Shown piece after piece: positions 1 to 64,000 of a DNA stretch of 64,000 nt. This stretch comes from Chrysomallon squamiferum (taxonomy: Eukaryota > Animalia > Mollusca), in assembly GCA_012295275.1 (NCBI GenBank), contig CM022665.1, positions 29,884,001-29,948,000 on the forward strand, written 5' to 3'. Under the pieces are notes generated by a model that saw only the letters and a list, made by a program, of their open reading frames with translations, did no database searches and was not told the origin of the DNA. Position 1 is the first letter of the stretch, and each line of letters begins with the position of its first letter. The position numbers and the translations under genes are program-made.

Positions 1-150
1 ATTTTCATGATGATATAAACACTGCATTAGTCTGTATCTATCATTCTTGTTATAAAAATAATTTCCCACCAGTTTATTTTATTAACTATTATACTGATGA
101 TTCAGTGTTGTTATTTTTAATTTCTGACTAATTTGCAAATATATTTTCAG

Positions 151-1762
151 ATTCATAACTGGATTAATAGAAATTTAATTTCTCATAATGTCAGGACTAC
201 AAAGAGATTTCTATGGGGTTACCTGAATTCAGTATTTAACAGGTAACTTTTGCTTATTATTTTTTGTTATTCCATTATCATTTTTCTGTTAAATTCTAAA
301 CAAAAATTATAGATGCATGTAAGTGTGATTTCTTTTAACCTGTTCATGTTTAATCATAAATATTTTTTTTTTTTAATATCTCTTCATTTAAAAATATTTT
401 TTGTTTTTTCTGTTTACACTAAAATCAGAGTTGATGAAGACCGTGTGAAACAAGTTGGTCCTGACCGAGCATGTGCAGAATGGCTTCTACGTTGTGGAGC
501 CAGTGTTAAGTGGAAAGATTTGAATCACTGGGAGAAAGATTACAACACTTTACCAGGCAGTAACTTTGACAGATACAAAATAGAAGAAATTGATGCTTCA
601 AAGTCAGCAATTATGGGAATTGGATTTCCACATCTTAGTAAGAATTTGAATAGATTCTTTAAAATAATAAATTAGTATGTAGCTAGCAAATTAAAGTTGA
701 TTATGGGCCAGGCAAAGTGAATAGATGAAAATTAAACAGATATGTGTCCTGTTCATGTTTTCAAAACACTTTAATTCTGCAGAATAGCAAAATTTCATAA
801 ATAAAAATAAAATTGTTTTTAAAAATACTTAGAACAGTTTATTTATGAAAGTAAAATTCTTTATTTGCTTATAACCACATGGAATTTTAATATGATATTA
901 GATCATTTTTAATGACAAGTAGACGTAACAGCCTATTAAATAATTTTGTTCTACAGCTTATCAACAATAAAATGTAACTTATAATTTCTTTTTGTTTGCA
1001 GATGGACTAAACCATGTGAAAAAGATTATCCTTCATGACTGCAGATACTTATATGATGATGCCATAGCATACTTACCATTGGTTAAAAAAACACTGAACC
1101 ATCTACAAATCAGCAGTTGTGGTGACATCTCTGATCAAGGGCTTGTTCATATTTGTGAACTGAGGTTAGAGCTCTGTCAAAATTATAACCTTACATAGCT
1201 AACACAGTATACCAAAAGCTTCCAAGATACATATAATTATAAAACATTTATAAAAAAGATGTCATTTCTTTTGATGTCCTTGTATGTTCACTTTTGTTAT
1301 CAAAAACTGTTTCAAGTATGGTGGTAAAATATTTTCTATTTGGAAATGTGTTATTTGTATATATATATATCTGAAAGCAACAAAAAGGGTTTGAAAGATT
1401 TATTTCAAATAGGTTTATTTATCAGTAAAGCATTATTATTTGGTTAATATTCTAGCATACTGCCTCTTTAATTTTAAAAGGAAAATTCACAAAAGTGTAA
1501 CTTTAGATAAGAATTAAAATATAATAAAGGTATCATTTTTTAATAAAATTGCTATTTTAGTTTTACTTTCATACTTGATCTTAATTTTTTGTTGTTGTTT
1601 TTTAACCTTTTTAAATCCTAATTATTTTTCAGTAACCTGAAGATTCTCCTGATTTATGATTTGCCTGAAGTCAGAAATAAATCTGCAGTTTTAAGAAAAC
1701 TCGAAGAATGTCTCCCACAATGCAGTATTGATTATTATGATGCCACAAGAGAAAACAAATAA
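151..1762 (+). CDS. ATP5S: ATP synthase subunit s / coupling factor B (DMAC2L), 5'-partial, 4 exons visible
   Basis: Exons 151-242, 429-637, 1002-1164, 1633-1762 (TAA), all GT-AG and phase-consistent. The translation includes RFLWGYLNSVFNRVDEDRVKQVGPDRACAEWLLRCGA and IEEIDASKSAIMGIGFPHL, which match the factor B motifs, followed by LRR-like repeats. The start codon lies upstream of the window. AATAAA at 1865-1870. Confidence 0.93.
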
Positions 1763-2880
1763 GAATAAGACTGATTTTTTAATTCTGATTAAATTAGTAG
1801 AATACAACACTGTTTTGATATTGTTATTCTTTACTTATACTGATGATGTTCATGTAAAAGTTTGAATAAATAACTAACAAACACTGATTTTGTTTTGCTA
1901 ATTTCAGTTATATATTCTTAATAAAAATATTTAATACAGTAGTCTAAATGCATTATACTATGGCAAATGTTACTGTGAACCAGATTTCATGGAAACTGGG
2001 ATGAATAATATATATGAAAAACAAAAAATATATCTGTGGTTTTTAAAAAAACAAAATGAAAGACTAAAAATATATTCATTGACACATGGTATTTTTTATT
2101 ATTATTATTTGTTTTTATTTTATTTGTCTAAATTTTATTTGAATACAAGAGTTGATTAGCTGTCTCCACTCTTTGGGATACTCTTAGTGATTAGCAAGGA
2201 ATTATTTTCAGTCTGAAATATAAATTAAAAATCATTAAAATTCCATGAAGCTCTGGACAGAATAGAAAATAATAGGTGCATTGAAGAGGTTTGTCCATGT
2301 AATATAATCTGCTTCAGATTTATATCCTAAGCACTTAGCTACATACCAGTGCCTTCCTATATTTGTGTTCAGTGTAATAAAGTATGTATAATACTAATAG
2401 TGAATATAGCCATTTCAATGCAAAACTGACATCTGCAGCATATATATTGGCATGTAAAGTATTTGTACATACAGCTATCTCTTTTGTCACTCAAATATCA
2501 CAGAAATAAGTATTTGAAAAAATTATTATCACAGTTAATTAAAATGTGCAATTACTTCAACAATAATTATTTGCTTATTACAAAAATACCTTGCATTTAC
2601 CATGGTGCCTTACAACATGCATGCAACTTTGTATTTGTTTGGCCGAACAGCGATGACTAAATGTCTAGATAATATAGAAAATGTAAAATTAACTAAATAA
2701 TTTGACGAATTTAATTCAAAAACCAGTTTTCAGTTTGCCCATCACCATTCCAACGCCCATATAAATATGTACATAACGAATATGTCACGGGAAGATGCCA
2801 TTTTTACTGTATTTTTATTGAAGAATAATATATATCAAAAAATGTCTACCACTCCTGCGATGTCCAAGTCTTTCATCTAG

Positions 2881-2881
<1 letters not shown>

Positions 2882-2923
<42 letters not shown>
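2882..2923. repeat. (ATT)n microsatellite
   Basis: About 14 perfect ATT units. Confidence 0.95.
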
Positions 2924-2925
<2 letters not shown>

Positions 2926-3072
2926 AAAGCATTACAGTTTTAACGAAAACAAAAAGTTCCTGTGGCTGCAAGATCATCAGTTCTAATTCATAATTCATTA
3001 AAAATATCACGTACGTTAATCTAAGTTTGTTTCGCATTTAGATATAATTTTGTATCTAAAGTGTTAATTAAT

Positions 3073-3176
3073 TTTGAATTTCCCGCTGATTGCACATTTC
3101 CTATTTGTTTGTTTGCCTCCCAACCACCAGATGGCGTAGCAAAAATAACATTCTAGTTCCGGTGTATTTTCGAGAA
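3073..3176 (+). promoter_or_regulatory. Putative AHSA1 proximal promoter motif cluster
   Basis: A CpG-containing patch 90-200 bp upstream of the ATG. TTTGAA (CHR-like, 3073-3078) abuts TTTCCCGC (E2F consensus, 3079-3086). Also AGATGGCG (YY1-like, 3129-3136), TTCCGG (ETS core, 3157-3162) and an imperfect heat-shock element GTAttTTCgaGAA (3164-3176). These are motif matches only. Confidence 0.4.
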
Positions 3177-3268
3177 AGAATATGTGCTAAGCACTGTCGC
3201 CTACGTTAATTTTGTTCTTATTAAGTTCTTCATTTAACTCATTATTTGGTTTTGTAAAAGAACCTAAG

Positions 3269-6200
3269 ATGGCAAAGTGGGGACAAGGCGATCCCAGGTG
3301 GATCGTGGAGGAAAGGCCTGATGCGGTTAACGTTAATAATTGGCATTGGTAAACTCATGTTTTATATATTCAATATTGTATATTCTATCTTTTTCATTGT
3401 ATCAAAGACTCAAGATACTATGAATCAAAGTTCACTATTTTGTTACGCTATTTAAGTCTAGACAGTTACGTTGCTATTTAAATCTATAATATTGATTATT
3501 TCGAAATATATCTTTATTTATTTATTTATATATTTTCGATTTTATTTTTTTAAAAAGATTAAACAGTGAACTTTATCACACTATAAAAACTAGAATGAAA
3601 CTGTTTCTGGAAATAAAATCTCAATGAAAACTAGAAATCAATTAAATAAAGAAAACATTTTTTAAAAATGTTTTTACTTATTAATTAATTAATTTATTTA
3701 TTATATTTATTAAGTTTCCATTACAGTAAGTAACAGTTAACGTTAAAAAGTAATTATTAATCTCAAAACTATACCTGTTTTGCCAGATAGTCAGCAATTA
3801 GTATTGATGAATTGTAATAATGACCTGTTATAACAATCTGATGATGAATTTGGCGTGCTATTTCTGACTTCAGCTAGAAATATCTCCATGACTTTTTGCA
3901 GATCATTTTATATTCTGAACAATGGTTCAGTGTTTGAATATATTTTTCCAACAACATTTTGAAGCAGAAACATTGTTTAAAAATATTTTGTCAGTATTGA
4001 TGATAATTTATTCTTTTTTTTTTTCTTTTTTTTTTTTTAAATATTTTCTTATTAGGGTGGAGAAGAATGCAACCCCATGGAGTCAAGACAAAATAAAAGA
4101 ATTGTTTTCAGGACTTGTTATTGAAAATGAACAAGGTAAATAAAAAAAAGTAATCACAATGGTTTAGTCTGTTTATTGATGGAGAATATTAAAATAAGGA
4201 TTAGCAGTATTTATATAAAAAAAAAAAAAAGGTTTTGAATAATTCTTCAGTAAATATTTTTTTTAAAAGAGAAAGATGAAGAAGAAAGAAAAATATTATT
4301 TATGTATGTGAAAATAAACTTATTCTAATTTGTGGAACCAGTATTTAAAATAATTTAAAAACTGATATCTAAAACATTAATAAAGTTCTACAAATTTCAG
4401 GGTTCATTGAAATAAAAGAACTTTCAAAAGTTGAAGGAGAAGCAACAGCTAATAATCGTAAAGGAAAAATGATATTCTTTTATGAATGGATCATAAAAGG
4501 GCAGTGGTCTGGTAAGTTTCATTTTGTTTATATCTATGTATATGGTATAATTGTATTATCATTTTTAAATTTATTTTTTATTTTTTTTCAACAACAACAC
4601 AGTATTTAAAAATCTTGATGAAAGTACAATAAGAAATTTTATATGATTGCAAAGACTGTGTAGGTCTTGTATATTTGACCCACATAAAATAACAGAATTA
4701 ATAAAATTAAACTTTTGCTTTTCAGGCAAATTGAAAAATGGAAGTAAAAAAATAAAGGGTAAATTTGAAATCCCTAATTTGAGTGAAGAGCATGAAGCCA
4801 ATGAAATAGAGGTATGTGAAAAATTTTGCTTTCTTTATTTGATTTAAACAGAAGTATAACAAGATTTTTTAAATTATTATTTAAAGCATTTTTGCAGATG
4901 CTTTTTTATTATATTTTTTAATTATGCAGGTTTTTAAATATAATTGTTTTGAAATTATTATTTACCTTTTTTTTTTCCTTCAAGAGTGAATGTTCGTAAA
5001 CCATTTTCTAAAAATCTTTAAAACAGTTGTGTCCCTTTACTGTTCTGATCAATTAGTTAGTGTTTTTAACAGAGCAGTGACTTTCTCAAATTAGATCAAG
5101 TTTCTGACCTTACTACAGGACGAATGGATTCAGAAACCAATAAAATATTTTAATGTGTTATTGGGGTTTTTTCTTCTTGTTTCCCCTCCTTGCTATTTGT
5201 TCATTCTTTGCATTGCTTAAATTATGTCTTACTTATAAAGTGATGTATTTATAAACACATTTTTTTGAACTTATATAACAATAAAATTACTATTAACATA
5301 TTTAACAATGTTTAATTATTGATGAATCCAGATGAGTCAGACATAATTAGCCTTGTATTCATCAGTTTGCTTTTATATTATGTCATTTGTCTATTATATA
5401 ATTTGTGAACATATTTTACTGATTGTTCTCTTTTCTTTAGAATTGTTTAAGATTATAAATGAGGTTAATAGATTTATTTAAATAATTAAATTATTGGATA
5501 ACTACAGTTGGATGTGACCTGTGATTCAACAACCGATGAAGCATACCAGGTGAAGGAAATAATGAGAACAAGAGGTCTTGAAGTAATCAGAGAACAAGCT
5601 GCAAAATACATCAACAGTCTTAAAGAAGGTATTAAGTTACATTAAGCTGAATATGCTCTTGATTAAATCTGTGGAATGGCTTAAATTTGTGTTGATGTTT
5701 TTAATATGTAATTTAAATGCAGCTGAGGATTTATTTCTTCCTTAATTGTAAAAATAAAAGAATAATTAAAATAGAGATAGTAAGTTTTAATGTGATTAAT
5801 AATATTTATAGATTTTAAAGGGTTTTGTATTTTGTTCTTCAGAATTTGGTCAGGGAATTATTCTCCCTTCTAAAAATGATAAAGAATCAGCAACGAATGG
5901 GAAAGGACCAGTAAATAAACCAGAAATAAAACCAAAAGAGGTGATTGCTGCTAGTATTTTTCAGTCTCAGACATTAAAAGATAATAAAATGAATGCTGTA
6001 GTTTTTTTTAGAATTCTCTTGGAAACTGGATCCATAAAGCAATATAAATCATTGTCTATCACCAATTTAACAAAGGCTATAGTATATTACTATGGAAACA
6101 TTTAAAAATGTTCTTTAACAACAAATATATTGCTTAGAGTGATAGTAACAGGTTTCCTTTCATTATATGATACAGGAGATATATATTGATAATAATGTTG

Positions 6201-7578
6201 GGATGTCATTGAACATTTATGCACTCCCTGTAATAAGTTCCAGCAGTGTTAAACCTATCAACCTTTTTAAATTAATTTTTGCAAGTCAGTTTCATAATAC
6301 ATAACTTTGGAATGTACAATCAAATAATTTGTTTAATTTATGTTGTCTAGAATACAGCTAAGCAGCAGATAAACAAAGTAGTTGATGGCTGTTCAAACAT
6401 GAAAGATCTAGGTGTACGAATACACACAAAGAAACTGACCACTAAAGAAGAATTTAAGTGTCGGGCTTCTGATCTGTATCGTGCACTAACAGACAAACAG
6501 GTAAATCTTTTACTTTCATTCCAGTTACATTTTTGCACGGTTAGTTTGTTGTGCTATTACTCAGTTTATTAATATTTATTGTTTTTCATTTGTATGTATA
6601 TATAAAGTTTAAACAAGATGAAAGGAAAACCTAACAATTTGTCAATTAACAACACTGAAACTTAAGCTCACAGTTATAGTAAAATTACTGATGATTCTTG
6701 TTTGATTTTTCAGTTGATACAAATGTAAAATTTACTTTACAAGTATAAAATTACTGTCTTTTTCTTTCAGATGGTGGAAGCTTTTACAGGTTGTTCTGCA
6801 GTTATTGAACCAGTTAAAGGAGAACGCTTTTCCTTAATGGATGGTTATGTTACTGGAGAATTTGTTGAATTGGTAAACTTTATTTTTTAATTTCTTTTTT
6901 CCTTTATTTCTTTTTTAATTTTTAATAATATTTTAATTTTAATTTTTTATTTGTTTATTTATTTATTTATTTTTTTAATGTTATTTGGGTTAAAAAAAAC
7001 GAGATTGCATTGGTCTGGATAATGTTACAGTTTCTTTATTTCAGGAATTTTAATAGCTGAAGTTGATGATTTGAAAACTGTTTGTGAACCTAAATTTGTA
7101 TTGATAAAACTGGCGTATTTTTAAAACTGGATGGTCATAAATATTAATATGCAATATTTTTAAAAAGGCCTGGAAATACATTTCTTGAAATATTAAAAGA
7201 ATACTTATCTTTTTTAATTTTATTTTGTTGTTTAGTTTTCTTTCTTTTTTAATTTATATATTTGTCACTATTGTCCTATTCCTTAAAGAACTGCTTGAAT
7301 ACTATAACCATTTTAGACTTTAAAAAAATCATTCAAAAATATTTAATTTCCAGATACCTGATAAGAAAATAGTTCAGAAGTGGAGATTAAAATCATGGCC
7401 AGCTGAGCATTATTCTCAAGTGTCAATGGAATTAGAAGAGAAAGATGACTGTACTGTTCTTCACTTAACACAGACTGGTGTTCCTGACACAGAATTTGAC
7501 AATACACAGGAGGGATGGAAAATCAATTACTGGCAGAGAATGAATCAAGTTTTTGGATTTTCCTCTCGGCTTTTTTGA
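3269..7578 (+). CDS. AHSA1: Activator of Hsp90 ATPase homolog 1 (Aha1), complete, 9 exons, 350 aa
   Basis: Exons 3269-3348, 4056-4135, 4401-4511, 4726-4811, 5508-5628, 5843-5940, 6351-6500, 6771-6872, 7354-7578 (1053 nt, all phases agree). Signature motifs: MAKWGQGDPRWIVEERPDAVNVNNWHW (NxNNWHW), NNRKGKMIFFYEW (RKxK), EIPNLSEE, KIVQKWRLKSWP, and the C-terminal GW...YW...FGF. Confidence 0.97.
3841..3918 (+). ncRNA. Candidate intronic box C/D snoRNA in AHSA1 intron 1
   Basis: Box C ATGATGA at 3841-3847, D'-like CTGA at 3864-3867 and box D CTGA at 3915-3918. The 78-nt span is typical. No target was confirmed. Confidence 0.3.
5024..5150 (+). ncRNA. Candidate H/ACA-like structured RNA in AHSA1 intron 4
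   Basis: An 11-bp stem (5037-5047/5070-5080), H-box AGATCA (5093-5098) and a second 8-bp stem (5100-5107/5130-5137). The 3' box is ATA rather than ACA. Confidence 0.25.
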
Positions 7579-9817
7579 CACAAGAAGATAAAAAACAACT
7601 TGAAAAATATTTAAATTTCATTTTCATTGTCTTCAGTAAAATCAATCTGTGGTTATTTTAATAATTTAATAATATATGCATACATACATACATATACACA
7701 TGTCTGGCTTTTTGCAGGGGAAATTTTTTTTAAAAATCAATATTTGTTACCTGTTCCCCAAAAGGTACATAAAGTTTGGTTTCTTACTTGTGGTTTTTTT
7801 TTTTTCCAAAATATGTTTATATTTTTAGTATTCAGAAATTAGTGTGATACTAGCTTCATTATGATAACATGACATAAAATGTTAATATTATTTTAATTTA
7901 GACCACTTTTCTGTGTGTTCATGATTTTGGCCCATAATTAAGTTGCATTATTTTGCCATACTTCTTGGTTTTAGACACAGCTTTCATCATAAATTTCTTT
8001 AATTTCAAATATACAGTACACAATGAATTTAAATTTAAAAATTAACAAGAAATCAGTAATTTTTCCTGAAGTACCAAATATGGAAACAGGCCACATTTAT
8101 GTTAGAATTCTTAAGGCAGTTTTGTTTACAAAAAATAATAATTAAATGCATTACTGTTAGCTAAAATTAATATTGCTTAAAAGAAATGTAATAGTTTGAA
8201 GGTGTAAAAAACTCCCCAAAAACCCCAATTATTGAAGTTAAGAAGATATTTTTAATAAAATAATAAAATGCACAAACTGACAATAAATTGTAAAATAGAA
8301 TGTCAAAACCACTCTTGTTGCAAACTGATTGCAGTAGTACTTTTCTGCAGTTTGTTTTTGACCCATCAAACCATAGCAAATTTTAAATTATCTATTTACT
8401 AGATTTTTATAAGTTTTTTCTGTTCATTTTTTTAATTTGAGATTTAACTATAGTAGTATAGTGCAACTTTTCCAAAAAAAAGAAAGTGTGTTTTTGCATT
8501 TCTTTTCTTTGTGTAACAATACATGTTTTCATTCCAAATGTAATTTGTCATTATTTTGTCAGTCAATATTTGTTTGCATATAGAGCATGAAAATGTTGAA
8601 ATGTTAAATTTTGAGATGTTTTGAATTAGAATGTTATTAATTCAAAACACATTTTTAGTAAAAACAGTGTGTATGTTTAAGATTTACTGCCAGTGTGAGT
8701 TTGTGTTAACAGTATAATAACATATTGTTATTTCAATATTAGTACCTTTAAGTAGCACCTACACTAGGTGTGTAAAGGTAAATACAAAATTCTGAAACAT
8801 GACCTGTTTGTATGTTATTTTAAGAAAACTGATCAGTATATATTCATGGGATTATTCCCCCCCACAAATCATGTTTTTTTTCTTATTTTCATTATTGTTC
8901 ATTTTGAATCTGACAAATTAGTTTCCATTTTACCTTTCTCCATAATTTTTTTTTTTTGTATTTGTTTTGTGTGTTCACATATATTTTTTTTCACAATCCA
9001 CTTTAAGACTAATTGGATAAAATTCTGGAAACATTTTTCAGCAGTCACAGTACTCAAGAAGTGAATAAAGTTTGATTAGTGTAACTGTAATGTTCCAATG
9101 CTTAGTAATTAGATGTCATTATGATTTGATGTTAATTTAGAGAATTTGGTAATTTCTTCAGCTCAACTGGAGCAGATAGCCAGATGAAATGTTAATGAGG
9201 ACTGATCGAAGATTGAGTATGCAATGATCCTGCACTCAAGTTTCAAAGAAAAGAGGATGCTTGATATAACATATAATAAAGTAAAATCAAGTTTTTATAT
9301 AAATGTGTTATTCATATATGTGGTACCAATTAATCTAAAGAATCCCAGTTTTGAACAGATATACACGAGCATCAGGTTAATGTAAATGATGGTTGATTAA
9401 TGGGCTCTTTAGAGGCATTATTTATATAAATGATAAAAGCTTTTACTGTTATATTTCATTCACCAGAAAAATCGTAATATAAAATTCAACATTGTGTAAA
9501 TTTAAAGGTTACTTTTTTATTTATTTTCTATTATTTTATTTATTTTTTAATGTTTTGCAAGTGTGTTTATATATTATTATTATTTTCAACAAATTAAAAA
9601 CGGAGTAAGTTAAATATCAGTGTATTCAATGGTTGGGGAAAGGCAGTAATTGTATGGTGACAATAAACGGCCATGTGTTCAAATTTTTCTAAGCAATGGG
9701 TCAACGGGACTAACCAAGGGCTCGATAAATGACTAGGGGTCAGAAGGGGGTCAGTAGACATTGGGATTGTCTTTGTTAGTGGTTGTACCAGTGTAAGAAA
9801 CTTGTAGACTAATGTTA

Positions 9818-9819
<2 letters not shown>

Positions 9820-9872
<53 letters not shown>
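9820..9872. repeat. (TTA)n microsatellite
   Basis: About 17 TTA units. These explain the poly-Asn ORF 9594-9926. Confidence 0.95.
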
Positions 9873-9878
<6 letters not shown>

Positions 9879-11377
9879 TTTTTTCATGCCTGGGGGTCGA
9901 TGAGAGATCAAGAATTCCACGAACATATCGAAGGTCTACATTTTGTTGACCTCAACTCTAAACATTGGTGTACGGGTTCGCATTCACACTTTAGAGTACT
10001 ACGCATTTTTACTGTAATAATATTAAAGAACAAAACAAGACTGGACAAGAAACTTTACTAAACTAGTCCACTCTTCCTTCAGAAAAAAAAAATAAATAAA
10101 AAATATATATATATATATATAAAACTACACAAAGTTGAAAGGGAACATTGTGACTGAATAACATGGGAGGCGGGGGACAAGGGAAAATACTTCGATGATT
10201 TTGAAAACGCGTTCTATTTACATGGTTCCACTTTCTTATAAAATGTTGCACAAACTAGTAAAATAAATATTAAAGTACAAAACATAAGTACATTGTAATC
10301 ATATACTATTACTTGTGAATACATAACGGAGCATTTATCGGCCAACTCGTTTTGACTGAATACTACCTTCATTTTTGCACGAATAAAAAAAAAAATTGCT
10401 TCAGCTTTGCTTCTGTCTAAACCTTATTGGATCCGCTTCTCAATACTGACAACCTAATTTATTAAAAGATGTAGTGAAAATGTTTTAGCAAAGTAATTTT
10501 GATTGACTAAATGTTAACGCTAACGGAAATGGTGGAAATAGAATGGCATTAATAATTCATATAGCATTAAATGGATTTCTCTCAATTTGCTAAGTTGACG
10601 GCATATTCGTTATTTGACATTAACTGGCAAAATAAAAAAATGAAATGAAAAAATAATAAAATAAATACCATTATTTCCCAACAGCTTCAAATAGGCCCAT
10701 GTACATGTAATTTAGAGAAAAAGCACCAACAGCTATATTGTTAATGCTTTTATAACTTTATATTATTATACACCTTTTTTATTTCCCCCTTCTAATTTAC
10801 TTCATTGGTTTTATAATAAACAGTGAACATAAAACAATTTAACATTTGTACTTTATTTAAATAGTATTATCTTTTTTCTTTTTTAAACTAATTTCTTTAT
10901 TTGTTTTATAAGTATCCCGTGTATTTAAATAATTATAATGATACTACAATGGGCTGTGCTAATTACATCATTCATTCAAACGGTAGTTTATGTAGTGAAA
11001 GAGAACGATTGTCAATATTTAATCTTTTAGATGGATTATGTGGTCGATGTTGACAGCCGGACTTCTATACAAAACATGTTTAGAATTCCTACAGGCAGGC
11101 CTGTACTTCGGGGTAACTGGACTACCACCCGTCTGATAAGCCAATCAAATGCCTCGTTTCAGACATAGAGTTATCAGAAAAGCGTCCCTTGCGACAAGAA
11201 TATCTTAAAACCCACTAAACGAGTGTCAGTTCACATTCGAACGTTATTATTCCTCGGGCATATCTTTATGCTGTGAAGTTTAAGTTTAAAATCGTATGAA
11301 CAGGGAAAATAAAATTTAGTTATACGTAACTGAGAACAGTCCGTTTGTTGTGAAAACTGTACTGTGATATAGTGTGT

Positions 11378-11408
<31 letters not shown>

Positions 11409-11472
11409 CATTATAATATATATATTCATGGATGGAACTCTAACGGCACATTGAACGGTACCTTTAAACATA

Positions 11473-14400
11473 ATGTTTATTATCGTGAAGTTTGGGAATA
11501 ATGAGTCTTTGCTGTGTAACCCTAGTTGCGCTGTGGTTAATCTTTTGACTAGCATAAAAAGACGAGCGGGATATGGCAATTCGAATGTTATTCTGGATTT
11601 ATCAGATGAAACGGGTGAGTGCTTCAAATACCAAGTTTTCTTAGCCTGTTTTGTAAGTGAGCAAGATTAACAGTCAAGTGATTACTCATTTTTATAACAA
11701 TATTTTAAAGTTTTTAAGTAACAAAAATTTAAATTATTTATTTTGCATCCAGTTTCGGTTGTGGTTTTTTCTTCTGTTTTGGGGGAGGGAAAAATAAAAT
11801 AAAAATTAAGAGAGATAATACGTGTATCTATATATATGTGTGTGTCTGTGTGTCTGTCTGTCTGCGATTTAAAAGTTCCCTTTCCTAAACATTCGTTTAT
11901 TTATGGCTCTTTCATCTGTAAAATACAACATACATAGATATATATTTTAATATTTTTATTATTATTATTTTTTTTTTTTTTTATATTATTTATTTATTTA
12001 TTTATTTATTAATGTTAACAAAAGATAAAAGTAACTATTGAATCAGTATTTGACATAATTATTAATTAAATTGTGTTAAAATTTCATTTCATTCAGAATC
12101 ATAACTTTTAAAATTTCTTTCACTGCATTCCAATGTTCAGTGTAGAAATCTCGGCTAACGACCAGAATTAAAATGTCGCTTTTCAAAGCACAAAATCAAT
12201 AACATCAAATTCACTGAAGAAATTGTATAAAATTGATTAAGTTATCGCGGTATTGCTCTATAACGAGGTTTTCATTTCGGCTCTCATGGTATTCATTATT
12301 TAGAATAAAATGGTGTCTGAAAAGTTCAGTAACTTTAATGCAAGCAAGCAAATCTGGGAAATATTAAATTAAAGAATGTTGAAGTTACATTGTAAATAGA
12401 ATGTTTTATTAATTAAAACAAAGAAGAATACAAAATACTTTTAATCTTTTAACAATAAATAAAATAATAAATAAATGTATAAATAAATAACAATAACAAC
12501 AACAATAATAATAATGCATTTCTAAACACCCTAATTAATCGGATAGCAAAACGTCATTATAAAATAAAATAAAATAACAACATATATTTATTTATTTTAT
12601 TGTCACTTTGCACTCACTATTCGGGTAGCTTTGCTGGGGGTAACATACTTAGTCCGGATATTGATAACGTGTTGACTAATGAAACTATATGTCGAGAGGT
12701 AGATAAAAATAAAGAGTATGCAGTACACCTGACGTAGCTCATTTAACCTTGTTTTTCAAGTATAATGGTCATTGTATACATTAGTGATAAAGTCGTATTG
12801 GTTATTACCTCGTATTTCTTAACACTGTGGTATTCTCAGAGTTTGTCCTATGGAGAAAAATAAATAATATGTCAGCTAAATAACAACTCCGCTTTTGAAC
12901 GTATAAAAGTATTCAAACCTGGTGGCCCTCGTTAATTTAGAAATAACAAGAATTTCGCTGATTTATTCATTAGAGTTGAATTACGATGGGAACAGACGTT
13001 TGAATATGAAAAAGAAGAAGAAGAAGAAGAAAACATATTAATTGGACAGAATTAAAACATATTTTTTAAAAATACATAGAAATGTACGATCGATTTATGT
13101 AACTCAACAAAATCCCAGTGTACAAGCACAGGTAATCATTCCGAAATCTCAAATATTTTTCAAGCATCCCAGTTAGTCACTTTTAAATTTTTTGGAAGGT
13201 TTAGTGTACACAGACTTTATTTTATGTACACAATTTTTAAACTGTGATATAATCTACCCTCAGGCTATATGTATAAGCTGAATAAGAAATATAAATGGAT
13301 TTCATGTTTAGACTTGGATCCCGTTTTCAGTCTACTTCATTATATTCCAAAATCCAAAATAATCCGTCCCCAGGCATTTTGAACAAGGGATGCTAAATAT
13401 ATTTATCCTGCAATCACTCTAAATAAAAGGAAAATATCATGACTACCTAAATGTCACACTATCGTTGAACGTTACTTCTTTCCTGTTTAACTGCTGATTT
13501 AGATCTTAAAAGACCAAACTGATGACGGTTATTTCTTTTAAAAATAACAAATAAATTGACATTATTTAAGAACTGTTTTATTTTGATATGCAGTTTTTAA
13601 TAGGGGACAACGAAATCAAAACATGTGAATCTACTAGTCTTGAGAGCAATGAGCTGAGAAATAAAATAGCTAATATCATTCAATTACTGTTTTATTTAGG
13701 ACTGCAGGATAAAAGAAATAACTGGTTACTCTCTTAATATATCAGGTTTAACCGCTCAGGTTCAATGCCGAATGCAGCGAGGCAGAGCATTCGCCATTTT
13801 AACATTAGTAGGATAAAGTTGATATACCTTAAGACAGCAACCAGTTATTCCCTATATCTCGAATAAGAGATAATTTACTTTATCATACTTAGATATATTT
13901 GTGTGTGCCTTTGTATGTGTATGTACATGTAGGTAGATAGGTAGATGGATACATTATAGTTGGATAGATAGGCAGAGAGACTGGTAGATAGATAAATAGG
14001 TAGTTATTCAGAACAGAAAAATCTGTGCATTATAAACACTAGATTTATTGATGACACAGGGGTTAGCATATTCTCACATTTATACAACAGTCTATGAAAT
14101 ATATACAAGCTATGACGTATTTCTCGTGTAATTTAAAACTTCCAAAATCACACCATAGTTTAAACTTTTAAGACCCAATTGAAGCAATTGTTCTTAATGT
14201 GGGTTATTGTGGCTGATAGGAGTCTCACAATGCTACGCTTTATAATTTCTTAGCTGTCGATAAGCTCTCTTAAAAGCAAGGGAATGTTTTTTTGTTGGAA
14301 CAGAGTACCCACTTATTATGCAGCTGGCCATTGTTGTTAGAAATAAATACGTCACCTCACATTTCAAAAGACTCAGGTATTTTTTCCCCTTTGTATTATT

Positions 14401-16765
14401 GCTAAATACATGCAGATATGGTTTTTAATCTGAGGAGGTGAGGTTTCCTCAGATCGATACACATTTAGTATTAAGTTATCTAAGAAAATTTTTAAATATT
14501 TAATAAATCTATAAATAATAATAATATTAATTTCAGTATGTGCCATAATAACATAGTTTATTCTTGATGATTAGCCTACAAGAAAGAAGAAACTGATTTT
14601 TTTTTTTTTTTTTTACACAGTAAAGTACACACCAACGCCTTTGGTAAAACTAGTTCTGAGAAAAATAAATAACAAATCAAAAAGATTACAAACAGGCAAA
14701 AATATTATTTCCATTTGCATTTAGATTATGTATTATTAAATAAATAAACTGTTTAACATACTGTATTATGATGAATGAGTGAATGAAGTAAGGTAATTAT
14801 AGACACATTATACGTATTAACAAAATTTCAAAACTTTAAGTGGGTTTAAATGAATCATAGATCTGATTTTTCCAACGAGGGATATTTAGTTTGTCCAAAC
14901 TATCCTCCATTCGTTCAAATTATTTTATTAGTCATCTCCACTTTACCTAAATGAACGAAATCATGTCAAAGTCAGTAGTGGTAATACGTATATGTTTAAT
15001 GTCCTTTATAGTTTTAATTTTGTTTTCATAAATTATATTATTACACTGTTTAATTAGGTATTTAAATATATAAATGTTTTTAGGATGAGGGTTTTTAGGC
15101 ATGTAAAATAAATTCATATACCTTTCATTGCAGTTCTGATTAGAAATTTATTAAGAAACATTTTAATTGGATATTAAAATGAATTATGTATTTACTTACT
15201 TTTAAACACTGTAACAGAAATACTTGCACTCCATGTGTTTAAATTCATTTCTTAATCTGTCAATTCATGTCAGACTTTAAACAATTATTTTTCAAAGTAC
15301 TTTTTAATATAAGCTAACAATGTTAGGTCATTAAAAATATCTATCCTCATAATATTGCTGTAACGTGCTTTGAAATAGTACAATTTGCATAATTTTTGTG
15401 TTATACATATGTTTGAAGATAATATCTAAGTAGCAAGGAAAAAAACAAAAAATGCGACGGTAATACTGGATTAACTTGCACAAAATGGATTAACATAACG
15501 TAAATTCTGTGTAAAGTGGAGCCACGTTGACCGGCCGATAAATCAATTTCGACATGCTTCATGAAAATGACTTTTAACAAAAAGACGTATTTCGCTTCGT
15601 TGATTTACGTCTAAGGGAAAATGCTACCGCGTGTTGGCTTGTATTAAATCAAATATTGAAAGACTTTGCCTCAAGCGTAAGTTTCATAGAAAAAAAAGGC
15701 TGATGGATTCCATTGTATAACGAGGCAATTAAGAAGAAAAACGTTACCAACGATACATATAAATGGGGGCGGGTTCTTCAGATTACAGACGAAATTAATG
15801 AAATTTTAATTAGATCGATTTATATATTTTATACACTAGTATACTATTTTACAGTTGTCGAAACACATACACACACACACACACACTAGCATATCCAAGA
15901 AATATAACCTAAGTAATTTTACAAATAAAAAAAAATTATCATTTTAGAAAAAACAAGAATTTCACATCTTTGGTGGGGGGGTGTTGTTGTTGTTTTTTTA
16001 AATTTTTTATTAATTAAATTAATTAATTTAGTTAGATAGCTTGTTTGTTTGTTTTTGCTGTTGTGTATTTATTTATTTATTACTTTTATTATTTTTTGGA
16101 GGGTTGGGGGGGTCTATGATAAAACTCATTTCGTTTTCTAAATCATTTCCACAACAAAAAGAACGGCCCCTTATGCGCAATATAGATCCGCCTTTTCAGA
16201 TCCATAAACATAAAAGAGGCAAACATACTGTCAGTTAATATCCTATATGTAGTTTTTTTTATCTGCTTGCATAACTGAAGTTTAAATGAAATGACAATCA
16301 GATAATAATAAAAGCCGAACTGCCACACATAATAAAAAGGTTTTCTGTTGCGTAAAGGTAAACAGACTTTAACCCGAGGTGAGTACACGAAGCGAGACTT
16401 TTTTTCCTATATCCTTTTCTTGTTTTATTTAAACGTCGTTTTAGTATTATTTAAATCTCAGGATAGGTTTACAGACGTAGTGAATCAAAGCTTTATTAGA
16501 ACGCTTATAAAATTCTTCATATCATTCAGACGTATTACGATTTGTTTGACTTACATGTCTTCAGGAAATCACATGGATCTCTGAGTGCTACGATACGTCG
16601 TCGAGCTATTTGGCAACTCCATTGCTTCTGTTAAATATGTACGCATTAAATATAAGGACTAGTTGCATACTTCAGTCAATACCTTTTATTTTCCATACAT
16701 AATCTGTGTATTTTATTTTATTTTACTTTTTCTTCCATATATATATATTTATGTATGTATGTATG

Positions 16766-16817
<52 letters not shown>

Positions 16818-17343
16818 CTGATAAATTCATTTGTATTTGTATAATTTCAGGCGTTTTTTTTTTAAATAAAATATTTTAAATAACTTAATATACAAAAGAA
16901 TAGAACTTTAAATTATTTATAAATTTGTATTGATCTTTCCATCACTTTTTGTTTAAATTAAAACGCTTTAGAATTAATAAAATGAAACGGAATAAAATGT
17001 TAAATAATTAAAAAATTCATTTAATTATTACTTTTTCTTCAAATAATAAAGTATTTTAAATATTCGTCCGCTAAAACTCATGCACAGGGGCGCCAACATA
17101 CAAAGACACAGGCATTTACATTGATTTGAATTTGAATTTCTGAAAAAAAATTAATAATGATTTGTTTGAAGGTGTTAGTTAATATAGAAAGTAAAAATCA
17201 ACAGTAAAATTTAACGTCAGTCGTGAATATGTAAAACTCATTATGTTCGAGTTAAAATTTATATTAACTAACATTTTATTAAAATAGTTATACGTATTAA
17301 TGAAATGTTCGATTAATATGTATATTATGAAAATATATAAATT

Positions 17344-17394
<51 letters not shown>

Positions 17395-17551
17395 TCACAC
17401 ACAGAAATAGACAGATATATTTATTTGAATGGGTTTACATAAATCAAGTTTGCTCAAAATACTGTGTGTTACACACACACACACACACCAGAGCATACAC
17501 AGATAATTTATTATTACGTCTTCAAAAATAAAAATAAAAATAAATAAATAA

Positions 17552-17586
<35 letters not shown>

Positions 17587-18202
17587 GATATTCCCAAAAC
17601 AACAGCATAGGTGTGCATACAAGCGGAACATTAGAAATCACATTTCTATTACAAATGGGCTTTGAAGTATGTCATATTTACTTCGGGACGGTAGTTTAAT
17701 ATAAAGGTTACCTACTTCTTTATGAAAAATTGTCATTCAGAGTATTTGTACATTGATCTAAGTATGCATTCATTTCGTTTACGTCTGTCAAATGTGACTG
17801 AAGAGATTCGAGAGGATTTCTCATTTTAAAACCTTTCCTAAATATTTACGTTCGTCTCTCCGCGTGACATGTCACAATTAAAACACCACTGAAAAGCACC
17901 AATACAATGCATACGTCTTGACACTTAATAAAGATAAAAATATCATCTATCTATTAAGCCACGTGATTTAATACTTATAGCTTTTTCAAACAACTCGGAT
18001 ACATTTAATAACTTTAATAAAAAGACTAAAAAAAAAAAGACGAATAAAAAGATTATAGCATAAAAATATATGTTTTATGTACTGACATTTATCATTAAAA
18101 TAGATTCTTGAAAAAATTAATAAAACTTTTTTTTTTTTTAATGTCACAATGGGGGAAAAAAATTATTTTCAATTGAAAATGTTTTATTGTTGTTGTTGTT
18201 GC

Positions 18203-18242
<40 letters not shown>

Positions 18243-18722
18243 TACTTACTTTTCCTTAGCTTATGTGTATGTATTGTTTTCTGACGCTTATAATCAGACC
18301 AATAAACTGTTTTCGAGTTTTGGACTTTCACACTATCACGGCCAAGGTACCACACTTGTTAAAATGTATATATAAATAATTTAACGAGTATTTTTCTCTT
18401 TTCTTTTGAAGGAATGGTAAAAGAACTGGATGTGCACAAGAATGAATACGCTACTAAGTTTCTTATATCCCATAACACCTACATCCTGGTTCAGAAAGAG
18501 ATTTTAGCTGACGAGTCTTCGCCAGACGGAAACTCTACTCCAACTCCAAATTTTCAGTATGTGCCTCTCCTCGAGAAATACGCAGAGCTCTTCCCTAGTT
18601 ACAAGCTGCACGTGCAGGAAGTGGAAAAGAAAAAATCGCGAAGAACCACAAGCAAGTCACCGAGTCCTGCTGGAAGATTTCAGTCGAAAGGAAAAAGCAA
18701 GAGGACACCAAAACGGAAATGA
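11473..18722 (+). CDS. CXorf65/C22orf15-family uncharacterised protein, 2 coding exons, 150 aa
   Basis: Exon 11473-11614 (MFIIVKFGNNESLLCNPSCAVVNLLTSIKRRAG...LDLSDETG, donor G|GTGAGT) joins in phase 1 to exon 18412-18722 (GMVKELDVHKNEYATKFLISHNTYILVQ...YVPLL, then a basic tail). The patterns MFIxVKFG...NxxCxVVNLL, DLxDExG and YAxxFLxxxxTY are typical of this family. The intron is 6.8 kb. Confidence 0.85.
16768..16815. repeat. (TG)n microsatellite
   Basis: About 24 TG units. Confidence 0.95.
17347..17403. repeat. Compound (TC)n(AC)n microsatellite
   Basis: About 17 TC units followed by AC units. Confidence 0.93.
18187..18240. repeat. Compound (TTG)n(TTA)n microsatellite
   Basis: TTG units followed by TTA units. 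These explain the poly-Leu ORF 18187-18375. Confidence 0.92.
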
Positions 18723-19338
18723 TGTTATTATTGTATTCTTGCGCATTCACGTCGCTAACAACTATAAACGAACATTTTATGCAAAGTAACTAATATTTAG
18801 TAACTATTTTGCTGAATTATATATAAAAGTAAATTAAAAAAAAAAAATAATAATAATACACGTTTAAATTTTAAAATAACAAATAGTCAAAGAAACTTTC
18901 AGATATTAGAAAAAAATAAAAATAAAAAAATAAATATATATATATATATATATTATATATGAATTGAGTTTATCTTCACAACCAATGAAATCCATTTTAT
19001 TTGTCCATGACAATGTATTAGTTAGAGCTTACGATTAACATTAGCTGTACATTATTTCACTCATTAAAATACTGTCGCGATCGTTTGAAACTTACTAAAA
19101 TGTGTCTTTGATTGTATCTTTCGTCAAGTTCTTGATGCTGAACTCATGACCTATTAGTAACATTTTATTTATTAGTATTTTGTATTAAAGATTTTTTATT
19201 ATTTTAACAAAATCAACAAGCCTTTCTCTTAAAATATAACTGTTTTTGACTTTATCATATTAATTTTGCATTCATTTTTAATATAGTTATGTGGGTTTTG
19301 TTTTAATATTTTTATTTCTTCTTCCACTTCTTCTTCTT

Positions 19339-19370
<32 letters not shown>

Positions 19371-22300
19371 CACGTTTTTAATTAGGATAAAAACAAAATA
19401 ACCATTAAAAAAGCAAAAGTAACATAATATAATACAAGTAAAAAAAAATAATAATAACAAAAAAACAAAACAACAACAATACATACAGCTGAAATTTAGA
19501 CATGGTTAAATAAAACATGGTTTACAGTTTTCTTTATTAATTTAGTTTTTCAGCTTACCATTTTTAACATCAGGTGATCTCAGATTATTCCCATCGTTAC
19601 CATTAAGATTTACCATAAAAAATGTAGTATCATGTTCATTTTAATATATTTTACTTATTTATTTAGTTATTCATTTATTTATTGTTTTTATAATATCGCT
19701 TATCATTGAATTTTTTTCCAACTGAGTAGATTTATGTGCAGTTCAAGATACAAATTTATATCTCTCTCATAGCAAAGTGATTAGGAATTATCACTAATAA
19801 TTCAAGTGTACATTTCTTTTTTCTTTTTTTATTATTGTTATTTTTTTTTTTTTATATAACAATATATTATAATTAATTTTAAAAGAAAAGTATATAGGTC
19901 TAGGTCACACAAACACACACACATACACACATTTATTGTTAACATAATTCGATAATCCACTGAGTTACTCGACACTCTTTCGCCCTGGAGCACTTCAAAA
20001 ATTCCAAGATCGTGAATTGGAAACGTGCTATAGCTGTAGACATTATCGTTTAAGAGAAACGACAATTCCCGAGTCTAACCTGCGGGTTTATAAGACAAAG
20101 ACACTCTTAAAATTCATATCTAATGAAGGAGTCACGCGATATTATTATAATAATTAGAAAAATTATCGGCTCAATCATATAAAATTAACACTGATATAAT
20201 CACAGTCATTTTTGACTGACATAATATGTTTTATAATATTTATAAGTCCAACAAATTGTAATGTCACTTGGAGTTATGTTTGATGTCTTGTGAATAATAT
20301 AAAACGGTCCTAAAATTCAATGAAGTTAAATTTATGTTGTCACATAGTTGATTATTTAATATATCGCAGAGTACTAGATGCCTTGTCATTTTTCTTGCTT
20401 TTTGTGGATGAGAAATATTTTTCTGGATCTGTCGTACTTACAGAAAATTGACACAATTAGGAGGAACGATGACTTAAAAACTTCTGATGGTGCGAATTCA
20501 GTCACAAACATTTAACACTGGAAGATCATTTCAAAACAATTATTAAATTAAAGTTCTCTGTGAACGTAAACATTTAAAAGTAAATTTCGAGAAAACATTA
20601 CTCTTTTCCTCAAAAAAAAAAAAAAAAAAAAAAAAAGAAGAAGTAGCTTAAGAGAATAGGCCTATCATGTATAAAAAAAAAAAAAAAAAATTAAAATAAT
20701 ATCCGTAAGAGAACGTCATTTAATTAAAAAAATTATGAAATGGTAAAGCTAAATCCGCCATCTTTTCTGCTTTTTTCAGCCCCGTTGTGGCTGACTGTAA
20801 TATTAGCAGCAGCAATTTTGCAATCTAGTTTCAGCAATACATTATTGTTGTTATTGCTGCCGTTGTTCTTTACAGTAACTCAGCTCAGTTAAAAACCATC
20901 TTATCGCCTGTTTTGAATAATTATCAATATATAGCTCTTTTTCCTTCTTCTTTTCATTTTTTTTTTTTTTTTTGATTGGTCAAAAAAGAAGATGAAAAAA
21001 GAAAGAAAGAAGGAATCTACGTGTTCTTCTGTTTATATGTCTGTGCATTCTCAACACAATCCTGCAACTGATTTGATTCGATGAATAATCATATCTTTAT
21101 AACAAAAACTGATTAAGAGGTTATGAAGGCCATACCAAGTTTTTAAGACAAAACATACTTAAAAGCCTTTAAAAAATAACCAGACTGCGGTATGACCTGG
21201 TAGTTTACTGACAAAGCTTGCACGTTATGAAGTATAATATATAAATATTAATCGATAAATAAATATAAAATTTACTTAATTTTTAAAAGCCAATAATAAA
21301 AAAAAAATTAAAAATGAATGAATGAATAAATAAAATTTATAAGAAATAAAAATAAAAATGAATAAAAATAAAAAAGATTTATTTTAGTAATATGGATCAG
21401 CTGACGAGAGGTTGGATTTACAAAATGAAATTAAGCACTATGTGGTGCACTTAGTCTAAATATCATATTATTTTACAAAAACTAAATCCTTTTTTTTTTT
21501 TTTTTTTTTTTTTCAACCATTTAATAAATATAATTAATTCGTTTCACATACATTAGAAGTTGATCTTTAAGACGAAGTTTTTAAAATCAAGTATGAAACT
21601 GTATCGGAATTTTGCTATGAATTATTCTTTTTTCGCTAGAACAAATTTATAAAGATCATATGAAATATCACTGGTTATTTTAGGTTTGTCAAAACGTGTT
21701 ATCTTTTTAATCAGCACTGTAGCAGCTAATGTTTATTTTAAATCAAGGGAGGTAAATAGGAAGGCACGAAGTTTCAAGATTTTATTTTGTTTCTTATTTT
21801 TAGTTGTTTTTACTTTCAGGTCAGTTTTGTAAATTTGTCTAATTTCGACTACAGAATGCACAGGGTATTTGGCAGTAAAAGTCATATGTTGACGAAACTT
21901 GTAACCAACCTTTGTTTTTAAACATCAAAAAAAAAAAAAAATACCACGTGCTTTTCAAAACTATTTCTTACCTACTTCTCTCCCTTTAGCCTTAGAAAAG
22001 AAAAATAATAACAATAATCGAGTGTTAGCTGCTAACATGGTATTAAAAAAAAAACACTAGTATATTTGACAAGCTAAAAGTGGAATGTGGTATTTTATTT
22101 ATTACCTTTTTTTTTATATATATATTTGTTCAATTGTCAAAAGGATAAATAAAAGCAAAATTCAGAGAAAAACTTCTTATTTGAATTTACAAATCACGTC
22201 TTGAACTGAAGATTACCAAGAAAATACTTTCACCTCCAGTAATTCTCCGACTGCATTATTGGCAATCCTGATTGGAACAAAAACAGTTTATAAGCTGCCT

Positions 22301-23451
22301 TTTTAATGACCGAAAACTTCTGGATCAAATGTGATGACCTGTTGAATATAATTAAAAATAAATTCTGTGAAATACATTTATTTGATATAATAGATTTTAA
22401 TACATTTTTAAAACGTTGAAACACAAAGGAATAATGTTTGCTATTCCAGCTGTATCACTTTGTTTTTTTATAATTAACCATCACTTTTAATTTAATAATT
22501 ATATTCATAAAATTTGTTTTCTAAATACAGTTATGTCAGGAGTATGCTCTAGTATTGTTTAGGCAGTTATTTCTTTTTAAATATTACATCCAATATAGTA
22601 TTTAAAATATTTCAGTCGAACCCTAATTGCAATACCTCAAGTGTTTTTTTCGTGATTTACTGTGGAATAGATATAACTTTCCACAGCACTTCTTAATGTT
22701 TCTGATACTGGTCCCAATAACAAAGTTTTGCATGGCTATGTATCATAGAAGATTAATGTGACTCATATTGACGTCTGAATTCGCCGCAAACTAAGTAAGT
22801 AAATGCATGAACAATTACTGAACAGTATACTCAACTTACTTTTAATATAGAGACTTACTGAAAGGAAATCCGTATAGCAATAACGAAACGTGTCTTATTC
22901 TTTTCTTCTTTATTTCTCTCTGTATAATATTAACAACAGTTATTTTATTTTAGTAACTGGATCATGTAACTTATCATGCCTTGGATTAGCTCTCTGCACA
23001 AACATGCACATAGGCAGTTATTTATATTGTTTTTACTGGGCACTTTGCGCCATTAGTTACTAATTGTCGGTGCGCACATTCATGTTAAAGGAAAACCGGT
23101 AAAAACGAAAGCTGGCTTTAGGACGCCGCCAGAGTTCGGATTTTACAAAATTTGTTAGGTATGACAGCGAAATTTTAGATAAACCGTAAAGACTAAAAAA
23201 AACAACTTAAATACTAAAGCTGTATCACTTACGATGATGCTTAATGACTTATGAAAAAGGATGGATTACCTTTAAACAATAATAATAACAAGTTAACAAT
23301 TATCATTCTCAAAATTGATGATCATGCTCATGATGCTGTGGCTGTGGCAAACTGAAATTATTATATTAGATGTTATTCTTCAGTACAGACTTTTCAAATG
23401 GTTGTGACTTTAACATTTCACTAGTAGATGTGCATAGAATGAGCCTTTTAA

Positions 23452-26400
23452 ATGAAGAAACTGAAAAGTGTTTTTACCAGAGAGAAATGTGGTAATGTCA
23501 AACATTGTTTGAATTCGCTAATGATATTAACCCCGGTTGTACATGAAACCGACTGTAACATCTGATCTTTCTCATTTTGGATGAGAGGACTAAATATCAT
23601 GTCATCTCACTTGATCCGTAATCACTGGATAATTGGTATCATCACAGGGTTCAAGAAGTTTTCTCAATTTAGTGGCAGCAGTTTGTCTCCCCTCCCCACC
23701 AATACTGCTATATCCCCAAATATTTTAAGACAGTTTAGTGTGATTAAAAATAAAAATATGCCTCAGTGTATTGGAATATATTTTGATATGCATATATTGT
23801 TATTTTTTTAATTTTATTTAATACTAGATTATGTTCTTCAAAGTAGTATTCAGTTATTTAATATTATTAGGATTGTATATTTTCTAAATTTATGTTCAGA
23901 TGACGATAGTTTTAGCCAAATGAGCCAGACAAGTAAAATGTACCTGAGACAGGAAGATCTGATGTGTTCTCAGACGGTTGATTCTCAGTGTGAGGTCAGA
24001 TGGGACTGCACATCACCAGATGCCATCCGACACTTGAGGAAAAGTAAAACATATTTATTTTAGTATGTTAAAAATGCCTTCAGTATCAACATTTTAAGTC
24101 ATGCTTATTGCTTATTTTATTAAAAATGTTAATAACCAAAGATACCATAGAATATCTGTAAATTAAAGATATATAGATGATGAAATTAACAAAACTAGTT
24201 ACAGATGAAGCTGTAAAGTAATTATATAGACTTACCTTATTGCTCTGTTTATTTTTTTATGTGTTCTTCATAGGCAGTCTTAATTTAAAATTTAGTTTTT
24301 CTTAAATTAATTGTATTGGATGTGAAATAGTTTATCTTATTACCAACTAATTAATTTTAATATTGACATTTTTCTGTTTTTGATTTTGTCTCAGCTGGAC
24401 AATATATTCCTTAAAAAAATTACATAATAATGATAATAATTAAATAATAGACAGATTATATTCAGGAAGTTTTTATTATTTATCTCACTAATGACCTGTA
24501 AAAAAAAAAAAAAGTTTTATAACATGTTCTAGATAAGTGGTTCTCAACCAGTGTGCCACAAAATTTTGTAGAAAATCCAAACCTCAATTTAATTAGAGAT
24601 CCTTTCATAAACCATTCTTCCATCATTGAACTTGAGTTACAGTTGTCCGCTGTCTATGACTTGCCATGCTTTTATTTTGCAAAATTCAAATATTTTTCAT
24701 ATATATTTAGCCAGGTGTGCCGCTATTTTTTCATGTGTTCCAAGGTGTGCTGTTGGCAAAAAAAGGTTGAGAACCACTGTTATAGATAAAAAAATATATA
24801 CACACACAAACACCAATAAAGACTCTGCATATCTTAATGCTGCTTTGTTAATTAGCATTGTTTTCCTTGTTTCAGTCAAAAAATGCAGAAAAGGAAAAGA
24901 TAACATGTCAGACATTGTTCTCAGATTTTTGGATGATGTAAGTACTGATCTTTAATGATTGTTTCTTAAAATCTGTTTCTGTATGTGTCTTTTCATCTTG
25001 TTGATTACTGAAAGTATGGTTCATGGTCTTTTTTTTTTCTTTTTTTTTTTCCCCACCTGCATTATCATCTTTCATATAATAAATCATTTCTTTATTTGAA
25101 AATGTCAAATTATTTTTAAAAATCAGTCAAAATAAAATTTTGGTAAAAGATAAAACATTTTATTTTAGCATGGTGAAGTATCAACCAATACACCACCTCT
25201 GCTGAGTTTGTGGATGGAGTCAAAAAAAGAAAACACTAAGAAACCTGTTCCTGGTCAAAAAGAAAGAAAAAACCAGAGGTATTATTTTCTTATCATTACT
25301 GACATTATATATAATGGCTATCTGTTTGCTGGTTTCTGAATTTTTGTAACATAACTGTTTTATTTAGTTGGTTGTGGACTTTGGTATATAAAATTTACAT
25401 ACAAAATTCTGAATTTCAATGTGAATGAACACTTTGTCTATCATTGTACTTTAATTTGAAGATTTTGTGAATCTCATGGTTATTTCATTTACAACAACCC
25501 AAACTGAAACAGTTAGTTATTAGTTTATGTATATAAAAATAGTTTTATAAAACATTTGAAGTGTAATAATAATAACAATTTATAATGGAGACACAATTTG
25601 ACAAGACTATATATTTTTATACATGAAAAACATTTGTTTAATAATAATAATAGATTTTAGACTTCATCCATTGACAGTATAACAAGGTTTATATATCATA
25701 TTTCCAAGGAAATGTATTTGTTAAAATTATTTTCAGTACACGTCGCAGACGACGGCCAACTGGTCAGGATGAAAATGAGGCTAAAGCTTTATTACAGAAG
25801 ATGATTGAACAGTGTGAAATCATTGGTATTCACTTGTTTTTATTAAAAGCGAAATCATTCTTGTTTTATAATTTTGGTTCTAATTTGTAAAATTAAGTGA
25901 GATAACAATACATTATGGCCATCAGCAGAAACCTCTGTAATCTTTGGCATATGTGTTAAGTTTATTTACTTGTCATTTATATATTTGTAAGTTTAACATA
26001 TTAGTCTGATCCTAACTGTAATGCTATGGTTTATATTTGAAACAAAAAATAATAGTTACCTTTATTTTTGAATTTTATTTCCAAGTTATTTTGTAAATTA
26101 TTTTCTGATAATTATTAAAGTTTGAAAGATGTATTACTTTTATTATTGTTGAAATTTGATACACCTATTTATTGTAATAAAAAAAAACAACTAAAAATTG
26201 ATATCTATTTACCATCCAAAAACCTTGTAATTATAAGTTATTTTATTTTGAAAATTTATTTTTAATGTTATGTTTACATTTGTGTTTTTGGTCTGGTTTT
26301 CAGAAGAACCCAGCAGTACAAACAGGTAATTATTCTAATTCTACTTTGATAATGAAAACCTAATGCATCTGTTAGTACAAAGATGCCTTTATCTTTCATG

Positions 26401-28783
26401 TTATATTGCTCTTATAAAATTGATAACACAACCAACAAAATATCTAAACTTCTGTATTTTATTAGGATTAATTTTTAAAAAAATTTTTTAAATATTTGTT
26501 TTTACATATATATATATATACCTTTTTAAAATTAATTTATTATTTTATTCTGTAGAACATCAGGAGAACAAACTTGTCTAAAAGGATTATCAGAGGGAAA
26601 AAACTCATCAGTTAAGCATAAATCTCCAAAATGTCAATCAAGATTGAAAGCAGATCCTGGTAGTTTATCTGATAAAGGTGACAATGCAGCTGTTAATGCT
26701 AGTTTAAAAACAGTCCCTTCAGAGAAGCCAGTTGAAGAAGATAAGAAAAATCTAAGTGATGATAACATTTGGCCTGATGATGACCTTTTTGCTGCTGATT
26801 CTTTAATTCTTGAGGCAACACAGCTTCCAGCAGGCAAAAGGAAACTCAATTCTCCAGCCAGAGAACAGCCAAATGTGAAAAATAAACGGTACACCTTTAG
26901 CCTGACAGCTGATTCTGGTGGAGCACCAGCAAAGGCTTCAGTTTCAAATACTTCAAATTCTGTGCAAAATACAACTCTTGTTAAAAAATACTGTAACAGT
27001 GTTTATCAACCAACATCAACTATATCAAATACTACAGCATACAATCCATCATTACAACAAAAGAGTGTTTGTCAACAGAATGTCCATACATCAAACATAT
27101 CGGCAAAAGTTTGTGCTGCAAATAACAACAGTTGGAAAAAACACAGCAGTTTTGATGACAAACCATCTGTTGTTAGAGATTTTTATGGACAATCAGTTCA
27201 TTCTGATTCTAAACAAGGTAAACCTTCCTGGAGAAGAAGTAACAGTTTTTCTGGATTGTCTTCTCCAGCACACAGACAGCCAACATGTACAGTATCCAGA
27301 CCAGAGCCAGTATCCAACAGACATAAAAATACAAAGGTTGAAATAAACAATAATAGGTTAAATGTGACATCTGTGGGTACAACATACATTCAAGATTCTT
27401 GCCAGCCAAAGATATCAGCATCTTGTATCAGCATGTGTGAAAAAGAAGAGAGGACAAAACCACATAGTGACAACCAGTGTAATAATAATGACTGTTTGGA
27501 TACAAGTATTTCTGATGAACTCTTGGCTCAGCTAGCTGAACCAGATGAATTGTTAGAAAGTCAGCTGACACCTAATGATTCACCTCATAAAGTTTCTGAT
27601 GAATTGTATGAGGATGATCTGTTTGATGATGAAATGGATGATGTGATTAGAAGAAAAACAGGTTCTAAGAGAACAATTACCAAGTCAATGAATGCTAAGT
27701 ACAGTGTTAACTATAGTGACAGTAACTCTGACTGTGATAGAAGAAATTATCCCAAATCATCACTTCATGCAAATAAAGTTTTGCCAAAAGATTCCAGTAA
27801 CAAACTACCTCACACCAGTGTTGCTTCAAAGGACAACGTACCCTTACAAGATTCTCAGAATAGGTTTACTTTTAAGAAAACAGTTTCAAAACCAAAGTCA
27901 ACAAATGCTTCAGTAAATGACAGCAGGAGTACCATCTCAGATGTACAGTCTCAGAGTGGACTAAAATCAAATGCACAAAGCATCAGTAATGGTAAGTTGA
28001 AATACTAGCATTCATCATAGCTGAATGTTAAAGATTATAATAATTCCATTATATATGACCACTATATTTCTTTCTTTGTATTTCAGATTATTGTAGATGA
28101 AATCAACTGCTAATATTCAAATATTATATAAAATATGTATGTGTGTGTTTGTGTGTAAATTATTAATGAATACACATATAATTTAACCTACCATCATTAA
28201 TTTTGACATAATAGTATTAAGACTAAGCTTTAAGATAAAACATATGCCTTAAATTAATTAAAAATGAAAATATGAATTGCTGATGAAAGTTAATGAAATG
28301 TTGACAATAATTTATTATTTCAGAATTAGAAAATCATTTTGATCTAGATACTAACGACTCATTTCCTATAGACGATCCTTTGTTTGAAAGTCAGATTCTT
28401 GCATTCCTAGAGCAAGTTGAAAGTAAGTTTTTATATACTGAAATATACTGAAATTAATATCAAGAAAATGTTTGAGAGATATTAACATATGACTGTTTGG
28501 TCCTGCCATCAGGCTAAATTGCTGGTCTGAGCTTAATGTCATTGGTAATCAGCACACTGTATTAATATCTAATACTATATATATATATATTATTATTATT
28601 ATTATTATTATTACAATTTATTTTATAAATGCTAAAGCAATTAAAATTATTTTATAATTGTACATTTCAGCTCAGGAAACTCAGAACAGTTCACAGAATA
28701 ATAAGTGTACTTCTAAAGAAATAGAGCAGAAACGTTTAGCTGCTTTGGAAAAGCAAAAGGTGAAAAAACAAAACAATATATGA
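23452..28783 (+). CDS. ETAA1: ETAA1-like protein (putative RPA-binding ATR activator), 9 coding exons, 704 aa; a possible 10th exon at 29041-29097 gives 715 aa
   Basis: Exons 23452-23491, 23900-24043, 24876-24937, 25169-25278, 25737-25825, 26304-26325, 26556-27991, 28324-28422, 28671-28783 (2115 nt, all phases agree). The N-terminal VRWDCTSP...KKCRKGKDNMSDIVLRF...PPLLSLWM parallels the ETAA1 activation domain. The C-terminal KCTSKEIEQKRLAALEK parallels its RPA32-binding motif. The middle is one large, probably disordered exon, and SQ/TQ sites are frequent. Confidence 0.78.
24535..24779. mobile_element. hAT (Charlie-like) non-autonomous MITE, 245 bp, in ETAA1 intron 2
   Basis: TIRs (A)AGTGGTTCTCAACC and GGTTGAGAACCACTG. 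The 8-bp target-site duplication is TTCTAGAT (24527-24534) / TTATAGAT (24780-24787), one mismatch, and fits the NTCTAGAN preference of Charlie-type hATs. Confidence 0.85.
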
Positions 28784-28826
28784 AATGTTTTGCTTATGTT
28801 TCAAACTTGGTGAAATAACATATAGC

Positions 28827-28971
28827 TGTGAGACGACGGAGTTCAATTCATAAAGGATAGATGTGTTTGCTCACAATATAGATCATTTCAGTCACAGAAA
28901 ATCTTTGACATTTTGTCCTAAACAGACATGTTGTGGAATAGGACAGTCTATAGAAGATTACAGTGACAAGA
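28827..28971 (+). ncRNA. Candidate two-hairpin H/ACA-like RNA at the ETAA1 3' end
   Basis: Hairpin 1 is closed by TGTGAG/CTCACA, followed by H-box AGATCA (28880-28885). Hairpin 2 has nested stems GTCAC/GTGAC, AATCTT/AAGATT, GAC/GTC and TGTCCTA/TAGGACA. ACA lies at 28966-28968. Total length is about 145 nt. Confidence 0.3.
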
Positions 28972-31900
28972 CCGTCATGGTAAATTTTATTAATGAAATT
29001 ATATCATTGATTGATCACGTAGTTATTATATAACTTGTAGAAACAACCAAAATCCAGTGGTTCCAGTTATAAATGTGATTTTTTTATCACTTTTTAATGT
29101 TTGTAAATGTCAGAAATCACACATATGTGATAACATTCATTCCAAACTTTTGATGACATTTTATGAATTTTATTATTTAAAAGATAATTTTTTTAAATTC
29201 ATTATTATTATTATTATTATTATTATATTACTGGATTTAAAAAGCTGTTTGAAAATGCAGGCCTTTTGTATTATTTAAATGTATTGTTCACTAATGCACA
29301 GAACAAATGCCATTTTTTTGGAAGGCAAGCAGTTGTTTATTTGTAATGTCTTCTTTTAAAAAATTAAAAATAATAATAATAATAATTGATATTGAAAATC
29401 ATGAAGCTGAAATAATCTCAAAAAATATTTTGAGCTAATTATGTAGAGCTTTTCTCTATGCTATATTTTTGTTTCTCATTAACAGTTGTTGAAGAAAAAC
29501 AACACAAAAAAATTTAAATGTATTCCTTTGGAATGTTCAGCAAAAGTTATTAAATAGCAAACTACTGTACTTTGGGTTTTGGATAAACTATCAATTTCTG
29601 GTGTAACAAAGTATAACTAAATTTTTGTTTTAGTTTGGTTTTGTATTTGTAATACGGAATAAAATATAGCTACTTTATAAGTGATAAGCTTATAAAGAGT
29701 TAAAAATGGCTTTTTTTTTTTGATGGTCGTTATTCTACATTTAGTTTGATTTGTTGGCAGACACTGCAGAAACATGCTTTGATATTTATAACGATAAAAA
29801 TTGTGTGTTTGTGGATGTCACTAAAGACTAATAAAGACAAAAACAGAATTTTGTAAAAATATTCCATTTTCAGTTAAAGTATGTTTTATTCATGTCTGGT
29901 TGTGATACATGATTTTTCTATGAAATGTACCACACTTTTATGGGTCAGTTTTATAATCAATGAGAATAAATATGATGTATTTGTGAAATGAATTTGTTGT
30001 TTCTCCCAAAATTACAAAATAGGAAATATCCTAATTCCCTTTTCAAAATTATTATTAAATATAATTATTAAAATTAATAATAATGTTTATGATTTAGTTC
30101 TATTTTGTTTAAATACAAATATCAAATTCATAATTGCCATTTTTTTAAGTAATTGAAATTTATAGTGTTTGTTAAATTTTCTTTTTTCATCTTTTTAACA
30201 AGGATTTAAATAGTATCCAAAACTTACAATTTATAATTTATCTTATGTTTTTGTTTTTTTGTGGAAATATTGAAATATGCTGAGAGGGTACCTGACTAAC
30301 TGAAGTCTTGTTATCCTGGTTTATTATTTATAATTTAAATTTCAGAAAGATATTATTTTTAGATGTTCTGTGTGTACCAAAGAAGTAATTTACAACATTT
30401 GATACCTGTTTGCATTACTTTAATTGAAAATTAATTTGTAATAAATATATTATGATCATATGATTTGGTTAAAAAGGAAGAAAGAATAGTAATTAATTCA
30501 ACCAAAATTATTTCCCTAATATGTTTATAATTATTATTAATATTATAAAAACTAACATTTTATTTGTAATGAGGTATTGACTATATTTGTCCTATTAAAA
30601 CAAAAATAAGTAACATAAAAAGAGCTAAACACAAAGACTTTATAAAAATTTATTTAAGCTGTTTAAGAAATTCATGATTCAGAATACAATAACACATTTT
30701 TTGAGCAAAATAAGCCATAGAATAAAAAACCCAATTATAAATAAAAACATTTTTCAAAACATGTCATTCTGATGCAGCAAGGAACTAAACAAAAATAATT
30801 ACACAAACAAAACTGATGTGAAATAATTGGTTAACTGTTATTTAACTGAAAAAAAAAACAAAAAAAAAAAAAAAAAGTTCATTATTTAATAAAAGCGAAT
30901 TTAAAAAATCATAAAACAAAATCAGTAGGACCTCTAGCTATCAAGCATGATTATATATATATATATTAAATGAGATCAATGAATGGAGAATAGAAAAAAA
31001 AAAAATGATGATTATATAGTTAATATTACAAATTAAATGATGCTCTGTATATATATATATATATATATATGTATATAAAAGTATACTAAGAAAATCATTG
31101 CTGATCAATAGACCATAATTATGTATTATAAAATATAAAAAGTTATAAACATTAAGTAATTACATCAATTAATTTGTACATATTAAAACTGATTTTTTTA
31201 TACATTTAAATCAGTAAATGTAATATTGCTATATACATAACATTCAGATATCATTTAAACAAGTTTTACTTGTATAGTGTAATATGCTATAAGCATTACC
31301 ATAAATCATTATATATACACAGCATTTTTGTTGCATAATAGTTGAAGTGTCAAAATGGCCTCTTTTTTTTTAATTAAAGAAAGTATAATATAATAATAAT
31401 AAATAAATAAATTTTAATTTCAAACTCAATACAGTAAAATATTTTAACTGCTGTATATTTAAAAGTGAACAAGTGTATAGACAATGATAAAAAAGTCAGG
31501 TTGTGGTTTTGCATCAAAGCTGCCAGTAAGGTGAATATATTTTAAACTTATAATTAAAATATCAAATAAACATTTTATAATAAATGTATTTCATATTTCA
31601 ACTTTTGCTATACCATTTAATAATTTATTAACTTGTAATAAATGTACTGTATTCTAGATTTAATATTCAGTGACTACTTCTGTGTGTGAATAGATTTATT
31701 TAACAGCACATTAGTGTATTTTAATATTAAATAGTAGGTATAAAACATTTACTATTAGGCAACAGCTTGTTATCAAAACACATGAATGTATGATAGTATG
31801 AACATTACAGGTATATTAAAACAATTATTTGAGTTAATGGAGTAATTAATCAAATCAATTAAGCATTTATAAAGAAAATGTAGATTTTAACATGCAAATT

Positions 31901-33060
31901 TCTATCACTTTCAGAATAAATTTATCTGAAATACTGCAAATATTGCAAATAATAATAATAATAATCTGTTTGAAGTTTGAAACTTTGAATGTATACAAAA
32001 TTTTAAAACATCACAAGAAAGCATATGCTGATGAATAAAAAAAATTCTTGCCCAAAAAAAAAGATTGTGTTGATGGCTACATATAGCTAATTTATTTGGA
32101 TTTCAAATTTCAAACAGATTATTTTATTTATTCTTCCCATCTAGGGAATTGTCATAAAACAAGAAGCAGGATGCTGAATTACTGTCCATGTGAAATAAAT
32201 AATATTAGAAATATCAGAAATATTAAGACCAATGTAAAAATCCTATACTAAGATTTCAATAATGACATTAAAAGTTAAAAAAGATTGATTAAAAAAACAT
32301 CAAAACATTCATTATGTGGGACTTGAAATAATTAACAAATATTTAAACATATTTTATTGACATTACAGAAACACTATATGTGGTTATTAAACAGATACAT
32401 TTATCTTATTCAAACAATTCCTGAGTAACTAATGTCTCCTGATTAAAGACATTCAGCAGTAAATCATCACCAGGTTTATCATGTTTTTGATTAACAAACA
32501 CTTTAATATGGAATGTTCTTGAAAAAGTATGTTTCTTAAAACAGTTTAAATGTACTCAAGCAGTAAACTAGGTAAGAAAATTGTAAAATTTTATATTAAT
32601 TTTCTTTATCTCATTTAAATTTGTAGAAAATAGAATAAACAAAAGAGTGTTTAAATAGTAAAATTAGTTTATGAACATGGAAATTTCACATTTCTCTTCC
32701 TTTAAATTAAATGGAATGAGCATTGCCTATGAAATATAATGGTAAAAAATAACAACTTTTAAAAAATAATCTAGATGTTAAAAATATCGGTGATAAAAAT
32801 ATATTGAAGTAAAAATTTAAAAAAAAACCTTAAAAACAAACTGAAAATGTGTGTGTGTCTGAGTGTTTACATGTATGTGTACATACATATACAAATATTT
32901 ACCATAATCTGTTAACATTATTCAGTAACTGAAATAGTTCAAGATCAGATGGAATGAATGGTAAAGATGAACACATTTCTCTGAAAGAAATTATAATTTT
33001 GCATAAACATCACATACTGCAGTTCAATGAAATTTTAGAATTTGTTGTGCTATGCAGTCT

Positions 33061-33758
33061 TCAAATCTCAGTTTCCACTGAGTCTTGATTCACAGGTTGT
33101 AAATGTCCATCTACATTAAGATGAAGGATTCTGTCTCTTGGAGAACTTCTGTAACTTGGAGGGTACTGTGGTCTCATTTGTCCTGCAGCTGGACGTTGCA
33201 TGTGAGAGCTAGGTGGCATCTGAACTGGTGGAAGTCTGATTTGCCTTGAAGGAATGGTATATTGTTCAATTCTGGGAAGATCATTTTGAGAAGGTTGAAT
33301 TTCGTAACTGGGATAATAAGGAGGTGGACTAACATTTTCCACACTATGAAATGCCTTTGATGCTGCCTGCAGGTTTTCTCTGCTGCGAAAATATGGGGTG
33401 GATTCCAAAAGGTTCTCAACACTATGAAATGGTCTTGACTGATTGTTCTTAATGGATGATATTCGAGGCATAGGCTTCGGTGATTCCTGATACTGAGGCA
33501 TTTGTAAGCTTGAATGAGAGTCATTGTGCAAGTCAGGTGTCATTGATCGTGGTGCTGGGACTGGTTTAGCTGCACGATTAACTTCTGGTTTCTGAAAGCC
33601 TGGAACATTTGCATACCTAGAATCTGCTGGATGACGTGGATCTGGTGGAGGTGTTGGAAGATTTGTCTGTCTGGGAAGAAAAATATTTTCTTTTATGGGA
33701 GTTGTGGGGCTCTCTGGCTGACTGAAACTAGACAAAGATTTACGTACTCCATCACTTT

Positions 33759-33791
<33 letters not shown>

Positions 33792-36700
33792 TTCATTTGG
33801 TACATCATCATAAACCTGAGACGATCCCACCTGCCTAAGATTTCCATTTTGGACTTGAGGAGGTTGTCCTGGTTTACCAAAATTCCTATTACTGTACACC
33901 ACATTAGTTCTACTGCCAGGTGCTATCTTTGCCTTTTCATCACCGTCATCATCAAAATCATCATCAAATGTATCACTTGCAAAACCATCATCATCTTCAT
34001 CTTCCTCTTCTTCATCATAAGCACAATTATTCTGCCCTGAGTGAATTTTTCTCTGCAATTCTGGAGGAGCGTAGTTGTATCTGTGACGATTTCTCTGCAG
34101 CTGTTCCACACTTCCAGTGACTGCTTTAAATTGTTGTTGTGAAGGAATACTTTCCCTGCTGAGATTAACATCATCTGTACTTCTACCTTTCAATATGTGA
34201 GTGGAATGCATACTCCCAACACTACCTGTGATAACACTACCATTTCTTGAAGACATTTTTGCAGATGTCTGTGAGTATTCATCCAATTCATCAATTCGTC
34301 TACGTGATGCAGCACCAGACAGAATTGTTTCTTGAGATTTTGTTCGCAGTGATCGCAGGGATGACCTCATGGATGCTGTCCTCTCAAATCTTTCTTTTTC
34401 ACGTCGGCGTGATTTGATGAGCCACAGAATTGTTATAATGAGAACCACAATGACAATGGTGCCACCAACTCCAACACCTATTCCTATTGCCATGGCTGTA
34501 ATAGTGCTCTGAAGATCTGATGATGGGGCAACATAAGGATCTGTGAAAAAAAAAAAAATATCTGTTAACAGATTTTGTTTATCACTAAATACTGCAATTA
34601 CATATTTTGATTTTTAATTTTTTTTTCAATTTTTTGTTGAATCTCTTAGAAGTAATAATAATGATAATAATAAAAAAAAAAAAAAACTGCCTACTGTTTA
34701 TTATCATTATGAATAAATAATAATACTTTACCTGTTTCACAAATGAATGGATTTAGTATTCTACTGCAGTCTTGTTCTATGATGATATAGTTGCGTTCAA
34801 GAGCTGTGCACCAACCAGACTTTGTGTCACCAGCAACCCATACTTTCCTCTGAGGGTCATAGTTATTCATCATCAGTCGAAGCAAGTAATAGAGGAAATC
34901 CTGACGATTCCTTGATTCTGCCAGGAAAGCTTTATTGTCCTGGTAAGAAAAAAATAAATTAGAATAATTAAAACAGAATTTTAAATATCATTTTTACAAA
35001 AATCACTGAACAAAATTATTTTGTGTCCTATCATAATCCACTGTTGCTGAATTCTTATTTATTTTTAATTTCAAAAGACGGTTATCATTTTAGGCTTCTG
35101 GTTAAAAAAAAAAAATAAATAAATAAATAAAAAGTTTATAATACAGTTATTAGATGTATTATACCTTTGAAAAATGGGATGTGTATACAGCATATATTGA
35201 ATTACAATTTTTATTGTAACCATTATATATTTTAATTATTTATTTAACTATTTCTGTGCCTTTGTTTGATGTCTTTTGTATTTCAGTCAGAAGAAAAGAT
35301 TTTAGTATTTTTGAAATCTTTGGAATATTTTTCTGTGAACTACTACTTACTCTACAAAACTGATTAGCTTCATGGTAAGGCATCGCTCCTCCAATATAGC
35401 GGTAACATCGACCTGTGTCCAGTTTCCAGCCTGGTGCACAATTACCTTTAACAAATATATATATTATAACCCAACATGCTATTGAACTGATTATATACTG
35501 TGTGGTGTATCATATATACAGTGTATACATATGGATATTGTGTGTGTATTGTGTATAATATTTATATGTTGTATGTCTCTTGTGTATATTGTGTAATGTA
35601 TGTATGTACCTTACTGCAGTTGATCATAGAATAACATGTACATTTTATTTATTATAACAGACAGTAAATAAAATTGTTTCCAAGTTATTTTACCATCAAC
35701 AACTGATCTGTTATCCAGTTTGGGTGGATCAAAATTCACTTGAGACAATTTTGAATCATCATCAAAGTCCCAGATTTTTCCATTGATGAAACCGTAGCGA
35801 TCTGATCCCCACCAGTTCTGAGTGGCATTGATTTTACTTGCCAGATGGCTAGAAATAAATTTAGTAATAATAATAATAGTTGTTGTAGGAGTAGTAGCAG
35901 TAATTATAGCAGTAATATTAATATATATAGAGGTGGTGGTAGTAATAGTATTAGTAACAGTAGTACAGATGTAGTGATAGTAATAACAATAATAATGTTA
36001 GGATTAAATAAATCAATAGCATTAATGAACTTTGTATCAAATTTTTAATTTTATTTTACTGACATTTTAATTTTTAACTATTTATAATAAAAGCTTTTAA
36101 AAAAGGAAAAAGGAAAATAGAAAGTAACAACTTACAAAACATTGTCATCAGCTTCCATTTCAAAGTCATTCAAAACATTGAGGATGTAATTATGCATGAA
36201 CAGAGGTCTGCCACTTCCCACTTTAATAGTACTCTGATACAATGCTGTTGAGTTGTTGTCATTGAAGCCATTTCTCACATATTCCTGTCGAGCCTCTGCT
36301 AGAGGAAGGTTGTAAGCAGCAAGGATGTAATGTCCAATATTATTGGCAACAACATTATAGGTAAAGTTGACAACAACATCTTTGATATGGACAACATCTC
36401 TGAAATCACCTGTAGTGTAGTTGTAAAAAAAGTTCTGATAAATGAGTATCTTCTCATAATAATGACCAGATATGTTGAGAGCTTCACCATTTGTTCCATA
36501 AGCAAACAGGTTGTTGGTGATGTTGCCATGTAGAGCTGTAGCAACAGTTTTCGTGAAAGCAGACAAGTACATTCCACCTTTGTTTCTGCCAATGTAGTTG
36601 TGACTGAAATCAAAAATGGCTGTTCCTTGGAGAGAGATGTCCACTGTTGGAGGGGATGTCAAGTTGAGTATCGCAATGCCATTGTTGACAATGTAGCACT

Positions 36701-39700
36701 GCTGTATGTACAAAGATGGGTTGACTTCTCCAACATTCTTGTACTGAATTCCTCCATCTTCATTTCCCTGTAATACTGTGTTTGTCACCTTATGGTAATG
36801 GTTGCGATCTACAAAAAAGTTTTCAAAAATGTTACAAATTAAATTAATCATAACTTGTATTAATACTAAATGTTGCTTGCTCAGCAAAATGAAATGTGAC
36901 TTAGCTGTATTATCTTTAAACATTGTTTTAAAAATAAGATGCACATAATCTCAAGTAAATAAATGCTGAAATATTACTAAACATAATAATTAGTAATTTT
37001 GAAAAAATATTATCTAACAATATTTTCTATATTTGAAAAACATTAATACAGTAAAATTAATCTCTTTTTTATTTACCAGGATATGTTTGTCCATCTGGAG
37101 GTAGTGTTACCACTTCAGCAACAAATCCATATATCTCATGTGACATTGAGGCATGAATATGCACTGTAAGAATGTCAGCAGTGCTAGAAAACAACTGTAG
37201 AATTTCAGTCTTTGAAGAATTTGCAAAAATCTGTTTTATCAAGTTCCTTTGGCTTACATCACGGCCATCAAAAATTTCAATAACATTTCGTGAGAAGTCT
37301 TCTTCAAACAGATTCAGTTGCAAGAAACGGATTCCAACTTGTTTGTGCTGCAGAGTGCTACGAATAATTTTCACACAATCTACTGTTTTGTACGAATATT
37401 TGTAATACAAAAGCATTCTATTATCCAGACTTATCTCTTTTTCCATTCGACAAATTTCCACCAAACCATAAACATAATAAGGTATCGTACTTAAACCAAG
37501 AGGTTCAAATGAGGATTCTCTTTTGCTGGAATCTCCATTCAGAATTAGGACATTTATGCCATATCCTAGATTTCCTGAAATATTTTGGTTTTTGATTTCT
37601 AAAACATCTCTAGGAGCTATTATATCATAACCATTGGAAGCGCACTTTGTGATGTTTATATTTCGGAATACTGGTGTTAAATAGGTGGTTTGAATAGCCC
37701 CCACTTTCTCTCCATGCAACATTCCAGCCCCTTCTATATCAACATATTCCATTTCAGAATCTGCTCTCAAATCATAAACTGCTCTCTGTTCTTCCTGATA
37801 CTTCTCAGTTGAGAACCTGATGTTACCCCAGTAATTATTACTTTCAAGGTTTCTGTCTCCACAGGTAACAAATGTGTAGTTAGCAGCAAATATACATGGA
37901 AAAAGATTATAATTGTATCTCTTCATGCACTGATCAAGAGAAGTTTCCTCTCCACTGCAATAATAGGTGTACATCCAAAATTCCTTTCTGAAATAACTGG
38001 GACCTCCATGAATATAATGGTCATATAAATGAGTAAATCGGACTCGAACATTTATAGTTTCCAAACCTAGCTCTCTGCAAACAACTTCTGCTGTTTTCTC
38101 ATTGAACTGGCTATCACACATAAGATTCCAAGATTTTGATGACGTGTTATACAGTTCTAAGAACCCAGCATTTTTAAAAAGTGTTCCCATTCCTCTGAGT
38201 TGAATGTTTTTTGAGGTATTTCCTAAATCCTCAACAGAACGCTTAGATCTGAATTCAGGATCCTTTGCTATCACAGGCAGATCCATATCTGCAGATCTCC
38301 TAGTTCTAGAAGGCTGTAAAGGTCTCAGTTTAATTCTGTTATAAAATAACCCTTTTGCTATCAACCGCCCTAAAACAAGAATGCCTATATTTGGACGAAA
38401 CTGGAGTTCAGTTCCTGGTTGAAGTATGAGTTCTGCTCCAGGCATGATGGTCAGATCTGCATAAACAATGTATGGTTCAGACTGGTAAGGAAGAATGAAA
38501 GAATTCCTAACTCTTCCACCAAGCCTGCTGGGATCAACTGGTCTGTCAACTTTTTCCCCATCAGAAAGATCACTCTCAAAGTCTGCCCGTGTCAGATACG
38601 GTTGATAGTCAGCAATAGCATAATTGTTCCAATCATCGAAATCAAATATCCTTGTTTCAATACCATAAATATCCACCTTTCCCCACCAGTTCTCCTTCAC
38701 ATTCACAGTGCTGCCTAAAGAGAGAGCTGTAGTAGCTGCAACAAACTCATACTCCAAATCAGGATTCTGAAACAGGTTTCTATGAGCAGTCATGTTTTGG
38801 ACACCTCTAAAAGCAATACTGTATGTTTTGGGACTAAACTCTGAACCAGGGGGTCTATCTGCTGGGTTCTTTCTGTTATTTATCACATTATTTCTGTACA
38901 GGATTCCTGAAACAACTTCTGAGTACTCAGAATGACTGATTATGTCCAAATTAATCACATACCGTCCAATATTAGAGGAAAATCTGTTGAGTGATATCTC
39001 CATATTTTTTTCCATTCCAGATATCAACATCAGCCCCAGCCTGCAGACATTACTATCAAACTCATTATTTGTAACTTTAACATCTGCATGAAAACCAGCT
39101 ACAGTAAAAGCAAATTTCTGGTTACTGACTGCTAATGACTGATTGAATAAAACACTGTGCTTTCTTCTTAAATTTTCTTCATCATTAACTCGTGGCAGCT
39201 CCACTTCAAATCCACCTTCACCTGTGCGTTTGATTTCCACCTGAGTCACATACCAGTGCCAAACATTGTTAGCAAAGTCCACATGGTTGTGTTCAGCAAG
39301 AATCCCTTTAGCATTGTCAAAGAATTTACACTGCTGTATCTTGTACTCAATGGTGGCCACTCTCTGTGGTACTGACATTTCCTCCCAGGTTGGGATGTAG
39401 TCATCATTGTACTTAGTAACACTGGGAACATGCATGGCCTCCCTGCGACTGTGATACACATTGACCCGGTCAAACCAGAATGTCTCCAGCTTGTGTCGAT
39501 GATATAACTCCATTCTCAGATTAGAAGGGTTGTTGTAATGCTTAGTAACAATGCCCTGATCGTTGTAGTTAAATGTACAGTTCCTTAAGTAGGTTTTCAA
39601 AACTGGACTAGGAGAACTGTAACTTTCTGTTGAAGAAAACAAAATACAGATCAATTTTTTCTTTATGTATTCCATTCAGCACTGGTTAATAATTTTTTAA

Positions 39701-42700
39701 AGAAATATTAAGCAGTATAGAAATCCTCTAGTTCATTAAAATAATGTGACAATCTCTCACTAAAAGTAAATTTTAATCTGAAACTTCAGAGTAAATATAA
39801 ATATAATTCTAAATTCAATACTAATATTACAACTGTTTTTCTACCCCTTACCTGAAATAGCAGCAAATGCTAGTCGTCCTGACCTTACACCTCTCACATG
39901 ATAGTAGATAGTGAGAACTGAAGAAGCTGACACAACAGGGAAGTCAATCAAATCTCTTTCAATCCTCCAGTGTTTTGTCTTACCTAGACTGACATTAGCA
40001 CGTCTTGCATCATATACAACCACCTCTTCTACATCAGTTGCTGGACTGTAGTCTAAAATCTGGAGAGTCACTTTAAAACTATTTCCCACAGTCAACTCAC
40101 ACCAGTAAACATGATCTTCTGTGGCAGTTCCAGGTTTTGTGGTCAAGAAAATCATCTGTCGATCTCCAATAGCTTTAGTAGGTGACTCTGTGAGTGAAGT
40201 CTGCCTAGAGCTGTGAATGGAATTTCTCACTATCAGAGAGTCATACTCTGAAAAGAATGGATCATGGAGGAAGCCAGCTTTGCCACTGTTAGTAACAGTA
40301 CAATATAGCAGATCCATTCTAGGACTTTTGAGGACAATTCCATTCCCTGCACTGTTGATGACATTGGCATACTCAATGCGGTTTTCACTATATGGATGAT
40401 TGAATTTAATGTGGATGCCATCAGAAAGACAATCCGTGACATTGATGTAGGTCATGGCATAGTAATTATAGTCAATTTGAAGAGCTGGGGTGAAGTGTGT
40501 AGTTTCACTGTCAAGAAGACCAGCATTCTGTAGGAGTATGTGGTTCAGAATGGTGTTACACTGTTGACCATTTCTTGGAGTGGCAGGAAAGGTGATTCCT
40601 GGAAGAAAAATAATACCGCTGGTATATACATATTTGAATTTTTATATATATATATATATATATTGTTTAATTTTCACAAAGTGATGTATAAAAAGATTGT
40701 ATAAAGATGAGGTATCAGAAAGGGATTGTGTAAGGACTATTCTTCAATCAGTTTAAATTACAGGTCATATAATGAAAGCATCCATAAATAACTGATATTT
40801 TTATTTTATATACTTTGTCATTTCAAACAGAATTAATTTAAATTTGTCTATTGTTTTCACCTGCCCACGTTGGACTCTGACACCTGAGAAAGACATCTTT
40901 GTTGTGTGTACACTTAGTCTCATGATCTCGAACTGCTCGACACTTAGTGATGTCTGTGTCTGCCTGCTCACAGTCTACCCAGCTGAGAAACACAGGTGTA
41001 GATGAATCAGCCTGCAAGTGCTGTTCTGCTTTAGGTATATCTGGGTTGTAGATGAGACCAAGCTGCTGACAGGCTATAATAGCATTTTGTTCTGTCCATC
41101 CCTGCCATAATGATAATTACATTTTCAGTTAATAATAGTCTGGGTTCAGTTTTAGACAATTTGATAAAAGATTCTGTGGACCAATATTACAGAAAAGTTA
41201 TCAAACAAGATAATAAATGTATTTTTATTTATTTTTGTTTTAAATTCAATTTAAAAAATGAATTTTATATTGTTTAATGCAATAACAGAATAAAGTAAGC
41301 TCAAATACATGCACAAACATGTATACAAACACACAAGAAGCACTTCTTATATTATATGGTCACCTCATCACACACTGTTCCCCATTCACCATTAATCTCA
41401 ACTTCAAGACGACCTTCAAATTCATCTTTGCCATCAACCAATCGAACAGGGGCAGTCCGATTTTCAATGGGTAATTCATCTGGATCTTCCCGGAGCCTAA
41501 ACTGTATAGTATTAGCCCTGTTATAGCCATCTGCATTCAGACAGCCATGAATAACCATTCCAACAGAGTTATCAAACTCCAGTACTGTTCCTCGAGCCAG
41601 TTTCAATTGTCTGCCAGGAATTATGTAGATGTCTCTATCAACACGATACACAGTGTGAGGTTCTGTATCAAAATTATCTAACTCTAAAATACCACCAATT
41701 GTTTTTCCTCTGACAAATTTCCAGCTGTACTGGGGTACATTGTCACTCAGAATGTTGTTGTACAACCTTTCTGTTTTGAGAACTGGGTAGTACTGGACAT
41801 GGGCCAGATTATATCGGTCATCCTGGTCAAAAATTGCTTCATGAATGACCTCCTGATCATTTCCAATTAGAACCTCAATTCCCCACCAGTTTTCTTTGGC
41901 ATTGATCTCCACAGATGGATCAATAAGATGTGTTGCAATCTGTCTGATGGAGTTTGGATTCTGGATGTTATTTCTCATCAGCTGAACATTCCCAGATGAA
42001 ATGACAATAACAGCATTGGCTCGATTTCGTGGATTCAGATACATGAAGGAATCCTGAATATTATTGTCAACAAACTGATTGAATTTCACATACATATACT
42101 GATTTGAGCTCCCCTGAGTTAGTCTGACATTGAAAGCGTATCTACCAAAATTTTCCTTGAAAGTGTTTTCAAAAACGTTGTATTTCACAGGAAACTGTCT
42201 GTACCATCTGTTGACAAGCAAGTCATAGCCATTATCAATGAGCAAGGCTCCCATGCTGTGATTGGTAAATGTGTTATTAGTCATAATACCAACTGTGTTC
42301 ACAAGTGGCCGTATCAACAGAGCATGACGACGATTCGCATGAAATGTGGTAAAAGCAATAGTAAAGTTTGTACTATATTTGGTTGAGACGTTACATGATA
42401 AATACTCTATTGCTTCATCAAGATTATGCGCAAAATAACTTTCATTGATTTGAGAATGACCACCTCTGCAGTAGTTCCCGACTCGAAGACCTCGCCATTC
42501 ATTGAGCTGGAAGTTACAGCGTACAACCTCTAATCTCTGCTCAGCCTCTATTCGTGTACGATTTAGCTGTAAGTATTCAGTAATCACTCCGTAACCTTTG
42601 TTCTCAATCAGCCTCGTGTTGTTGAGAAGCTGAAAGCCTCCTGAGTATGTTATGTTGATACCACTACCTTGATTCCGTGCAATCAGGGTGTTATTCATAG

Positions 42701-45700
42701 TTACTTCCCCTGCTCCCTGGTAAATGCGGATCCCTGCTCCATACTTGTTGTCACAGACTTCACTTGTGTTGAAGAAAACTTTGCTTCTCATGTCTTGAAC
42801 ACTGACACCATAGCCTGTGTTGTTAGAGACTTCTGAATAAATAAGTCGGAAGTCTTCTTCCATATCTGAAATGTATTTTATTCAAAAATAAATTAAGCTA
42901 AAGAAACGCTAAAAATGTGAGGAAAATTATATAATAACAGAATCATAACTTTTAAATGTTTTGCAGCACACATTTATTATATAAAGTTACATAAAATTCT
43001 ATGTTAAGAGTGATTTTTGTTTTAAAAAGTCTACAATTTCTAAAAATGAAAAAGTATATGCCTTTGTGTTTCTTTATTTAACTTCAATTTTACCATAAAC
43101 AAATACAAATAGTAAACTCACATTAAAGCATACATGCATAGAAATATTTCCAGCTAAATTAGTTACCTTTTGTGGTTCCTAATTCCAGAAGCATCCGAAT
43201 GCAAGGTTTAAATGTTGAACAGATCAAATTATTTGGAATGTCCCACTTGAGACGAATGTGCACTGTTTGAGTTTTGGTGACAACTGACTGTGGAAAACTT
43301 CCATTGGTCACAGGATACACACCAATTAGTGAACCTCTTGATCCTCCATCCCGTATTTCTATTTCAGCTGTGGCTTCAGGATCCCTTATCATTCTTAGGA
43401 AATGAATAGTTACTTTCTTGCCGTTCACGGTTTTGTATTCCTGCAATAAATGTGAAAATGTTTTACTTTTATAACTTAAAAAATTGGTGAAAAAAAAAAA
43501 AGAGAAGAAATAATATATTAATGGTTAATAAAAAAAATTATGTATTTTGTTAATAAAAGTAACTGATTAAATGAATAATGGTTTAATGACACTTTTATTA
43601 TTAAATAGTTATCAGAAATATTTTTGAATAATGAAGATTATGAATAAGGAAACTAATTCACCAGTTCAGCTGCTATTTGTGACAAGAAGTAGCATTTTTA
43701 ACTGTTAAGCTACAATCAACAATAAAAAATATAATTCTGACCACTTATATTTACATACATTATGCAAAATGAATAATTATATATTTCATGTATTTATATG
43801 AATATAAGATTATTTTCAATGGTCTTATTTGAGTTTGATAAATAACTTTATTTCACATTTTTATACCATTTAACATAATAAAAATAATCTGCTTTTGAAA
43901 AATAAGCTTTATATATGTAGTAAGAAGATTTTACACAACACACACAAACACAAAAAAGAAATTTAAAAATATTCAATGTCAGTTTTAATTTGTAGGGCAA
44001 CGTAGTCTGACATTCAAGAATTCTTGTCAGTAAATCAGATCATTAAATTAAAACATGTATATATAGTTTATGTCTTTTAACTATAAATATCTAGTATATT
44101 TAAAAAAAAATAATTTAAAACTGACTTTTGTACTTTACACATTTCTGCTGACATCTTTATATCAATTTAGTTTTCATTATATTACTCCATCAAATAATAA
44201 ATAAAAAATATATACTATTCTAATATCCACAAAAGAGATTAATTTACTTCTGTCTTTTGTTGAAATCTTTGTTGTTTAAAATAATTAAGTTTTCAATATA
44301 TCACCCCAAAAATTAATCAATATCTTTAGAAAATATGTTATTCTAAAATCAACTGAATAAATAATCTTATTTTTTCTTTGTACCTTTCAGTCCTTAAAAT
44401 TATATATATATATTTTAAATATCCTATTCTAATATTAGACAAAGAAATTGTCTTACTCTGTCACAATAATTTCCAGTAGGTTTTTCTCCACTGGTCCCAA
44501 TCACATCTTGGGCTTGAAGCAATGGAAATGTCTGCAGGTATAAGTTGGGAGTTTCACAGAATGAGCTTCTGAATGGGAATCTTTTAGGGAATTCGTGCGA
44601 TGCCAGTGTCAGATTTGTCATGTACATTTTGATTCCATCTCCCCAGTTGTTGGTGACATTAGTCATGTTGACGAGAACTCGCCCAACAGTTGTCTGTATA
44701 AACATACCATAGCCTGAAGAAAAGAAAACATTTCAGTATCACAGGATTTTATTATTTGTAAATTCTAAAGAATTAATTAATATTTCTGATAATTTCCTTT
44801 TCTACTATTGTATAATTTTTATCTTAATATTTAGATCCTTATTTGAAAAAATTATTAAATTATAAAACCATTAAAAATACAAAACAAACCCAATCACCTC
44901 TGTTAAATGAAACAGTTGAGTTAGCTATGTGAATGCTGCCTTCAATTTCAGTCAAATTCAAACCATCATAAGCACAATATTTGATTGTGATGTTGTTCAT
45001 GAGAGGAACATAGGGACTAGCACTAATGGCTGCCCTTTGGTAATTCACACCAAAACCCTTTCCATGAAAGACATCAAGACCAGCATAAAGAATGTCTGTG
45101 TATTCAATCCATGAGTAACTCTGATTGACATAGACATTAGAATCAATATAATCTTCCTTCAGTGTGGAATTGTAGAACTCCAGTCCTCTCCAGTGATCCA
45201 CAGCCAGTCCAGACCTGAGACCTTCACACTCAAACCCGATCAGCTGTTGACCATCTGATATAAAATAAGAAATATTTTTATCATTAAGTTTGATCAGTTT
45301 AACACTTCTTAAAATAAAAGTAACTTCACAGTTACAGCGTATGTTTAAAACATATTTGGTAAACATTTATAATTCTGAATGAACAACAAAGTAAATGTCA
45401 CAAAGAGTGGAATATTACAGTATTATGAACTGTGACATTAGTTTTCATGATGTTAGTATCCAGTTCCTCTTAATATATTATGCATTTAAATTATATAAAT
45501 CTTTTGCGGTTTTTTGTACAGGTTTATTTATATGTGTAATAGTACAGTCCTTAGACTGATGCTGTTAGTTCATATTTTCCTATTTCTCTTAATATTATTA
45601 CATATTTATGATCTATAAATCTGTGGGGTGTTTTCTTTGTATTTTTTTTTTTTTTTTTTTGTAAGAGTTTATTCAGAAATAATACATAATATATTAATAA

Positions 45701-45926
45701 TATATTAAAACAAACCAGGCCATTGGATTTCAAACTGTGGATAGTTAGTGCTTTCATTTAGATTTCAACAGTGAAATTTGTATCCTTACATTTGCCATTA
45801 TTATAAAGAATGCTTAGACAATGCAAGTATTATATATTACAAGGAGATGCACACTTTTAATGATCTTGATATCAGGGAAATCAATTGTAGTAAACTTTAC
45901 ATTGAATTTAGCAAATATTTAGCCAG

Positions 45927-45962
<36 letters not shown>

Positions 45963-48900
45963 TATTTGTAATTGACACATTTAAAAAAAATAATAATAAT
46001 AATAAAAGATCTAAAAACATTTAACAAAAACAAATGTTCTAAATACAATTAAGAATGTTTGATAAAATGTTTACAAATAATTTTTAAAAACTTTATTTAT
46101 AAGCTAGAGCATTTTTAATATCATTAACTGAATCTAGGAGAAAATATTTCCTCTTCTGTCATACAGTAATACAAGTTTATGAATGGATTTGTTGGTACTT
46201 ACCACAAATATGAACTCCAGTAACAATTGAAGACACTCCAGGACACTGAAACAAGCTGTTTTCATGTCCTGCACAGTCTGGCTTCTCAAATAACATATAG
46301 TCTGTGTAGTTCCTTGCAAATGAGTGGTATGTGAAGTTACCCTTCAGAAAACCAAGATGTCGACACGTGACATTGGCATCAATTTCAGTATAGCTAAAAA
46401 ATAATATCTATATTAGCACCAAACCCCAGAAATAAATCTTTATAAAAGTAAAGCATAAGTATTTATTAATTTTAAAGTAAAATGTCCAGTGAACAGTTAT
46501 TTCATGGGATTAAATTCAGAAACTCGAAAATTTTAAGTGCTCCAAAAATAATACCTTCAATAACAATATTTTTAACATAAGTAATGCTATTTCCAATCTA
46601 AAGTGAATATGAATAAAAACATGAAACATCCTTAGAAAATATCACAAAATAAACAACATTAATATATTTTAAATTTCAGTTATTTACTTGCAATCAAAAC
46701 AGTAAATAATATTTTCTTTATTCATTCAAGATAAATAATAATCATAATCATAAATAACTAAATAATTAAATAAATAAATAAAAATAAAAAACTGACCAGG
46801 CACTGTTACTTACTTCTTATAGTTTGTACAAATTCCTCTCCACTTTCCTTGATAAAGAAGATCAAGTCGGCCATCTTGTGTGGTGTTCCCATCTACCAAT
46901 CTAGCATCATCTTGCCAGTCACCACTAGGAGCTCCAGGATCTCCCCCAACATTTTTTGTCATCAGAATTCTGCCTGCTGGTCCATCACTACCCTGAAGTG
47001 ATACATTTTTATATTTGATATATTCCAGTAATTAAATCTGTAAGTGTTTGGTTTAATTAATGTCCGGCAGACAAATAATAATAAAACAACAACAACAACA
47101 ATAATAATAATAATAACCTTAATTTAAAACTGACAATATATTTGAACTTTTGAAGGAATCAATATAAATTAATTTATTAATCAAATAATAGGAGTCTAGC
47201 AGGAAAGACATGAGGAAAGTTTAGTGGGAATTAGCTGGAACAGGAAATGTGATTCAAGACTGAGAATAAAACTTTGAATTCAAAACAAAAGTCTAAAGAC
47301 ACCAAACTTGAGGATCAAGAATTTTTTTTATCCTATTATTTAGTCAAACTTTGGATTCCTGACATTTTATGTTTTAACACATTTAGCAAGCCACAGTCAA
47401 ATTTAAAGTAAATTTCTCAAACTACAGAACAAATATTTAAGATGCTGTGCTAACACACACAGCTCACTGTCCATGTTGGTAGTCTAGTCAGGTGTACTGC
47501 TCGAAAATGAAGAAAAACACAATTATGCTAACTGAGTTAATTCCTGTATACAGATACACAGGAAATACACCATAATGTTAAATATATCTGTATTGCTAAG
47601 GTCTAAAGTATGGTTGTATAACCTAAACTGAATGTGATAATAGTTCATTAGGTAAGAATGTCTAAAATTTCAAAAAAGAAAAAGAAAATGTATGAACCAT
47701 AAAGTCAGAATTACAAAATGTAACATTTAAATAACCAATACTATAGACATGATTATGTAATCATAATTTTCCATATGAGTCCTCATTAGTTATTTGTCAA
47801 GAAGGATATCTCAGTTTAGTGAGAAGGAATAAATACATAAATAACAAAGATAATTATAATAATTGTAATAATAAATGAAGATGACACTAATAATTATAAT
47901 AATATATTACTAAATATCAACAACATGCTGCTTTAACTCAGAAATAGACTCTGTGTCTTAAAATATGGGGAACAAACAAACCAAAAAAAGAACATCTGAT
48001 TATTGTTTTAAAAAAAAATACCACTTTGACATCAGATAATTATTTATAGTGGTGAATAACACTTTAAAAGTTATATTTCAGTTATAAGAGTGAAGTTTAC
48101 TGCAGGAAATATAAATTATAAATGTCTGTAATTTTGACATAGAATCCAATCTAAGGAATAGAGTAACACAATAATTTCATATAAATCTTAAATTTGTTAA
48201 ATATGAAACAGACTTAAGATATATATATGACACTGAATGTATTTCTCCTGTTACTAACATATACAAAGAATAATAAAAAATAAAAAAATAGTTAAAAATA
48301 TCCAAAACAGTAACAATAAAAATGTTGTTGTTGTTTTGGGGGGGGGGTTAAATAACAAAAAAAAAAAATTATTTAAAAATTGTATTTTCAAAATTAATAG
48401 CTATCAAATATAAAGTTTAGAAAGCTATATATGTTTATAAATATATATTCATTTGTTAAACAAATTTTATGCACATTATTTTACCTTTTACATGTTAATT
48501 TCTTCTTTTATTTTATTCAATTTTTAAAGCTCTTGCTACACTTCTAAAAGAAATTTTCCCATGAGTCATGTAATGCTGTTAAGACATTAAATACATTCAC
48601 AAACATGCACAATATCCACTAAAATATATTTTTCTTTTTTCCACTAAACACAAGAAAATGAACAGGGACCAAAAACACGTACAAATCCCAAGATATTTAT
48701 TAGTTAATTTTTACAATAAAGAAAAATTAATAATTGCAATAAAATAATTGTAAAAATATACATTAAAAAAACCTCTATTAATGTATTTGGTCTGGTGAAT
48801 TATCCAGACTGTTGAAAATAAAAATTATTTTTTAAAAAACGAAAATGAAAATCTGTTTTAAAATCTTCTCACTGTTAATCCTTATTATCATAAAAAGGAA

Positions 48901-50377
48901 AAGCTTGTTAAGTCTAGTTAGTAAATGGAAACAAAAAACAAACTGGATTATTATTAAACAATTGTAACAAAAGACTATTAAATAGTATTGTTATAAACAG
49001 ATTTAAACGTAATACACTTGCTGTCACTAATGGACTGAAAACAGATACTTAAAAAAAAAAAAGTTTTAAAAGCATTAAAGGACTTTTAATGCATTTAGTT
49101 GGCCATTTTGAAACTACTTAAATGCCCCCTCCAAAAAAATTGCCAACTGTAATTTAAAAAAAGTAAAAATTGTTATACATAATACAGCAAAAATAAAAAG
49201 CTTGAAACTACTAATTTTCAATTTCAAGAATAAGTACCATAAATTGCTAAATGCACAATATCCATCAATATAGCAGTGACCCGCTTACCAAGTAAATGGG
49301 TAAATGAAATTGCACTTAAAAACATATAACATACATGTGGTTTTTAATACAAAATAAAGAATGTGGTCCTTTTATGACTGTGTGAACAGAAATTCCAGAT
49401 AAACAAAAAGAATTTTGGTTTAAGCAGTAAATTGTAGATATGCAAAATCAAAAATTTAAATAACAAAGCATTGCCCTTAAATCATTAAATGTTACTAATA
49501 TATTAGACAGCTGCCTTATAAATCTAATATTAGTGCCAGCCCTGTTTGTCTGAGTATAAAGTTAAAAAATAATAAATCTGTGAAGTAAATTATAACTGGT
49601 ACAGATTCATATCAGGATGGTTTACCACCTAACTGGGCTGCTGATGCTGAACAGTTCTTTATTATCTATGTATAATAGTAGTGAGTAAAGTCATCCTATT
49701 TTGATTAACTGAATTTTGATCTGTTGATAACATGATATGAGTTAAGTACTTTTGTTATTACTGTTGTTTGTTTATTTAACTTATCAGAACTGTCAAATGT
49801 ATTTGATTGATTCTGAGCAGAGGAATTTCCAGGTAAGAAAGAAATGAACTAATGTAGCTAATAAATGTTTTAACTTGTAAACAAGCACCAAAAAAGGCTT
49901 GAACAGAAACGTTTCATGTTAAGTATGTGTCATGTGCATGTGTTACTTATGAGGTTATGCATGAATCATAAAAATGATTGGTTATAAATGTTGTTTATAA
50001 CTCACCCTTGATATGAGTGTCCCATTAACAAGAATTCCATAACCTGGCCCAAATTTAAGCACACAACCTGGTTCAATGTACAGACATCCAGTTGGTGCTA
50101 TTTCAATGTTGCCGTTGATGATATGTGGATTGTTTATGGTCATCAGTGCACGGCGATCTCTGATGATACCCCCACCTGGATATGTAGCGACGAATGGATT
50201 TCTGCAGTGTTGGGCAATATGGTCAAGAAACCAGACTATTCCATCTGATATAACTGGTTTGTTACCTTCCCTTGGGGGTGGCGTCACAAGATTGTTTCCT
50301 GCCCCCGACGAAAGTTTCACTGTTAGTACGAACAATAGATAGAAACAAATTTCTGGAGCTGTTCGAATATTTCCCAT
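33061..50377 (-). CDS. bark: Protein bark beetle / anakonda homolog (SRCR, CUB-like and beta-helix repeats, C-type lectin, single TM), 15 exons, about 3,093 aa if a 1-nt frameshift in the last exon is corrected
   Basis: Exons 50377-50006, 46992-46814, 46393-46203, 45254-44898, 44713-44457, 43440-43167, 42865-41364, 41101-40861, 40598-39852, 39626-37077, 36808-36136, 35848-35694, 35445-35351, 34939-34732, 34540-33061; all phases agree. Features: signal peptide; three SRCR starts (ARLVDGNTTQDGRLDL, VRLVDGKDEFEGRLEV, IQLRG...AGFLEL); repeated NWWG and N-x-G-x-G-I beta-helix motifs; C-type lectin (CAPGWKLDTGRCY...FICE); TM AIGIGVGVGGTIVIVVLIITILWLI; C-terminal ETEI. Confidence 0.92.
33760..33791 (-). 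repeat. Coding (GAT)n repeat giving poly-Asp in the bark cytoplasmic tail
   Basis: (TCA)n on the + strand, about 10 units, read as DDDDDDDDDD. Confidence 0.9.
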
Positions 50378-52055
50378 GTTTCCTTTCTTCGTTTAAAACA
50401 TTCACAGTCTATCAGCCATCGTCAGTTTCATAATCCCATTATCATGATTATGATACATGTATATCGATAAACATGTCAACTGCATCAAAGGTGTTATTTT
50501 TGGGATAATTTATGTATGAAACAATAGTACTGCTCCTATTTCCTTAAAATTATTGTGATGTCAGTTACCTGTCCCTTATTGAATTCTCGTTTGAAATCTC
50601 GTTAGCTATGTAGGTCAATAGGCTGTCGTTACAGGTGAGAGAGTTTGTCACATGACTAAAATGACATATTTTTTTTTTTTTTAGTTATTTTTTTAAATAA
50701 CAGGGTGCTTGCTGCAGATACTAACAAATTTATTATCCACTAGCGCGTTGGGTGAATTTTTTTTATTATTATTATTTTTTCTCTGTATAAAGTTATAAAT
50801 CATATTCTATACTGATTTTAAATTATTTAGTTGTCTATCTAATATTTAAAAAAAACAAAAGAAAAAAAAAAATGTCATATAGTAGGTACCGGCAGGCAAA
50901 TTTGTTCTGACTTTAATTTCAATAATATGCACACAAAAAAAGCACATAATGAATGCTGTAGCAAAAAGAATGAAAACACACAAAACATTATGAATCTATC
51001 TCCAGCGATAAAGAAGATATATGCAAATCGGTACGACAGGTATTTGGTTGTTTTTTAGCCCTATTTTGGCTATTTAGCAGAAAGGGCTATTTTGGTGTGT
51101 TCACAATAACATGCTAAACATGCCAACATCTTCAAAATGACACACGGCAGAATGACTAAAAGTTCAAATAGACACTGTGGTTTCAGATTTTGTCTTATCT
51201 GACAAATTCAACCTGCGTTGTGAACAATTTATCAAGATCTTTCAAATGACATACTTGAATTTAACATTTGTAATAAATAAATTAAAAAAAACTTCTGCCA
51301 AGCCCATAAAAACAATTACCTTTTCAGTTTATATAGAACAGGACAACTTTATTTTCACTCTGTTAAATAATTGGTAGTGTATATAAATACTGTGATGTGT
51401 ATATATATAAATGTTACTTAAAAGGTCTACAAGCATTTGATGTTTAACCATAATCCTTTGCAATACATGAACTCAGCTAATCCTTGGAGTTAACTCCAGA
51501 AAGGTGTTGCAGGTATTAATCAGGGACAGTAAAATATATGTAATCATGAGGCTATAGGCAATAAAGACACAGGTGTTATAAGCCTGTCACATGAAGCAAA
51601 CATAAAATAATTTTCTTAGCTTTGTACTTGCTGTGATTTGACAGCAAACAAAAGTTATCTATCATCTAACCATTGTTGAAATTTTTCTGATAGAGCTTAT
51701 CAACAAGCAAAAATAATGTTTTAAAACTGATCAATTTATGATTTTATATATTTTTTAAAAAGTTATTTTTATTCAGCATTCCATCAATACCTCTTAATAC
51801 ATTGTTCTGTTATGTTGTATAGTTTGTTATGTTTACGATTCTTAATTCAAAGCTTATTGCAAGAATTTTGAAAGCAAAATAATCGACGGTTTTAAATTGA
51901 AGATAGTATTCGGAAAAACAATGTTAATTCGTTTATTTCAGAATGCGATTTCGCTACGCACGTGCTATAATGTATACACTAAAAGTAGGAACATTGAAGA
52001 AAAACAAACAGCCAACAAGTTATCAAAAATATAAACAACGTATAAATATAATAAC

Positions 52056-52158
52056 TTTCGTTCTGTAAAAAACGTAACGTAATGGCGATTTCGTTCTGTA
52101 AAAAACGTAACGTAATGGCGATTTCTTTCTGTAAAAACGTAACGTAATGGCGATTTCG
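52056..52158. repeat. 33-bp tandem repeat, 3 copies
   Basis: Unit TTTCGTTCTGTAAAAAACGTAACGTAATGGCGA starts at 52056, 52089 and 52122. The third copy is 32 bp with one substitution. There are no spacers. Confidence 0.93.
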
Positions 52159-53577
52159 CTAAGCACGTGCTACTTTCAAACGCGGGGCTTCTTTTCGCAA
52201 AAGAAGACACATCGTAGTGTCGTACGTTGTTTGAAAGGTAGCTGAATGATCTTTCACTTGATCCCGTGAACATAGGTTTTATTTTCAGCCAGTTTATTTT
52301 GTTCAAAATAGGTTTGAAGGCATGAAAAAGTACATTTTTGGACACAACTTTTGATATAAGCCATTGCCAGCGACGACATGCACACTGTTAGAAAGATTAA
52401 ACTTTGACCATCTAGCTGTGCTAAAAATAACATTGAAGCCATTTTGGCGAAAACAAGCCAGGCGTTTGTAGAGCGACCCTGTTTTAGGACTTTTTACTCC
52501 ACGCTGTTAATTGCTGACCACATGCGCCGAAGTACGTTTACCCCCACCGCGTTTAACACTCTCGTACATAGAACTGATTTAACATACAACAAGAACAACA
52601 ACACCATTTAAAAGAGCACATAAAGATCTTTAGTTACATGTATTTGTTTTTATGGTAGGATTTATAGAAGGGATTTGGGAGTGGAGGAAAATGTACAAAA
52701 TCGGAACTTTTAACAGCTTCGACCAATTATATCGGCTACGTTGCCTGTACCTACATATAGTTTATAATGGGCAAATAACTCTATTCCCAATACTCAAAAA
52801 AACGAAGCGGAAAAATAGTCAGACTTCTGGCAGTGAAAAAGGAATGAAACTAAAGGATTTAGTATCACCGATAACCATTTGTAAATTTAACAAAGCACTG
52901 TCCATAATTATAAAATGTCTTACATAGTGATGATAGTCATGATATATTTGAATTTTAAAACAATTTTAAAGATTAGATACACTGAAGCTGAATTCTCGGT
53001 ATTTATTTATTTGTTTTGTTTTAATGATTTACATTCAAAAATATATTGTAATATTATGATTAAAATAGTATGGCTTCATAACAGAATAATTAGCGAGAGA
53101 TATAAATCAGTGGTAAACTGCTTGCAAAATTTTAATAATACATTATGATAATGATTATCAGTAGTGATCTAAGCAATTTCCCGATCAGTCGGTAATCCTG
53201 TAATATGTGTTGTCCTGACTGTGGGATTGGAATAAGTTTATAGTATACAGGCAGTAATTATAATTTTATAAACAAATAATAAGGTACCCAGTTTCATAAA
53301 AAAAAAAATGCTAGGTTAACTTGTACCTGACTAATATACAATAATGGTAACATTTAAAAGTTCTCTCCATTCTTTAATTTTAAAATATTGAGAAAATTAT
53401 GCTTTTTACAAAACAATGAAAATAAAAATTATTTGAAAAAAAAAATGTAAACTTGTTATTTTGAAAGTCATATAAAATATGTGTGTATTCTGATCCATAG
53501 TATGTTTCAGTTTTTCAGAAACACTAACTGAAAGTTTGACTGAGATATTGAACTTTGGTTCATTAGTGCAGAACAAA

Positions 53578-56500
53578 ATGGCACCTACAGAGAAAACATC
53601 AGATATTAATCCAGCATGGAAGATTTCAGATGTGTTAAGTGAATATTTTGACATTCCCTTAGAAGTCAGTTTCAACATAGTGAACCTACTGGATGAAGGG
53701 GCAACTATTCCTTTTATTGCCCGTTATCGTAAAGAGAAGACTGGGAACATGGAACCTGAGAAATTGAGAGAAGTATCCAGTCTTGTGGAAGAATTAAAGT
53801 AAGGGGAAAAAATCCCCGAATTTAAATTCAAACAAATCTCCAGCTAAAATTCAAAAACAAAATAACTAACTTCAATTCAAATAAAAATCACCAATGTAAA
53901 AATAAATCCACAACTTAAATCTTAAAAACAAAATCTCTGTCATAAATTCTAAAAACAATCAATCTTCAGCTTTAATACTGAAAACAAAATTAAAGTTATA
54001 TGTAACTAATTTTTAGTCTCGTTCTTGTTTATTATAGGTAGAAATGATAAGTTACGAATGCCATTGAATTTTAAAATCTTTATTATCTTACTGGTATTCT
54101 TTAGACAGAAAGGTTCAATAAATTCTTTTAAAATCTTAAATTGGTCAAACTTTTTTTCTTATTATTTTTTTTCACTGGGATGAAAGTACATAGTTATTAC
54201 AAGATTATAGATTTAATAATGCCAGAAATGTAATTTTCCTGTGGATCTGTAAGCTTTACCATTGAGATCACAATGAAGAATAAAATGTAAGACTGATGAC
54301 ACTTTAAATATAGATTTTTCTGATATTTTGATTGATAAATTCTTCAACTGAATAAGGACTGTGAAGTATAATTCAACAAGAAATTTTATTGTAAATTATT
54401 TTTTAAATCATTGAAACATTTTTTTATACCTATAATCATAAATGCAGTATTATATATATATATATATATGGGTCATTCCATGTCAAATCACCCCCCAAAA
54501 AAAGAAATTTAAACCCGACCATCTCAGATTTTTATAAAACTTGGTATACTTGTTGACTGGGATCTCACAGCACCAAATCTGAAATTTTAGCTCAATCAGA
54601 CCAGTGGTGTGGGAGATACGGCCCACCGAATTTTGAGATTTTTGCCAAAAATGGGTGTGACCACCAACCTTAGAACCCTCATATCTCAGGAACTACTGGG
54701 CCAATCTTCATAAAATTGGTATTGTTAGAAAGGCAAAATGACAAGGATACCAAATCTGCCATTTTTGTTTAGTTTGGAAAATATTGGAGTATCTTGACCT
54801 TTTGACCTTTGCTATGACCTTGAAATTGACAGTGTGGATCATGTGATCTTGAGATGACCTTTATTGAAATTTAATCTCCCACATGTTAACTAAAACATAT
54901 AAAAGGCCTAAATGTCTTACTCAATGATCAAGAGAGATGGTGATCCCTAGCATCCAGAATTGATCATTCAGGTTTTAGTTAATCAGATGTTAATGGCTGA
55001 AAAGGTGTTATTTTCATGTATGTGCATTTTTTAAATCTATATTGTGGCTAAACAAAAAATATTACACCCAGGAAATTTTTATATGTTTTAGTTAACATGT
55101 GGGAGATTAAATTTCAATAAAGGTCATCTCAAGATCACGTGATCCACACGGTCAATTTCAAGGTCAAAAGGTCAAGGTACTCCAATATTTTCCAAACTAA
55201 ACAAAAATGGCAGATTTGGTATCCTTGTCATTTTGCCTTTCTAACAATACCAATTTTATGAAGATTGGCCCAGTAGTTCCTGAGATATGAGGGTTCTAAG
55301 GTTGGTGGTCACACCCATTTTTGGCAAAAATCTCAAAATTCGGTGGGCCGTATCTCCCACACCACTGGTCTGATTGAGCTAAAATTTCAGATTTGGTGCT
55401 GTGGGATCCCAGTCAACAAGTATACCAAGTTTCATAAAAATCTGAGACGGTTGGGTTTAAACCATTGGGTGATTTGACACGGAATGACCCATATATATAT
55501 GTATGTGTGTATATATATATATTTTTATTTTTTTATTTTCATTTTGATTTTTACTGAAAGAATATAAAGTAAATTTGTAAACAAATGTGAAGTGGTTAAT
55601 GAATTTCAGAATCGTGGAATCTAAAATTGCTTCAGTCGCTTCTGTAATCAAGAGCCAAGGAAAAATGTCAGAATCTTTAAAATCATCTTTAAAGCATGCT
55701 AGAACCCTGCATGAAGTTGAATTACTGGTATGTTTTATATACATAAATTTTTGTCTTTTACAAGTTAATGATGTCTCATTGTTATTAATAGGATGTATTT
55801 TCATATATGCCTTTGTTGTTGTTTTTATATCAGAAGTAATATGATTCTGGACTACGAGCTATTTCTTAATTATAGAAGCGTAAAAAAGAAATTAAAAGAG
55901 AATAATATTTATATTTATTCCTAAATAATTAAATCTATTATAATTTATTTTTGTATAGAAACCTACATTAGAGTTTAAGATTACATTTGCTAGTGTGTTT
56001 ATTTTGGGGTTTGTTGATGGGGATTAATTAATCTATGGTAAATGTATATCTAACATACAACATTTATATAATGTGTTATATTTGTATTTACTTATTTATT
56101 TTCTTTATTTATTTTTATTTTTTTATCAGTATGCACCATTTAAGCCAGGTCACAAGGGCAGTTTGGCTGAACGAGCTAGGAAGTTAGGACTTGAAACTCC
56201 AGCCATGAAAATACTGGAAGGAAAACGAGTTAATCTTGAATATTTCATCAAATCAGAAGAAAAAGGTTATATATAGTATTGTAGTATGTAGGGGGAAGGT
56301 GTTACATACAGACAGAAAACATTTGTAGGAATTCAAATTTGAAGTAGTTATTAAATTGTATTAAATCTTCAACAAAATCTTGAATGAATTATGTTCACAA
56401 AAATATAATAGTTTTAGCATAAAAACAAGAAAAATTGATATGACTAATTTTTTTTTTTTTTATCAAAACTTGAATTGTCTGTTATTGCTTGATTGTGTTG

Positions 56501-59500
56501 ACTTTAAAAAAATATAGTTTGAGGAAAACAAACGTAAATGTTTCAGGCCTTGCTAATGAAGCTGCTGTGGAACTTGGTCTTCAGCACATTATAGCTGATT
56601 TCATTTCCAAAGATAAGGATATAATGGATGAAGTTAGAAGATTGTGAGTTAATACTTTAATATCGAGGAAAAGAATATTAACAGAAAATCAATAAAAAAC
56701 AACAATACACACACACACACAATTTATTATTTTTTAATTTTGCAATGTAAGTGTAATCTTTTCTTCACTAATGCTATTTTCATTCTGTTCCTGGTGTAGC
56801 GTGACAGTTATATTTGTTCAGAGGTGACTTTACTAGCATTTGTAATGATAAAAAAAACACTTAAATAATAAATACAAAAATATATATGTGAGTGTGTGTG
56901 TATAAAATATTGAGCAAAACATTTATGCCAAACAATATATTTGTTTTAATTTATTCAAGTACAAATATATTCATGTTACCATCATAGTTTATCTTTTATA
57001 AATATATGTAAATGAACTTGAATTTTATTTTATTTTGACAGATGTACCAACTCAAATGTGATCATTGAAACTAGTCAGTCAAAAGCAAAAACTAAAACAA
57101 ATTCTGACAAAGAAAATAAGAAAAATATCAAAGACAGTCTTAAACCCAAAGATCAGTCTTATAAATTTGAGCAGTATTTTGATTTTAGGATTCCAGTGAA
57201 AAACATCCAGTCTCATCAGGTAAAAAAAAAAATTAAAAAAAATGCAGTTTATGCTTTGTATATTATTGTTTTTTAAGTTTCTTTGACCCATAATAACCAG
57301 CTGTTTTTATGTTCATCAATCATTAAATGTTTCATTTATTTGAATGAGAAATGTATTACTGAATTAATTTGATAAATTAATTTAGATGATTTACAATATA
57401 TTTTGTTATCATTTCGTTATGTGACTGTATATGATGCACCAAAACTAACCTGTCAAAAATGTTTTCCTTAAACTTGTAAAACTTTTAAATTAAATATTTT
57501 AAAATACAGAAATATTAAAATCCTTAGTGACATAATTGTATGTATGTGTGTGCGTGTGAGTGAGAGTGACAGAGAGAGAGAGAGTAGATTTGTGTGCCTG
57601 TTGTTTACATTAAGATTAAAACAATTTTAAAATGTCAGATAAAAATCAAATCATCTTTCTAAATGCTGTGATAATACCTTTTCAGGTTCTTGCTATCAAC
57701 AGAGGTGAAGACAAAAAAATATTGGTCGCTAAAGTTGTAATCCCAGACCTTGTGAAGAACAGATTGACATCATTTGCCCACAAAAAGTGGATTCATCATT
57801 ACACATCTGACCAACCCCGTCTTTTGATTCAGAAGAGTATCAGTGACGCATATGACAGATTAATTCATCCTCAGATGTCAAGACATATAAGGTAATAAAA
57901 ATGTTTCTTATATACTTTTTGAATGTCCAATTCAGTTAATAATTTATTCATATACTTGATGTTTTGTATTTGACAATAAGTTAATTATTTTATTACGTTC
58001 TTTACTTGTGTATGTATGCAGATTTTTAAAGATTCATTTAACTAGAGGTTAATTTTGTTAACTTTTATCATTATTTACATTTGATACTTGTCACTAATGC
58101 TTTTCACATGCAAAATGTTTCCTTATAAAACATATAAAAATTAATATTACAGTAATCAGTTAAAAACAAAATATGTCAAAATCAGTAATAACATTTTAAA
58201 TAAATAACATAATTTATTTCACCTTTCAGTGAATGTTGGTATTGTGCTATAACTAAAAACTGGTTCATTTTCAACTCTTTGTCATAATATTTAATTTTTT
58301 AAATTGTTTTCTTTCTTAGAAAATGTTGAATTTTTTGTTAAAATACTTTTAGATTATATTTTTTTAATTTTCAGATCTGAACTTACAAAAAAAGCAGAGA
58401 AAGATTCTATAGCAGTATTTTCTTCCAATCTTAATCGTCTTCTGCTGACTCCTCCAGTCAGAGGTAAAACTGTTCTTGGTGTGGATCCTGGTTTCTCTCA
58501 TGGGTGCAAATGTGCTGTCATCTCTGTTACAGGTAGTCAAATTAATCTTTATTTAACAGAATCTTTAATAGAACCTTTTATTCTATAGGAGTTGCATCAC
58601 ATTATTACATTAAAGAATAATTTGGACCGTATGAACAGTTTTATGTATTTTGTTACAGTATCAACTTATTTATTTGATAAATCTGTGCTAATAAAATTAA
58701 CTAACACCTATGTTAGTGGCAGACATTTTTTTCTTATTTCATGATGTCATTTCATAAACATAAATAAAAACATATATTCATGATAGACAATGATATATAT
58801 AGACACACACAAACATACATTATTTATGTTATTCCATAACTATATTTTATTTTGTTTATCAGGTCAGATATTGGATACATTTATTATTCATCTTAATTAC
58901 AAGTTACAGAACAAATTTGAAGACCAAGGGAAAATTATTGATGCAGTAAATAAATTCAGGTAATTGAGGCTGCCAAATGTTATTTTTGTGAATTTGAGAT
59001 GCTGTACCCACATAAGCCATACTTGAACAGCCCACTGCTGAAAGTATTCATCTTCACACTATAGGCTAACATGTTTATACTTAAAACATTCAAGAACAAA
59101 ACAGACTTTATAAAACAAAAAACTAAATAAGTGATACAGTGGAACCTTGGGTTACAAGCATAATTCATTCCAGAACTCAGTTCGTAAACCAAAGCAATGT
59201 CAGACACATAAACGCCACTCTCATGTTTTGCAGTTATTTCTTTCTTAACCTCTGCTGTGATACGTTTATACTTTCCACCAGCATTATCACTTTCACTGTT
59301 TGTTTTCTTGGGCATCATATTGGATAGGGTATAATAAAAAATGTACACATAAAAGCAGCAATACTTTAAAAAATGCAAATCTCAGTGCAAAAGCTATAGG
59401 GCATGTCTATAATCCTTACTTTGAACTTGGTTTTGATGTAAGCATCTATTATTATCTTTACTAGATGTTGATGTCAAAACAGGTCAAAAGAAAGCATGTC

Positions 59501-62500
59501 ATGGATTCATTGCTGTAGTTAGTAACTCAGGACATTATTCGTAAACTGAGACAAAAATTGCCTAAGATAACAGTTTGTAATCCAATTTGTTCATGCTTCA
59601 AGGCATTCGTAACCTGAGGTTCCACTGTAATTAATTATTTTATACAGTGGCATGTTTCTGATTTCTTATATGATGATATTGGATTGAAATGTAACCTACA
59701 TTCATTTTAAATAATTTTATAATTATTTTTTTTATGATGTAAACATCAGATATAATATTAAAATGTTCTGTTTTAAATATTTGCCTATTCAGTAAACCGA
59801 AGTGTAATTTCTAAATAAATTTCTTTAAAAACAAACTGGATTTCAGATGTGAGATAATTGCTATTGGTAATGGTGTTGCCTGCAGAGAAACTGAGAAAGC
59901 AGTTGGGGATCTTATTCAGCAGAAACAGTTTGATGTCCATGGTGTAGCTTACTGGCAAGTGCTTTTAAATTAACTTTTATTATTTATTGTCCACATAATC
60001 ATATTTGTCAAACATTACAGTCTTAATATAACATTTGCAAAAACCAAACAAGGAAGAAAATAAATACACAGATATATATATGAACACACATAAACAAAAT
60101 AATTAAAATCCTTTAATTACAGAAGATATGAAAATTTAAGTGTATTAAAAACTTTTCAGTAAAAGTAATTTCAAATAGACACATTTCTTTTATTTTTTAT
60201 ATTTTTTTATTATAAAGTAGCAGTTTCCTTACATTGGTATAAATAACAAAATAAACTTCGGCATATTTTAGTTATGACTTTACTTCATTTATAATAAAAC
60301 TTTAAAAGACACTGATGCTTGTTCAGAATAACAAATACTGTATGTTTGTAAATTCATTTTATTATTTATATATTAATCGACGTTTTTATTTTATTTTATT
60401 TTTTTATTATTATCTATATTTAGCATAGTAGATGAGAGTGGAGCCTCAGTCTATAGTGTATCCAATGAAGCAAAGAAAGAGATGCCACAGTTAGATCCTT
60501 CTCTCAGGGGTGCAGGTTGATCTTAGATTTTTAAATACTTCATAATTCTTTTTTTTTAATTGTCAGCAACTGTAACGCATTGAAATAAAATCTTGTTCCT
60601 ACTCTTGTAAAAATTTTTAATTTTATGTACTTTTTTTAAAGTGAGCAACAAAGGGCAATTTGTTTGCAAGAATATCATAAAATAATTTTAAAGACCATAA
60701 AATTAATTTAGCATCAAAGATGCAAATTGATACTGATGTCCTTGTAAGTGGAGTTTTTTAGGTTCTTTTTTAAGTTTTTTTTTATCTTTGCTCAAGCCTT
60801 TTGTCATGTGAAATCAACAGTTAAAAATGAACTGCATTGTTATGCAAAATACTTTCACTTACAGTATAAGGAATTAAAATGAATTAACCTAATTTTATAG
60901 TTGGGGACAGATTGATAATAGAACATTTCCATCATAACTGTTGAAAATTCATGGTTTAATACAATTTGATAAATTATTTTGATTACTTGCTGTCTTTATT
61001 TTTGTTTAGTTTCTATAGCTAGAAGACTCCAGGATCCATTGTCTGAATTTGTGAAAGTAGAAGCAAAACATCTTGGTGTTGGAATGTATCAGGTTAAATT
61101 ATATAAAAATAATATTCTTATTTCTAATATAAATTTTAACATTGTGTTAATGGATTTTTCTTTTGTACTTTGTTATATGGAATGCTTACATTGTCAGATG
61201 CAGTAATAGTTCGATTCATTTCACTGATTATTTCATTAATCTCTTTTCACACAGTATAATTACTAAATTTATTTGGTAAGATTGAAATTGTAATTTATGT
61301 ATTTATTATAAATAATAAGATAGAACTTTATACAAAATATTGAAGACGAAGTAAAACTTTTAAACACAGGATAGCAATCTGTCTGCCTTTACAGTAAGTA
61401 TATTTTTGTTTCAGTATTTCTGAAATCACTGTGTAACTGTTATTGACAATATTTAAAGCACCTCCCAATAAAAAAATCCACAATCATTAAATGCCTAGTA
61501 TCAATTTTTAATTATTTTTATCTTTCCATTATCTACATTTTTCTTAGTTTCTGATTTCAGCATGATATTTCTGAAAGTCGTTTGAAGTCATCACTGGATG
61601 CTGTTGTTGAGGAATGTGTCAGTTTTGTAGGAGTTGACATAAACACAGGCAGTGAATGTCTTCTCAGGTGTGTTGTTTAATGGCAGTGTATACACCTGAT
61701 CGGGTACAAAATCTTTACTGATAATAAAGTTTGATAATAAAATAATGTTGTCATAGGAATGTATAAAAGCAGACATTTTCACTTTTATTCATCTTTAATT
61801 TTGTAGATAAATATCATTATAATCATACACTCTGTATGTAAAAAAACATTTAAACTTGTATTAAGTTTTTTAGTTTGTCAGGAAGTTCAGTATTTAATGA
61901 TTTAACATTAGAGATTTAACTGCTTCTTAATAAAGGAAAAATTAACATAAGATGAATATAAGTTTATGTTTAATAACAGAAAAAACTGAATGATTCTATG
62001 TATGTGGTTGATTTTCCAGGCGAATTGCTGGTTTGAATTCAGCAAAAGCCAAGAAGATCATAGAGTTTCGTGACAAGAATGGTGTCTTCACAAACAGACA
62101 GCAACTGCTGAATGTGAAAGGAATGGGTCAGAAAGGTTTTGAACAGTGTGCAGGCTTTATTCGAGTACTTCATGATTTCACCAATCCAGAAATAAGGTAC
62201 TCACAGATTAAGCCCTATCACGTAAAATGTTTTTACATCTAATGAAGATCAAAGTACATTGATCTGGTTTTTAAAGAAGTGTAAATTCTGAAAATATTTA
62301 ATCATTTTAAATGTATTTATGTCTAATGACAATTCAAGAAAACTACATCTGAATTTTCACATGCTGTGGTTAATTGAAACAGTTAAAATGATAATCCAAC
62401 ATCTGCTTTAAACCCATTTATAACAATGACAGTTAACATTTCAAAAGATACAACTGTAACAAAAAAAGTTTTGTACTCTTGTTTTTTTTCCCTTATTTTC

Positions 62501-63600
62501 AGACAGAAGTTAGAAAGCAGTGTAAATTATGAATGTGATACAGAGGTTTCTGAGAGTGCAACTCGAGGAAGGAAAAGAAAAACTGCCACAACACAAAAAA
62601 CTGCCAAAAAACCCAAACTCGATGAGAAACAAATTCCTAACCCATTAGACATGACTGCCATACATCCAGAGTCTTATCACATTGCCACAAGGCACGTCTG
62701 TAGATTTATTTTATAAAAAGGTTGTAAAGAGATGATTTTATGTTATTGTTTTGGCTTTTTACTTTTAGAAAGGTAGGTTTTATAGTTCATCATCAAAAGG
62801 TTTAATAGGTGTGTCCTTTCATTTCTTTGTTGCTTGAAATAACCTCTATCTTTTTCATTACCTATTTGAATATCTCATTCCTTTTTTAATTATTTCTTAT
62901 TTTTACTACACTAAATTCTACAATAAATTCTTCTTAAGTGTATGTTGGTGTTTAGATTGTTTCATTTATATCAGCAATGAAACATTGCTATCAGGAAAAT
63001 ACAAAATATAATAGTTAATTTAATTGCAGTACGATTGTATATTCCAGTTATATGTATATGAATTTTTCCACTTTTGACTTCATTTATGGGTTTTTCACAA
63101 GTATCAAATTATGATCATATTAATTTTATTTGTCTGTTTTGCTCAGATTCATGCAAGAATTGGAACTATCAGCTTTAGATATAGGTCAGACTGAGTTCAT
63201 TAAAAAAGTGAAAACAGAGGTGCAACTAAAAGGTGAGATAGCTTGCAGCTATTAACATAAATTCATACATGCCTTAATATCTTTTTATATAATAGAAATG
63301 AAGAACTGTTCTTTGGTGTGTGTGTGTTGTTGTTGTTTTTTTGTTGTTTTTTTCCAGTTAATGAATATGTTTATGAAGAACCCAAATCTTTAATGTTAAA
63401 ATTTAAGTTCCTGAATATTTATTTTAAGAATATTTCCTTTAATATTCTTAAATTATTCCAATTGTGACCAGTGAAGAAAATATTTAACCTTCATTTTGCA
63501 GGTGTGAAAAAAATAGCACAGCAATTTGAAACAGGAGAACCAACTATGAAACTTATTGCTGATGCACTTTCAAAAGCTATCTCTTACGACATTCGTGATG
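53578..63600 (+). CDS. SRBD1: S1 RNA-binding domain-containing protein 1 (Tex/YqgF-HhH family), 3'-partial, 16 exons visible
   Basis: Exons 53578-53798, 55610-55727, 56130-56265, 56547-56643, 57042-57219, 57686-57891, 58375-58532, 58863-58959, 59847-59954, 60424-60515, 61010-61092, 61561-61667, 62020-62196, 62503-62691, 63147-63232, 63502-63600. Tex motifs: [93 protein letters not shown]. The S1 domain lies beyond the window. The frame is open upstream to an acceptor at 53518, so the true start may be earlier. Confidence 0.96.
53808..53985. repeat. Degenerate ~25-28 bp minisatellite at the start of SRBD1 intron 1
   Basis: About 7 diverged units of the form AAAATCTCCAGCTTAAATTCAAAAAC. The stretch is A/C-rich and G-poor on the + strand. 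Confidence 0.6.
54470..55490. mobile_element. Foldback-type non-autonomous DNA transposon (~1,021 bp) with ~415-435 bp inverted arms
   Basis: The left arm 54470-54904 (GGGTCATTCCATGTCAAATCACCC...) is the near-exact reverse complement of the right arm 55077-55490 (...GGGTGATTTGACACGGAATGACCC). The spacer is 172 bp. The element sits in a (TA)n tract (ATAT on both sides) and has no transposase ORF. Confidence 0.93.
59137..59627 (-). mobile_element. Tigger/pogo (Tc1-mariner superfamily) internally deleted element, 491 bp
   Basis: TIRs CAGTGGAACCTTGGGTTAC and GTAACCTGAGGTTCCACTG, flanked by a TA duplication. The minus strand keeps a transposase N-terminus MMPKK...[28 protein letters not shown] (CENP-B/psq-type HTH start), then breaks off. 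Confidence 0.92.
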
Positions 63601-64000
63601 GTAAATTTTATTAACATACAAAAATAATTATGTCTTCCATAAGTAGTAAGCTGTACTTATAAATAAAACAGATAGACAGAATTTCTTGTTCAGAAAACCA
63701 ATTTGTTTCAAATGTAATATTTGTAAAACTTTTTTGCAAGTAACTTAAAATGCTGATCACAAATTTTGGATGTTCTCTTGGAAAAAAATAGGACATTAAC
63801 ATGGAACTTTATTAAACATAGAGATTATAAAATAAATGTTCAGTGAACACTTAAACTGGTGATCTAGATTATAGGGTTTTAATCTTAAGATGTAATTTGA
63901 TATAAAACAACACAGTTGTATTTTAGAAAAATAATAAATAAATCTACTGATACTCTTAACACAGTGTTTAACTTGAACTGTAACTTATTTATTTATGTGA

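Follow-up and report, generated by a model that had tools for sequence, protein, structure and literature searches.

The 64,000-nucleotide stretch of the Chrysomallon squamiferum genome that was analysed here (the window) contains a gene that is very probably a gastropod ortholog of ETAA1 and that, judging from its sequence, is predicted to encode an RPA-tethered activator of ATR. The assignment to ETAA1 made in an earlier note on this DNA is supported. The protein adds a member to a known family whose route to ATR has so far been studied only in vertebrates, and because a profile of its invertebrate relatives matches human ETAA1, this route is likely as old as the bilaterian ancestor that snails and humans share. 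If this orthology is true, a two-activator design for ATR—TOPBP1 plus RPA-tethered ETAA1—would be older than the protostome-deuterostome split.

Gene structure and transcription

The gene is real, spliced and transcribed. It is modelled as nine exons on the forward strand (2115 nt encoding 704 aa, with the sole stop codon terminal), and each of the eight introns begins with GT and ends with AG, their phases (1, 1, 0, 2, 1, 2, 1 and 1) being compatible. RNA contigs from four runs, all from one study, join the exons across five of the eight introns, namely introns 2 and 3 in 4/4 runs, intron 4 in 3/4, and introns 5 and 7 in 2/4 each. The joining of these exons in RNA, on which the earlier note had staked its claim, therefore stands for these five introns, while introns 1 and 8 have no joint in the contigs of the four runs. 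Intron 6 is absent from the listed joints, but one X1 contig crosses it and has 21 letters between the two neighbouring exons. Another run, X5, was rejected as a second RNA study, as it behaves as DNA and is unspliced over 22600-24601.

Exon 2 (23900..24043; 144 nt, phase 1-1), whose 3' joint is present in 4/4 runs, holds the predicted core of the ATR-activation domain, including VRWDCTSP (aa 46-53; 23995-24018). Exon 3 (24876..24937), with joints at both ends in 4/4 runs, encodes a basic patch and a predicted helix (SDIVLRFL). Exon 4 (25169..25278) encodes PPLLSLWM (25193-25216; LSLWM is aa 94-98) and exon 5 (25737..25825) a basic run and a predicted long helix, both exons having joints in RNA. 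Exon 6 is a micro-exon of 22 nt (26304..26325), with a 5' joint in 2/4 runs and the X1 contig bridging it. The 1436-nt exon 7 (26556..27991), covered by RNA contigs, encodes a long low-complexity linker that contains the acidic-aromatic motif A (WPDDDLF at aa 228; 26764-26826) and an RBM1-like motif, DTSISDELLAQLAEPD (27496-27552; ISDELL at aa 474). A third acidic-hydrophobic motif (DDPLFESQILAFLEQVE) lies in exon 8 (28324..28422; 5' joint in 2/4 runs), and exon 9 with the stop codon (28671..28783) encodes the RPA32C-type C-terminal motif (KCTSKEIEQKRLAALEK, 28703-28756; KCTSKEIEQKR at aa 679). All motifs that the earlier note had quoted are present in the spliced model. Its "many SQ/TQ sites" do not amount to an enrichment: 8.2 would be expected, and the observed number, 12, is equalled or exceeded in 944 of 10000 shuffles.

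Putative exon 1 (23452..23491; 13 codons, phase 1) is unproven, as is the start at 23452. This segment is the top phase-1 ATG/donor candidate 5' of exon 2, and the only phase-1 ATG exon within 18722-23890 with a donor resembling the confirmed ones. One RNA contig (23172-23697) crosses its donor unspliced, and the segment does not resemble the N-terminus (57 aa) of the closest relative described below. Just upstream, 23001-23250 is the most CpG-rich 250-bp bin within 19501-24500; a search of 20001-24000 for an exact E2F consensus gave none.

An invertebrate family and its link to ETAA1

The closest relative of the protein is the product of Gigantopelta aegis LOC121372297 (XP_041354526.1), an "uncharacterized protein" with 47.5% identity over aa 14-700 of our model. 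It shares the blocks of our model, arranged in the same order, and the motif blocks are under constraint because they are far more identical between the two proteins (73-94%, with 91% for aa 27-61 in exon 2 and 17/18 residues in the PPLLSLWM block of exon 4) than the main linkers (24-31%). It differs from the window protein by another N-terminus, by an inserted tandem repeat in the large exon and by a Tyr in the RBM1-like motif that the window protein lacks. Searches with HMMER found the family in molluscs, one annelid, nemerteans, Lingula and amphioxus. Among 44 non-self matches, 28 are motif-bearing, and 20 of these have both the N-terminal and the C-terminal motif; the other 16, which have no family motif and align around the tandem repeat of G. 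aegis, were dropped. Against a profile built from 24 relatives other than G. aegis, the window protein scores 261 bits, whereas the best among 200 shuffles scores -9.5. W-D-x-x-S-P, whose conservation the earlier note had made decisive, is found in 20 of the 21 full-length members, the 21st being without its N-terminus, and the V/I and Trp at the human I105 and W107 positions, the Asp and the Ser-Pro are present in 20/20 matched members from five phyla. By pattern, motif A is conserved in 19/21 members, the RBM1-like motif in 18/21, the exon 8 motif in 16/21 and the C-terminal motif in 21/21. Word-based homolog searches found only P0001 and P0002 (2 of 6478 candidates for the large exon, 1 of 91 for the N-terminus and 1 of 81 for the C-terminus). 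The ESM Atlas gave no usable named match, structure rows with TM < 0.4 and one sub-threshold lead, an unnamed 858-aa cluster (score 0.78) that might extend the family to arthropods.

Profile searches link this family to ETAA1. Searched against the PDB, profile A5 (10 invertebrate N-termini) has human ETAA1 as the top three of its seven matches (E = 2.8e-7, 3.3e-7 and 7.9e-5, values favoured by selection because the rows were picked after the resemblance to ETAA1 had been observed), and the next, unrelated match has E = 1.6. The alignment is collinear over ~145 residues (human 62-206, within an ATR-activation domain of residues ~56-220) and includes all four ATR-contact elements. An abalone N-terminus alone also has human ETAA1 as its top two PDB matches (E = 0.026 and 0.038), and its top Pfam match is the ETAA1 entry PF15350 (E = 1.4e-5, profile positions 17-66). 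At the other end, seven of nine C-terminal fragments match PF15350 positions 794-817 of 818, below the gathering cut-off of 27 bits, which no sequence reached (best 24.0 bits, for an abalone protein fragment). PF15350 was matched at all by only 2/27 full-length relatives and 2/7 N-terminal fragments. The window exons themselves have no Pfam match (0/7), and the last exon did not retrieve ETAA1 from the PDB; nor did the G. aegis full protein or its N-terminus, and the two closest relatives have no Pfam match. The link to ETAA1 therefore runs through relatives. Overall, ETAA1 appeared in only three of ten PDB searches, and profiles A1, A2, A3 and A4 also failed to retrieve it. The RBM1-like profile retrieved no ETAA1 chain from the PDB, and Pfam gave 0/15 matches for motif A and RBM1-like fragments. 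With the C-terminal motif profile, PDB matches were weak, TIPIN 203-219 (E = 0.29) coming first and the SMARCAL1 peptide of 4MQV having E = 4.4. The match to an ETAA1 profile that the earlier note had anticipated is thus borne out by the N- and C-termini of relatives and not by the window's own exons, and the human activation-domain motifs that it had listed are indeed present in the PDB chains.

The A5 result also agrees with the earlier proposal that ETAA1 may predate vertebrates. To say that ETAA1 is usually described as vertebrate-specific was an overstatement. One of the 20 relatives looked up in UniRef, a mollusc protein of the same family with the same motif order, is already named ETAA1 there (NCBI calls the same protein hypothetical); the others are unnamed or misnamed, and the misnomers in invertebrate genomes include mucin-like and serine-rich adhesin-like. 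In many invertebrate genomes, the ETAA1-family gene has gone unrecognised. Full-text literature searches, judged by titles and abstract openings, found no description of an invertebrate ETAA1.

Conserved and lost residues of the activation domain

The comparison with vertebrate ETAA1 (human; PF15350; PDB 9ZD3, 9ZD4, 13DE and 23FE), in which three helical elements come after I/V-x-W-D-x-x-S-P, ordered as they are here, can be made residue by residue. Aligned through relatives, human I105, F106, W107, D108, S111 and P112 correspond to V46, R47, W48, D49, S52 and P53. V46-R47-W48, which includes the counterpart of the essential Trp107, corresponds to the FAT-binding strand, in which Ile105 and Trp107 are the residues packing on FAT according to PMC13468113. 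S52-P53 is, by sequence, the counterpart of the CDK site Ser111-Pro112. The second CDK site, Ser95-Pro96, has no counterpart; one residue later there is S37-Q38, ATR-type rather than CDK-type, and in the family Ser is found at that site in 17/20 and Gln in 14/20. Phe106 is replaced by Arg, as the earlier note had said, and its position is occupied by G (8), R (7), K (2), A, H or V among 20 members, with Phe in 0/20. Phe106 may not be a defining feature of ETAA1, because it was mutated only jointly with W107 in the passage considered from PMC6891097 and is mentioned nowhere in the main text of the cryo-EM study (PMC13468113). At the position of Phe198, which in the human structure inserts in an ATR pocket from helix e-alpha3, the family consensus and amphioxus have Leu, and G. 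aegis and the window protein have Ile, as read from alignment A5 with a 3-residue gap there.

The three helices also have counterparts. SDIVLRFL in exon 3 aligns, through relatives, with human e-alpha1 (ISHIVNRIA), PPLLSLWM in exon 4 with human MLDMW, likely helix e-alpha2, and the basic run and long helix of exon 5 with e-alpha3. AlphaFold predicts helices in a G. aegis fragment (H48-57, H69-82 and H108-129; mean pLDDT 66) where e-alpha1, 2 and 3 align, and the predicted exon 5 helix has high pLDDT. The Gly-Lys-Gly that ends the human helix after S111-P112 is usually missing in the family (Gly in that stretch in 4/21), and the prediction for it is a helix of 14 residues. Here the Trp is encoded by a second exon that keeps the frame (144 nt), as it is in human ETAA1, where targeting exon 2 removes the Trp region in frame (PMC6446857).

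By analogy with human data, on which each step is modelled, the N-terminal domain would clasp ATR via four elements, with the V46-x-W48 strand sitting on the FAT domain and the three helices providing the others, and CDK phosphorylation of S52-P53 in S/G2 would likely increase activity. RPA binding is expected on similar grounds. Human ETAA1 ends in an RPA32C motif of the UNG2/XPA/SMARCAL1/TIPIN type, as the window protein appears to. The D-[DE]-L-L-x-Q-L-A motif of exon 7 resembles by eye the RPA70N-binding RBM1, with no match in Pfam or the PDB. The residues of RBM1 include W600, D606, D607, L609, L610 and Y611 (PMC10479964), and its possible counterparts, by eye, include L-L-Y-Q in G. aegis and, in Lingula and Tubulanus, a W that precedes the motif by nine residues; in the window protein both aromatics are lost, W600 being Cys/Leu and Y611 Ala. 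The invertebrate alignment amounts to a natural mutational scan of an activation domain recently solved by cryo-EM, in which I/V-x-W-D-x-x-S-P and three helices are retained, and F106, F198 and S95-P are dropped. This pattern allows one to test directly which residues matter and why unphosphorylated human ETAA1 activates weakly.

Alternative readings and relation to other ATR and RPA partners

That the motifs arose from stitching together unrelated small open segments has virtually no credence left. In the runs used, no RNA joint reaches exon 1 or spans intron 8, and the RNA support comes from one study, but the joints at five introns and the G. aegis protein refute such an artefact for exons 2-8. 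It is very improbable that the protein is unrelated to ETAA1, a disordered chain independently assembled from common short motifs such as a TOPBP1-like I-x-W-D strand and a TIPIN/SMARCAL1/XPA-type RPA32C helix. The RPA32C motif is common to unrelated proteins (bioRxiv 2022.08.08.503141), TIPIN comes first with the C-terminal profile and the window protein has no ETAA1 match of its own. Yet independent assembly would have to produce four separate elements in collinear order and ends that each match the corresponding end of PF15350, and amphioxus links the invertebrate family to vertebrate ETAA1. No TOPBP1 chain is among the seven matches of A5, although the TOPBP1 activation domain is perhaps absent from that copy of the PDB.

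Two other readings accept the orthology. A protein that binds RPA and ATR with weak or no activation of ATR—an RPA-bound scaffold or a competitor of TOPBP1—is quite unlikely. It would fit the Leu/Ile at the Phe198 position and the G/R/K at that of Phe106, and the unphosphorylated human domain gives only ~5-fold activation and competes with TOPBP1, according to PMC13468113. Nevertheless, the Phe198 position is still hydrophobic, and none of the 20 matched members has lost the Trp, the Ile/Val, the Asp or the Ser-Pro switch. Conversely, and tentatively, since we consider it unlikely, invertebrate ETAA1 could be an ancestral, more TOPBP1-like activator from which the vertebrate protein derives in weakened, CDK-gated form, and arthropods might also have the family. 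The Trp strand would then run directly into the long helix, with no Gly-Lys-Gly break, which could couple FAT to N-heat/M-heat like the strand-helix unit of TOPBP1 and make the activator stronger or less phosphorylation-dependent than vertebrate ETAA1, and the S-Q replacing S95-P would allow direct feedback from ATR.

An RPA-tethered ETAA1 ortholog remains our preferred reading, and the window protein differs from other partners of ATR and RPA. TIPIN, SMARCAL1, XPA and UNG2 share the type of its C-terminal motif, but they contain folded domains, none of which was detected in the window protein. The ATR-activation domain of TOPBP1 resembles it in placing an I-x-W strand (Ile1143/Trp1145; PMC13468113) on the FAT domain. 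Unlike the window protein, TOPBP1 has multiple BRCT domains, is recruited by 9-1-1 and carries its elements in reversed order; Pfam found no BRCT domain in the window exons or the G. aegis protein. Compared with vertebrate ETAA1, the window protein is the shorter one (704 aa); beyond the N-terminal elements, the two have in common a long low-complexity linker, an RPA32C-type motif at the C-terminus and, by eye, a central acidic D-x-L-L motif.

A spliced gene and its surroundings

The gene at 23452-28783 (+), modeled from a reading of the window sequence and scripted splice-site tests, comprises nine exons: exon 1, 23452-23491; exon 2, 23900-24043; exon 3, 24876-24937; exon 4, 25169-25278; exon 5, 25737-25825; exon 6, 26304-26325; exon 7, 26556-27991; exon 8, 28324-28422; and exon 9, 28671-28783, all on the + strand. 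All eight introns have GT..AG ends and compatible phases, and the 2115-nt frame encodes 704 residues with a single stop, at its end. The motifs quoted in the earlier note are all present in this spliced frame; the "many SQ/TQ sites" it reported represent no enrichment (12 versus 8.2 expected, with 944 of 10,000 shuffles reaching 12). Its joining of the exons is borne out in RNA contigs from one study for introns 2 and 3 (4/4 runs each), intron 4 (3/4), and introns 5 and 7 (2/4 each), but not for introns 1 and 8, which have no joint in contigs from these four runs. Intron 6 is spanned by one RNA contig, the joint itself not being listed. X5, a run from a second study that behaves as DNA, shows no splicing across 22600-24601 and adds no RNA support. 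Exon 1 is unproven: among four listed candidates, it is the sole phase-1 one with a donor resembling the confirmed donors, and the most CpG-rich bin lies just upstream, but its donor is crossed unspliced by an RNA contig and its peptide does not resemble the N terminus of the Gigantopelta aegis relative described below.

At position 27795, contigs from RNA runs X1 and X3 join the gene to an identical foreign stretch of at least 255 letters, perhaps another transcript matching here by chance. Intron 2 harbors a short element (24520-24790) flanked by terminal inverted repeats, at about 24537 and 24766. Its depth in X5 is thousands-fold, and it is probably a high-copy MITE, with presumably hAT-like ends. 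Upstream lie an exon at 313-675 with no Pfam match, presumably resembling ATP synthase subunit s-like/DMAC2, and the last exon of a neighbor at 18363-18722 (PF15874, 26.3 bits, just below cut-off). Downstream, a large multi-exon gene at 33061-50392 (-), whose product combines SRCR and beta-helix domains with a membrane-spanning C-terminal part, presumably resembles protein bark beetle. Exons with Pfam Tex_N and HHH_9 domains at 53494-62716 (+) likely belong to SRBD1, which in humans we take to lie on 2p, as does ETAA1. A short open frame at 58980-59381 (-) presumably resembles the N-terminal helix-turn-helix of Tigger/CENP-B-type transposases.

An invertebrate family and its link to ETAA1

With the large exon as query, two proteins were recovered among 6478 candidates. 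XP_041354526.1 from the neomphalid gastropod G. aegis, uncharacterized in RefSeq, is 47.5% identical to the window protein across model residues 14-700, with 73-94% identity in motif blocks and 24-31% in the main linkers; this similarity probably places the window in a related gastropod. HMMER with this protein gave 46 matches at E ≤ 0.001; beyond the two proteins already known, 28 carry family motifs (20 of them both terminal motifs) and 16 carry none. The latter were dropped because they align around the tandem repeat of the query, an expansion in the large exon seen in G. aegis (approximately residues 350-435) and in an ENA relative, P0002, and absent from the window. Of 20 matches looked up, 18 carry source names, which cover gastropods, bivalves, the annelid Owenia, two nemerteans, Lingula, and amphioxus. 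One ortholog already carries the ETAA1 name in a database, the others being uncharacterized, hypothetical, or wrongly named (mucin-5AC-like, serine-rich adhesin-like, micronuclear linker histone polyprotein-like). Against a profile built from 24 relatives other than G. aegis, the window protein reaches 261 bits (best of 200 shuffles, -9.5).

The link from the window protein to ETAA1 runs via these relatives, as judged by profile comparison. Neither the window exons nor the G. aegis protein matches PF15350, the Pfam ETAA1 profile, or PDB ETAA1 chains. The Pfam search proposed in the earlier note gave matches for relatives only, and no full-length relative or fragment attains the 27-bit cut-off. 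PF15350 is weakly matched by 2/27 full-length relatives (one at either end), by 2/7 N-terminal fragments (abalone, E 1.4e-5, 24.0 bits, profile 17-66; amphioxus, E 0.1), by 7/9 C-terminal fragments (positions 794-817 of 818, E 7.3e-5 to 0.03), and no Pfam match was found for 15 middle-motif fragments. ETAA1 was recovered in 3/10 PDB searches. Human ETAA1 ranks first and second with the abalone N terminus (E 0.026, 0.038), and the amphioxus fragment aligns to human residues 99-195 (E 0.02), one unrelated match ranking higher. Profile A5, built from 10 invertebrate N termini, places human ETAA1 chains in the top three positions (E 2.8e-7, 3.3e-7, 7.9e-5; next match 1.6), with a collinear alignment over human residues 62-206, which supports the identity originally proposed. 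The A5 rows were chosen once it was known which rows resemble ETAA1, although every one was originally found from G. aegis without ETAA1 input. No ETAA1 match in the PDB was obtained with A1 or A2, which are full-length and mixed profiles. The C-terminal profile has eight PDB matches, two of which, TIPIN (E 0.29) and a SMARCAL1 peptide in 4MQV (E 4.4), weakly point to the motif class expected for an ETAA1-type C terminus.

These comparisons support reading the gene as a further member of the already known ETAA1 family and likely date ETAA1 to the bilaterian ancestor. Our full-text literature search found no description of invertebrate ETAA1; the 2016 discovery papers, Thada 2019, and supplements lay outside its scope and could hold invertebrate alignments. 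Consulted passages of PMC6527274, PMC6990542, PMC6563053, PMC8210275, PMC7913698, and bioRxiv 2022.08.08.503141 add nothing on taxonomic range. Some bivalves carry repeated RPA32C-type C-terminal motifs (four copies in P0021 from Argopecten, three in P0013, two in P0025 from Mytilus), which suggests multivalent RPA binding. In the ESM Atlas, the top feature match of the N terminus is a eukaryotic cluster (858 residues, 72 members, mostly Arthropoda), a possible lead to an arthropod ETAA1 whose score of 0.78 is below the tool's reliability bar.

Predicted activation and RPA binding compared with human ETAA1

The gene, its transcript, and its homology are demonstrated here. By analogy with human ETAA1, from which we infer binding, phosphorylation, and activation, the window protein would most likely be an RPA-tethered, CDK-tuned ATR activator. 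Convergent assembly of its motifs is unlikely because the N-terminal match to human ETAA1 is collinear and the agreement extends to both protein ends. The main alternative, an ortholog able to bind ATR yet barely activating it, is favored by the loss of Phe198, which inserts into an ATR pocket in the human complex (PMC13468113) and is replaced by Leu in the invertebrate consensus and by Ile in the clade of the window and G. aegis proteins. The invertebrate sequences show which activation-domain residues can vary.

RPA70N binding by human ETAA1 involves RBM1 residues W600, D606, D607, L609, L610, Y611, and A613 (PMC10479964). The family motif D-[DE]-L-L-x-Q-L-A fits RBM1 by eye only, profile searches of Pfam and the PDB giving no support for a match. 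Both human aromatics are absent from the window protein, whereas G. aegis has the Tyr, and Lingula and Tubulanus have a Trp at matching distance. Two additional conserved acidic-aromatic motifs at 26764-26826 and 28356-28421, with patterns in 19/21 and 16/21 members, are candidate further ligands of RPA70N-type or other basic clefts.

In PMC13468113, a cryo-EM study, the human domain contacts ATR through three helices and through one strand whose Ile105 and Trp107 pack on FAT. W-D-x-x-S-P, expected in relatives by the earlier note, occurs in 20/21 full-length members, which this same pattern had selected. A V/I lies two residues N-terminal of the Trp in all 20 matched members, whereas the residue preceding the Trp, Phe106 in human, is never Phe. 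S95 and S111 are CDK sites in human ETAA1 (PMC6891097); in place of S95-P, the family has S-Q one position later (S 17/20, Q 14/20). An AlphaFold model of the G. aegis fragment, with a mean pLDDT of 66 and a pTM of 0.24, has helices where the three human ones would be expected and an extra 14-residue helix from the Pro of S-P. In human ETAA1, S111D orders a short helix, P112-L117, ending at Gly-Lys-Gly (PMC13468113), whereas only 4/21 family members have Gly in the matching stretch. Finally, the Trp codon of the window gene lies in a second exon of 144 nt with phase 1-1, which agrees, as weak support, with human ETAA1, where targeting exon 2 removes the Trp region in frame (PMC6446857).
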